A stretch of DNA of 64,000 bases from Macrostomum lignano (taxonomy: Eukaryota): contig NIVC01000087.1 in assembly GCA_002269645.1 (NCBI GenBank), positions 885,608 to 949,607 of the forward strand, written 5' to 3'. Below, piece by piece: positions 1 to 64,000 of this stretch. The position numbers and the translations under genes are program-made. Under the pieces are notes generated by a model that saw only the letters and a program-made list of their open reading frames with translations, ran no database searches and was not told the origin of the DNA. Every line of letters begins with the position of its first letter. Position 1 is the stretch's first letter.

Positions 1-305
1 CCAGGGAGACCGACGCAGCTTTTCAGGACCTCGAGCAGCCTGCCAGGCCGGCGCAAACCGAACAGCGGGATGAGCTCGTGACAGAGCTGTCGGACGAAAC
101 AATCAAAACTCTGCCTAGACCAGTAACGGCGGCCTGCTCTCTGACGCTTTACCGGAGCGATATCTCTGCGGATGAAGAACAACGCCTGCAGCAGGACCAT
201 TGACAGTGCGCTCCTCGGTTCTCGCTGCGAGTCTCGAAACAGCCGTCTCATAGCCGTGAGCACTGACACGATTCCGTCCGACTGTCCAGCCAAAATATGC
301 TTCAT
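1..305 (-). CDS. Unknown ORF, truncated by the window edge (MKHILAGQSDGIVSVLTAMRRLFRDSQREPRSALSMVLLQALFFIRRD...)
   Basis: ATG at 305-303 overlaps the TGA of the J-domain ORF (TGATG). Manual translation gives 101 codons with no stop to position 1. It is absent from the ORF track, probably because no stop lies in the window. Confidence 0.55.
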   Translation of the reverse strand, partial: MKHILAGQSDGIVSVLTAMRRLFRDSQREPRSALSMVLLQALFFIRRDIAPVKRQRAGRRYWSRQSFDCFVRQLCHELIPLFGLRRPGRLLEVLKSCVGLP

Positions 306-931
306 CAAACGATGGCGGAGCTGACGCGCAGCTGCCGATAACGACAGCTTTTCATCATCCCATATTGCTCCCGACGCGCGATGTGAGACAACCTCCTTGC
401 TTTCCGGTACATCGATCTCCATAGCTTCTGACTCACTACTTCGGAGGAGCCATCCGATGCCAGCAACTCGTCTTCTTCTTCTGTGTCGATGCTACACTCA
501 TCCGACTCCTCGCTCTCATCGTCGTCCGAGATTAGAATGTAGCCATCCGCTTCGTAATCGTTCCTCTGTCCCTGTCTCCCCTGCCTGAGACCAGCTTCCT
601 TGCGCTGAGCTTCTTCAACTTCTCGCCTTTGCTGTACTCCCTCTTCGATGTCCGCCGGCATTCTTACACCAGTAGGAGGTATGAACGTCATTGCGAAGGT
701 TACAGCCTCGTCATACGGGATTGATTTATCGCCCAACTGGTCGTACATCGCTCGGCGATATGGACACGATAGAATTCTACCAGCAGTCTCAATTTCTTGG
801 AAACGGCGTCCTGCGAGTTCCTTGTCTGGGTGCTTGTCCGGGTGCCAGAAGAGCGCTAGCTGTCGATAGACTCGCCTGATCTCGGCACGTTCGGCTGTGT
901 GTCCGACTTGGAGGACAGCGTACAAATCCAT
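305..931 (-). CDS. Intronless J-domain (DnaJ/Hsp40-like) protein, 208 aa, with acidic central region
   Basis: MDLYAVLQV...EIRRVYRQLALFWHPDKHPDKELAGRRFQEIETAGRILSCPYRRAMYD is a canonical J-domain with the HPD motif. First ATG is at 931; the track start at 964 is a GTG. Confidence 0.9.
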   Translation of the reverse strand: MDLYAVLQVGHTAERAEIRRVYRQLALFWHPDKHPDKELAGRRFQEIETAGRILSCPYRRAMYDQLGDKSIPYDEAVTFAMTFIPPTGVRMPADIEEGVQQRREVEEAQRKEAGLRQGRQGQRNDYEADGYILISDDDESEESDECSIDTEEEDELLASDGSSEVVSQKLWRSMYRKARRLSHIARREQYGMMKSCRYRQLRVSSAIV

Positions 932-1175
932 CTGCAAAGCAACGTACTCAAACCTGCGACACACTGTCCCTGACTCCAGATTCTACTCCTGCTCCCCTCT
1001 TGCCAGAGCGTCATCTCCTCGGACCGTGGCCCGCGGTACCCTGCATCGTAAAGTCCCAGCGCAAATTCGAGTTGTCACCGGATGCCAGTCCGAATACCCT
1101 CCACCGATGCATAGATTTTGTAGGCAAAATTTGATTCTCGTCAAAACTTCGATGAAGATGCGATTAAAATGACTT

Positions 1176-1280
1176 AATGACGCATTAACGAATTTCTTGA
1201 ATGACGCATTGGCGAACTGCTCGTACTCATGATGAATGATGCATTGATGAAGTACTCGTATTTATGATGAATGACGCATT
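1176..1280. promoter_or_regulatory. Four copies of AATGA(C/T)GCATT between integrase and the J-domain ORF; possible internal promoter/enhancer
   Basis: Copies at about 1176, 1200, 1235 and 1270; near-palindromic with a TGACG CRE half-site. Function is inferred. Confidence 0.35.
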
Positions 1281-1354
1281 CGCGAAATATTTTTCTGGCT
1301 TTTAACGATAATCGCATATGAAACTGATGAGACTTCACGATGACGAGTAACCCA

Positions 1355-2701
1355 TTAGAATGTCACTGGCTGGCCGTAGCGATCCGGCGGCCGTCGCAAC
1401 CTTCCGGACCTTCGAGGCTCAGGTGCAGCTTCCACCGGGTTATGAGTAGGCTGCGGGTCGTCAACCAACTCCATCTGCTCTTCCAGCACCTCGGCGACTT
1501 CCTCAGCGTCCTGTGGCGGCATCAGTTGAGGCCGAGTCCAAGTCTCGCCTTCCGCATCTGCCTCCGAGTCCGTCTCGTCGACCACTTCCGGCGGTGCCGC
1601 GGTCCTAACTGGTGTTTCCAGGGCGGCCGGTCGAGCGAACTTCCGGAGGTTGTTGAAGTGGACGAACTTCGACTTTTTACGATTTGACGGGTTTTCCACT
1701 TTGAAGAGCACCTCGGATCTTCTTTCGAGCACCTTCACTGGGCCGAGCCAGCTTACGTGAAACTTTGCGGCTTCGTCTGGTTTCAGGGCGGGGCTGTAGA
1801 CGAAGACATGGTCACCCTCCTGAATATCGGATCCTCGGGTTCTTTTATCGTACTGGTCCTTCTGTCGCCGCTGATAAGTATTCAACTGCTGTCGAGCAGC
1901 GCGATGAGCTGTCTGCAATTTGTCTTCTAGCTCCTTGACGAAATTTACATGCGAATCGACAGGCTGTGGCGGCTGGTCAGTCAAGTCTATCGGTAGGCGC
2001 ATCTCCGTGCCATAGACCATGTAGTGGGGAGTATAACCCGTTGCTCGATGCACGCTTGATCGGTACGCCATTAACGCAGAGCTGACGAATTCTTCCCAGT
2101 CGTTTCGTCCTGAGTCCTCTAGGCAGCACTTGAGGATGGATTTTAAACTTTTATTGAAGTTTTCTACTTGTCCATTTCCGCTCGGATGATAAGCTGTTGT
2201 TCTGGACTTGCGGATCTCGAGTATCCTGCACATTTCGCGCATCACTTGCGATTCGAAGTTTCTTCCTTGGTCGCTGTGCAAAGTACTCGGACACCCATGC
2301 TGGCTAATCCATCGATTGAAAAGCGCCCTTGCCACCGTCCTTGCCTTCTGGTTGCGAAGCGGGTACGCGTCAGGCCACTTCGTAAACGAATCTTGGACTG
2401 TCAGGAGATAAATGTTTCCAGCCTTACTCCGCGGTAGCGGCCCGACAATGTCCATCATGACGCAATCGAATGGTGCTGCGAATGTCAACGGTTGCAGGGG
2501 TGCTCGGTTTCGCTTGCCCGGCTTTGACTTGCAGCAGGTGGCACAACCGCGAATATATTCTTCAATGGCACGAGACAATCCTGGACGCCAGTAGCGCTGA
2601 AGCACTTTAAATTTTGTCTTCGCAAAGCCCATGTGGCCACCTCCCACTCCCTCGTGTAGGGTTTTCAAGATACGATCCAATGCCTTTCGTGGCAGCACCA
2701 T
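1355..2701 (-). CDS. pol: Retrotransposon integrase (C-terminal part of pol, out of frame by 1 nt at ~2700)
   Basis: HHCC (LHEGVGGGHMG...CATC), DDE (MDIVGP, SDQGRNFES, GQVENFN), GPY/F-like WLGPVKV and basic tail PRRSGRLRRPPDRY. CAA TGG TG would read CAA TTG GTG (QLVLP) if one T were restored. Confidence 0.93.
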   Translation of the reverse strand: MVLPRKALDRILKTLHEGVGGGHMGFAKTKFKVLQRYWRPGLSRAIEEYIRGCATCCKSKPGKRNRAPLQPLTFAAPFDCVMMDIVGPLPRSKAGNIYLLTVQDSFTKWPDAYPLRNQKARTVARALFNRWISQHGCPSTLHSDQGRNFESQVMREMCRILEIRKSRTTAYHPSGNGQVENFNKSLKSILKCCLEDSGRNDWEEFVSSALMAYRSSVHRATGYTPHYMVYGTEMRLPIDLTDQPPQPVDSHVNFVKELEDKLQTAHRAARQQLNTYQRRQKDQYDKRTRGSDIQEGDHVFVYSPALKPDEAAKFHVSWLGPVKVLERRSEVLFKVENPSNRKKSKFVHFNNLRKFARPAALETPVRTAAPPEVVDETDSEADAEGETWTRPQLMPPQDAEEVAEVLEEQMELVDDPQPTHNPVEAAPEPRRSGRLRRPPDRYGQPVTF

Positions 2702-5700
2702 TGATACTCATCGCGCCTGTCTTTGTTTCTCACAAGGAGCACGTTCTCTTGCAGCACCAGGTCGTCTTTTCGAGTCCAGACGGCTCTAGCCAGTGGACTC
2801 CAAGCTGTCTCGCTTTTATCTGGAACTGGGTTTGAGCCAAGCGCTTCCTTTACTGTTCTCAAATCGTCGTCTTGATCCTGCTCGCTTGCCAGATTGCCGG
2901 CTGAGAATCGTTCAAATTCGACTGCATTTAGTCCTTCTGGATGCTGCGCACATGCCGGGCATGTCTCCGCTCCGAAATGTCTCCGTACTGGCTTCCTCGA
3001 CATTGCGTCCGCGTTGCCATGCGATCGACCTGGTCTGTGAACGATGCGGTACTGAAATGGAGCCAACTTCTCCAACCAGCGAGCAACCTGTCCCTCGGCG
3101 TCACTGAAGTTTTTTAACCATTGCAGGCTGCTGTGGTCCGTTCGCAGACAGAACGCTTTTCCAAGCAGATAGTATCTGAACTTCATGATGAAAGTCACAA
3201 CCGCTAGTAGTTCTAAACGAGTCGTACAATAGTTGCGTTCGGCTTGATTTAGTGTCTTGGACCCATAGGCGATCACTCGTTCTGCTCCATCTGGCTGGAC
3301 TTGAGAAAGTACCGCTCCTATGCCCATCTTCGAACTGCCATCAGTATCGAGGATAAACTCTCCGGCATCCGGGGAGAAATCCGGATGAGCCATAACCTCT
3401 GAACTTGTCATTCGTTCCTTCAATGTTTCGAACGCCAGCTGCTGTTCCGTTTTCCATTCAAACTTTGCGTCTTTTGTTGTCAATCGAGTTAGAGGCGCTG
3501 CTATTGCGGCGAAATCTTTAATAAACTTTCTGTAATAGCCACACAGGCCCAAGAATGAATGCAGCTCCGTCGAGGATCGCGGTGTTGGCCAGTTCTTCAC
3601 TTCTTGAACTTTCTCCTCATCGGTACTGATGCCAGCAGCCGACAGCGTGTGACCGAGAAATTTCACTTGCTTTTGCAAAAAGTGACACTTCTGGGGCTTC
3701 AGGCACAAATTTGCTTGCCGCAACTTGCTGAATATTTCCTCCAGTCTTCTCAGGTGTTCATCCACGTCGGTTGACCAAACCAGTAGATCGTCGATGTAGA
3801 CGAGACAGGTTTTCCACATCTGCTTGTCCAGAACGGCTGCCATCAACCTGGTGAATGTTGCTGGGCTGTTCACTAAGCCGAACGGCATAACCTTCCATCG
3901 AAATTGTCCGCGATGCGGCACTGCAAACGCCGTCTTGTCCTGATCCTGAGGTCTCACCCCTACTTGCCAAAACCCGCTGTGAAGGTCCATTGTCGAGAAG
4001 ATCTTGGCGCCGTGTACTGCCTCCAGCGCATCATCGACCCTCGGCATCGGCACTGCATCCTTGACGGTGACCTCATTCAACTTCCGATAATCGACGCACA
4101 TCCTCATTTCCCCTGATTTCTTCTTTACGCACACCAAAGGAAAGCACCATGGTGACTGTGCTTCTTCGATCTGCCCCTTTTCCAGCAACTCGTTGACTTG
4201 ACGATCTACTTCTGGCTGTAAGTGGGGAGGCAGACGACGCGGTGGGATCTTGATTGGGCGCGCATTCTCGGTGTTAATTTCATGCTCCACCACGGTAGTT
4301 AACTTGCTTGAAGTCTGCTTGGTCGTGAACACATCGCTGTAACTCCGGACAAGGATTCTAAATTCTTCGTCTTCTTTCGTCGACAGTCCACAGTCGCCGT
4401 ACGAGTTTGGTAGCAAGTCTGCTTCCGAAGGGCTGTTGCTGCCTTGGACCTTCGGCTCTTCCTGTGGATCGTCTCCTGACTCTACGGCTAAGAGCTTGAT
4501 GGTGTTCAACGGTTCGGTGGATTCTAGGGGGCAGAACCACCCGAGCGTACAACCTTGGCGAATTCTGACTGGCTCTTCCGTGATATTGATGAGTCGAGTC
4601 GGCAGACGGCTGCCGCTATTTGGGATCACTAAGGCCTTAGCAAGCCAGCGGCCAGCTGCCAAATCGTTGGCTCCGAGATTCTCAGTTAGACCGACACACC
4701 CTCTGTTCCGTCGTCCTTTGCTCTCCAGCCTTGCTGACAGAACTGCTTGATGACCTGGCGGTATTGTGCTGGACCTTGTCGCCAAAATTCTGCAAACGAT
4801 CGGGCGCTCAGCTTGCCATCGGAACGGGATTGCAGTGTCCTGCACTGAAAAGACAGCTGTCTTGTAGTCGATGACGCAACTGTTGTCCCTGCAGAAGTCG
4901 GATCCCAATACCAGTTGGTACTTCACTCCGCTGACTACCAAGGCTGGAGTATCTATTACTTTATCAGCGATTGATAGTCGCAACAGGACTGTTCTCTCGA
5001 TTTCGATCGGGCTGCCGTTTGCTAAGCTAACATAGCCTTTAGCACCGGCCAAATCTCTGACGCTCTGTTTCGGCATACTTTGGTAGGCTTCCCGTGAGAT
5101 AATGGTGCAGGAAGCTCCCGAGTCCACTAGCGCGTTCACCCTCCGCCCTGCGATTGAGGCCGTAACATATATCGACGCATGATTGATTTGAATTGACTGA
5201 GGTGCGTTGACGGTGATTGGGCGCTGCGACTGTGCAAAACCGGCTAGTTGATGGTGAGGTGCAGTACCGGACGCTGGAGGCTGATGAGGCACTGTAACGG
5301 ATACTGGATGCTGATGAGACTCAGTACCGGACACTGTAGGCTGATGAGGCGCAGTACCGGACACTGGAGGCTGATGAGGCACTGTACCGGACACTGGATG
5401 CTGATGAGACACAGTACCGGACACTGGAGGCTGATGAGACGCTGTACCGGACACTGGATGCTGATGAGGCGCAGTACCGGACACTGGATGCTGATGAGGC
5501 GCAGTACCGGACGCTGGAGGCTGATGAGGCGCAGTACCGGACACTGGATGCTGATGAGGCGCAGTACCGGACACTGAATGCTGATGAGGCGCAGTACCGG
5601 ACACTGAATGCTGATGAGGCACTGTACCGGACACTGGATGCTGATGAGATGAAGTACCGGACACTGGATGCTGATGAGGCGCAGTACCGGACACTGGATG

Positions 5701-6129
5701 CTGATGAGGCGCAGTACCGGACACTGGATGCTGATGAGGCGCAGTACCGGACGCTGGAGGCTGATGAGGCACTGTAACGGACACAGGATGCTGATGAGAC
5801 TCAGTACCGGACACTGTAGGCTGATGAGGCACTGTTCCGGACACTGGATGCTGATGAGACACAGTACCGGACACTGGAGGCTGATGAGACGCTGTACCGG
5901 ACGCTGGAGGCTGATGAGGCGCAGTACCGGACACTGAATGCTGATGAGGCGCAGTACCGGACACTGGATGCTGATGAGGCGCAGTACCGGACACTGGAGG
6001 CTGATGAGATGAAGTACCGGACACTGGATGCTGATGAGGCGCAGTACCGGACACTGGAGGCTGATGAGACGCAGTGATGATGATGAGATGAGATGACGAC
6101 TTGTTCGGAGGCTGACGAATTGCAGGGGC
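2665..6129 (-). CDS. pol: Pol polyprotein: repeat spacer, aspartic protease, reverse transcriptase, RNase H
   Basis: PR LVDSGASCTII; RT CVDYRKLN, DLHSGFWQV, MPFGL, YIDD; RNaseH ILDTDGS, ELLAV, TDH. The frame is open from directly after the gag TGA (6129). Confidence 0.95.
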   Translation of the reverse strand, partial: APAIRQPPNKSSSHLIIITASHQPPVSGTAPHQHPVSGTSSHQPPVSGTAPHQHPVSGTAPHQHSVSGTAPHQPPASGTASHQPPVSGTVSHQHPVSGTVPHQPTVSGTESHQHPVSVTVPHQPPASGTAPHQHPVSGTAPHQHPVSGTAPHQHPVSGTSSHQHPVSGTVPHQHSVSGTAPHQHSVSGTAPHQHPVSGTAPHQPPASGTAPHQHPVSGTAPHQHPVSGTASHQPPVSGTVSHQHPVSGTVPHQPPVSGTAPHQPTVSGTESHQHPVSVTVPHQPPASGTAPHHQLAGFAQSQRPITVNAPQSIQINHASIYVTASIAGRRVNALVDSGASCTIISREAYQSMPKQSVRDLAGAKGYVSLANGSPIEIERTVLLRLSIADKVIDTPALVVSGVKYQLVLGSDFCRDNSCVIDYKTAVFSVQDTAIPFRWQAERPIVCRILATRSSTIPPGHQAVLSARLESKGRRNRGCVGLTENLGANDLAAGRWLAKALVIPNSGSRLPTRLINITEEPVRIRQGCTLGWFCPLESTEPLNTIKLLAVESGDDPQEEPKVQGSNSPSEADLLPNSYGDCGLSTKEDEEFRILVRSYSDVFTTKQTSSKLTTVVEHEINTENARPIKIPPRRLPPHLQPEVDRQVNELLEKGQIEEAQSPWCFPLVCVKKKSGEMRMCVDYRKLNEVTVKDAVPMPRVDDALEAVHGAKIFSTMDLHSGFWQVGVRPQDQDKTAFAVPHRGQFRWKVMPFGLVNSPATFTRLMAAVLDKQMWKTCLVYIDDLLVWSTDVDEHLRRLEEIFSKLRQANLCLKPQKCHFLQKQVKFLGHTLSAAGISTDEEKVQEVKNWPTPRSSTELHSFLGLCGYYRKFIKDFAAIAAPLTRLTTKDAKFEWKTEQQLAFETLKERMTSSEVMAHPDFSPDAGEFILDTDGSSKMGIGAVLSQVQPDGAERVIAYGSKTLNQAERNYCTTRLELLAVVTFIMKFRYYLLGKAFCLRTDHSSLQWLKNFSDAEGQVARWLEKLAPFQYRIVHRPGRSHGNADAMSRKPVRRHFGAETCPACAQHPEGLNAVEFERFSAGNLASEQDQDDDLRTVKEALGSNPVPDKSETAWSPLARAVWTRKDDLVLQENVLLVRNKDRRDEYQWCCHERHWIVS
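5248..6075. repeat. 30-bp minisatellite (~27 copies) inside pol, encoding (SGTAPHQHPV)n
   Basis: Unit ctgatgaggcgcagtaccggacactggatg; stop-free in the pol frame. Confidence 0.95.
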
Positions 6130-7050
6130 TCACTTGCCTCCAGCTGGTGGGCCCCTCTTGCCTTTTCCCGGCTTTGGGCACTGGAATGAGAGATGGCCTA
6201 TCTCCCCGCAGTTGTAGCACTTGACACCGCTACGCTGCTTCGAGCTGGACGGAGCCGCCTGCTTGGATTGTTGCTTGTCTTGAAGACCGGGTTCGGGCGG
6301 CTCCTGCTGGCCCTGCTGGATCTGCTCTATCCGTCGGATCTTTTCTTCCATTTCCTTTACTTTTTGACGCAGTTGCCGTAGCTCCTCGTCTTTGCCGGTG
6401 TCACCTGTCGACGTTTCGGTGGCAAAGGCATTCAGCCCAGCCCTGGGTCTGGCTTTGGACTGGGTCGAAGACGCCTTCTGGGCTGCTTCAAGTTGTCTTA
6501 CTGTTCGAATGGCATCGGTGAGGTTGGCCGGCTGCTGCAGGTACAGTCTTTCTCGGACAGTGTCGGTTACTCGAACGCCTTTTAGAAATCTGTCTTTCGC
6601 CAGCTCTGTCCTGGTGTCGGCATCCGCGGTGAGGAAGGCATTGCGCACCAACTCCAGCAGCTCGTCCCCGTAGGTCTCCACAGACTCCTTGTCTAGCTGA
6701 TCTCGATTCGATAATTCAAAACGGTAGTCCTGGGCTGTTCTGTTCATGGTGAACCGCGCCAGCAGTGCATCCGTGAATTCCCCGTACTCGATGTCGTCTG
6801 CCAAGTCCAGCTTATCAACGGCAGCGTAGGCTGTTGTGAGGTCGAGTAGGCCGATCAGGTGCGGCCGCCTGGCTTCTTCTTCTATACCGACAGCCTCGCA
6901 GTACTCGTTGAAACTCTGCAGCCATAGGCTGAAATTCATCGTTGGTATGTACTTGGGCGGCTTCGAGAGTCGTGGCGCTGCTCGGTCGGCGTTGGCTCTG
7001 AGGCGCGCAGCCAGCGCATCGATCAGTTGGTCCATAGCTTGATCACCCAT
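6130..7050 (-). CDS. gag: Gag (capsid-like region plus CX2CX4HX4C zinc knuckle), 306 aa
   Basis: CYNCGEIGHLSFQC near the C-terminus; retrotransposon-gag-like middle (QLDKESVETYGDELLELV...KDRFLKG). ATG at 7050, TGA at 6132-6130. Confidence 0.92.
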   Translation of the reverse strand: MGDQAMDQLIDALAARLRANADRAAPRLSKPPKYIPTMNFSLWLQSFNEYCEAVGIEEEARRPHLIGLLDLTTAYAAVDKLDLADDIEYGEFTDALLARFTMNRTAQDYRFELSNRDQLDKESVETYGDELLELVRNAFLTADADTRTELAKDRFLKGVRVTDTVRERLYLQQPANLTDAIRTVRQLEAAQKASSTQSKARPRAGLNAFATETSTGDTGKDEELRQLRQKVKEMEEKIRRIEQIQQGQQEPPEPGLQDKQQSKQAAPSSSKQRSGVKCYNCGEIGHLSFQCPKPGKGKRGPPAGGK

Positions 7051-7274
7051 GGCCGAAGTCACTGAATACCGTTGCTACTCTTTACTCTGAGGTGGTGATA
7101 GCTATCAATCTCTGATAACCAATCAGTTGTCTGTCACCGTGATCAATGTCTTTTGCGGTAGGGCAATAGCCGCAGGCGATAAGCAAAAGTCGTTTTAATA
7201 AGAAAAAACGCTCACAATATGACAGCAATTTTCATAGAAAGCAACTGAGCCGACTTTCAATCTTTGGGGACAGG

Positions 7275-7292
7275 GTCCCTGTTCGGGCGCCA
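7275..7292 (-). other. Primer binding site complementary to the tRNA-Lys(UUU) 3' end
   Basis: Minus strand reads TGGCGCCCGAACAGGGAC, 3 nt after the ...ACAACA LTR end. Confidence 0.9.
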
Positions 7293-7295
7293 ATT

Positions 7296-8114
7296 TGTTG
7301 TAACCCGGGTCGGCTTGGGTGCCCAGTCCCGAGTACAATATATATTATATGTGATATAACAGGCGTTGTGACGCTCTGTCTGTACTTTTATGAATACGAC
7401 GAGCAGGCGTGGCGACGCTCTGCGATAATAATTCGATCCCTCTGGTGTTGTGACACTCAGAGTTCACGCTGCGGCTCGAGGTGTGGTGACACTCTCGAGT
7501 GCTTCTATTCTCTATACCGTAGGGCGTACGCAATATATATGGTAAACGGTACCGTACTACAGAAGCTATATGGTCTCCCGGCGTTATGACGCTCTGGCAA
7601 GAATTCGGCCTAGCAAGCTTCCCGAAAAGAAAGGACTCAAACAGCAGGCGGCTTACCAGTGGCCAGATGACTGTTCACCGTTTATTATTCGCAGGTCTCA
7701 AGCGCAGTTTCCGACTTCTTCTTAATTCTCCAAGACTCTTCTCAATTAGGCTATTGTGTTTCTTTTATCGAAGTAGCTAATGTTGCTGTTTCTTTTATCA
7801 GGTCTCGCGCTTGCACTCTCGGAGCACACCAAAACACAAAAAGCACGCAGGTGATGGGCAAGAGCCAGAGTCGCACCATAAATAGCACCCAAACCCTGGG
7901 GCAGACGGCCCCACCGGCTAAGCTCACCAAAACAAACCACGCCGGCCCAGCCAATCAAAACCCCGCCTAAGGGGGGAGGGGCAGCACCCGCGCCAAAGCT
8001 GGCCCGGCCGCAGCCAACCAGCCCTGAGCACGGGGCAGGGGCACGGCTGGGGAGGGGCACGCGCAAAGCCCGGCCGGCGGCCAAACCCTGCCACGCCCGC
8101 CCTGCCAACTGACA
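7296..8114 (-). repeat. Candidate 5' LTR (~820 bp)
   Basis: Minus strand starts TGTCAGTTG (8114) and ends ACAACA (7296), next to the PBS. GC-rich U3 with CCAAT box (~7952), TATTTAT (7884-7878) and AATAAA (7686-7681) in U3-R-U5 order. The 8114 boundary is unconfirmed without the second LTR. Confidence 0.6.
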
Positions 8115-8446
8115 AGGGCGCATGCACTACAATTACTTTTATAGGGTGTTTTATAAGTAATTAACATTTTTGGTCAAAAATTAAGTTGCATAGTCAGGTG
8201 AAACTTTGAAGTTGGGCATGTATGTATGCCATGTATTAGGGATATATCTTTCTAAAATCTAGAAATTTTATTTTTTTACAATGACCTTACTTAAATTTAG
8301 AGATTTTTATTGTATGCTTCCTTATTGCCCACTCCAAAATCATTGCTATGCCACTATTTGATGCTTTAAATAGGCCAATGGCATTTCTGAAAGTCAAAAT
8401 ACAGCATTGTTTTCCTAAACTATATACCATTAGTCAATTGATTCAT

Positions 8447-8737
8447 ACATGCGCAACAGTCGGCCGAGTCGGCCGATCCGGCCGACTGATTTGGCAGCCA
8501 ACCAAGGAAGTCGCAAAAATGCCCACCCAAAAAAATACCCCGTAGTAGTACTAAGTAGCTGACGAGGCATTTTTGCCTGATAAGACAGTCATAGTTACTA
8601 CCGGCGTTTACCCAAAGTTGCGTTAATTTTGCTTTGGGGTTTTTTTACATGTAAGTCGCATTTTTGGCCAAAAACTACGTCGCATTTTTGTTAAAACTAA
8701 GTCGCACGGCCGACCGAATTTTGGACGTTGCATATGT
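8447..8737. mobile_element. Possible MITE-like fragment with imperfect terminal inverted repeats
   Basis: acatgcgcaac (8447) vs gttgcatatgt (8727-8737), 9/11 inverted match. Internal perfect 10-bp IR cagtcggccg/cggccgactg (8457-8488) and repeated gtcgcattttt motifs. Confidence 0.25.
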
Positions 8738-9169
8738 CACTAATCACAGATTTTTATTTCAAAGCCAACACCTTTGATAGATAACACCTTGGATGATGCA
8801 CATTGTGTGGATCATAATGCAATAGAAAGTAAACATCCTAACATATAGTATAGCTCACAGCAGTTAGATGTAAGCCAAGTTAAAGCTATTTGCATGGATC
8901 TATTGCATTGCCACCCGCAGCTGCAGTGAGCATTCCGTGTCATGGGTAACACGCCAAACAGTGAGGGCCGAGCTCGGAGACTTTCTGCCCAGCTTGGCAG
9001 TGCCGCCGCTGGCGGCGAGGGTGCCTACCAGGCGCCGTACAAGCGAAAGAATGAGCCGTTCAATTTTGGCCCAGAATTTTCAGCTGAAATTCCCAGCATT
9101 GTGAAGGTAAATTTGCATTTTTTATTATTTGTTTTTTTAAGTCATGAGGCCTGAGACTTCAAATGGTTG

Positions 9170-11140
9170 TAAAGATCTCTTGAGAAGAGAGGATCCAGAT
9201 TCCCGAGTCTGTAGATGATGCTGGATCTCTTGAGAAGAGAGGATCCAGATTCCCGAGTCTGTAGATGATGCTGGATCTCTTGAGCAGAGAAGATCCAGAT
9301 TCCCGAGTCTGTAGATGATGCTGGATCTCTTGAGCAGAGAAGATCCAGATTCACGAGTCTCTAGATGATGCTGGATCTCTTGAGCAGAGAAGATCCAGAT
9401 TCACGAGTCTCTAGATGATGCTGGATCTCTTGAGCAGAGAAGATCCAGATTCACGAGTCTGTAGATGATGCTGGATCTCTTGAGCAGAGCAGAGAGGATC
9501 CAGATTCCCGAGTCTGTAGATGATGCTGGATCTCTTGAGCAGAGAGGATCCAGATTCCCGAGTCTGTAGATGATGCTGGATCTCTTAAGCAGAGCAGAGA
9601 GGATCCAGATTCCCGAGTCTGTAGATGATGCTGGATCTCTTGAGCAGAGAGGATCCAGATTCCCGAGTCTGTAGATGATGCTGGATCTCTTGAGCAGAGA
9701 GGATCCAGATTCCCGAGTCTGTAGATGATGCTGGATCTCTTGAGCAGAGAGGATCCAGATTCCCGAGTCTGTAGATGATGCTGGATCTCTTAAGCAGAGA
9801 GGATCCAGATTCCCGAGTCTGTAGATGATGCTGGATCTCTTAAGCAGAGAGGATCCAGATTCCCGAGTCTGTAGATGATGCTGGATCTCTTGAGCAGAGA
9901 GGATCCAGATTCCCGAGTCTGTAGATGATGCTGGATCTCTTGAGCAGAGAGGATCCAGATTCCCGAGTCTGTAGATGATGCTGGATCTCTTGAGCAGAGA
10001 GGATCCAGATTCACGAGTCTGTAGATGATGCTGGATCTCTTGAGCAGAGCAGAGAGGATCCAGATTCCCGAGTCTGTAGATGATGCTGGATCTCTTGAGC
10101 AGAGAGGATCCAGATTCCCGAGTCTGTAGATGATGCTGGATCTCTTAAGCAGAGCAGAGAGGATCCAGATTCCCGAGTCTGTAGATGATGCTGGATCTCT
10201 TGAGCAGAGAGGATCCAGATTCCCGAGTCTGTAGATGATGCTGGATCTCTTGAGCAGAGAGGATCCAGATTCCCGAGTCTGTAGATGATGCTGGATCTCT
10301 TAAGCAGAGAGGATCCAGATTCCCGAGTCTGTAGATGATGCTGGATCTCTTAAGCAGAGAGGATCCAGATTCCCGAGTCTGTAGATGATGCTGGATCTCT
10401 TAAGCAGAGAGGATCCAGATTCCCGAGTCTGTAGATGATGCTGGATCTCTTGAGCAGAGAGGATCCAGATTCCCGAGTCTGTAGATGATGCTGGATCTCT
10501 TGAGAAGAGAGGATCCAGATTCCCGAGTCTGTAGATGATGCTGGATCTCTTGAGCAGAGAGGATCCAGATTCACGAGTCTGTAGATGATGCTGGATCTCT
10601 TGAGCAGAGAGGATCCAGATTCCCGAGTCTGTAGGTGATGCTGCATCTTTTGAGCAGAGCAGAGAGGATCCAGATTCCCGAGTTTGTAGATGATGCTGGA
10701 TCTCTTGAGCAGAGCAGAGAGGATCCAGATTCCCGAGTTTGTAGATGATGCTGGATCTCTTGAGCAGAGAGGATCCAGATTCCCGAGTCTTTAGATGATG
10801 CTGGATCTCTTGAGCAGAGCAGAGAAGATCCAGATTCCCGAGTCTGTAGATGATGCTGGATCTCTTAAGCAGAGCAGAGAAGATCCAGATTCCCGAGTCT
10901 GTAGATGATGCTGGATCTCTTAAGCAGAGCAGAGAGGATCCAGATTCCCGAGTCTGTAGATGATGCTGGATCTCTTAAGCAGAGAGGATCCAGATTCCCG
11001 AGTCTGTAGATGATGCTCGATCTGTTGAGCATTGATGATCCAGATTCCCGAGTCTCTAGATGATGCTCGATCTCTTGAGCATAGATGATCCAAATCTATG
11101 CTGCATCACAAAATCAAAAAGGATCCAGATTCCCGAGTCT
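9170..11140. repeat. 50-bp (some 55-bp) minisatellite in AMPK-beta intron 1
   Basis: Unit ggatccagattcccgagtctgtagatgatgctggatctcttgagcagaga. Confidence 0.95.
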
Positions 11141-11781
11141 AACAAAGAATCTCTCTGAAGTTTTTCGCATAACATATAATGACGCATACAGAGTTATGCA
11201 TTGCCTCTGTGTGTTATAGGCCAAAGTTCTAAGAATTTTTTGTATTAATTTGCGCTGTCATGACTAAAAAGTGTGCGAACTACGGTTCTTGGAACGGGGT
11301 TAGTTATTTTTTTTATAAGCAGTTTTCTTTTTACTCGCTTATTAAATATTCTCACGATTGAATTTCTTGTCTGTACTTGGCTTTAACACTAACAGCAGTC
11401 TAGCGAGGACGAGGGCTTCAGAATTCGCGCTTCCACGATAACCGAGAGGCCTGGCGATCACGTGACCGCCAATAAGCTGCCCACCGTATTCAAATGGGAG
11501 GGCGGCACCGCCAAGGAGGTGTACCTTAGCGGCAGTTTCAACAACTGGCAGACTAAGATTCCATTAGTGAAGAGGTTTGCCGCTCTCTTATTTGTTTTTA
11601 TTAGTTTTAAGTTTTCTAAGTTGTCTACTGATAGTAGCGAAAAGTTTTTTTATCGTTTTTTAGCCAGGATCATTTCTATACGATTGTGGACCTGCCGGAA
11701 GGAGAGCACCAATATCAGTTTATTGTGGACGGCAAGTGGCAGGTCAACGCTAAGGAGGTGAGAGTCTAGGTTTGTTCGGTA

Positions 11782-14700
11782 TTAGAGTGGCTCAGGGGGA
11801 ATCGGTCAGATTAACTGTGGCTCAGAGGGAATCGGTCAGATTAACTGTGGCTCAGAGGGAATCGGTCAGATTAACTGTGGCTCAGAGGGAATCGGTCAGA
11901 TTAACTGTGGCTCAGGGGGAATCGGTCAGATTAACTGTGGCTCAGGGGGAATCGGTCAGATTAACAGTGGCTCAGAGGGAATCCGTCAGATTAACTGTGG
12001 CTCAGAGGGAATCGGTCAGATTAACTGTGGCTCAGGGGGAATCGGTCAGATTAACTGTGGCTCAGAGGGAATCGGTCAGATTAACAGTGGCTCAGAGGGA
12101 ATCGGTCAGATTAACTGTGGCTCAGGGGGAATCGGTCAGATTAACTGTGGCTCAGAGGGAATCGGTCAGATTAACTGTGGCTCAGAGGGAATCGGTCAGA
12201 TTAACTGTGGCTCAGGGGGAATCGGTCAGATTAACTGTGGCTCAGGGGGAATCGGTCAGATTAACAGTGGCTCAGAGGGAATCGGTCAGATTAACTGTGG
12301 CTCAGGGGGAATCGGTCGGATTAACTGTGGCTCAGAGGGAATCGGTCAGATTAACTGTGGCTCAGAGGGAATCGGTCAGATTAACTGTGGCTCAGGGGGA
12401 ATCGGTCAGATTAACTGTGGCTCAGAGGGAATCGGTCAATTTAACTGTGGCTCAGGGGGAATCGGTCAGATTAACTGTGGCTCAGAGGGAATCGGTCAGA
12501 TTAACTGTGGCTCAGAGGGAATCGGTCAGATTAACTGTGGCTCAGAGGGAATCGGTCAGATTAACAGTGGCTCAGAGGGAATCGGTCAGATTAACTGTGG
12601 CTCAGAGGGAATCGGTCAGATTAACTGTGGCTCAGAGGGAATCGGTCAGATTAACTGTGGCTCAGGGGGAATCGGTCAGATTAACTGTGGCTCAGAGGGA
12701 ATCGGTCAGATTAACTGTGGCTCAGAGGGAATCGGTCAGATTAACAGTGGCTCAGAGGGAATCCGTCAGATTAACTGTGGCTCAGGGGGAATCGGTCAGA
12801 TTAACTGTGGCTCAGAGGGAATCGGTCAATTTAACTGTGGCTCAGAGGGAATCGGTCAGATTAACTGTGGCTCAGGGGAATCGGTCAGATTAACTGTGGC
12901 TCAGAGGGAATCGGTCAGATTAACTGTGGCTCAGAGGGAATCGGTCAGATTAACAGTGGCTCAGAGGGAATCCGTCAGATTAACTGTGGCTCAGAGGGAA
13001 TCGGTCAGATTAACTGTGGCTCAGAGGGAATCGGTCAATTTAACTGTGGCTCAGAGGGAATCGGTCAGATTAACTGTGGCTCAGGGGGAATCGGTCAGAT
13101 TAACTGTGGCTCAGAGGGAATCGGTCAGATTAACTGTGGCTCAGAGGGAATCGGTCAGATTAACAGTGGCTCAGAGGGAATCCGTCAGATTAACTGTGGC
13201 TCAGAGGGAATCGGTCAGATTAACAGTGGCTCAGAGGGAATCCGTCAGATTAACTGTGGCTCAGGGGGAATCGGTCAGATTAACTGTGGCTCAGAGGGAA
13301 TCGGTCAGATTAACTGTGGCTCAGGGGGAATCGGTCAGATTAACTGTGGCTCAGGGGGAATCGGTCAGATTAACAGTGGCTCAGAGGGAATCCGTCAGAT
13401 TAACTGTGGCTCAGGGGGAATCGGTCAGATTAACTGTGGCTCAGAGGGAATCGGTCAGATTAACTGTGGCTCAGGGGGAATCGGTCAGATTAACTGTGGC
13501 TCAGAGGGAATCGGTCAGATTAACTGTGGCTCAGAGGGAATCGGTCAGATTAACGGTGGCTCAGGGGGAATCGGTCAGATTAACAGTGGCTCAGAGGGAA
13601 TCCGTCAGATTAACTGTGGCTCAGAGGGAATCGGTCAGATTAACTGTGGCTCAGAGGGAATCGGTCAGATTAACTGTGGCTCAGGGGGAATCGGTCAGAT
13701 TAACTGTGGCTCAGAGGGAATCGGTCAGATTAACAGTGGCTCAGAGGGAATCGGTCAGATTAACGGTGGCTCAGAAGGAATCGGATTAACTGTGGCTCAG
13801 CAGGAATCGGTCGGATTAACTGTGGCTCAGAGGGAATCGGTCGGATTAACAGTGGCTCAGAAGGAATCCGTCAGATTAACTGTGGCTCAGAGGGAATCGG
13901 TCAGATTAACTGTGGCTCAGAGGGAATCGGTCAGATTAACTGTGGCTCAGAGGGAATCGGTCAGATTAACTGTGGCTCAGAGGGAATCGGTCAGATTAAC
14001 TGTGGCTCAGAGGGAATCGGTCAGATTAACTGTGGCTCAGGGGGAATCGGTCAGATTAACTGTGGCTCAGAGGGAATCGGTCAGATTAACAGTGGCTCAG
14101 AGGGAATCGGTCAGATTAACTGTGGCTCAGAGGGAATCGGTCAGATTAACGGTGGCTCAGAAGGAATCGGATTAACTGTGGCTCAGCAGGAATCGGTCGG
14201 ATTAACTGTGGCTCAGAGGGAATCGGTCGGATTAACAGTGGCTCAGAAGGAATCCGTCAGATTAACTGTGGCTCAGGGGGAATCGGTCAGATTAACGGTG
14301 GCTCAGAGGGAATCGGTCAGATTAACTGTGGCTCAGGGGGAATCGGTCGGATTAACTGTGGCTCAGAGGGAATCGGTCAGATTAACAGTGGCTCAGAGGG
14401 AATCGGTCAGATTAACTGTGGCTCAGAGGGAATCGGTCAGATTAACGGTGGCTCAGAAGGAATCGGATTAACTGTGGCTCAGCAGGAATCGGTCGGATTA
14501 ACTGTGGCTCAGAGGGAATCGGTCGGATTAACAGTGGCTCAGAAGGAATCCGTCAGATTAACTGTGGCTCAGGGGAATCGGTCAGATTAACGGTGGCTCA
14601 GAGGGAATCGGTCAGATTAACTGTGGCTCAGGGGGAATCGGTCGGATTAACTGTGGCTCAGAGGGAATCGGTCAGATTAACAGTGGCTCAGAGGGAATCG

Positions 14701-14880
14701 GTCAGATTAACTGTGGCTCAGAGGGAATCGGTCAGATTAACGGTGGCTCAGAAGGAATCGGATTAACTGTGGCTCAGCAGGAATCGGTCGGATTAACTGT
14801 GGCTCAGAGGGAATCGGTCGGATTAACAGTGGCTCAGAAGGAATCCGTCAGATTAACTGTGGCTCAGGGGGAATCGGTCG
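11782..14880. repeat. 30-bp minisatellite (~100 copies) in AMPK-beta intron 3
   Basis: Unit ctcagagggaatcggtcagattaactgtgg, flanked by the donor at 11758 and the acceptor at 14951. Confidence 0.95.
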
Positions 14881-15549
14881 GGGAAGGCGGCAAGTCCTCT
14901 GTATTAAAAGCTGCTTTCAATTACAACATTTCGCATATCGCTAAACTGCAGCCAACAGCTCAAAACAACATGGGCACCTCTAACAACGTTCTCTAAGTGA
15001 AATCGTCCGACTTTGAAGTATTCGAAGCCTTAGCTATGGACATCGCTGAGAGCTCGCAAACCAAGGAGCATACTCAGTCGGAGGTGTCCGAACGCCTCCG
15101 CAACCGGTCGGGCAGTCCGCCAGGCCGCTACACCAGCCAGGTTCCAACCGGCAGGCAGGCAGGCCCAAATAGAGCTCCGCCGGTGCTGCCGCAACAGCTG
15201 CTCCAGGTGATTCTTAATCGGCCAACCGACTCCAGGTACGATCCAAATCTACTGCCCGAGCCGGATCACGTGATGCTTAATCACCTGTACGCGCTGAGCA
15301 TCAAAGATGGCGTTGTGGTTCTGTCAACTATTCATCGGTATAGGAAGAAGTTCGTCACTACTGTCATGTACAAGCCGTGCGATTAAATTATCATTTTTCA
15401 GTACTCTAATTTAATGCCTTTGGCAAATGCCTCTTTAGTTTTAGTTTTCCTTTTCGCTTAGTCAGTTCGCCTAGTTACAATTTTAACCGTCATCTATTCG
15501 ATTTTCTTGTTTCTAATGCATTGGGTGTTGATTAAAGGCAAGGAAAGAA

Positions 15550-16335
15550 GGGTGGGTGTTGCTTAGACGGAAGGAATGTGGGTTGGGTTTCGCTTAGAGG
15601 GATGGAATGTGAGGTGGGTGTCGCTTAGAGGAAAGGAATGTGAGGTGGGTGTCGCTTAGAGGGAAGGAATGTGAGGTGGGTTTCGCTTAGAGGAAAGGAA
15701 TGTGAGGTGGGTGTCGCTTAGAGGGATGGAATGTGAGGTGGGTGTCGCTTAGAGGAAAGGAATGTGAGGTGGGTGTCGCTTAGAGGGAAGGAATGTGAGG
15801 TGGGTTTCGCTTAGAAGGAAGGAAAGTGGGGTGGGTGTCGCTTAGAGGGAAGGAAAGTGGGGTGGGTGTCGCTTAGAGGCAAGGAAAATGGGGTGGGTGT
15901 CGCTTAGAGGCAAGGAAAATGGGGTGGGTGTCGCTTAGAGGGAAGGAAAGTGGGGTGGGTGTTGCTTAGACGGAAGGAATGTGGGTTGGGTTTCGCTTAG
16001 AGGGATGGAATGTGAGGTGGGTGTCGCTTAGAGGGAAGGAAAGTGGGGTGGGTGTTGCTTAGACGGAAGGAATGTGGGTTGGGTTTCGCTTAGAGGGATG
16101 GAATGTGAGGTGGGTGTCGCTTAGAGGGAAGGAAAGTGGGGTGGGTGTCGCTTAGAGGCAAGGAAAATGGGGTGGGTGTCGCTTAGAGGCAAGGAAAATG
16201 GGGTGGGTGTTGCTTAGAGGGAAGGAAAGTGGGGTGGGTGTTGCTTAGACGGAAGGAATGTGGGTTGGGTTTCGCTTAGAGGGATGGAATGTGAGGTGGG
16301 TGTCGGTTAGAGGGAAGGAATGTGGGGTTAATGTC
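15550..16335. repeat. 31-bp G-rich minisatellite downstream of AMPK-beta
   Basis: Unit gtgggtgtcgcttagagggaaggaatgtgag. Confidence 0.9.
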
Positions 16336-16821
16336 GCTTAAAAAATCAAACTAAAAATAACAAGCTTTAAAAAAAATTTTAAGCGCCTAAATCACGAAAA
16401 AGTCTCTTCTGCAAGTTTTAAGCACTATTAATTTATTAAATGTTTTTTCAGTGTTACTTTTTTATTCCAAGTGCACAATGTGTAGCGTTCTTCATAATTC
16501 ACACCATTTAAAAAGTAAGGCTTGGAGCCATGAAAACCTGTTGATGTACGTACTATTGTTTATCATTTTTTATTCTCAAAATTCACAGTATCTCTTTGTT
16601 GTACAGCGATCATCGCCTGACAGGGAGTACGAAGTGCTTTTTTCGCCTTTGCGCTAGCATAAAGGGTTATTTAATCGTTTTTTGTTTATTAAATTTACTA
16701 TTAAAAAGCGATTAATTTTTTTCTCCGTCTCGTCTTTACTTTTTTTCCAATGCAATTTCAATTTTTCTCTCCTCTTTTTCATTCCTCTGCTGCTCATTCA
16801 TCATTTTCTTCCCTTTATTTT

Positions 16822-17740
16822 AATCCCCATCCGAATCCTATGATCCCCAATCCCGAATCCTATGATCCCCAATCCCGAATCCTATGATCCCCAATCCCGA
16901 ATCCTATGATCCCCAATCCCGAATCCTATGATCCCCAATCCCGAATCCTATGATCCCCAATCCCGAATCCTATGATCCCCAATCCCGAATCCTATATCCC
17001 CAATCCCAAATCGCATGATCCCCAATCCCGAATCCTATATCCCCAATCCCAAATCGCATGATCCCAATCCCGAATCCTATGATCCCCAATCCCGAATCCT
17101 ATGATCCCCAATCCCGAATCCTATATCCCCAATCCCAAATCGCATGATCCCCAATCCCGAATCCTATGATCCCCAATCCCGAATCCTATATCCCCAATCC
17201 CAAATCGCATGATCCCCAATCCCGAATCCTATGATCCCCAATCCCGAATCCTATGATCCCCAATCCCGAATCCTATATCCCCAATCCCAAATCGCATGAT
17301 CCCCAATCCCGAATCCTATGATCCCCAATCCCGAATCCTATGATCCCCAATCCCGAATCCTATATCCCCAATCCCAAATCGCATGATCCCCAATCCCGAA
17401 TCCTATGATCCCCAATCCCGAATCCTATATCCCCAATCCCAAATCGCATGATCCCCAATCCCGAATCCTATGATCCCCAATCCCGAATCCTATGATCCCC
17501 AATCCCGAATCCTATATCCCCAATCCCAAATCCTATGATCCCCAATCCGAATCCTATGATCCCCAATCCCGAATCCTATGATCCCCAATCCCGAATCCTA
17601 TGATCCCCAATCCCGAATCCTATGATCCCCAATCCGAATCCCATGATCCCCAATCCTGAATCCTATAATTTCCAATCCCGAATCCGATGATCCCGAATCC
17701 TATGATCCCCAATCCCGAATTCTATAATCCCAACTCAGAA
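16822..17740. repeat. 22-bp minisatellite
   Basis: Unit cccaatcccgaatcctatgatc with a recurring variant cccaaatcgcatgatc. Confidence 0.9.
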
Positions 17741-18294
17741 TCATATAATCTTAAGATCAAATTCACCATTCCATCTTATGGTTAGTAATATTTATCTCGC
17801 AATTTCTACCAGCGCTAACGCACAGTTATGTCATACTTTTTTTTTGACAGTAGCGTGCTGTATTACAAATAATGCATTGGATCAGTAGCTATCGCATCTA
17901 TTCACAATCTCATCCCGATCTACCTGATTTATCAAATCCAGTTATTAAATAATTCATTTTTCGTCGACCCTGCTTGTTTTTTTATTTGCTTGATTTTCGC
18001 GTTTTTCTTAGTCTTTTCCCCTACCCTACGGATGCAAATTAATCTGCGCGGCCGCCACTCCGGCGCTCGAGCTGAATGTTGAAGCGGTTGCATTACCTTT
18101 TTTTCTGCAACTCCTGACTGCATTAGCTCTGCTCTTAATCAGCCAATAATGAATAAATCTGTCAGTTTTCCCAAACTGTTTTCTTTAACTAGTTGCACAC
18201 CTATTTTGCTATCGGCCTGTTTTTTGCCTTCTTCTAGCGGTGCACATGCAAACTGTTGAGGATAATGTGTCTTGGGAGTTCTTTATTTCTAATA

Positions 18295-19445
18295 ATGGTG
18301 TCTATAATGACAGGCAGCACCCCTGAGAATGGTGTCTGTAATGACAGGCAGCACCACCTAAGAATGGCGTCTATAATGACAGGCAGCACCACCTAAGAAT
18401 GGCGTCTATAATGACAGGCAGCAAATCCTGAGAATGGCGTCTATAATGACAGGCAGCAACCCTGAGAATGGCGTCTATAATGACAGGCAGCACCCCTGAG
18501 AATAACGTCTATAATGAGAGGCAGCACCACCTAAGAATGGCGTCTGTAATGACAGGCAGCACCCCTGAGAATGGCGTCTATAATGACAGGCAGCACCACC
18601 TAAGAATAACGTCTATAATGACAGGCAACACCACCTAAGAATAACGTCTATAATGACAGGCAACACCACCTAAGAATAACGTCTATAATGACAGGCAGAA
18701 CACCTAAGAATGGCGTCTATAATGACAGGCAGCACCACCTAAGAATAACGTCTATAATGACAGGCAGAACACCTGAGAATAACGTCTATAATGACAGGCA
18801 GCACCACCTGAGAATGGCGTCTATAATGACAGGCAGCACCCCTGAGAATGGCGTCTATAATGACAGGCAGCACCACCTGAGAATGGCGTCTATAATGACA
18901 GGCAGCACCACCTAAGAATGGCGTCTATAATGACAGGCAGCACCACCTGAGAATAACGTATATAATGACAGGCAGCACCACCTGAGAATGGCGTCTATAA
19001 TGACAGGCAGCAGCACCCCTGAGAATGGCGTCTATAATGACAGGCAGCACCACCTGAGAATGGCGTCTATAATGACAGGCAGCACCCCTGAGAATAACGT
19101 CTATAATGACAGGCAGCAGCACCCCTGAGAATGGCGTCTATAATGACAGGCAGCAGCACCCCTGAGAATGGCGTCTATAATGACAGGCAGCAGCACCCCT
19201 GAGAATAACGTCTATAATGACAGGCAGCAGCACCCCTGAGAATGGCGTCTATAATGACAGGCAGCACCACCTGAGAATGGCGTCTATAATGACAGGCAGC
19301 ACCCCTGAGAATAACGTCTATAATGACAGGCAGCACCCCTGAGAATGGCGTCTATAATGACAGGCAGCACCACCTGAGAATGGCGTCTATAATGACAGGC
19401 AGCAGCACCCCTGAGAATGGCGTCTATAATGACAGGCAGCAGCAC
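18295..19445. repeat. 33-36-bp minisatellite
   Basis: Unit agaatggcgtctataatgacaggcagcaccaccta and variants. Confidence 0.9.
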
Positions 19446-19934
19446 TTAAATGATAGAGGAAGCTCACATGTAAGAATCGCGGCCTTAAATGACCGCGCCA
19501 TCTAGCGGCACCTCGTGAGAATTTAGATTGCCTATTGTCCCTACCTGTACAGGCTTGCATACACTGTCCCTACGTGCACTGCGCTCAAGTTAATTATCCC
19601 TTGCCCTGCGAACGGTAAAACCGGCTGGTCTAGCAGTCAATTTCCAAGAATCGCCCTCAAGAATTCAATTGAGAAATCTTGGTCTAGCGGGTTATTAGAC
19701 TGAATTATTAAACACACGCAGAGCCCCCGGCCTTACTTTAGCAATTAATTATTGATGGCTCTTACTCTGCATAAAAAGTCAATGTTTTGAATTCTGAAGG
19801 TAAGGGTGGTAAACAGATCTTTGAGTCGGTATAGTCTTGTCTCTACTCTTGGCAGGCTCAGCTAAAGTCTGCATTCTCCGGAGCCAAAACAGGTAAGTGA
19901 TTTTTTTAATAAAGACCTCAGCAGGTTTGCCTTT

Positions 19935-20385
19935 GGCACCGGGCCATTCACAACAGGTTTGGCGCAACTGTCACAGGTTTGGCGCCCCCTCACAGCAGGT
20001 TTGGCGCCTTCACAGCAGGTTTGGCGCCTTCACAGCAGGTTTGGCGCCCCCCCCTCAGCAGGTTTTGCGCCCCCTAACAGCAGGTTTGGCGCCCCCTGAC
20101 AACAGGTTTGGCGCCCCCCATTCACAACAGGTGGCGCAACTCTCACAGGTTTGGCGCCCCTCACAACAGGTTTGGCGCCAGCTCCTCACAACAAGTTTGG
20201 CGCTCCCCTCATAACAGGTTTGGCGCCCCCTGACAACAGGTTTGGCGCCTCTTCACAGCAGGTTTGGCGCCCCCTCACAGCAGCAGCAGGTTTGGCGCCC
20301 CCTCACAGCAACAGCAGGTTTGGCGCCCCCTCACAGCAACAGCAGGTTTGGCGCGCCCTCACAGCAGGTTTGGCGCCCCCCACAG
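19935..20385. repeat. Degenerate ~22-bp minisatellite, probably intronic to the gene at 20523
   Basis: Unit acagcaggtttggcgccccctc, between donor AG|GTAAG at 19893 and acceptor tttctttaag at 20487. Confidence 0.85.
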
Positions 20386-20522
20386 CTTGATAGGCCTCCA
20401 TGATGGCTCACGCTCACACAGGGTGTACAGCGGCACTGAATTTCTCACCGACAGGCATGTACACTCTTTTCAAAATATTTCTTTAAGCTCACCCTGCCCG
20501 AGGCGCCAACCTGCAAAGCGAA

Positions 20523-20843
20523 ATGCCTGCCGCAGCCGCCGGTAAAAATCCGGAAAATCCTAACGATGATGACGAGAGTCTGCAGCTGGCTGGGGCGGCC
20601 CAGCGCCGGCTGTTCAACCTGGAGCACCGGCTGGACACGCTGTAGAAGGCCGGTGAGCACACGGAGCGGAGGCTGGCCCGCCTACAGCTCGGCCTGCTGC
20701 TTGCCGCCTTTCTCGTCATGTTTGGCTACTGCGTGTACCGGGTGTACGGCTATGCGGGCCTCATGCTGGGCGCCACCGCGGCTGCCGGGGTTGGGGCGCT
20801 GTTCTACCTGGATGATGAGGGATCTGTGCTGGGAATGAGCTGA
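20523..20843 (+). pseudogene. Small coiled-coil plus two-TM membrane protein (106 codons) with in-frame TAG at 20643-20645; candidate upstream exons end at 19799 and span 19856-19892
   Basis: MPAAAGKNPENPNDDDESLQLAGAAQRRLFNLEHRLDTL*KAGEHTERRLARLQLGLLLAAFLVMFGYCVYRVYGYAGLMLGATAAAGVGALFYLDDEGSVLGMS. GC3-rich codon use like the neighbouring genes; split in the ORF track by the stop. Confidence 0.6.
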
Positions 20844-21424
20844 GCTGTGTTCTACCTGGATGATGAGGGATCTGTGCTGGGAATGAGCTGAGCTGTGTTC
20901 TACCTGGATGATGAGGGATCTGTGCTGGGAATGAGCTGAGCTGTGTTCTACCTGGATGATGAGGGATCTGTGCTGGGAATGAGCTGAGCTGTGTTCTACC
21001 TGGATGATGAGGGATCTGTGCTGGGAATGAGCTGAGCTGTGTTCTACCTGGATGATGAGGGATCTGTGCTGGGAATGAGCTGAGCTGTGTTCTACCTGGA
21101 TGATGAGGGATCTGTGCTGGGAATGAGCTGAGCTGTGTTCTACCTGGATGATGAGGGATCTGTGCTGGGAATGAGCTGAGCTGTGTTCTACCTGGATGAT
21201 GAGGGATCTGTGCTGGGAATGAGCTGAGCTGTGTTCTACCTGGATGATGAGGGATCTGTGCTGGGAATGAGCTGAGCTGTGTTCTACCTGGATGATGAGG
21301 GATCTGTGCTGGGAATGAGCTGAGCTGTGTTCTACCTGGATGATGAGGGATCTGTGCTGGGAATGAGCTGAGCTGTGTTCTACCTGGATGATGAGGGATC
21401 TGTGCTGGGAATGAGCTGAGCTGA
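20801..21424. repeat. 13 near-perfect 48-bp tandem copies of the gene's last codons and stop
   Basis: Unit gttctacctggatgatgagggatctgtgctgggaatgagctgagctgt, at 48-bp steps from 20801 to 21377. Confidence 0.95.
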
Positions 21425-21784
21425 GAACTTTCTGATGGATAAAAATTCTCTCAGTTTCTGCAATTGAGAAACATTGTTTGGCATAAAAATCTTGAAATAA
21501 TAATAGTTGTAACGCTCATAGTAACAGTAGTAATTCAGTTTTGCCTAAAAATTGATGCACCTGCTATTTAGTTTTTTATTCTTAGGCTTTGCCCATTGTG
21601 CCATGAAATTATCAGAAAAGCAATAATTATCAATCGAACGTTGATTATGATTTATGGCTGAAAACTTTCGCCAAGAATTCAATTGTATTTGGTTGTTCAG
21701 TCTCAATTTGGGGGTCTCTTAGAAGCAGGGCACAGCAAAGTATGTGTTAGAGGTTCAGCTAGGGCTCAATCAGGATCTTCAACT

Positions 21785-22051
21785 TCAAACGCCGCCGCCG
21801 CCGCCTCGACGCAGGCGAAAGATGACGGAGTCTGAGCGCGACTCGCTGCTCCAATCGTTGAGCTGTTTGAGCAGCTGCTCAATGTCGCGGTCGTCGGCGG
21901 GGCGCTTCAACAGGCGCTTCAGCATGAAGAACCTGTAAGGCTCGGCGCCGCCGCGTCGCTGATGCCAGCCGTCGTCGCCTACGGAGGGGGCCGCCGCGAC
22001 CGTCAGGATGAGGGCGGCTACCAGAGTGCAGAGTAGCAGTGTCCGCGACAT
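21785..22051 (-). CDS. Putative secreted neuropeptide precursor, 88 aa
   Basis: Signal peptide MSRTLLLCTLVAALILTVAAA; dibasic sites RR and KR flank GGAEPYRFFML, with further KR and RR sites. GC-rich single coding exon. Confidence 0.7.
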   Translation of the reverse strand: MSRTLLLCTLVAALILTVAAAPSVGDDGWHQRRGGAEPYRFFMLKRLLKRPADDRDIEQLLKQLNDWSSESRSDSVIFRLRRGGGGGV

Positions 22052-22859
22052 TTTGCTGCAGTTTCAAAATCGGGTTGGGACTGTGGCGCTTTCTCAATTT
22101 TTTCCTGTTTTTATTTGTCTGGGGTTAATTGCTCGCCTTTTCGCTCTAATTAGCCTTCCATTTGCTAATGATGGGAGGCGAAACACCACCGAATATTCCC
22201 TCTCTAGGGAGCAGCAGAATTGAAATTCAAATCAGGCCAGTTGCTACTCACTTGCTTTTACAAAGAAGCTCTCTCTTGCTCTTCGAGTGTTGCGATCAAA
22301 TTTAACGAGAAAAATCTGCTGTCTTCTTGTCTCTCTGGGTTTTTTGTGTCCCGAAACAGGCGGCGAGCCGGCCGCTAAGGGGGGCCGGCGTTGCTTTTAT
22401 TTTGTCCTCGAATGCAATTCCCCAAGGCAGTCGGGGAGAATTCGGATGAAAGTCTGGGGATTGGCGCGGGCGGACACGCAGCTGAGCGGCGCCCACCTAT
22501 GGGGTCTCAACTGCTATCGAGTCCCGCTAATCTGACAGAGATCTGTCTAAGCGATGAGTCTGCGCTCCCAGCATCTCCCATCGGAGTTGTTCATTGCAGT
22601 TACATAGTGAAATCGCTTCATCTGGGTTTGGAAATTATTTTTTTTAGAAATTCTACAAAATCTCTACTCACTTGTGGAGCTGCGTGACAGCAGTGGAAGA
22701 CAATGTAGGGGATGCAGATCCCCTGGGAGCGATAACTCCGCTTGCCAAGATAAAAATATTTTATGCTTTTCATGCCTGAACTCTTCTATTGACGATTCAC
22801 TACGCTCGCCTGCTGGGTGAGTGCCTCAGTCCTGACCAGATCTGGCAGTTTGATGACAA

Positions 22860-23290
22860 TGATGCATCATTCACATTCACGCTGATGCTGTGCATCATTC
22901 ACATTCACGCTGCTGTGAATGTTGCTACAGCTGCTGTGATGCTGTACATCATTCACATTCACGCTGATGCTGTGCATCATTCACATTCACGCTGATGCTG
23001 TGCATCATTCACATTCACGCTGATGCTGTGCATCATTCACATTCACCGGTGAGCTGTCTCACTCAGATTTACCGGTGAACTGTCTCATTCACATTCACCG
23101 GTGAGCTGTCTCATTCAGATTCACCGGTGAGCTGTCTCATTCACATTCACCGGTGAGCTGTCTCATTCACATTCACCGGTGAGCTGTCTCATTCACATTC
23201 ACCGGTGAGCTATCTCACTCAGATTCACCGGTGAACTGTCTCATTCACATTCACCGGTGAGCTGTCTCATTCACATTCCCCGGTGAGCTG
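22860..23290. repeat. Compound 28-bp then 26-bp minisatellite
   Basis: gctgatgctgtgcatcattcacattcac changes to cattcacattcaccggtgagctgtct; both share cattcacattcac. Confidence 0.85.
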
Positions 23291-23984
23291 TCTGGATAAA
23301 TTCCCTCTGCCCTTAGTGACCCCTGATTAAGCTGGAGGCTGAAGTGCAAAATGGCATCGTCAGTTATTTCAAAAGGGCAATTGCCACCTATCAGTTAGAG
23401 CCCTCATTAGCAAGCGCTGCACCTGTTGCAGTCCACAGTGAACAGTTGAGGGAGCAGCCCTCCCGACTAATAAACTGAGGCCAAAGCGCTTGAATTAAAA
23501 TATCATAATCTCGATCCTTTATGATGAGGCGGTTCTCTCTCAGCCTCTCAGCCTCTGATCCGACTCGTCAGTAGTTCCGCCAGTCAGAGGCCAGCAGCAG
23601 CGCCATCTGAGTACTTGTAGCTGAGTATGAAGAGAAATAAATACTATCAGCTACAGAGGTGGGTGTCCTAATCATGGAGCTTTAAACAAAATTACAGGAA
23701 TTGGACCAGTGCGGCCTGGAAATGTGATTATAACAAAATTCTAATTTAATTGCACAAAATATTTTTAACAATTTATTCAATCGTGCAGAGGGTTTTTGCT
23801 AAAATAAATGCTTGATGGTGGCTGAAATGAGTGTCTATGTGCTGAGAAAGTGATTTTGCGCCAAAATTGTGAATGAGCGCCAAGGCGCGTGATTAGGCGC
23901 GCAAATTGGCGCAGCGATGCGTCAAAGAATGAGTCCAGAGCAGTAATAATCAAATTTTTGCGAAGTAGATTTTACAGTACAAGC

Positions 23985-24412
23985 CAATCTGAGAAGCCAC
24001 ATTTGAGAAGCAGCATTTGAGAAGCAGCATTTGAGAAGCAGCATTTGAGAAGCAGCATTTGAGAAGCAGCATTTGAGAAGCAGCATTTAAGAAGCCACAT
24101 TTGAGAAGCAGCATTTGAGAAGCAGCATTTGAGAAGCAGCATTTGAGAAGCAGCATTTAAGAAGCCACATTTGAGAAGCCACATTTGAGAAGCAGCATTT
24201 GAGAAGCAGCATTTGAGAAGCAGCATTTAAGAAGCCACATTTAAGAAGCCAAATTTGAGAAGCCAAATTTGAGAAGCCAAATGTGAGAAGCCAAATGTGA
24301 GAAGCCAAATTTGAGAAGCCAAATGTGAGAAGCCAAATGTGAGAAGCCAAATTTGAGAAGCCAAATGTGAGAAGCCAAATGTGAGAAGCCAAATTTGAGA
24401 AGCCAAATTTGA
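23985..24412. repeat. 14-bp minisatellite with two sub-blocks
   Basis: gagaagcagcattt followed by gagaagccaaattt/atgt. Confidence 0.9.
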
Positions 24413-24575
24413 GAAAAAATCTCCTGTGCGGCACCCCCAGTTGCCAGCTTTTTAGAACTCCACGAATTTATAACCCTTCTCAGGTAAAACAAAACTTGTG
24501 AGTAGCCGACTGTAGTGGCGGGTCGGCATGGGATGGGGTAGATAAATGCTGCATAGCCGGCCTCCCATCCCCTAG

Positions 24576-24928
24576 CAAAGTTGCACCGGGCCCAGGGCAA
24601 ACGCAAGCAAAGTGCCGCAAACCACAGGGCGATGCAGACGGGAAGTCGACAGAAGCAGCAGCAGGAGTTGAAGGATGAAGCCAGCGCCAGCAGCGCCAGC
24701 AGCGCCAGCAGCGCCAGCTCAGACACCGAGCTCAAAAAGTCTGAGAAGGCCAAGAGCCAGACCAGCAAGCAGCAGCAACAGCAGAAGAAGAAGAAAAAGA
24801 AGAGCAAGAAGAGCAAGAAATCGTCCCAGCCGGCTCAGTCGGCTGCACGGATGTCGAAATTTGGCGGCAAGAGTCGAACAAACGGCGGAGGCAAAAAGCG
24901 GGGCAGCGAGATGTGCGCTGTGCTGTGA
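24576..24928 (+). CDS. Lys/Ser-rich ORF or terminal exon ending in a CaaX motif (CAVL*)
   Basis: ...QQQQKKKKKKSKKSKK...GGKKRGSEMCAVL*. Candidate acceptor cccctag at 24575, or own ATG at 24632 (98 aa). Confidence 0.6.
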
Positions 24929-25015
24929 TTGCAGGACCGAAGTCCCAAATCAGGGATTCCAGTTTTGTTAAATCTCGATTTTCTTAAGCCAAAACCTAGT
25001 TATATTATTTATTTG

Positions 25016-25480
25016 AGCTTGAGTCAGCGGGAACTTGAGTCAGCGGGAACTTGAGTCAGCGGGAACTTGAGTCAGCGGGAACTTGAGTCAGCGGGAACTT
25101 GAGTCAGCGGGAACTTGAGTCAGCGGGAACTTGAGTCAGCGGGAACTTGAGTCAGCGGGAACTTGAGTCAGCGGGAACTTGAGTCAGCGGGAACTTGAGT
25201 CAGCGGGAACTTGAGTCAGCGGGAACTTGAGTCAGCGGGAACTTGAGTCAGCGGGAACTTGAGTCAGCGGGAACTTGAGTCAGCGGGAACTTGAGTCAGG
25301 GAACTTGAGTCAGCGGGAACTTGAGTCAGGGAACTTGAGTCAGCGGGAGCTTGAGTCAGGGAGCTTGAGTCAGGGAGCTTGAGTCAGGGAGCTTGAGTCA
25401 GCGGGCTTGAGTCTTGAGTCAGGGAGCTTGAGTCAGGGAGCTTGACTTGAGTCAGGGAGCTTGAGTCAGGGAACTTAGTC
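25016..25480. repeat. 16-bp minisatellite containing TGAGTCA (AP-1 consensus) in each unit
   Basis: Unit gagtcagcgggaactt, about 28 copies, degenerating at the 3' end. Confidence 0.95.
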
Positions 25481-26029
25481 AGTTTCAAAAAGTCGATTTT
25501 TTATTGAATGGCAATTTCCATCGGTAATTAATTTTAACAATAGTCTACAGCTTAAATTATTAATTATCCCAGTGAGCTGATTAATGACACCAGAATCCCA
25601 AAATTATACCCTGCGCTATAATTTATAGTTATACAGTATTGCTTATTACGGCATTTGACAAAGTTTCTCAACACTATACTGCAAAGATTTCGTTGTCAAA
25701 GCCTTAATCAATCAGGCAGCCTAGGCGCCCATCGGCATTTTCATTTGACTTACGATTGTAATTAATAGAACTAATATTGCAGCGCCGTGTCTGTCTAACC
25801 CTAGCTCTTAGCCTCGTATTTATTACATGTAATTTATATATTAATACAATTATTAAATCTTTTATTAAAGTGTACCAGGTATCGCCACAACAGAAAATCT
25901 AATTTTAACAGCAATACAGATACAACCAATGTAACAGATCGTATTTGCGAAAGACTGCGTTTTTATTTCAAGAAACTTTTAACTCCAAAAATTCATTGCA
26001 TCATTTCCAATTATTTGCTAGCACACCAA

Positions 26030-26872
26030 CCAAGCTTCCGTTCTGGAACTCCCACTCTACAACCGAGCATCCGTTCTGGAACTCCCACTCTACAACCGAG
26101 CTTCCCATCTGGAACCTCCGCCCTACAACCGAGCTTCCCATCTGGAACCTCCGCCCTACAACCGAGCTTCCCATCTGGAACCTCCGCCCTACCACCGAGC
26201 TTCCTATCTGGAACCTCCGCCCTACAACCGAGCTTCCCATCTGGAACCTCCGCCCTACCACCGAGCTTCCCATCTGGAACCTCCGCCCTACAACCGAGCT
26301 TCCTATCTGGAACCTCCGCCCTACAACCGAGCTTCCCATCTGGAACCTCCGCCCTACAACCGAGCTTCCCATCTGGAACCTCCGCCCTACAACCGAGCTT
26401 CCTATCTGGAACCTCCGCCCTACGACCGACCGAGCTTTCCATCTGGAACCTCCGCCCTACAACCGAGCTTCCCATCTGGAACCTCCGCCCTACAACCAAG
26501 CTTCCTATCTGGAACCTCCGCCCTACGACCGACCGAGCTTCCCATCTGGAACCTCCGCCCTACGACCGACCGAGCTTCCCATCTGGAACCTCCGCCCTAC
26601 AACCGAGCTTCCCATCTGGAACCTCCGCCCTACAACCGAGCTTCCTATCTGGAACCTCCGCCCTACGACCGACCGAGCTTTCCATCTGGAACCTCCGCCC
26701 TACAACCGAGCTTCCCATCTGGAACCTCCGCCCTACGACCGAGCTTCCCATCTGGAACCTCCGCCCTACAACCGAGCTTCCTATCTAGAACCTCCGCCCT
26801 ACAACCGAGCTTCCCATCTGGAACCTCCGCCCTACAACCGAGCTTCCCATCTGGAACCTCCGCCCTACGACC
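26030..26872. repeat. 33-bp minisatellite
   Basis: Unit ctggaacctccgccctacaaccgagcttcccat, with periodic 37-bp variants (+cgac). Confidence 0.92.
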
Positions 26873-28204
26873 GATCTTAGCAGAAACTGTGGAAACTGCC
26901 ATAAACAGTAAACAGAAAAGCGCAGAGTTTCAAAATTCGGGGATACTAGCGCACAATTAGTTTTTATCAGAATTTAAATCAGAATTTAAATCAGAATTAA
27001 ACGCTAATTTCTTATAAGTCGATCATGTTTTAAAAGACAAAAAATAGTGTATACCTGGCCTTTATTGTTCATCTTTATATAGCAAACAGTTTACTTAATA
27101 GTTGGCCTACTAACAAGTAGCGAGAGAAGAATGTGAAGCCCGAGTACAAAACAACGCTTTGAGCAGTTCGCAGTTAAACGTGGCCTGCCGTCCGCCGGGG
27201 GGGGGGGTGGGTGGCTTGGGCACTGCAGTAAAACAAGACGGCACAAATATCGACCCGCAGTTATGTCTACTTCGCAGCTGACCCCTGCAAGGGCGCTGCT
27301 GTGTCCTCCTTGATGGTGGGATGCGGGAGAGGGCGGCGTACAAGGACAACTTAATTTGATCAAATCTAGAACCTGGAGCGAGGACTCCAATGAAAATTGC
27401 TTTTAATTTATAACTTTGAAGACGATTGAAGTTGAAATTCCAGATTCTACACCAATTACTGATCGAGTCTCCTTGACAGAAAAATTCGAGGGACTCGAGA
27501 TTAGAAGAGGAATCAGATGATAAAAAAGAAGGTTGCAAAATAAGGGTATCAAAGACACCTGTCTAGATTCGTGGACCTCCAAGTAGCAGCAGCCCGGACT
27601 AGAAACGAGCGGAAAATTTAATTGGTTTTTCGTCGAATTTATTAACTCTTTGAAACTCAATTCTCAGCACATGTGCTTCGGTGGTTGGTCCTCATGGCTG
27701 CGAATCTCACGACAACCTCCCGGCCAAGTTTTCCCGCACACAAGCCACAAACGGAATCGAACCAGGGGTCGCGGCGCCTCTGGTATAGTAGTTAATTGGA
27801 TTATAAATAATATCAACAAAAACGCTGACATGTATTAAAAAAATTACGCTATCATTATTATTATTGTTACGTTAGAGTTTAGCCGAGATATTACTTGTTT
27901 TTGTCCCGGTTCCAGTCCAGAGGCTTATATCCAGGCATCCTTGATAGGGTATTTTCTGTCAAATATTGCCATTCGACCAGCGCGCCTATTACAGCTTTTA
28001 CAGATTCGCGTGGGCGCTCGCCCTCGGCTAATAAACTGTACTCACCTCTGTGTGATTGGCTGCGCTCACCTATAAATTATTCAGAGACGACTTGCTCTTG
28101 ATGAAGCTTTCATATGCAATATCATAATTTCACTCAATCGTAAGTAACCACCATTTGGATTCTCCATTGCCTAAGGCATTGTCTAGGTTTTCAACCCTTC
28201 AGGG

Positions 28205-29455
28205 GGATATTGCTTTGATTCCCCAACCCCTACAGGAAGATATCGCGAGATTCCCCAACCCATTCAGGAAGATATCGCGAGATTCCCCAACCCATTCAGG
28301 AAGATATCGCGAGATTCCCCAACCCATTCAGGAAGATATCGCGAGATTCCCCAACCCATTCAGGAAGATATCGCGAGATTCCCCAACCCATTCAGGAAGA
28401 TATCGCGAGATTCCCCAACCCATTCAGGAAGATATCGCGAGATTCCCCAACCCATTCAGGAAGATATCGCGAGATTCCCCAACCCATTCAGGAAGATATC
28501 GCGAGATTCCCCAACCCATTCAGGAAGATATCGCCAAGATTCCCCAACCCATTCAGGAAGATATCGCGAGATTCCCCAACCCATTCAGGAAGATATCGCG
28601 AGATTCCCCAACCCATTCAGGAAGATATCGCGAGATTCCCCAACCCATTCAGGAAGATATCGCCAAGATTCCCCAACCCTTCAGGAGGATATCGCCAAGA
28701 TTTCCCAACCCTTCAGGAGGATATCGCCAAGATTTCCCAACCCTTCAGGAGGATGTCTCTAAGATTCCCCGACCCTTCAGGAGGATGTGCCTTGATTCCC
28801 CAACCCTTCAGAAGGATATCGCCGATAATCCCCAACCTTTCATGAGGATATCGCGAGATTCCCCAACCCTTGAGGAGGATATCACCGAGATTCCCCAACC
28901 CATTCAGGAGGATATCGCCGAGATTCTCCAACCCTTCAGGAGGATGTCTCTAAGATTCCCCAACCCTTCAGAAGGATATCGCGAGATTCCCCAACCCTTG
29001 AGGAGGATATCGCCGAGATTCCCCAACCCTTCAGGAGGATATCGCCGAGATTCCCCAACCCTTCAGAAGGATATCGCCGATAATCCCCAACCTTTCATGA
29101 GGATATCGCGAGATTCCCCAACCCTTGAGGAGGATATCACCGAGATTCCCCAACCCATTCAGGAGGATATCGCCGAGATTCTCCAACCCTTCAGGAGGAT
29201 GTCTCTAAGATTCCCCAACCCTTCAGAAGGATATCGCGAGATTCCCCAACCCTTGAGGAGGATATCGCCGAGATTCCCCAACCCTTCAGGAGGATATCGC
29301 CGAGATTCTCCAACCCTTCAGGAGGATGTGCCTTGATTCCCCAACCCTTCAGAAGGATATCGCCGAGATTTCCCAACCCTTCAGGAGAATGTCTCTAAGA
29401 TTCCCCAACCCTTCAGGAGAATGTCTCTAAGATTCCCCAACCCTTCAGGAGGATT
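28205..29455. repeat. 31-32-bp minisatellite
   Basis: Unit gattccccaacccattcaggaagatatcgcga. Confidence 0.92.
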
Positions 29456-30174
29456 TCGCTGCATGTATAATTCTCTCTATTTCAACACCGCTACTCCATA
29501 GCTCGCATCTGTGACCCACTTTCCGCGCAATTTTCAGGCTACCTGCAATAGCAATTCGAGAGCAACAATGCTGAGGCTGAGCAGAGTTTGCTTCGCATTA
29601 GCAATTTCGCTGCTTGTAGTTGACATTGGCGCTCCAACTGCAATCTACAAGCTTGGGTGCACTGTGCGGTGCAACTTTACTATGTGTGGCTTTCCAGCAA
29701 TCAGGTGCATCAAGTCGGCGCCGCGACTAGAATCCGCCGCTGAACCAACCGCGTTCGGGCAGGTGCAACTTGCGCTGTTATGGCTTATTAACACTACTGT
29801 CGCCATCTATCTGATCTTAATTATCCTGATGTGCCAGGTGCTGGTGCAGCGTGGCAATTTCAATAGAAAGCTACCGGTTTGCGCCCGTTCCAGGTATCAC
29901 GCTAAAGCCAAGAAGCCTACCGTGGCTAAGCCTGATGATGGTGATGTCAGCCATGTTTGACATTTGCATCACCCGACTCTAATTAACAATGACTCAAACT
30001 GTTAAACAATATCCCAATTGCAAACAGCCATAGCCTGCTTTAAACTGGCAAACAAATAAACTGGCCGCAATGATTTGAGAACTTTAAAGTTCTATACCCT
30101 ATTAGAGGCAGAATAAATCTTCAACTTCTGCTATTTGTGGACATAGTTAATCTGCTGTCGGATCTCGCTGCTGC

Positions 30175-30492
30175 TGATTGGCCTTCTCAAATCTCTGCTT
30201 GGCTGGCCGCCATCCTCATTTTCCGTCTCCTAATCAAGCTCTCTGATTGGCTGGCCGCTACCATTATTTTCGTCTCCTAACCAAGCTCTCTAATTGGCTG
30301 GCCGCTATCCTAATCAAGCTCTCCGATTGGCTGGCCGCTACCATTATTTTAGTCTCCTAACCAAGCTGAACACCACTTCCTTTCTGTCCCTTTACTTCTA
30401 CGAGCATTGATTGGCCGGCATAAGATTCTTTCCCTTTACAAAAAGCTATTTGATTGGCAGTAATTTCATCGCCGTTCTCGATTGGCTGGCCG
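30175..30492. promoter_or_regulatory. Cluster of about 7 ATTGG (reverse CCAAT) boxes, mostly gattggctggccgc
   Basis: Repeated (g/a)attgg motifs, several followed by ctggccgc. No function shown. Confidence 0.3.
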
Positions 30493-31356
30493 TGTTACAC
30501 TATCGATGGCGCTTGCTCCATTTGCATGTCAATAAAATGTACTAAAAAATAAGGAACACCAAAGCCTCTTCCAATTTTAGATATGGCATAAAAAGTTTGA
30601 CGGGTTCTTATTTCTGAAAACAAAAGAGTAAACTTTAAACAATTTAGAATGAACCGGAGCTTTCCCACAGATTGCATCGATGTACCACGGAGCGTTATTA
30701 AAATCTAGTAAAATATTAAAAATAGTTATTTAGAAAACGAGTCAAACAAAGGGCGTGCAATGGTAGGCAAGATAGAGGGCGAAATCTGAATTATGCCACC
30801 ATATTTTTACTATAATAAAAATTTCTGACCCGATGAGCAAAGTTTTGCAATTTGAATCAATAAAAAGTTTCTAAACGGAAGCGAAAGCATTAGATTTCTG
30901 AGCAAAATATTTCGAATTTGTTATAACAGTAAAACAAGTTGACGAAGTTCACTGCATACAGTAAAAAAATGGAAATTTCGCCACAAGAGGCTATTTAAAC
31001 AAAAAAGCGCCAATTTGAAAAGTTTTCATTTTTAAAAGCTGGCAAAAGAATTTGCGTGCTTTTGCAAGCTTTTTGTTAGTCTATAAATTTCAATCGATCC
31101 AAGCTGGCAGTTTCTGGCAGTCTCGAACCAACTTCCGAACTATGATATGAAAAAGCGTTTTGCAAAAGCCAAGCAAATCTTTCGCAGCGCAAAAAAATCT
31201 TAAATTGAAGTTTCGATGAGAAAGTGCCGAATAATATTGCTGAGGCAGCGAAGGGCAGGGAGAAGGGCAGGGCAGTAACGGCTATTAGCGTGGCACTGGG
31301 GAGCGGGATTGCTGTGGAAGCACTAACACCGAAGGGAAAAACTAAAAACAATATTT

Positions 31357-31400
31357 TTTATTCGTTTTTAATAGAATTTTTTTCATTTTTTTGATAAAAA
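31357..31400 (-). promoter_or_regulatory. CPE (UUUUUAU, 31400-31394) plus AAUAAA hexamer (31362-31357) in the putative CPEB1 3' UTR
   Basis: Motifs read directly on the minus strand, 170-215 nt after the stop codon. Confidence 0.55.
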
Positions 31401-31571
31401 TGTCGAATGAACAAAATCTAAACAAAAAGATCCGTACGGTAAGCTAAGAGAACAAAGAACAAACAAAGCTTTAGAAACAACGCCGGCCCTCTAATTCAAA
31501 AGCGGCGCTAGTCCGGTGAAAAATATGCAAATTGCACTTGCGATGCACAAAAACTGTCTTGTTCCCATTGC

Positions 31572-34521
31572 TCACTTCTTGTCGGGCAGGTTGGTCTTGA
31601 AGGTGCGGCGCAGCGGCTTGTGCGAGTACACCTGGTCGGAGCCGTTGCCGTGCCACAGGTTCCAGCAGCTCGGGCAGAAGTAACGAAAGCACTCAAAAGC
31701 GCGGCAGAAGTAGATGCCGGGCGACACGAAGCAGTGGTTGCACATGCTGTCCTCCAGGTACGGGTCGATTTGAATCTGGGATGAAGTTTTTAATTAGAAG
31801 CAAATAAATGTAACGATTGCAAGCGTGTCAGACTACTGCTGTAAGTAGAGTAAAACAAGTTTTTAGTTAAATTTTTAAACCTCTCGTAATACGCAGATTT
31901 CGGGCGGCTTCAAGAATCTGTTGATAAATATCAGATGAAGAAAACAGAAACAAGCTAAATATATAAAGTTTCTGTACTTTGCTTTCCTTATACATTTGGT
32001 TCCAATTGAGTCGTCGTGTTTTGAGCAACCTAAAACCTGCTGTATAGTGTTATGACCATCAAAAAAACAAATTACAATACTAACTGAATGGGCCGCTTTA
32101 GGTATTATTTGTTAAGCGTTCCTCTACCTTCAGTAGCAAGGACGAATGCTTAAGCTATTTTATGAAAAGAAAAACAAAAAGCTCTTGCAAACGTAAACAG
32201 TTAGCTATATTGGTGCAGCCATAATGCACAGGAGGCAGGAGCCAGCGTTACTAAAAATGTACATGTATGTACATCGTGGCAGATTCAGGCTGGAATATTA
32301 AACTGTACGGTGGGGCGGGGGACAGACGTTTAATGAGAAAGAGACCGTCGTAAGAGGGCCTCTGCGAGTTTAACTTGCTAACTGAACTAAAGGTTGGCTA
32401 ATCTATCTACCTGTAAACCGGCAAGTAAACAGAATGAACTCTCCAGAGCTTACCGTCTTGGTGAACTTAGCCGTGCGCACCTCGACAAAGTTGGCTTGCA
32501 CAGCTTTCATGTAGGAGCGCTGGCTGGTGAAGGCCACCCGGCCGGAGCCAATGGGGTACTTGTACTTGTCAGTGTCCAGGGCGGCGAAGGCCACGTTGCC
32601 GAACAGGTCGTTCATGATGGTGGCGAGCGCCTCGGCGGTGATCATGCCGTGCAGAGCGCCGATGAACACTGTGCGCTTGGCGTCCAGCCTGTGCGAGCCC
32701 TGCTTGGTGAACTGAGAATCGTTGATGCACCAAGGGATCACCTGCACCTCCTTGGCCTTCATCTTGCTGCTGCTGATCTTGAAATAGTACTCACCGATGT
32801 TAGTGGCGTCGCGGGTGCACTGCTTGAGCAGGTTGCGCACGGAGAGCTCTTGGTCGAAGATCAGATAGCAGTAGCCTCTCGGTGACGAGCGAATCTGCAC
32901 GTTCGAGGCCTCGCGAGCCGGCCAGAGCACCTGCAGTGTGCCGAAGCGCAGGAAAGCCTGCTGCAGGTCGAGGTCGCTGACGTCCCAGGGCACACCACCG
33001 AGAAAGACTTTGCGCGAGAAGATGGCATTTTTGTAGACGCGAACGGGCAGCTTGCCAGACCAGTGGTGGTGCGCGTCGCTCGTAGAGGCAGAGTTCCGGT
33101 AGAAGCTGGCCGCCTTCTCAATCTCGTCGTCGCTGTTTGTCATCAAGTTTCGGTAGAGCGCCGCCATGGAGGACACTTCCTCGTGGTAGTTCGGCTGGCC
33201 GGCTCCACCGCCGCGGGCTCCGGAAGCAGCCGCTGCAGCTGCCAGGGCCAGCGAGGACCCGGCGGCGCCTTCCATCTGCTGCTCCGATGAGGTGACCGCA
33301 CGGAGCGACTGGTTTGCTGCGGCCGCAGCAGCGGCGGCGGCAGCGGATGGCGGTCCGCCAGCTCCTGGAGCACCGGGCAGCTGGGCGCTGCTGCCAATAA
33401 CCGATGCGGCAGCGGCGGCGGCAGCGGCAGCTGCAGCTGGATTATTGCCCGGCCATTGGTACGGATACTGGCTTCCGGTATTGAACAGCTTCAGAAGCTC
33501 CGCGCTGTAGAGCTGCAGTTGAGTCTCCTGCTGCTGGCGTCTCATCTCTTCTAGCCAGTAGGCCCTGATGAGGTCCTGGTTGAAGCCGGTGGCCGCGGCA
33601 GCTCCCGGTGGCACCAGAGGCGGCTGCTGCTGTTGGCCATAGGCGACGCTTACAGCTGGGTTGCTCAGCAGCTGGGCGAGTGCCGCCTGGCTCTGCATTT
33701 GTGCCTTCTGAGCCTCGGTCAGGCTGCTGGCTTGGTGGTGCTGCTGCTGCTGGTGGTTGAACTGGCGATTGTTGGACTGCTGTTGCTGCTGCTGGTGAGG
33801 CGACTGGTGCGCTTGCTGTTGCTGATGCTGCGCACTCTCGGCTTGGCTCGCCGCGGTTTTCTGCTGCTGCTGCTGTCCGCCTTCGCCGCCGAAAATCGAG
33901 TCGGATAAGTCCGTGCCGCTGGAAATGCCGCTGGAGTCCATTGGCTCGGAGCCCATAGACGTATTGCCGCTCTTACGGCCGCTGTGCTGGGAGCTGCGAA
34001 TCGCGCGAAAGCCAGCCGCCTCTAGATTGGTCTTGGGCGTCTGCATAGCGGACGACACAGAGGGAGAGTTGGCTGCCGCCAGATTCATGTTCTCATTGGT
34101 TGGAGTTGGGGTGAGACCCGTGCCCAGGCTCTGGATGCCGAACAGAGACTGCAGCGGATTGGGACTGGCGTAGTGGTCGTGGTGCATGGACCAGATGCTG
34201 TTGTTATTCATGTCGGAGCCTGCGCAAATCCGGGGTGGGTGGGAGACTGGTTTTCAGCATTGAGAAATCAGATGACGAGCGGAAAAGGAATTCTGTTGCC
34301 GCTTTAGCCTAAAATTTGGACAGATGTTTCTTCAACTGTTTGAGCCTATTTAAGTCGGGGACTCGGGGGGGGGGCTTTTTCAAAGTTTCGTCACGGTGCA
34401 GATTCAATAAATGCGAGACAAGAAAAGGCGCAGACTAAAGCAAGCAAAGTGTGCACGTACTCTCAAACTTTAGCGTCCCAGAGTCGGCAGTGGAGTCGCC
34501 AAGCGTGTGATCCAGAATCAT
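31572..34521 (-). CDS. CPEB1: Cytoplasmic polyadenylation element-binding protein, CPEB1/Orb class; exons 34521-34461, 34219-32454, 31775-31572 (~676 aa)
   Basis: RRM1 FSRKVFLGGVPWD, RRM2 RTVFIGALHGM..DTDKYKYPIGSGRVAF, ZZ domain IQIDPYLEDSMCNHC..YFCRAFECFRYFCPSCWNLWH. Junctions are GT-AG and phase-consistent; the first coding exon is less certain. Confidence 0.95.
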
Positions 34522-37500
34522 GGAGTGAATGAGGCTGTTCAGTCCGCTGTTGTCTTTTCCTTTCTGCAACAAACAGAGACGCAACAAGAGTGTTGAAAAA
34601 AATTGCTATTCTGCGCGTTTTGCCAGATTGTTTTAGCGATACATCACTACAACAGGAAATTAATGCTTACATGTTGATCCATATGCTGGCAAAGGAGGCG
34701 CTGCGCAGACGGTTTTTTATCTCAAATGGCTTCCTAGTTTGGGGGAGTCCCTTTTAAAGCCGTGTAAAAATCGGTATAATTGCAGCCACCCTTTCCAGCC
34801 GGCGCGTTTGATCGATATTTATATGAGGCCGCACAAGTGAAAAGCTGACTGCGAGACTCCTCCACACAAACCCAGCGGGAGGGCGCGGCGGCTTCCTTTA
34901 AAGCCCACCGATAAACATTAGGGGGCTCCCCGCACCCACCCCGTCGCCCCCAATATTCGCACCTTGGCTCAAGCCAGCAGTATATTTTGACGCAAGCCGG
35001 CTCCAGCCTTAAATCGCATGTACATTTCATTTCCCCTGTACAACTAGAGAGGGGGGCTGGTGGCGCCCGTGAAATAATCGATATTTGTTATATAATCCAC
35101 CAGGCCAAGAGCAGGGCCAATCAGAATCAGAATGCTGCTAAGCCGCTGTGTGAGAAGTGCAAAGTAGAATAATAATCTTACACTGCACATTTGAGTGAGA
35201 GTTTACTTCATGATGATAATTGTCGCAAACTAAATGCCCTAACAACCCCAGCTGGAGTTGATTGGGATTGATAATTAACTATCAAATAGATCTGTGCAGG
35301 TTAATTATATAAAAGTTTGTCTTTTAGGTCATACAATGAAAGCATGATAAAGTTAATTAACTTAATTACGACCACAAAGATACGAGATATTGCGTTCGAT
35401 CATTTTTATTTTTGAGATAATTTTTATCAAGGCAGAATCAAATTATTGACTATTTGAGTTGTATGTACATGCACACAGCAACGAGAATCAAGATTCCATC
35501 TCGAAACCAGTAGGTCAACGAAGCTTTCTCAGATCTCAGCTCCAAGTGACGCAATTCACCCCCCCCCCCCACCCGCGGTTCTCGTCTCAACTGTTGGGCG
35601 CATGATGCAATTTGCGTCACAAGGTTTTTAAGATTGGTGCAGAGGAAGAGTTCTAGCTATAGAGTTGGGTTAAAGCTGCCAAACTCAGGTTCTCTGTCCT
35701 CATGAACAAACTTTGTACGAACTTGTGTTACATGTACAAGCAGGAATATACATGTAGTCGGGAAAATTTTCTCCAGGCAATGAAAGTCTGTTTGCATTGC
35801 AAATTTTGCATCTCATGTACATGTACGAGTTACATGTCTTTGGTTGGTTCCCAGATAGAGTTTGATTGTTCGTTTTTTCCATTCCGTATGCAGTACTAGA
35901 TCTATTACAAACGACGTGGTACATGTAACATATGAAGTCCAATCTATAGACTATAGTACAAATCCACCTGTACAAATCACGCATAGTTAGAGAGAAACTT
36001 CTCATTTAAAATGCACGGTAAAATATGAATAAAAATATCTTTGCTTGGTGGGTGGAACTTTTGACTGTTGGCGCATTGTCTGGAATTCATTCAGTGATCT
36101 AGTGAACCAGTTCTCTCCGATCGCAACTGCAAGTTACGCAACTCGCGCGGGGAACGGTATTATTCAATTGCTTTCATCATGCAGTTCCTATAGTGTACAA
36201 TTGAATAATACCGTGCCTGCAACTGCAGTGTCGGAGAGCACCGGGTTTGGCTTGAGGTGAGTTGAGCCTAGCTGGCACTGTTGAAATCCGCGGGCAGGGG
36301 CAGATAAAGTGCTCAGCGTTTTTACTGCCTGAGCGATAAAAGGGCCGGTATCGCTCCATAGGTACCCTTCGGCTGTCATGCAGGTAACGCCGCATCCCTG
36401 AGGCGTCAGACAGCCTCCAGATGGCTGTGAAGCCGGTGCCGTCGGTGCGGTTTAGGGTGTCATCATGCACTAGGCCCGAGACAGGCAACTCTCGATTGAC
36501 TGCAAACATGCCCTTTCTGGAGCTCGTCGGCAGATTCTAGTGTATTTTCGTATTTCTCTACAGACGAGCCAAACTCGAACACATCACATATTGTAAAAAT
36601 GTATTTTTCATTCGCGGAACTACGATTGATTGATACTCTCTCTACTTATAGTAGACTACTACGATTCCATTCTACTTCTACATAAAAATTATTTGCTATG
36701 CAAAACAAAAAATGGATGGAAAGGCTGAATTTAACTTCGGTTTCGACTAACATTTTTAACCCTCCAAACACCAGCTAATTAATTTGTTTAAGCACTAAAA
36801 AAGTGAAAACGCGTTTTTTATAAATTTTTATAATCTAAGCGTATCGTGTTCGTTCGATCGACGGAGCTAGGGCAAGTTAAACCAATTAGGCTCATTCATT
36901 AGGTCCCTTAGCCTTAGCCTCTTTAGATCTTGCTAATCACTTAAAACTAATAGGGACTAGGTAGCTTTAATTTTTTAAAATCACAGTGCTACAGTAGCCC
37001 AAATTTCCTAGAAATAGTTTCAAATACTTTTGATAGATCTTATAACATTTTCATTACTTTTGGTTTTGGAATTTGGCCAATTAATAAAAAGTTAATAAAT
37101 TTTCTTGCAGGTCCAGGGCATAGGTCCTAGCTTCAATTTTCAGTGTTTTAATGCATTTTACCTATTAACAAATAAGCACCAGGATCATTTTGCCCAAAAG
37201 AGTTAAGTTTATTTATGAAACTAACAGCCTACAAAAAGTTTGCTAAGAAATAGAAAATAAATTTTATAATGATTTTCATGCAAGAACTTATCATTTTGTT
37301 TAATTTTTAAAATACAAAAACAAAAGCATGTGCCCTGGCTTGATAGTTATGTTAGTGAATGTCATAGGCTTGGCTTGTTAGCTAGGCCTAGGCCTATGCC
37401 TAAGGCAGGCCTATCCTGTAGTTTCACATGTTAGCTAATTTATTTTTGCTGAAAATAATAACTTTTAAGTGGCTTTAAGCTTAGTAAGTGACAGCATAGA

Positions 37501-39794
37501 AAATAGAGAACAAATATAACATATTATCAAGTGTCTACTTTTGTTTATTAAATGCATTTATTATAATCATGCCATTGTCAATCATCAACTGAACTTTGTG
37601 AACCTAGTGGACCCATTTGTCCATACTATCACCATCAAGGGCAGGGCACATGGGCTCACATGAAGGCCAAATTTTGCTAGATACATGGTATATCCCATAG
37701 TTAGGAAGGTGGCACAGTGTGCGCCAGAATAAATTTTTTGGGACCATCTATGTGCTGTCTATGCACCATCTATGCGCCATTTGTGCGCCGTCTATGTGCC
37801 ATGTCTGTGCCCTTATTTTATGTAATTTATATAAATTAACATAATTTATGTATTTTATATAGATTATGTATTTTATGACAAATTTACAAAATTCTTAGAA
37901 TTCATTCATACCAGTTTTATGCTAATAAAGATTCTATTCTGATTCCTTATGCACCAAAGTTGTGCATAGGCCTAGCATTGCATATGTCAGAGACTTTATG
38001 CACTGCAATTATGCGCCGCATGCGCTAGGGACCTCAGTGTGCGCCATGATTGTGTGCCGCATGCACCAGGGACCTCAGTGTGCACCATGATTGTGCGCCA
38101 AGTGCGCCAAGGACCTCTTGTATGCGCCAGAATTTTCCATGGCAAAGGCCACTTTCCTGACTATAGGGTATATCTAAGAGATGTCTAATGGATAAATTTA
38201 TTTTCAAATTGACTATTTAAGTCACTTATAAAAATACCTATGGCGGTGCCCTTTCCCAAAACAAGACCTTTGAGAACTTCCTCTACTAGGTGTCTTTTAG
38301 CTGCAGGGCAGTCCAAAGATACAGTGGGAAGGTGAACGTTGCCTATTTTATTATCTACTGGATGTCACATTATTATCTATTATAGACTAACAAAACTAGA
38401 TAGTTGATTCCATGTTACCCCTTATTATTTATTGTCATTTACTTAAAGTTATTTAAAAGTTAAAACTTATTATTTTCAATAAAAATAATTTAATGTACAA
38501 AACTATAGGATAGCCAAAAGCTTCCTAGATGTCCATTGGAATTGCAAAGTTATTTTTTCTTTTTAATTTATATTTGTTTTATATATATATTATTTTATAT
38601 AAGTGATTTAAACTATCAAGCCTATCAATTAAATATTATTGTATTTTTTGCAAAAAACTTCAAATTTGCTTTTTGCATACATATTGGCAAGTCATAGGAT
38701 AGGACCTTTACCAAATTCCCAAACATTAATATTAGCATAGTATAAGATATCATATGATAGTCCTAAAGTAAAACTAAGGCATAGGAAGTTTTGGTAATTA
38801 TTTAAGGTCTAGAATCATATTTATTTAAGCAAGTATAGGCCAATTTAGGCCTATCAATTTTTTTAGTTAGGCCTAAGTTTAACTGCATATATGTTCAACC
38901 TCTTTGATTTATATTGGCTATACAACTTACTTTTTTTTACAAAAAATGCAATTTATCAATGAAAGAAACCCTAGGCTAGAACAAAAATTAACACAACTTT
39001 GGATAAATGGCAAGAGTATTTAACTGTCTTATTAAGTCTAAATGCCTCAATCTAATTAAGTACTATATCTATAAGTTGCATAAAGTCTTTACTGATCGAT
39101 TTTATGGCTATGGTTAAATAGTTAGGCCTTATTAATAACTATATTTAGCCTACAAATACTAGAATAACTAGATTGCCATCTAGTTATTCTAGTATATATG
39201 ACTAGGCCCTAAGCTAAAAGCTTAGACTTGAACCCTGGCTTAATGTAATTTTGATTTTATCATTTTTTAAAACTTACATACAAAATTTAAGATACCAAAG
39301 TTGATATGTCATGATATAAAATCGCTCCATAGGTAGTAGTATAGAATTTGTACTATATTAGTAGGCCTACACAGTAGCATAGAATTTGTAAACTATATTA
39401 GTAGGCCTATAGTAAAACCATTTTTAGTATACAGGAAAATCCATCCAAATATACTAAATCTTTATTTAATGCTTATTAACTATGCTTTAAATTTAACTAG
39501 GAAGATGCATTGTATTCATAATAGTAATCAGTTCTTATCTTAAAAAATAATTTTAATAGTCTAAAACCCAGGCTATGTGGCCAATAAGATCCAAAATTGG
39601 TTTAGATAGATTTCTTTAATTTGAACATCTATTTAACTAAATTTAAAAAGGACACAATGATTCTGAAATTACTGTATGGCCAAAGCCTAACAAGTTTATT
39701 TAGCATTGCCAACCTGTTTTGAATGCTATGCATGTGGTCGCGTCAGAAAGCAATACACAAGCGTGTTGAGGAGCAGTTCAAATCCAATAACAAC

Positions 39795-42700
39795 ATGCCA
39801 ACAGCCAAGCTAAATCCTGACCCAGAGATGCACGCTTTTGTTGAGCGCGTGCACGTCAAGGGCCTGCGTCGAACCCGCGATCAGCTCGTCCACTCGCAGG
39901 TTACTTGAGGCCATGGGTTTCTTTTAGAGCTAATTTAATCCCTCTTATTAAGGATCGCCTTCTTAATCACAATCCCTTTGATTGAGAATCGCCCACTTAA
40001 TCTTAATTCCTCTTATTAAGGATCGCCTTCTTAATCACAATCCATTTGATTGAGAATCGCCCACTTAATCTTAATCCCTCTCATTAAGGATCGCCTTCTT
40101 AATCATAATCCCTTTGATTGAGAATCACCCTGTTAATCTTAATCCCTCTGATGAAAATCGCCCTGTTAATCTTAATCCCTCTGATGAGAATCGCCCTGTT
40201 AATCTTAATCCCTCTGATTGAGAATCGCCCTGTTAATCTTAATCCCTCTGATTGAGAATCGCCCTGTTAATCTTAATCCCTCTGATGAAAATCGCCCTGT
40301 TAATCTTAATCCCTCTGATGAGAATCGCCCTGTTAATCTTAATCCCTCTGATTGAGAATTGCCCTGTTAATCTTAATCCCTCTGATTGAGAATCGCCCTG
40401 TTAATCTTAGTCCCTCTGATTGAGAATCGCCCTGTTAATCATAATCCCTCTGATTGAGAATCGCCCTGTTAATCTTAATCCCTCTGCTTGAGAATCGCCC
40501 TGTTAATCATAATCCCTCTGATTGAGAATCACTGCTAATCTTTGGCCCTCCCACTGAAAAAGTCCTCAAGTCCTGACATAATCCCACGGACTCTAATAAT
40601 AGCCCATTGCTTAATTGTCCCCAGGTGCGCCGTCTCCTATCAGATCGGGTGGCCACCTGGGGCCAGCTAGTGCTGGAGATCCAAGCCGCTAAGCGTCGCC
40701 TACAAGCCCTTGGCGTGTTCACTCGCGTCGACGTTACCATAGATACGGCAAAGTCTCCCGTAGCCGAACGAGCCGGCTTAGCCAATGCCGCCTATGAAGT
40801 TGTATTCGAAGTGCAAGAGTGCAAACAGATGCAATACGGCGTACGAACCATGGCAGGTATGGACGGCACCGTGTCCCTAGTGCTCAATGGCAATCTGCGC
40901 AATTTGACTGGCAACGCCGAACGGTTGATATTCGATTATCAAATTGGTACAAGAGACAGCAAATCGCATTTTTTAACTTTGGCCGCGCCGCTGGCCATGT
41001 ATCCGTTTGCTAAGGCTAGCGCCGGACTGGTTAATAGCTGCGTTGATTTTAATTGGGCCGCTGTCAAGGTGAGCTGTTTGGTCATAGCAAAATTAGCGAA
41101 TTGTATTATAGACTATGTGCTGTAATATAGTCGCTGTATGCTGTTGCCTTAATGGTTGCTATATCGTTGCCATGCTGTTGCTATGTTGTAGCTTTGCTGG
41201 TTGCTAAGCTGTTGCTATGTTGTAGCTTTGGTGGTTGCTAAGCTGTTGCTATGTTGTAGCTTTGGTGGTTGCTAAGCCGTTGCTATGTTGTAGCTTTGGT
41301 GTTGCTAAGCTGTTGCTATGTTGTAGCTTTGGTGTTGCTAAGCTGTTGCTATGTTGTAGCTTTGGTGTTGCTAAGCTGTTGCTATGTTGTAGCTTGGTGG
41401 TTGCTAAGCCGTTGCTATGTTGTAGCTTTGGTGGTTGCTAAGCCGTTGCTATGTTGTAGCTTTGGTGGTTGCTAAGCCGTTGCTATGTAGTAGCTTGGTG
41501 GTTGCTAAGCCGTTGCTATGTTGTAGCTTTGGTGGTTGCTAAGCCGTTGCTATGTTTTAGCTTTGGTGGTTGCTAAGCCGTTGCTATGTTTTAGCTTTGG
41601 TGGTTGCTAAGCCGTTGCTATGTTGTAGCTTTGGTGGTTGCTAAGCCATTGCTATGTTTTAGCTTTGGTGGTTGCTAAGCCGTTGCTACGTTGTGGATAC
41701 TGTGATTAATCGACAATTTTGCCTTGGTTTTGTTGCCCAAGCCGCTAGAAACCGAGGCTTTATAAGTATCAATGTTCCGGTGTAGACTTGCCTAGAGATG
41801 ATATTAGGAGAACATCAAATTGCTTGAACCGACTGCAGGAGAGCCACTCCAGCTGCTTCGCCAGTTTCTCTTTACCGCTCGGCCCAACCGAGCAGCTGCT
41901 GCGCGCCGAGCTGAGTTGGCGCCAGCTGTTGGCCTCCCAGGACGGCCGGGCGCCGCTGGCTGTACGCGAGCTGTGCGGCCACTCCATCAAGTGCGGCCTC
42001 AAACACGTGCTCGAAGCCGACAGTCGCGACAGCGCCACGGTGCCAATGAGCGGCGGCTTGATGCGGCTCACCAGCGAGCTTGCCGGCTTTGGCGGCGACG
42101 TTCGTCACCTTCGACTTGGCGCCAAATTGTCGCGCAGTCTGCCTTTGGCGCCGCTGTTCCCGGCGGCGTCAATTCACTTGACGGCGGCCTGCGGACACGC
42201 CGTGCCGATGAATGGCGGAGGCATTCCGCTGGCTGACCGGTTCACCATCGGCGGATTGTCTAGCGGACTGCGAGGCTTCGACATTAACTGCGTCGGGCCC
42301 AGCGTTCCCAGGGCCGCCCTATCCGCTGGGTACGTGCTACGCTTTTTCTATACTTCTATACCTGGCTATTCGTGCCAGCACTGTTCCAGTATTGTTTTTG
42401 ATTTGGCTATCCCTGACTTCCGGTGTTTGAATTAGGGTGTTTTTGATTTGGCTATCCCTGACTTCCGGTGTTTGAATTAGGGTGTTTTTGATTTGGCTAT
42501 CCCTGACTTCCGGTGTTTGAATTAGGGTGTTTTTGATTTGGCTATCCCTGACTTCCGGGGTTTGAATTAGGGTGTTTTTTATTTGGCTATCCCTGACTTC
42601 CGGTGTTTGAATTAGGGTGTTTTTGATTTGGCTATCCCTGACTTCCGGTGTTTGGATTAGGGTGTTTTTGATTTGGCTATCCCTGACTTCCGGTGTTTGA

Positions 42701-43809
42701 ATTAGGGTGTTTTTTATTTGGCTATCCCTGACTTCCGGTGTTTGGATTAGGGTGTTTTTGATTTGGCTATCTCCAACTTCCGGTGTTTGGATTAGGGTGT
42801 TTTTGATTTGGCTATTCCCAACTTCCGGTATGTTTTTGTTTTGGCTATCACTGACTTCGGTGTTTGAATAAGGATGTCTTTGATTTGGCTATCCCTAACT
42901 TCCGGTGTTTGAATAAGGATGTCTTTGATTTGGCTATCCCTAACTTCCGGTGTTTGAATTAGGGTGTTTTTGATTTGGCTATCCCCAACTTCCGGTGTTT
43001 GAATTAGGGTGTTTTTGATTTGGCTATCCCTGAATTCCGGTGTTTGAATTAGGGTGTTTTTGATTTGGCTATCCCTGACTTCCGGTGTTTGAATTAGGGT
43101 GTTTTTGATTTGGCTATCCCTGACTTCCGGTGTTTGAATTAGGGTGTTTTTGATTTGGCTATCCCAACTTCCGGTGTTTGAATTAGGGTGTTTTTGATTT
43201 GGCTATCCCTGAATTCCGGTGTTTGAATTAGGGTGTTTTTGATTTGGCTATCCCTGACTTCCGGTGTTTGAATTAGGGTGTTTTTGATTTGGCTATCCCC
43301 AACTTCCGGTGTTTGAATTAGGGTGTTTTTGATTTGGCTATCCCTGACTTCCGGTGTTTGAATTAGGGTGTTATATGCTTTGATTTGATTTGATTTTGGT
43401 TTGGCTATCGCACTCGATTTGCAGAGAAGAGCAGCAGCAGCAAGCAGCACCAGAAGTGCCCAGCCGTTGCTACCTTGGTGGCGAGTCGTTCTTCACGGCT
43501 GGCGCGCACCTGTACTGCCCGCTGCCGCTGGTCACTAGGCGTGGCAATTTTTTCGACTTATTCCGTCTGCACGCTTTCGCTAACGCCGGCTGCCTCGTGT
43601 CCAACGCTGGCGGCGCCCCCGTTGGCGACTGGCGATTGCCGCGGTTCCCGCGCGACGAAGTTCGTCTATCGTACGGCATCGGCATCCTCTTGGCTGTTGG
43701 CGGCCTGGCCCGATTCGAGCTGAATTACACAGTGCCGCAGGCCGCCTGCGCCGGTGACAAACTCGCTCCGGGCGTTGGTTTGGGCATTCACGTCGATTCG
43801 CCATTTTAA
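39795..43809 (+). CDS. SAMM50: Sorting and assembly machinery component Sam50 (Omp85 family); exons 39795-39899, 40625-41068, 41839-42329, 43425-43809
   Basis: POTRA VHVKGLRRTRD..LQALGVFTRVDVTID; barrel NLTGNAERL, GHSIK, ADRFTIGG..LRGF, YLGGE, RLSYGIG..ARFELNY. Junctions are phase-consistent; an upstream in-frame ATG at 39723 is an alternative start. Confidence 0.93.
39930..40530. repeat. 33-34-bp minisatellite in SAMM50 intron 1
   Basis: Unit ttaatcttaatccctctgattgagaatcgccctg. Confidence 0.9.
41130..41690. repeat. 33-34-bp minisatellite in SAMM50 intron 2
   Basis: Unit gttgctaagccgttgctatgttgtagctttggtg. Confidence 0.9.
42388..43400. repeat. 45-bp minisatellite in SAMM50 intron 3
   Basis: Unit gatttggctatccctgacttccggtgtttgaattagggtgttttt. 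Confidence 0.92.
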
Positions 43810-43894
43810 CCGCAAGTCTAACTGTATGCACCAATCATAGCAACCCTTGTTTACATTGAATACCGGTTATTCAAAACTAATACTTATTTTGATA

Positions 43895-44305
43895 GCATAA
43901 CAACCGGTTGTTTACCTTGGATACGGCTTGGCAACCGGTAGTTTACCTTTGATACGGCTTAACAACCGGTTGTTTACCTTGGATACGGCTTAGCAACCGG
44001 TAGTTCAGATCCATCATAGCAACCAATTTTTTGCCTTAAATACGGCTTAGCCACCGGTTTTTTACCTTGGATACGGCTTAGCAACCGGTAGTTTACCTTG
44101 GATACGGCTTAGCAACCGGTAGTTCACCTTGGATCCATCATAGCAACCGATTATTTACCTTAGATACGGCTTAGCAACCGGTAGTTTACTTTGGATACGG
44201 CTTAGAAACCGGTAGTTTACTTTGGATACGGCTTAGAAACCGGTAGTTTACTTTGGATACGGCTTAACAACCGGTAGTTTTACCTTGGATACGGCTTAGA
44301 AACCA
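43895..44305. repeat. 31-bp minisatellite 3' of SAMM50
   Basis: Unit ggatacggcttagcaaccggtagtttacctt. Confidence 0.88.
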
Positions 44306-45009
44306 GTGTTTATAGACTTCCTATATATTTAGACTTCCTATATATTTTCATGAGAATTCATCTTAAAGCCTATAAATTGCGGCAGTTCACCTTGGATTTT
44401 AGTTATTCTTGGGACCTGTGTTCCTTTGTCTCGGTCTCGGTAAAGACAAAATCTGTTTCGACATTGCTGTATCCATAGTCAGCACCCGGTTGCTATGCGG
44501 GTGGATCATTTCCCGCTATCCTATTGTGTTTAGTATAATGTTGATTGATGAAACTGTATGCTAACTAAGCACCCATATTGCCTATGCAAGACATGCCTGT
44601 ATGTACGAGTAGTTTGGATTTTATCAATAATTGATTTTCACCCAGCTTTGTGTGTTCTGTTTTGTGCGTTATTGCTAGAAAAATTAATCTAATGTATTAT
44701 GATGACACTTCTTTGTGCTAGCCTACTACTACTTTTAGTAGGCGTTAAAGAAATTTTAGGCTTATTTTGTGCTTCTAGTTTTAGCGACACCGTAATATCT
44801 GTCTGTTCATCGGATTTCCTGTTTAGCCCTATATGAAAATTAGTTTGACTATACCCACTGCTACTACTAGTAAACAAATAGAAAATACATTAGAATTTTC
44901 ATAGATGCGTTCAGCGCTTATGCGTTAAGCTAAACAGGTAGTCTGTGAAGTCAGTTTTGTATCAGACGTCTCAATGCTTTTAATTCTTCTAGAAACCTTA
45001 AATTTTACG

Positions 45010-45640
45010 GAGACATTCTCAATTCTCTGACATTCTCAAGTCTCTGACATCAATTCTCTGACATTCTCAATTCTCTGACATTCTCAATTCTCTGACATTC
45101 TCAATTCTCTGACATTCTCAATTCTCTGACATTCTCAACTTAAGTCTCTGACATAAATTCTCTGACACCCAATTCTCTGACATCAATTCTCTGACATTCT
45201 CAATTCTCTGACATTCTCAAGTCTCTGACATCAATTCTCTGACATTCTCAATTCTCTGACATTCTCAATTCTCTGACATTCTCAACTCAAGTCTCTGACA
45301 TCAATTCTCTGACATTCTCAATTCTCTGACATTCTCAAGTCTCTGACATCAATTCTCTGACATTCTCAATTCTCTGACATTCTCAATTCTCTGACATTCT
45401 CAACTCAAGTCTCTGACATCAATTCTCTGACATTCTCAATTCTCTGACATTAATTCTCTGACATTCAATTCTCTGACATTCTCAAGTCTCTGACATTCAA
45501 TTCTATGACATTCTCAATTCTCTGACATTCAATTTTATGACATTTTAGATTCTCTGACATTCAAGTCTCTGACATTTTTGATTCTCCGACATTCTTAATT
45601 CCCTGACATTCTAAATTCACTGACATTCAATTCTCTGACA
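45010..45640. repeat. 17-bp minisatellite
   Basis: Unit ttctctgacattctcaa. Confidence 0.9.
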
Positions 45641-45945
45641 TTTTAATTTCACCAATACGCTATTAACCACTTGTCTACGACAGAATTTCTTCCCCACTTC
45701 TCTGTCTTACCAGATGGCAAGTAATGCATGTTATAGACTGCGCTGTACACTTTGAATTCCAAAACAGTTTCTTTATTATGCACAGGCAAGAAAACACTTC
45801 CTCAACAGGAGAAGTGACATCTTTGACTGGAGAATAGTCTATGGCCAAGCTAGAAAAAGGCAAGAGAGAAAATTCAGGCATGAAGAGTTAACTGAAAGAA
45901 TTTTTACTCGTGCCTCCTTAGCTCACTATCCCGGCTTACCAAATC

Positions 45946-46920
45946 TTACAATGCAAGCGGTCAGACAGCGACGACAAGCAGCCTTGCGAAATTTGGGCCT
46001 CGACAGCGAATCGAGCGATTAATCATTTGTCACTGCTGAGAGCGAGGGAGAGGGAGGTGGCGAAAATCAAGCACGCAACGATGGGACGGAGGAAGACGAT
46101 CTGGGAATGATGCACGATGATTGGAGATCAGTAACTCCAGAGACTGATGCTCATTCTCTTCCCGAGTTCCTCGGGGCAAGCGGAGTCAATCCGGGATTCT
46201 TTGTACCTGCTGATGTTGACGACGGCTGGACAGCTATTTTCGAGCAGTTTCTACCCGATGATGTGCTTTCTACGCTTCAGATGTGCGTGTGGACAAACAA
46301 GAGAGCGCAGCTGGATATTGCCAAGTATGTACTGGCGTTGTACAGAAACCGGAGCTGACGGCTTACTGGTCCACGGACCCGTTCTACTTCCATCCTACTT
46401 TCAAAGCATGAAGATGCTCTTCCGCTAGCTGTTTCAACGAATCATGACATGGCTGCGTTGCTATGACTGTCTTGACTTCGGCGCTGATGATCCCTTGTGC
46501 AAGATCAGACCATTCCTAGACACTATCCGGACAGTTTACAAGAACAGCTACCTGCCCGGTCAAAATATTGCCGTTGATGATGCGCTGCTGCTCTACAAGG
46601 GGAGGCTGCTTTTTAAGCAGTACATGCCCAACAAGAGAGCCAAGTTTGGCATCAAGTTGTACTGCCTTGCCGAGTCTTCTACAGGCTACATGTGGAACTG
46701 TCTGGTTCATTCAACCACCATTGCGAATGAACAGTTCGCCAACGATTTGCTTCAGCTCTCAATCAGTGAGAGAGTCGCGTCGTAGAACTTTGTCGCGACG
46801 TCCTGGACCTTGGATATCGGGTCTTTTGCGACAGTTGGTTTTCATCAGTGCGACTGGCCAAGTTCCTACTGACCAAAGGAACAACCTTAACTGGGACCGT
46901 TCGCAAAGACCGAGGCGTTC
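45946..46920 (+). mobile_element. Decayed piggyBac-family transposase (frameshifts, stops, truncated by a minisatellite)
   Basis: Fragments W..PEFLGASG..FEQFL..TNKRA, AYWSTDPF, DPLCKIRPFLD, IAVDDALLLYKGRLLFKQYMPNKRAKFGIKLYCLAES, CDSWFSSVRLA..LTGTVRKDRGVP match piggyBac DDD-core motifs. A TTAA at 45663-45666 is a candidate left end; no right TIR was found. Confidence 0.85.
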
Positions 46921-47850
46921 CACCAAGAGACAGGGGCGACCATCAAGAGACAGGGGCGGCCATCAAGAGACAGGGGCGGCCATCAAGAGACAGGAGTGTC
47001 CACCAAGAGAGAGGGGCGCCCACCAAGAGAGAGGGGCGCCCACCAAGAGACAGGAGTGTCCACCAAGAGACAGGAGTGTCCACCAAGAGACAGGAGTGTC
47101 CACCAAGAGAGAGGGGCGCCCACCAAGAGACAGGAGTGTCCACCAGGAGAGAGGGGCGCCCACCAAGAGATAGGAGTGTCCACCGGGAGAGAGGGGCGCC
47201 CACCAAGAGACAGGAGTGTCCACCAAGAGACAGGAGTGTCCACCAAGAGAGAGGGGCGCCCACCAAGAGACAGGAGTGTCCACCAGGAGAGAGGGGCGGC
47301 CACCAAGAGACAGGAGTGTCCACCAAGAGAGAGGGGCGCCAACCAAGAGACAGGAGTGTCCACCAGGAGAGAGGGGCGGCCACCAAGAGACAGGAGTGTC
47401 CACCAAGAGACAGGAGTGTCCACCAAGAGAGAGGGGCGCCCACCAAGAGACAGGAGTGTCCACCAGGAGAGAGGGGCGCCCACCAAGAGACAGGAGTGTC
47501 CACCAGGAGAGAGGGGCGCCCACCAAGAGACAGGAGTGTCCACCGGGAGAGAGGGGCGCCCACCAAGAGACAGGAGTGTCCACCAGGAGAGAGGGGCGCC
47601 CACCAAGAGACAGGAGTGTCCACCAAGAGACAGGAGTGTCCACCAAGAGACAGGAGTGTCCACCAAGAGACAGGAGTGTCCACCAAGAGACAGGAGTGTC
47701 CACCAAGAGAGAGGGGCGCCCACCAAGAGACAGGAGTGTCCACCAGGAGAGAGGGGCGGCCACCAAGAGACAGGAGTGTCCACCAAGAGAGAGGGGCGCC
47801 AACCAAGAGACAGGAGTGTCCACCAACAGAGAGGGGCGCCCACCAAGAGG
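46915..47850. repeat. 20-bp two-variant minisatellite starting inside the transposase
   Basis: Units ccaccaagagacaggagtgt and ccaccaagagagaggggcgc. Confidence 0.95.
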
Positions 47851-48199
47851 CCAAATATTGGCAGCTTAGGATTGCAGCCCTTCCAATCATAATAAAGGTG
47901 CACTACTCAATGTAGTTCTACCTGGAGTGCCTAATATATCGCAATTAGTTATCTATTCCGCAATACAGCTGCTGCTGCGGATGCTCATGGTTTTGAGTCC
48001 CCCCGCACCCGCCACCCCAGTAGAGCATTCAGCAGCAGCTGCTGGGGGGACCCGCCTGTCTCATGCCTCCCCTCCTCGGCGGAGTCACTTAAAGTTTACC
48101 CTTCTTGTTGTCCCGTGCGCATGGCGACTGGCACAACTGTGGGCAATGGGCACAGAGAGAGATGGATAGAAAAATGAATTGAAATAACTGACAGTGCTG

Positions 48200-48343
48200 A
48201 GAGACTTGAGGCAAAGGGGCCTTGCGTCAAACAGTCTATGTGGGGATGAGGCACGGTGGGTCGGCGGCTGCGATGAGAGACTTGAGGCAAAGGGGCCTTG
48301 CCTCAAACAGTCTATGTGGGGATGAGGCACGGTGGGTCGGCGG
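48200..48343. repeat. Two-copy ~70-bp direct repeat
   Basis: gagagacttgaggcaaaggggccttg..acagtctatgtggggatgaggcacggtgggtcggcgg at ~48200 and ~48275. Confidence 0.8.
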
Positions 48344-48981
48344 GTGTGATGCTGCAGTATGGCGCAACCTGCCGGTGGCCTGCATACAATGGTAGGGATG
48401 GACAAAAAACTTCCTCGCCAAAGCTGACACTCCTCATTATTTCTTTCCCTGTCCACTTCAATGTCCGCCTCCCCATCATTCATTTGGTCCCCTCTGTCGA
48501 TAAATGAAGACTAATGGTCAGCTGGGCCTTGAGTGAGTGTGTGTGGGGGGAGTAATTTTGATAGTTTTATCAATTGTTGCTGCAGCGGAGCTAGAGAAGA
48601 GGCTGAGATATGGGAGGATGAGACTGGCGCCTGCATAGCCGCTACCCCCCAGAATGGGGAGATTGGGGATGGGGGCCGATCGTGTCGGAAAATGGAAGCC
48701 TGGAAGCCTATGCAGTTTAGGCAGGATATGTTACTATGGAAACGACGGCAACAAGCAAACCCGGAGGCGGGCGTTGGATTTTGATGCGGGCGGCCCGGCT
48801 GGGTACTTGATTAGAAACCGGGACGTCATCCGCTCCCCCAGCCAGCGCTCCACGGCTAAGACCGGTTTCTAGACTGGCCAACTCTCACGATTATCTTGTT
48901 GAGACATTTTCAATCAAGATTTGTAGAAAAGAAAGTCTGAAAAAAGTTTGCATAGTCCGTTTTCTTTTAGCTATTTTTGCG

Positions 48982-51900
48982 ATGGCAAAGCTGCGCAATG
49001 CTTTCGCTGTTGCCGCCTTGGTCACCGCGGTTCTGCTTAGCCTGGCAACGACGGCTACCGCAGGTAAAAAGCAATTTTTTGTCACTGTTGTTGTAAATAT
49101 TGTAGCTACATTAGTGATGTACTAATGTACAGCTACATTAGTCAATGGCGGTTCTAGTCATTTTAAGGTCAGTACAGCTACATTAGTCTATGGGGCTCTA
49201 GTCAGTTTAAGGTCAGTACAGCTACATTAGTCTATGGGGCTCTAGTCAGTTTAAGGTCAGTACAGCTACATTAGTCTATGGCGGTTCTAGTCAGTTTAAG
49301 GTCAGTACAGCTACATTAGTCTATGGGGCTCTAGTCAGTTTAAGGTCAGTACAGCTACATTAGTCTATGGGGCTCTAGTCAGTTTAAGGTCAGTACAGCT
49401 ACATTAGTCTATGGGGCTCTAGTCATTTTATGCTCAGTACAGCTACATTAGTCTATGGGGCTCTAGTCAGTTTAAGGTCAGTACAGCTAAATTAGTCTAT
49501 GGGGCTCTAGTCAGTTTAAGGTCAGTACAGCTACATTAGTCTATGGGGCTCTAGTCAGTTTAAGGTCAGTACAGCTACATTAGTCTATGGCGGTTCTAGT
49601 CAGTTTAAGGTCAGTACAGCTACATTAGTCTATGGGGCTCTAGTCAGTTTAAGGTCAGTACAGCTACATTAGTCTATGGGGCTCTAGTCAGTTTAAGGTC
49701 AGTACAGCTACATTAGTCTATGGGGCTCTAGTCAGTTTAAGGTCAGTACAGCTACATTAGTCTATGGGGCTCTAGTCAGTTTAAGGTCAGTACAGCTACA
49801 TTAGTCTATGGGGCTCTAGTCAGTTTAAGGTCAGTACAGCTACATTAGTCTATGGCGGTTCTAGTCAGTTTAAGGTCAGTACTGCATCATTAGTCTATGG
49901 CGGTTCTAGTCAGTTTAAGGTCAGTACAGCTACATTAGTCTATGGGGCTCTAGTCAGTTTAAGGTCAGTACAGCTACATTAGTCTATGGGGCTCTAGTCA
50001 GTTTAAGGTCAGTACAGCTACATTAGTCTATGGGGCTCTAGTCAGTTTAAGGTCAGTACAGCTACATTAGTCTATGGGGCTTTTAGTCAGTTTAAGGTCA
50101 GTACTGCATCATTAGTCTATGGGGCTCTAGTCAGTTTAAGGTCAGTACAGCTACATTAGTCTATGGGGCTCTAGTCAGTTTAAGGTCAGTACAGCTACAT
50201 TAGTCTATGGGGCTCTAGTCAGTTTAAGGTCAGTACAGCTACATTAGTCTATGGGGCTCTAGTCAGTTTAAGGTCAGTACAGCTACATTAGTCTATTGGG
50301 CTCTAGTCAGTTTAAGGTCAGTACAGCTACATTAGTCTATGGGGCTCTAGTCAGTTTAAGGTCAGTACAGCTACATTAGTCTATGGGGCTCTAGTCAGTT
50401 TAAGGTCAGTACAGCTACATTAGTCTATGGGGCTCTAGTCAGTTTAAGGTCAGTACAGCTACATTAGTCTATGGCGGTTCTAGTCAGTTTAAGGTCAGTA
50501 CAGCTACATTAGTCTATGGGGCTCTAGTCAGTTTAAGGTCAGTACAGCTACATTAGTCTATGGGGCTCTAGTCAGTTTAAGGTCAGTACAGCTACATTAG
50601 TCTATGGCGGTTCTAGTCAGTTTAAGGTCAGTACTGCATCATTAGTCTATGGCGGTTCTAGTCAGTTTAAGGTCAGTACAGCTACATTAGTCTATGGGGC
50701 TCTAGTCAGTTTAAGGTCAGTACAGCTACATTAGTCTATGGGGCTCTAGTCAGTTTAAGGTCAGTACAGCTACATTAGTCTATGGGCTCTAGTCAGTTTA
50801 AGGTCAGTACAGCTACATTAGTCTATGGGGCTTTTAGTCAGTTTAAGGTCAGTACTGCATCATTAGTCTATGGGGCTCTAGTCAGTTTAAGGTCAGTACA
50901 GCTACATTAGTCTATGGGGCTCTAGTCAGTTTAAGGTCAGTACAGCTACATTAGTCTATGGGGCTCTAGTCAGTTTAAGGTCAGTACAGCTACATTAGTC
51001 TATGGGGCTCTAGTCAGTTTAAGGTCAGTACAGCTACATTAGTCTATGGCGGTTCTAGTCAGTTTAAGGTCAGTACAGCTACATTAGTCTATGGGGCTCT
51101 AGTCAGTTTAAGGTCAGTACAGCTACATTAGTCTATGGGGCTCTAGTCAGTTTAAGGTCAGTAAAGCTACATTAGTCTATGGCGGTTCTAGTCAGTTTAA
51201 GGTCAGTACTGCATCATTAGTCTATGGCGGTTCTAGTCAGTTTAAGGTCAGTACAGCTACATTAGTCTATGGGGCTCTAGTCAGTTTAAGGTCAGTACAG
51301 CTACATTAGTCTATGGCGGTTCTAGTCAGTTTAAGGTCAGTACTGCATCATTAGTCTATGGCGGTTCTAGTCAGTTTAAGGTCAGTACAGCTACATTAGT
51401 CTATGGGGCTCTAGTCAGTTTAAGCTCAGTACAGCTACATTAGTCTATGGGGCTCTAGTCAGTTTAAGGTCAGTACAGCTACATTAGTCTATGGGGCTCT
51501 AGTCAGTTTAAGGTCAGTACAGCTACATTAGTCTATGGGGCTTTTAGTCAGTTTAAGGTCAGTACTGCATCATTAGTCTATGGGGCTCTAGTCAGTTTAA
51601 GGTCAGTACAGCTACATTAGTCTATGGGGCTCTAGTCAGTTTAAGGTCAGTACAGCTACATTAGTCTATGGGGCTCTAGTCAGTTTAAGGTCAGTACAGC
51701 TACATTAGTCTATGGCGGTTCTAGTCAGTTTAAGGTCAGTACAGCTACATTAGTCTATGGGGCTCTAGTCAGTTTAAGGTCAGTACAGCTACATTAGTCT
51801 ATGGGGCTCTAGTCAGTTTAAGGTCAGTACAGCTACATTAGTCTATGGGGCTCTAGTCAGTTTAAGGTCAGTACAGCTACATTAGTCTATGGGGCTCTAG

Positions 51901-54900
51901 TCAGTTTAAGGTCAGTACAGCTACATTAGTCTATGGGGCTCTAGTCAGTTTAAGGTCAGTACTGCATCATTAGTCTATGGCGGTTCTAGTCAGTTTAAGG
52001 TCAGTACAGCTACATTAGTCTATGGGGCTCTAGTCAGTTTAAGGTCAGTACAGCTACATTAGTCTATGGGGCTCTAGTCAGTTTAAGGTCAGTACAGCTA
52101 CATTAGTCAATGGCGGAATTCTAGTCTGTCTTCTGCTACATTAGTCTATGGCATTTTCTACCCAATTTTCAGTCGCAGCTGCCAACTACGGCTGCCGGGT
52201 CGTGGCTCTAAACGACACTTTCCAGCGCTCCTACAGGCGCAATCCCGGACTGCAGGGCGCCAGCTTCTCCGACATTCCAATTACTCTGGAGTCCTGTCTG
52301 CTGCATTGCGCTACACAGGAGGATACTATCGAGTAAGCAGCTCAGTTTGCGGATGATTCAATAAAGATAGCTGTTGACAGGGTGGACTTGAATTCATAGA
52401 TGTCGCAATATTTTGTGCGTTTAGCGTTTTAACCATAGACAAAATCGGTCGAAAATTTAGGTGAAAATCGAAATATCGCCGCAAATCTAATTTCTCCCCA
52501 ATCTCCCAATGTACTTTGCTAAATTTTGCTTCAAAAAGCTGAATTTCAGAGAGTGAGATTTCGTAATAATAAGCTGAGACACAAAATATGATTGCAGCCA
52601 AAATCGGTCTCCATTGAAAGTTTAAGATTATTAATATCTCGCAATATCCAACACTAAAACAATTCATCCCAATCAACCAAACCCATCCCCAACCAGGTAC
52701 GCGGCTTACAGCCACACGGCCTGTTTATGCGGCAACGAGAACTACACTAGTCTGGAAAGCTCTGTCAACTGCGGCGACCCGTACGACAGCATGTGTCCGG
52801 CGTCCAATGATTCATGCTTCATAACTGAGCAGACTGTCTATCAGGCGCTGGTGCAGAACCCCATCTTCAATGCCACTCTACTAGCGTCCTCGAGTAAGAC
52901 GAGTTGCCTGTGTTGAATTGCGAATCGAGCTTTTGATAGTCATTGATAGATTGAGCAAACTCGAACCCGAGTTCAAACTCTTGAACAAAAGAACTTTAGT
53001 CTTCTCAAACTAAATTTAAGATTACAAGGTGATGTACAAACTACATGGAGATACGATGCTTATCCTTGAACAGGGTAACCCGGATGTAATGATAATAATA
53101 ATAAATAAATAATTGGTTACACCTGCCCTAGTGGCCTGATGCGCTACCGACAGCTCAGCCGCAGCTATTGCGCGGCGCATCTGAAGGCTGCGTACGGCTG
53201 TTCAGTCCAAGGACTGGGGGTCGCCCCACACAGCCTCAATTACCCCAGCTAATGCTGGCACCCATTTTACAGCTGGGTGAACTGAAGCAATGCAGATTTA
53301 AGTGTGTTGCTCAAGGACACAAATTGTTCCGAGTGGGATCGGGAATCGAACCCCCGACCTTTCAGTCGTGAGTCCGACGCTCTATCCACTAGGCTACAAC
53401 CCCCAACGGATGTAGGATGTTAATCCTCAAACAAGGTAACCCGGCTGTTACAAAATTGAAGTCCCTACGATAGCTATGCTTTATCCTGAGAACTACTTGT
53501 GAGTCATGATGAAATCAAAGGCCTTTGCATTGCACTGCTCAATTCACCACCGCCTCAAATTTGCAGCTCAGCTCCGCACGCCGACAACAATATTCGCCGA
53601 GTTGCCCAAGGCTGACGTCAGCGCCTCCGCCAGGTTCCCCGTCACCATCAGAGCTGTTGATGTGGATGAGCAAGCCAGCATCAGCCAGCACTTCACGGTG
53701 CCGATCTCCAACCAGCTGACTGACTCCAGCGAGATCCCTGTGCGCCCGACCTTCTCCAGTGAGTCCGCTTGGAATAGATTTTTTTCCGAATAGAGCAAAT
53801 AAAATACGAGTTTGAAGGCCGTAGCTCGTAGACTGAAAAAACTTTAGAATTTATTCGCACAACAGTCTACTCATAGTAAAAAGTGCGGGTTAAGCATTAG
53901 AAAACCGTAACTCGCATTGCAGACCGACGCGGCCTAGTTTACGTTAAGTTTACCACGCCGGAGGCCGAGGAGCACAAGACCAAATCCTACAAGGTGTACT
54001 ATCCCATCAGCGCCCAGCTGTCACTGGAGCTGAACTTTGCCAACAATACGCCAGGATATTATCCTGTGATGGAGGAGTTTCAGGCTACCATCAGGATCAG
54101 CCTCGGCTCTAACATGTCCACCATTTTTAACTTCGGCGACGGCACGGCTAAGCAGTTTTCTAATCTGCCAGGTAGGATTGACTGCCGAGGGTACACTGTA
54201 GAGGTGGGGAGGGGCGAGAATGGGAATATGGTGAGTAGGGTAGATGATTGGTGAGTAGGGTAGATGATTGGTGAGTAGGGTAGATGATGGTAAGTAGGGT
54301 AGATGGTGGTGAGTAGGGTAGATGATGGTAAGTAGGGTAGATGATGGTGAGTAGGGTAGATGGTGGTGAGTAGGGTAGATAATGGGTGAGTAGGGTAGAT
54401 GATGGTGAGTAGGGTAGATGATGGTGAGTAGGGTAGATGATGGTGAGTAGGGTAGATGATGGTGAGTAGGGTAGATGATGGTGAGTAGGGTAGATGATGG
54501 TGAGTAGGGTAGATGATGGTGAGTAGGGTAGATGATGGTGAGTAGGGTAGATGATGGTGAGTAGGGTAGATGATGGTGAGTAGGGTAGATGATGGTGAGT
54601 AGGGTAGATGGTGGCGAGTAGGGTAGATAATGGGTGAGTAGGGTAGATGATGGTGAGTAGGGTAGATGATGGTGAGTAGGGTAGATAGTGGTGAGTAGGG
54701 TAGATGATTGGTGAGTAGGGTAGATGATGGTGAGTAGGGTAGATGATGGTGAGTAGGGTAGATGATTGGTGAGTAGGGTAGATGATGGTGAGTAGGGTAG
54801 ATGATGGTGAGTAGGGTAGATGATTGGTGAGTAGGGTAGATGATGGTGAGTAGGGTAGATGATGGTGAGTAGGGTAGATAATGGGTGAGTAGGGTAGATG

Positions 54901-57900
54901 ATGGTGAGTAGGGTAGATGGTGGTGAGTAGGGTAGATGATGGTGAGTAGGGTAGATGATGGTGAGTAGGGTAGATAATGGGTGAGTAGGGTAGATGGTGG
55001 TGAGTAGGGTAGATGATGGTGAGTAGGGTAGATGGTGGTGAGTAGGGTAGATGATGGTGAGTAGGGTAGATGGTGGTGAGTGCATGGATAGGTCAGTGTT
55101 TTGCATATACATGATAGGCGATAACCCGCCTTCCCTGTCGCAGACACATTCCCGGTGACATATCGCCGGAGCGTGGCTTTTAACGAATCGAATGACGCTA
55201 TATGGACAGACCCGGAGCACTCAGTGACCGTCTTTTCCAGCTTCCGGATTGACTCCAACATAACCATCACGACCGTCGTACCGCTGGTTAGGCCTGTCGC
55301 CCAACCGGCCACTATCGCCGTTCTGGTGCGTCTTTTCAATTCCTTATTCAAGAGATGTTTTCCGGTCAAAAAAGTACACGGAGTTGGGGATATAACGTCA
55401 AAACTGAGCGCAAATAATTTTAATCCCACGGTATAAAGAACGGACACCGAAAACCATGGCACATGGAACGGACACAGACACCCATCACTCACACAAGCAC
55501 ACTATCCATTCACACAAGCACATCAATCATTCACACAAACACCCATAACTCACACAAGCACACCCATCATTCACACAAGCACACCCATCATTCACACAAG
55601 CACACCAATCACTCACACAAGCACACCCATCATTCACACAAGCACACCAATCACTCACACAAGCACACCCATCACTCACACAAGCACACCCATCACTCAC
55701 ACAAGCACACCCATCACTCACACAAGCACACCCATCACTCACACAAGCACACCCATCATTCACACAAGCACACCCATCATTCACACAAGCACACCCATCA
55801 CTCACACAAGCACACCAATCACTCACACAAACACACCCATCACTCACACAAGCACACCAATCACTCACACAAACACACCCATCAATCACACAAGCACACT
55901 ATCCATTCACACAAACACACCCATCACTCACACAAGCACACTTGCCCCTCCCACTAACCGAAGCTTCGTGTTCCGTGATTACTGTTATGCAGCTTTCACC
56001 AATCCTAACCCATCCTTATCTGTTAACGCAGGCTCTGCGCCCAGTCTGCAGCAGCGGCTCTGTTTATTGCAACCGCGCCAACGCCTGCACCAACAACTGC
56101 TCGGCCCTGCCAGGCGCTCGGTCCGTTGCCTGCGGCTCCGGCTCCGCCTGGTCGACCAACCGTCGAATCTGCCGATCCGGGAGTGCCCAGGATTCGTCTC
56201 TATTCGCCGATGGCTACTACGTCCACCAGAGCGTCGCTGCCAACCTGACTAGCCCGTCTGCTTCTCATTACTTCCAGACTGTTTACCTGCCGGGCGGCGG
56301 ACTTAGCCTGATTCCGGGCGATCTTCTTGCACTTTATGACCCCAACGGTGCTGTGGCATGCGAAAATAGCACTCTAACAGAGGTGAACTTAAACGAAACG
56401 GAGCACCTGCTGTCCTGGAATACCAGTTTCGCCGACTTCACCCTGGATGGCGCGACTGTTCGCAGAGTCACTCTGGCGACTCTCAACTCCGGTGCCCGAC
56501 GCAGCGTGAAGGCGGTGCAGTTCTTCGGCAATCGGCAACTATCGGTGCTGGGCAACCATCGCTTCGCCAACGTGGGCTGCAACTGGACAACCAGTTATTG
56601 TAACGACGAATATCCGTTCAATATCACCGCTTCTATAGTGTCCGGGGTTGATGGTCAAACCGCCGTGTCTAAGCTGCCATTGATCGTGCAAATTCCGCTG
56701 ATTAATGTCACCTTTGAGGCTCCGCTTTACTGTGAGTTTAACCTGAGTTTTAAAGGTCAACTAGTTACGCTCGTACTAGCGTCTGAAACATGCGATCAGC
56801 TTGTGAAACATACAATTGTGGAAGCAGATCTTAATTAACTGCATCTAAACAAAATTCATTCACAATATGAATAATATTTTCCAGATACGAGTCACACGAA
56901 GGTTCCATACCAGATTGGCAGCCACAGCGGCAGCAAGCCCGTGTACAGCTGGTCAGTGAATGCTTCACTGACGGATTTCAACTCCTCCATGCTGGCTAAT
57001 AGCGGCTACAGCTTTGCCAGCGACGGATTTTACAACGTCTGTCTGACCACCGTCAACCACGTGTCTAGCTTCTTTGTCTGCGTAAGTTTCATATGTCAAT
57101 AAACAACATTGTAATTGCACTTTCTCAGTCTTAGCAGCTTATATTGAAAGTAATCGTTTCGTTTTTTAACTGTCCAAATGCACTCCAACGAATTTGAAAT
57201 CCGCCTGCAGCACACGGTGATCATTCAGCACCCGTTGTTGAACGATACGACATTCATTGTTCCTGACTTGCTATTGGCGACCACGCCGACCAGCCCCGCT
57301 CTGTCCACGATCTACTTCACGTGGAACGCCAGCAACTCAGACGTGCCAACCAACGTGAGCGCCATCATTGACCCAGCCGACGGCGGCAACCCGGTCTTTG
57401 TCCTGGTCGATTGGAGCACTTCGCGTCGCGTCGTTGAGTATAAGCGCAACTACTCACGAGGTGTCTACATTAGAAAAATTGAAATGTTCAACCAGGTCAG
57501 CCGACAGGTGAGCAACACCAGCCTGGTGGTGCAGGAGGCCATCATGGGTCCCGTGCTGACAGCTTCAGCCTATGTAGTGCGGCCGGGCCAGGTTGTGACC
57601 TACACTTTGAACCTCGTCTGGGGCTCCGACTACACTGTCACCATCAATTTCGGCGATGGCAACAGCCAGACAGTGACAGTCAACGACAACAACCACACCA
57701 CCACGTTCACGCACACTTTCGCCGGTATCGGCAACTACTCCGCCTCCTGCTCCATCGTCAACCGCGTCACCACTAGCGTAACGGCGCAGCTCGACCGCAC
57801 CGTAGTTGAAGTCATGTTCGTGCCAGCTGGTTTCGAGCTGCTCGCCTCCTTCATCAAGCTGCTTCGTCGACCGGAGAACATGACAGACACCCGGCTTCAG

Positions 57901-60900
57901 CTGTGCCGCAACTCCACCATCAACGCCTTGGAGCCGCTCTACTCGGTCTTCTATGACATCGACCTCGGCGACGGCAGTCTCGCAGCGACCGGCATCGCCC
58001 TAGTCAGCTGTGACACCTCCAATACTGCCAACAACGACGCTTGTACCGGGCAGTTCGGGCCTGGCTTTGTACACTGCCAGTTCGCGCCAACGCAGCAGTA
58101 CCGACACCCGGGCAACTTCACGGCCACCGTGCGCCTATACAACAAAGCCGGCTCGCAGACTCTCACCTGGTCGCAACAGATCTACTCGCAGATCGTCAAC
58201 CTGAATCGCAATATCACTCTGTACCCGGGGATGTACACTGGCAACACTCCGGTGCATGATATGAGTCGCACGTACGCTTATCCGATTGAGCACCCGCTCA
58301 AGTTTTTTGCTATAACGCAATTCGGTCATCTGTCTCCGCTGTATTATAACTGGGACTTCGGTGACGGTCATACGGCTGTAACTACGGTGAACTGGATCGA
58401 GCACAAGTTCGACAAGCCTCTGCTCTTCACCGTTCGGGTGAACGTGACCAACCCGCTTGTTTGGCAGGCAGACTCGTACAACATTGAGCTAAAACGAAGC
58501 GTCATCGATGTTACTATTGGCGCCAAAGTGGCCATGCCGATGGACTATCCCTACGAGGTCACCATGGACTTCGCTGCGTTCCCAACTAACACCTGCTTCA
58601 TCATCGACTTTAGCAACTTCGGCACCCGCGTAGTCAACAACGGCAGCAAGCATATGTTCGGTTTCGAGGCCTTCTGCAACTCCGATCCCTACTTCTCGTC
58701 GAGGAAGTCGCAGTGCTATTGGGACACCGAGCTCACTGACTACTACCTCAATGGCTACCTGGAGTCCCTGACGGGTTCAGCCTTTAGCAGGACCACCTTC
58801 TTCAAAAACTTTGAAAACTACGGTGCCGAAACTGTGACTCTGCACGCAGCCAACAGTTTTTCCAGCCTCGACTACTCCTGGACTATGACCGTGTCCAAGG
58901 GCTTCTGCTCAATCCCGGTGCCCAACTTGGCTGCGAGTTTACCAAAACGCGTTATAAACGCAACCAGGTGGTTGAAATCGGTGGCGACATGAAAATATCT
59001 TGCTATAATGTCAGTACGCACGTTAAGTGGACAGTCGAGGAGTTTAACAATGGCTCTGGACTCTGGACGGACTATGGCGGTCAGTAAAAGCTTCATCTCG
59101 AACATTGATTTTGATTTTAAAGTATCCAAAATGAGTGAGTCTCGAAGTATCGCTTCACTAAGAAGCACACAAGGTTGTCTTTATAGCCAGCGCTTTTCTT
59201 GTCTGGCATGCTTTCTTTCTTCCTTTTCAAGCATCTTTGACGGCTACGGGAAATTTCACAGAGGTTTTTATGCTACCGCTGTGGGAACACATATTTCCCA
59301 TATCTACTCGTAGTTTCCATATTTAGTAATATTGGCCACTCCATAGCTGAGACTTAAAAGGCTTAAGAGACCATTGGAGCCCTTGATTTTATGGTTGGAG
59401 GGCATAGCAGTAGAAATGAATGAATGTTGCCAGTTTCAAAGCTTTTGTGATGGAACCTATTAAGTCCTTGAGGTTGGCGACTCAAGCAATAGAGATTTTT
59501 GGTGCCACATGCACATAGTGGTTGGAGGGTCGGGCTGAAGTTAAGATGATTGCAATCCCAACGATTCTTCTTGTGCAATAAATAAATGATATATTGTTAC
59601 TGTGTGATAGGCTAAACTGCTTCTATCATTCTTTACTTTCTCACAATATTACCGTAGGTAATTTTGGTTACAGCGGAACTCTAGGGTTACAGTAGATGTT
59701 CATGCATATTTCAATGCAACCGCTTCCCTGCACTCGCGCTTACAGCTCAGCTTCAGGCGTTCTACACAAAGCACCGGTCAAGCGAGAACCTGCAAAACCT
59801 GCTGGAAGGTGACTGGTTCGGGCCAACGAACATTCACCTCCGCCTGCTCACCTTGCCGGCCTTCTCTCTGCGCTTTTCCAAAGCCTACCGGGTCTGCGCG
59901 CAGCTCACAATGAACGACGAGCCAACTATCAATGCGACCGAGTGCGTCACTTTCTATGTGTACAAAGCCCCTGTGGAGCCCTGCCTCCAGTTCAAGTACA
60001 GCAAGGATAACATCACCTGGAATGACTTAGAGGACCCTGCGCAGGCTCCTACGGCTCCCTGCTGAGCTTCGACGCTTCGTGCAGCGTTAATCCGAACAAG
60101 TTCGACGCGGACGGCGAGTTGCCCTGCTGGTCTGTGGCTACGTACTGCCGGCACGACTGCGAGCCGATGAAGTTCGGCCCTAATTACGCCTACAATGCCA
60201 GCGAGCAGACACTTGCCTGCAAGAAGCTCAAAATCGATGGTGGGTACGTTCACGAGAGCACTTGCTTCATCTCGCAGGCGCTGGTCACCTGGCATTACCT
60301 GAAGCCTATGGGCTTGGAGGACTGGATGAAAGTGAACGTCACCACCTCCAGCTATCCAAACGAAGTAGTGAAAGGCGTGTACGACAGGATCCCAGGCTGG
60401 AAGGATCAGGCAGCGATTGGAAAGTACAATTTTCTATACTACATGCACAACGGCATTGTGTATGTGGACACCAAGTTCAGCTTCGAGGGTGACGCGATTC
60501 ACTTCACGTTGGTGATCAAGGATACGTGCGATGACCTGCTCCCGGAGCCGGTCTCGGCTACGCTGAAAATCACCAGAGGCGAGCCACCCATTGTCAGCGG
60601 AGTGTGAGCTAACAATCATGGATTTATGTTTAATAATTTTCCATAGCCCACCCCTGATAAGTCGGACATGACGGCGACCCCTCTGTCCCGCAGGTGCGTG
60701 AGCAACTGCTTCAGGCGGAAGATACCTCATAAAAAGTTGAACGGCAACGCCTGCGGCTACAAGTCGATCAGCGTCAACCCGAAGGTGGTCACGAAGTTTC
60801 AAATGCGTATTGAGAACTACGTGGCCGGCATTGATTACGGATTCTTTTGGCAGTCCACTCCGCTTAACAGCTCGCTGAAGGTCTGCCCGAGCGATTTGAG

Positions 60901-63586
60901 CTCCACAACGCTAGACGACGGCTTCAACCAGATGGAACTTGATAACAAATATTGGACCCAGAAAGGTCGGAAGGAATTTTGTCATATTTATTCTCTATAT
61001 GATGAGCTGCTATTGAAATGACAAAATACTCTACTCTACTTGATTTTTTGCAGATGGAGTGGAGTATGCCAGCACAGGTAACTTACTGTATACCTTTGTT
61101 GCAAGAACTTATATCTTAGATGTACTTTAAGTACTTTTACGCACCTAGAGTTACTATCCTCAAAGATTAGTACGAGGTAAGCTAATCCTTGAATCTTCTA
61201 TCTGACAGTTTCGTAAAATCTTTATCAAGTAAAACTGTTTCTCTGTTGTGTTTCTTACTGTTCTATCTTCATTATTTTTTTTTTTGAATGAATTATAAAT
61301 TTGCTGTGCTGACACTTCCCGAAGTCTGGGGCATCAGGACGCACCCACACAGTCTTTCAGCACCTGTCTTCCTTCAGCGAGGCGAGGCGTCAGGATGTGC
61401 TGTACTGAGGGTTCTCGCTTGGGGTGGCCTGGTAGGTCTTTGAAATCCCACCGCTGCCACCAGTGAAGTACAGATGGTTGTCTCGAGGTGGCCTGGTAAG
61501 GTCTTGAAATCCCACTGCTTCTACCAGTGAAGTACAGAGCTTTACTTCCCGATTAGCAGGCACTTAAGTTCTGCCTGAAGTCTCGAGTCTCTTCTTGGAA
61601 GTCTTCTTGTAGCTCTAAGTAGCGTAGGTAGTGCTGCCTCCAGTTCCTTCAGGTCTCGGCCTTCGGTGAGGTGAGCTTCCCGTCGGAACGAAATAAACAA
61701 GTCAACGAACTCAGCACAGCGTGCAGATTTGAAGATTAACGAACAAGGCGTCTGGTCAGCAGATCCCGCCGCGCTCAGTGGGTGGTTGGGAAGGCCGTGT
61801 TAGCCTCCTTTGGGCTTGGGCGTCTAAGTTTAGTCAGGCCAATAAAGGAGAGTTGATTGGACAATAGAACTGTCAGAAAACTTCGGAAACTAAGAACCTA
61901 AGAACTGAGAAACTAAGAACCTAAGAACTAAACTTGGGAAACACTCCTTGACTGAACCAAGGGTTAAGAGGGTCCGTATTTATAGCCTTTGAATCCCCAG
62001 TGCACCTTTGTGCGCGAGACCTATAGGCTTTTCACGAAGATTGGTTCCAGAACCAGAATCGGCAGGAAAATGAAAAGCTTCGAACCCATTTTATCTTTGT
62101 CAGTCTTTATAATTTAATTGTCTTTCCTTGACTTTGCTTCGTCTTGGATATGACAAAAAACAGAGTACTAATATATCAATTATAAAAAATTGACGATTTA
62201 AAATAGGCCGGCCTATATCTTACTGTTAAAGTGCAAACATGACTACGGATCGAGAAAATTTCTCGAAACGAATTCCAGAATCGGATCACAGTTCTGGAAC
62301 CGATTCTGAAAACGGAACAGACAATATGAAAAGCTTCGAACCGATTCTGGTTCTGGAATCGGTAATCTGAAAAGCCTACTATAGTGACTTGTTCTATTTT
62401 TAGAACTGACGTCACTTCCCGCCAGAGAGAAGGCAGGGGTCCCCGGGCAAAGTGCACAGGGCCGTGTGAATCAGTGTCTATTTTTAGAACCAATAGACAG
62501 ATTGATTAGAAGATTGATTTTTAGAAACAAAGAATAGATTAGGGAAAGGGCCTGGGGCACGTGATTCCTCAGTAAACACGGACCAGCAAGTGACTTTAGG
62601 ACTTCGAGAAGGGAAACAGGCCACCAGCGTGACAGGGGGGGGGCGACAGAGAACAGGCAGAAAAAGGTGAGGGAGGCTGCCCAGCGGCAGACAGCAACCC
62701 AGGGCGAGGGCAAGGGCGAAGGAAACTGCTGACAATAGTGCGACGCCTAACACCAAACTGGCGGCTCACTACAGATGCATAGGCTGGCGTGTATCCCTCT
62801 AGTCTAGCTGTGTCGGCGTCAGGACACGGACTTTCCGAACCCCTAGGCAACCGAAAGAATGAACACAGAGCAGCGCACTCGCGTAATTGGCAACAGATTG
62901 AGACTCCGCATCAAGAGACCGTCTTTTTGGTTAGCGAGGAGAGCAAATCAAAGCGCGACGACGCCCCGCGCCCACGGCACAGCGCGAGTAGCGTAATAGT
63001 AGTGCGACTTGGCGCCTAATGAAGCGGCTTGCCAACTGGAGTCGTCTGTTCTCCGCTTGTCGCCGATCGTAAAGGAAAAGAACGATTTGTTAGTCTCCAT
63101 CGTCTCGAGTGATTCACGAGCAATGCGTCGTTTCAAAATAAAACGGTCCTGGTTATTTGTACGCTCTCTTTGTTAACAACAAAACGACAAAAATGAGCAT
63201 AAGTAGAACTAACTAATCTGAAGTTTTAGCACTAACCGTCTTCCACTCCGCCAGGCCGAACCTCCTCTGGCCTGTCCATCGATCCGCCGAACTTCTTCCC
63301 GGAGGGTGACGGCTACTACATCATCCGCCTGCGCGCTTGGCGGCGGCTCCGACTCCACTAACTACGGATTCAAATTCTTGTACATCTCTGTCAACCAGGG
63401 CCCCAACGCCAGCAAAATTTCCACAAGCATCTATACCCGGCTAATGGCGAGTCGATGAAGACAAATTCTTCTTTACCTGCAGCTATCCGCCCTCAACGAC
63501 CGAGGGTGAGCACATGATCTACACTGTCGGCTACAGTTTCGAACAGACACCGAACCAAGCGTGCCGACTGCTATCGCTGATCCTCA
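48982..63586 (+). CDS. Polycystin-1/REJ-like receptor, 5' part. Exons 48982-49063, 52173-52332, 52697-52893, 53567-53758, 53923-54171, 55144-(55286 or 55325), 56032-56731, 56885-57081, 57211-59079, 59746-60603, 60694-60965, 61054-61077, 63255-~63586; continues beyond the window
   Basis: Signal peptide; WSC domain (YGC..ITLESCLLHC..YAAYSHTACLCG); PKD repeats (FNFGDG, INFGDG, IDLGDG, WDFGDG); REJ-like segments (LTLPAFSL, LSFDASCSVNPN, PPIVSGVCVSNC, YPANGESMKT.FFFTC). Needs frameshift corrections at ~58926, ~60036 and 63340-63465. Confidence 0.85.
49105..52150. repeat. 44-bp minisatellite (~68 copies) filling intron 1 of the PKD1-like gene
   Basis: Unit cagctacattagtctatggggctctagtcagtttaaggtcagta. 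Confidence 0.95.
53089..53406 (-). mobile_element. tRNA-derived SINE with CORE-like central domain and 8-bp TSD
   Basis: Head GGGGTTGTAGCCTAGTGG (A box)...GGTTCGATTCC (B box); central TGTGTCCTTGAGCAACACACTTAA..TGCTTCAGTTCACCCAGCTGTAAAATGGG; (TTA)-rich tail; TSD cggatgta at 53081-53088 and 53407-53414. Confidence 0.88.
54228..55082. repeat. 19-bp intronic minisatellite
   Basis: Unit gagtagggtagatgatggt. Confidence 0.93.
55480..55940. repeat. 21-bp intronic minisatellite
   Basis: Unit cacacaagcacacccatcact. Confidence 0.92.
61090..63230. mobile_element. Probable TE-derived intronic insertion(s), unclassified
   Basis: 2.1-kb intron with no minisatellite, GC-rich blocks, a ~65-bp direct repeat (~61420-61540), aactaagaacctaagaac repeats and an 18-bp perfect IR (62045-62062 / 62341-62358). 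No recognisable protein. Confidence 0.35.
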
Positions 63587-63754
63587 GTGAGTGACCTCTT
63601 TTAGTGTCTCTACTAGCAATCTAGTGCCCCTTTCGGGCGCGCAATAAGCAAGGAGCAAAAATTATTCATGGAAAACAACTAAAGAAGCACATTTTCTTAA
63701 GAACCGATTCCTTCTTCAATTTTATAAATCACCTTATTCGAGTAAAGCAAGCAT

Positions 63755-63930
63755 CCTGCAGATAGCAAGCATCTATCCAGATAGCAAGCATCCCTAAATA
63801 GCAAGCATCCCTGGATAGAAAGAATCCCATACATGTAGATACATGTAGCCAGTACCCCCCTCTCCAAATAGCAAGTACCCCCTCCCCCTCAAAAGCAAGC
63901 ACCCCCCAAATACAATAGTAAGCACCCCAG
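63755..63930. repeat. Short degenerate atagcaagcatcc repeats
   Basis: Several atagcaagca/gt motifs in series. Confidence 0.6.
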
Positions 63931-64000
63931 CCACAATAACAATTTAGTGTCTCTACATGTAATCTTAACCACGTCGCTATACCTGTACTAATTTATCATT

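What the first reader, a model, noticed from the sequence alone, without database searches (positions are those of the whole stretch)
305..1355. Gypsy retrotransposon apparently carrying a J-domain (Hsp70 co-chaperone) gene in the env position
Seen: an intact, intronless HPD-type J-domain ORF begins ~420 bp after the integrase stop on the same strand, with similar composition. No copy of the 7296-8114 LTR sequence lies between them, so the ORF appears to be inside the element. Established: J-domains recruit Hsp70; polyomavirus T antigens carry their own J-domain; Hsp70/Hsp40 chaperones influence Gag assembly. I do not know of a J-domain as a standard Ty3/Gypsy accessory ORF. Inference: the element may encode its own Hsp70 adaptor for VLP assembly, Gag/Pol folding or remodelling of host-defence complexes.
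Basis: partly seen in the sequence, partly recalled or inferred. Interest (0 to 1): 0.88.

Follow-up and report, generated by a model that had tools for sequence, protein, structure and literature searches.

The report
Gypsy retrotransposon carrying its own J-protein gene
A small lineage of Gypsy-type jumping genes carries, where retroviruses keep their envelope gene, a third gene for a J-domain protein that should recruit the host's Hsp70 chaperone; I found no earlier report of such a cargo in a retrotransposon.

Summary
On the minus strand a Ty3/Gypsy element runs from a putative LTR and primer-binding site through gag and pol. An HPD J-domain ORF (Pfam DnaJ, E=2e-18) starts 423 nt after the integrase stop, and no LTR copy lies between them.

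The ORF is only part of a gene. Relatives show a 264-351 aa protein: J domain, acidic linker, and a very basic five-helix C-terminal domain with no known fold match. In this copy the C-terminal domain sits in a second reading frame and runs off the window edge, so ORF3 carries one frameshift. Pol also carries one.

Four diverged element lineages have integrase followed by this gene on the same strand. One is a 7-kb contig with intact gag and pol, where the gene lies between pol and the polypurine tract and 3' LTR start. J-carrying integrases form a clade (89% bootstrap). The gene's GC3 tracks that of the neighbouring pol. YAG lies 0-1 nt before the ATG in 5 of 5 loci, which suggests a spliced subgenomic mRNA.

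Hsp70 recruitment is a strong inference; the client is unknown. I found no literature precedent.

The parts
7296..8114 (-). Putative 5' LTR (819 bp, TG...CA)
   Evidence: A GC step occurs at ~8120-8150. The LTR starts TGTCAGTTGG and ends ...CAACA, 3 nt before the primer-binding site. The start resembles the L005 LTR start, and both contain GATTGGCT boxes. There is no second copy in the window, so the bounds are inferred.
7275..7292 (-). Primer-binding site, 18 nt
   Evidence: It is read directly and is identical (18/18) to L005 819-836, which sits in the same place after that element's LTR. Its assignment to a lysine tRNA is recalled, not tested here; no tRNA gene is in the window.
7210..7215 (-). 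Candidate 5' splice site (GTGAGC) in the leader
   Evidence: It is the only GTRAG in the stretch from the primer-binding site to 150 nt into gag. L005 likewise has a single one (GTGAGT), 6 nt after its primer-binding site. Inference only.
6130..7062 (-). gag (310 codons, open)
   Evidence: zf-CCHC matches at E=7.8e-8 and Retrotrans_gag matches weakly. It is 49% identical to L005 gag in one alignment.
5124..6203 (-). 30-nt tandem array (~36 units) spanning the gag end and the start of pol
   Evidence: the repeat finder family D1. It reads as a 10-aa repeat that is kept open in the pol frame. L005 has no such array.
1355..6129 (-). pol: protease, reverse transcriptase, RNase H, integrase. Broken: one frameshift. 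An in-frame stop separates it from gag.
   Evidence: Pfam finds Asp_protease_2, RVT_1 (5e-38), RT_RNaseH, Integrase_H2C2, rve and Integrase_p58_C. L005 pol aligns over its length in two pieces in two frames.
932..1354 (-). Spacer between the integrase stop and the ORF3 ATG (423 nt), containing four 35-nt repeats at 1174-1302
   Evidence: GC is 0.456, lower than the coding parts. It does not align with the spacers of relatives, which are 82-245 nt long.
932..934 (-). Candidate 3' splice site (CAG) abutting the ORF3 ATG
   Evidence: YAG lies 0-1 nt before the ATG in 5 of 5 loci, and L104 also has a long pyrimidine run. The chance estimate is ~9e-7 if the loci are independent. Inference only.
1..931 (-). 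ORF3, the J-protein gene. Broken: one frameshift. Its 3' end runs off the left edge of the window.
   Evidence: It belongs to a family with P0126, P0129, P0130 and the L104 ORF. The public protein P0123 matches both window frames at 309/309 residues and reads them as one frame.
740..928 (-). J domain (residues 2-64) with the HPD motif
   Evidence: Pfam PF00226, E=2.1e-18. The profile of relatives matches DNAJC5, DNAJB1 and DnaJ J domains at 1e-18 to 1e-15. The modelled J domain of relative P0129 superposes on the DnaK-bound J domain 5nro_B (TM 0.86, rmsd 1.3 A).
3..353 (-). Conserved basic C-terminal domain, lacking its last few residues
   Evidence: phmmer against P0126, P0130 and P0129 gives 1.5e-16, 4.7e-12 and 1.8e-9. 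There are 20 invariant columns across four lineages. pI is 11.7. The model of the P0129 domain has pLDDT 83.6 and pTM 0.77 and is a five-helix bundle.

Best explanation
The J-domain ORF is the front part of a third gene (ORF3) that belongs to a lineage of Ty3/Gypsy LTR retrotransposons. It lies between integrase and the polypurine tract/3' LTR, where errantiviruses and retroviruses carry env. The gene encodes a soluble 264-351 aa class-C J-domain protein with three parts: an N-terminal HPD J domain, a strongly acidic linker, and a very basic five-helix C-terminal domain found nowhere else. Shown here: the gene's architecture, its linkage to integrase in four diverged lineages, its position inside the element in one full-length relative, its conservation, and its element-like composition. 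Inferred: (a) it is translated from its own ATG on a spliced subgenomic mRNA, with the donor in the leader and the acceptor abutting the ATG; (b) the J domain docks on host Hsp70 and triggers ATP hydrolysis; (c) the C-terminal domain selects the client. The client is most likely the element's own nucleoprotein (genomic RNA, Gag, or the acidic integrase tail), so that Hsp70 is brought to particle assembly, disassembly or reverse-transcription complexes. The copy in the window is probably dead: pol and ORF3 each carry one frameshift. The confidence given (0.8) is for 'an element-borne J-protein gene that acts through Hsp70'. By step: element-borne about 0.9, Hsp70 co-chaperone about 0.7, own particle as client about 0.4.
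For: J domain: Pfam E=2.1e-18, HPD in all five family proteins, and matches to solved J domains by structure and by profile. Family definition: in an exhaustive search of 1.84 billion representatives, only P0123, P0126, P0129 and P0130 share the C-terminal domain. Linkage:
- L005: gag, an intact 1254-aa pol, then ORF3 82 nt later.
- L004: integrase C-terminus, then ORF3.
- L104: the closest full-length integrase to the window's (50% identity), then a J-domain ORF 99 nt later, cut by the contig end.
Inside the element: in L005, ORF3 (5865-6659) is followed by a purine tract at 6986-6996 and then by 12 nt that match the 5' LTR start at 11/12. The 18-nt primer-binding site is the same in the window and L005. 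Integrase tree: the window, P0004, L104 and L005 form a clade with 89% bootstrap, apart from relatives without the gene. ORF3 GC3 tracks the neighbouring pol in every locus and differs from three of the four long host ORFs. YAG precedes the ATG in 5/5 loci, and one GTRAG lies in each of the two available leaders. There is no transmembrane segment. The C-terminal domain has pI 11-11.7 and the linker pI 4.1. Precedent for chaperone-dependent reverse transcription: the hepadnaviral polymerase needs Hsp70/Hsp40 to bind its RNA (PMC2094093).
Against: The 3' LTR, polypurine tract and target-site duplication of the window's own copy lie outside the window, so its ORF3 is placed inside the element by analogy with L005. 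L005's 3' LTR is seen for only 12 nt because the contig ends there. Only five lineages are known, all on short metagenome or Logan contigs of unidentified hosts, and three of them may come from one sequencing project. No expression data were available, so the splice sites are only consensus-level matches. The tree is a simple neighbour-joining tree of 13 sequences. Hsp70 stimulation and the identity of the client are untested. The window copy is broken, so nothing here shows a working gene in this genome. The exception is P0123, which reads ORF3 in one frame but is a chimeric gene model.
Confidence: 0.8

Rival explanations
1. ORF3 is element-borne and works through Hsp70, but its client is a host factor rather than the element's own particle. 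It would turn Hsp70 against a restriction or silencing complex, or compete with a host J protein that acts in silencing.
For: The architecture (J domain plus a private targeting domain) fits this as well as self-assembly. The J domain of polyomavirus T antigens is used to remodel host complexes (own knowledge). A host J-domain protein, SILENZIO, works with HSP70 in silencing of transposons in Arabidopsis (PMC8616336). The C-terminal domain has no detectable relative among gag, pol or known viral proteins.
Against: No host partner can be named. The very basic C-terminal domain (pI 11-11.7) sits in an element whose integrase tail is acidic and which packages RNA, so a self-client is at least as simple. 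The SILENZIO precedent is from plants, whereas this host looks like an animal.
Confidence: 0.25
2. The J-domain ORF is a host gene, and a 3'-truncated Gypsy copy merely lies next to it.
For: No 3' LTR is visible in the window. The element copy is degraded. A public gene model (P0123) treats the region as part of a cellular gene.
Against: The same gene follows integrase on the same strand, at 82-423 nt, in four lineages with only 44-53% integrase identity. It lies before the polypurine tract/LTR in L005. Its GC3 is that of the element, not of three of the four host ORFs. No stand-alone homologue was found in any collection. P0123 is a chimera in which Pfam recognises only DnaJ and an integrase piece.
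Confidence: 0.04
3. ORF3 is a one-off transduced piece of a host J-protein gene in a recent sub-family, without function for the element.
For: LTR retrotransposons do pick up host sequences. The window copy's ORF3 is frameshifted.
Against: The full architecture, including a private C-terminal domain with 20 invariant columns, is kept in lineages as diverged as 26-47% protein identity. The three full-length relatives have uninterrupted ORFs of 264-351 codons. J-carrying integrases form one clade.
Confidence: 0.03
4. The domain is a J-like fold that no longer acts on Hsp70 and is used as a plain structural or interaction module.
For: No activity data exist. In the full-length model of P0129 the J domain has only moderate confidence (pLDDT 66-73).
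Against: HPD is kept in 5 of 5 lineages. The helix II basic residues and the helix III/IV motifs are canonical. The profile matches working cytosolic J domains at 1e-18, and the fold superposes on a DnaK-bound J domain.
Confidence: 0.08

Closest known systems
LTR retrotransposons with a non-envelope ORF3 (bdelloid rotifer Vesta/Juno families: GDSL esterase, DEDDy exonuclease, coiled-coil or TM ORFs; PMC5408684)
   Same: A family-specific extra gene lies between pol and the 3' LTR. It was acquired by a lineage and inherited with it. Different relatives carry different cargo; here L103 has an unrelated 251-aa ORF3.
   Different: The cargo is a J-domain co-chaperone with a private C-terminal domain. 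It is not among the ORF3 types listed in that paper or in the reviews I searched.
Errantiviruses (Drosophila gypsy and relatives): env as ORF3, expressed from a spliced subgenomic RNA (PMC5408687, PMC8096092)
   Same: The position of the third gene is the same, and the likely expression route is the same: a leader donor joined to an acceptor just before ORF3.
   Different: There is no signal peptide and no transmembrane segment, and no resemblance to fusion glycoproteins. The protein is cytosolic or nuclear in character, not an envelope protein.
Virus-encoded J domains: polyomavirus T antigens (own knowledge); J-like genes in T4-like phages (PMC1524935, seen only as a title)
   Same: A mobile genetic parasite carries its own HPD J domain at the N-terminus of a protein whose remainder chooses the target, thereby borrowing host Hsp70.
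   Different: This is a different class of element (an LTR retrotransposon). There is no homology outside the J domain. Among solved structures the nearest J domains are cellular DNAJC5, DNAJB1 and DnaJ.
Retrotransposons that captured other cellular enzymes: cytosine methyltransferases (de Mendoza 2018, PMC5890265, seen only as a cited reference); m6A demethylase domain in orchid Ty3/Gypsy (PMC9289625)
   Same: A host-type functional domain is fixed in an LTR retrotransposon lineage, presumably to manipulate host machinery.
   Different: A different pathway is involved (protein folding and remodelling rather than nucleic-acid modification), and the cargo is a separate ORF rather than a domain fused into pol.
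Cellular class-C J-domain proteins (for example DNAJC5; DNAJC9 by recalled architecture)
   Same: An N-terminal J domain is followed by a specialised client-binding region. There is no G/F region or zinc finger.
   Different: The C-terminal five-helix basic domain has no sequence or fold match to any solved structure (best Foldseek E 0.33; profile hits only to designed helical bundles). The gene is linked to integrase rather than sitting at a host locus.
Chaperone-dependent reverse transcriptases: hepadnaviral P protein activated by Hsp70/Hsp40 (PMC2094093)
   Same: It shows that a reverse-transcribing element can depend on the Hsp70/J-protein cycle for template binding. This is a plausible job for ORF3.
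   Different: In that case the J protein is the host's; here the element would bring its own. No evidence yet links ORF3 to the RT step.

Membership tests
Ty3/Gypsy (Metaviridae) LTR retrotransposon | gag with a zinc knuckle, and pol domains in the order PR-RT-RNase H-IN | tested here: met
   Pfam hits occur in that order along 7062..1355. RT is 66% and IN 52% identical to the full-length relative L005.
Ty3/Gypsy (Metaviridae) LTR retrotransposon | Primer-binding site directly after the 5' LTR | tested here: met
   An 18-nt site at 7292..7275 lies 3 nt after the ...CA end and is identical to that of L005.
Ty3/Gypsy (Metaviridae) LTR retrotransposon | Two LTRs, a polypurine tract before the 3' LTR, and a target-site duplication | tested here: inconclusive
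   Only one putative LTR is in the window, because the 3' end lies beyond base 1. In relative L005 a purine tract and the first 12 nt of the LTR follow ORF3.
J-domain protein (Hsp40/DNAJ), class C | J-domain sequence and fold with the HPD motif between helices II and III | tested here: met
   PF00226 E=2.1e-18. HPD is present in 5/5 family members. The model of P0129 matches solved J domains.
J-domain protein (Hsp40/DNAJ), class C | No G/F region, zinc-finger domain or DnaJ C-terminal domain (these define classes A and B) | tested here: met
   DnaJ is the only Pfam hit on the window ORF, P0126, P0129 and P0130.
J-domain protein (Hsp40/DNAJ), class C | Stimulates the ATPase of an Hsp70 partner | not testable with these tools
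   This needs biochemistry. Only sequence and fold conservation speak for it.
Retroviral/errantiviral envelope gene | Signal peptide, transmembrane anchor, fusion-protein fold | tested here: not met
   The maximum Kyte-Doolittle mean over 19 residues is below 1.6 in all members. The models are all-helical and soluble. There are no viral fold matches.
Polyomavirus T-antigen type J domain | Specific sequence relationship to T-antigen J domains | tested here: not met
   No T-antigen chain is among the 44 PDB sequences matched at E<=1e-8. All hits are cellular or bacterial DNAJ proteins. The resemblance is functional only.
Host (cellular) gene | Occurs at LTR-free loci, independent of integrase, with host-like composition | tested here: not met
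   All four loci with upstream sequence show integrase. GC3 follows the element. No stand-alone relatives were found. Synteny in related genomes could not be tested.

The most novel reading that the evidence does not exclude
An old, monophyletic lineage of Ty3/Gypsy retrotransposons encodes its own Hsp70 co-chaperone, a class-C J-domain protein with a previously unseen basic five-helix client domain. It is expressed like an env gene from a spliced subgenomic RNA. This would be the first retroelement known to bring its own J protein rather than rely on the host's.
Probability: 0.6. Interest if true: 0.8.

Novelty: new variant of a known kind. Interest (0 to 1): 0.72.

Why it matters
Retroviruses, hepadnaviruses and yeast Ty elements are known or suspected to lean on host Hsp70/Hsp40 systems, but always on host-encoded J proteins. 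An element that carries its own J protein marks the step at which chaperone recruitment is limiting enough to be worth about 1 kb of genome. Its private C-terminal domain is a handle for finding the client. It also widens the list of cargo that LTR retrotransposons can hold in the env slot. It adds a second kind of mobile parasite, besides polyomaviruses and some phages, that has converged on owning a J domain. Practically, it warns annotators: the only public protein covering this gene is a 3375-aa chimeric 'host' gene model.

Tried and rejected
- Second LTR copy, or any other copy of the element or ORF3, in the 64-kb window: none found. The 27-nt similarity between 91-117 and 7943-7969 (78%) lies inside the conserved C-terminal coding region and is taken as chance.
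- Stop/start overlap at the end of the visible ORF, suggesting a coupled fourth ORF: rejected. Relatives and P0123 read the two parts as one protein, and the 'start' methionine aligns with an internal residue.
- Exact look-ups of the window's ORF3, integrase and P0123 in the contig index: not on record. The window could therefore not be extended leftwards and the host genome could not be found.
- Word-indexed homology searches with ORF3, and with the family alignment, were swamped by generic DnaJ proteins. Only the exhaustive representative search found the family.
- Pattern scans of JGI metagenome contigs, IMG/VR and prokaryotic genomes gave only generic J domains and no C-terminal domain.
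- Relatives L001, L002 and L003 (Exaiptasia) have no J gene after integrase. L103 has a different ORF3.
- Fold and profile searches for the C-terminal domain gave nothing meaningful. A recalled resemblance to DNAJC9's architecture found no support.
- Spacer alignment across loci showed nothing conserved except YAG-ATG.
- P0123 against the window as a test of selection: 0/309 differences in ORF3 against about 7/460 in pol once alignment-edge artefacts are set aside (Fisher p=0.046). This is too weak to use.
- Host identification by Rfam and tRNA scan gave nothing. 'Flatworm' remains unverified.
- dN/dS was not attempted, because relatives are too diverged (26-47% protein identity) and no close DNA copy was available.
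Full report
**What is in the window.**
On the minus strand of the first 8.1 kb lies a Ty3/Gypsy-type LTR retrotransposon.
- A GC-rich block at 8114..7296 starts with TG and ends with CA. Three bases later an 18-nt primer-binding site follows (7292..7275).
- gag (7062..6130) has a CCHC knuckle.
- After one in-frame stop comes pol (6129..1355), with protease, reverse transcriptase, RNase H and integrase in the Gypsy order.
- A 30-nt tandem array of about 36 units sits between the gag knuckle and the protease and is kept open in frame.
- Compared with the intact pol of relative L005, the window's pol aligns over its whole length but in two frames, which means one frameshift.
- The integrase ORF stops at 1355. 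After a further 423 nt, an ORF opens at 931 with MDLYAVLQV... It matches Pfam DnaJ over the full model (E=2.1e-18) and has the HPD motif.
- Neither repeat finder nor blastn finds a second copy of the LTR, or of anything else from the element, anywhere in the 64 kb.

**The ORF is only part of a gene.**
The frame that follows the ORF's stop is open for all 101 remaining codons up to base 1. An exhaustive HMMER search of 1.84 billion representative proteins found 24,342 J-domain proteins. Only four of them also match this second frame:
- P0123, a 3375-aa public gene model. It is identical to both window frames (309/309 residues) and reads them as one continuous protein.
- P0126, P0129 and P0130 (309, 264 and 351 aa).

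Aligned, these define a family with three parts:
- an N-terminal J domain, including a family-typical ILSCPxRRWLYD stretch;
- a strongly acidic linker of variable length (pI 4.1);
- a conserved, very basic C-terminal domain of about 120 aa (pI 11-11.7, 16-18% arginine) with 20 invariant columns across four lineages.

In the window copy this gene is split over two frames by one frameshift, and its last few codons lie beyond the window edge.

**Is the gene part of the element?**
Every family member with upstream sequence available has integrase in front, on the same strand.
- L005, a 7008-bp JGI metagenome contig, shows LTR, the same 18-nt primer-binding site, gag, an uninterrupted 1254-aa pol, and ORF3 82 nt later. 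About 330 nt after the ORF3 stop comes a purine tract, followed by 12 nt that match the start of its 5' LTR at 11 of 12 positions. The contig ends there.
- L004 (Logan) has the integrase C-terminus, then ORF3 245 nt later.
- L104 (Logan) carries the closest full-length integrase to the window's (50% identity over the whole length). A J-domain ORF with HPD, an acidic stretch and the first helix of the C-terminal domain follows 99 nt later and is cut by the contig end.
- L006 is too short to show its upstream neighbour.

The integrases of these elements are only 44-53% identical to each other, so the linkage is old and not a property of one recent insertion. Three further observations agree:
- In a neighbour-joining tree of integrase cores, the window, P0004, L104 and L005 form a clade (89% bootstrap). 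Relatives whose downstream sequence lacks the gene form another: L001, L002, L003 from Exaiptasia, and L103.
- In each locus the GC3 of ORF3 follows that of the neighbouring pol (window 0.56-0.61 vs 0.56-0.59; L005 0.73 vs 0.78; L004 0.60 vs 0.58; L104 0.55 vs 0.60). Three of the four long host ORFs in the window have 0.74-0.77.
- Scans of metagenome, viral and prokaryotic collections found no stand-alone relative with the C-terminal domain.

The 'host gene beside a truncated element' reading is therefore very unlikely. The window's own 3' LTR and target-site duplication still lie off the window and could not be checked.

**What the protein looks like.**
- The family profile matches solved J domains of DNAJC5, DNAJB1 and bacterial DnaJ at 1e-18 to 1e-15, and only over the J domain.
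- The AlphaFold model of P0129 places a four-helix J domain that superposes on the DnaK-bound J domain of 5nro (TM 0.86, rmsd 1.3 A). The linker is disordered.
- Modelled alone, the C-terminal domain is a confident five-helix bundle (pLDDT 83.6, pTM 0.77). It has no meaningful match in the PDB or in predicted viral structures (best E 0.33 and 0.68), and profile hits only to designed helical bundles.
- There is no G/F region or zinc finger and no transmembrane segment.
It is a class-C J-domain protein and not an envelope protein.

**How it is probably expressed and what it probably does.**
The spacers between integrase and ORF3 do not align between lineages. Even so, CAG or TAG lies 0-1 nt before the ATG in all five loci, and in L104 it follows a long pyrimidine run. 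If the loci were independent this would have a chance of about 1e-6. The two available leaders each hold exactly one GTRAG, shortly after the primer-binding site. This is the layout by which errantiviruses express env from a spliced subgenomic RNA (PMC5408687). It is an inference here, because no transcript data could be consulted.

On function, HPD J domains dock on Hsp70 and trigger ATP hydrolysis, while the rest of a J protein chooses the client (established knowledge; for example PMC7289447). My best guess is that the basic C-terminal domain binds the element's own RNA, Gag or acidic integrase tail, and so brings Hsp70 to particle assembly, disassembly or the reverse-transcription complex. 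Chaperone dependence of a reverse transcriptase is documented for hepadnaviruses (PMC2094093). The main rival is a host client, such as a restriction or silencing complex. A host J protein acting with HSP70 in transposon silencing is known in plants (SILENZIO, via PMC8616336). Nothing here decides between the two.

**State of this copy.**
- gag is open.
- One in-frame stop separates gag from pol. This may be natural, although L005 has gag and pol in different frames.
- pol has one frameshift and ORF3 has one frameshift.
- P0123 shows that the same genome, or a close one, holds a version that reads ORF3 in one frame. That version also differs from the window at about 7 of 460 pol residues. It could be another copy or another haplotype, and the comparison is too thin to test selection.

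**Comparison with what is known.**
Extra ORFs between pol and the 3' LTR are well known: env in errantiviruses; GDSL esterase, DEDDy exonuclease and coiled-coil or TM ORFs in bdelloid rotifer elements (PMC5408684); various aORFs in plants (PMC7264820). Captured methyltransferase or demethylase domains are also reported (PMC9289625). Eight full-text searches and targeted reading found no report of a J-domain gene in an LTR retrotransposon. The library lacks most subscription journals and Repbase reports, so this absence is not proof. I rate it a new variant of a known kind: a known slot with new cargo, which has a clear biochemical meaning and a novel partner domain.

**Limits.**
- The host species of the window and of all relatives is unidentified. 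The window has CPEB-like and PKD-domain genes, so an animal is likely.
- Five lineages is a small sample.
- Three of the contigs may stem from one sequencing project.
- The function is inferred from domain identity alone.

Noticed in passing
window 5124-6203: A 30-nt tandem array of about 36 units lies inside the element between the gag zinc knuckle and the protease. It is kept open in the pol frame as a 10-aa repeat (HQHPVSGTAP-like). The full-length relative L005 has no such array.
   Followed up: partly
window 1174-1302: Four 35-nt direct repeats (TGAATGACGCATT...) lie in the spacer between the integrase stop and ORF3. They account for part of the longer spacer in this copy (423 nt against 82-245 nt in relatives).
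   Followed up: no
window 11772-13789, 25945-26880, 28155-29336, 46568-47915, 54021-55957: The host part of the window is crowded with long tandem arrays that read as open frames on several strands and frames (10- to 20-aa repeat units). P0123 also translates such repeats.
   Followed up: no
window 32403-34211 (-) and 57178-58992 (+): There are host-type ORFs: a CPEB-like RNA-binding protein (RRM_7, E=3e-29) with long Q/A runs, and a PKD-domain protein (E=5e-16). They point to an animal host. Rfam and ARAGORN find no RNA genes in the 64 kb.
   Followed up: partly
L103 3549-4304: A related Gypsy element from JGI metagenome 3300040954 carries a different 251-aa ORF3 130 nt after integrase. It has no Pfam match and one hydrophobic stretch. 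The env slot in this group evidently holds varied cargo.
   Followed up: partly
L002 1990-7983 and 10599-16595: An ENA contig holds an 8.6-kb tandem duplication (99.9% identity), with an integrase gene in each unit and several unannotated minus-strand ORFs.
   Followed up: no
window 7275-7292 and L005 819-836: The 18-nt primer-binding site is identical in two elements whose RT is only 66% identical. From memory it is of the lysine-tRNA type; this was not tested.
   Followed up: no
P0123 (public protein, 3375 aa): It is a chimeric gene model that stitches protease and integrase fragments, the whole ORF3 and about 2500 residues of repeat translation into one 'protein'. Pfam recognises only DnaJ and an integrase C-terminal piece. 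It shows how this element gene is hidden in public annotation.
   Followed up: yes
window 6130-6132 region and L005 1889-2018: The gag/pol junction differs between relatives. The window has an in-frame stop and the same frame for gag and pol. L005 has gag and pol in different frames. Whether the window's arrangement is natural read-through or a by-product of the tandem array is open.
   Followed up: no
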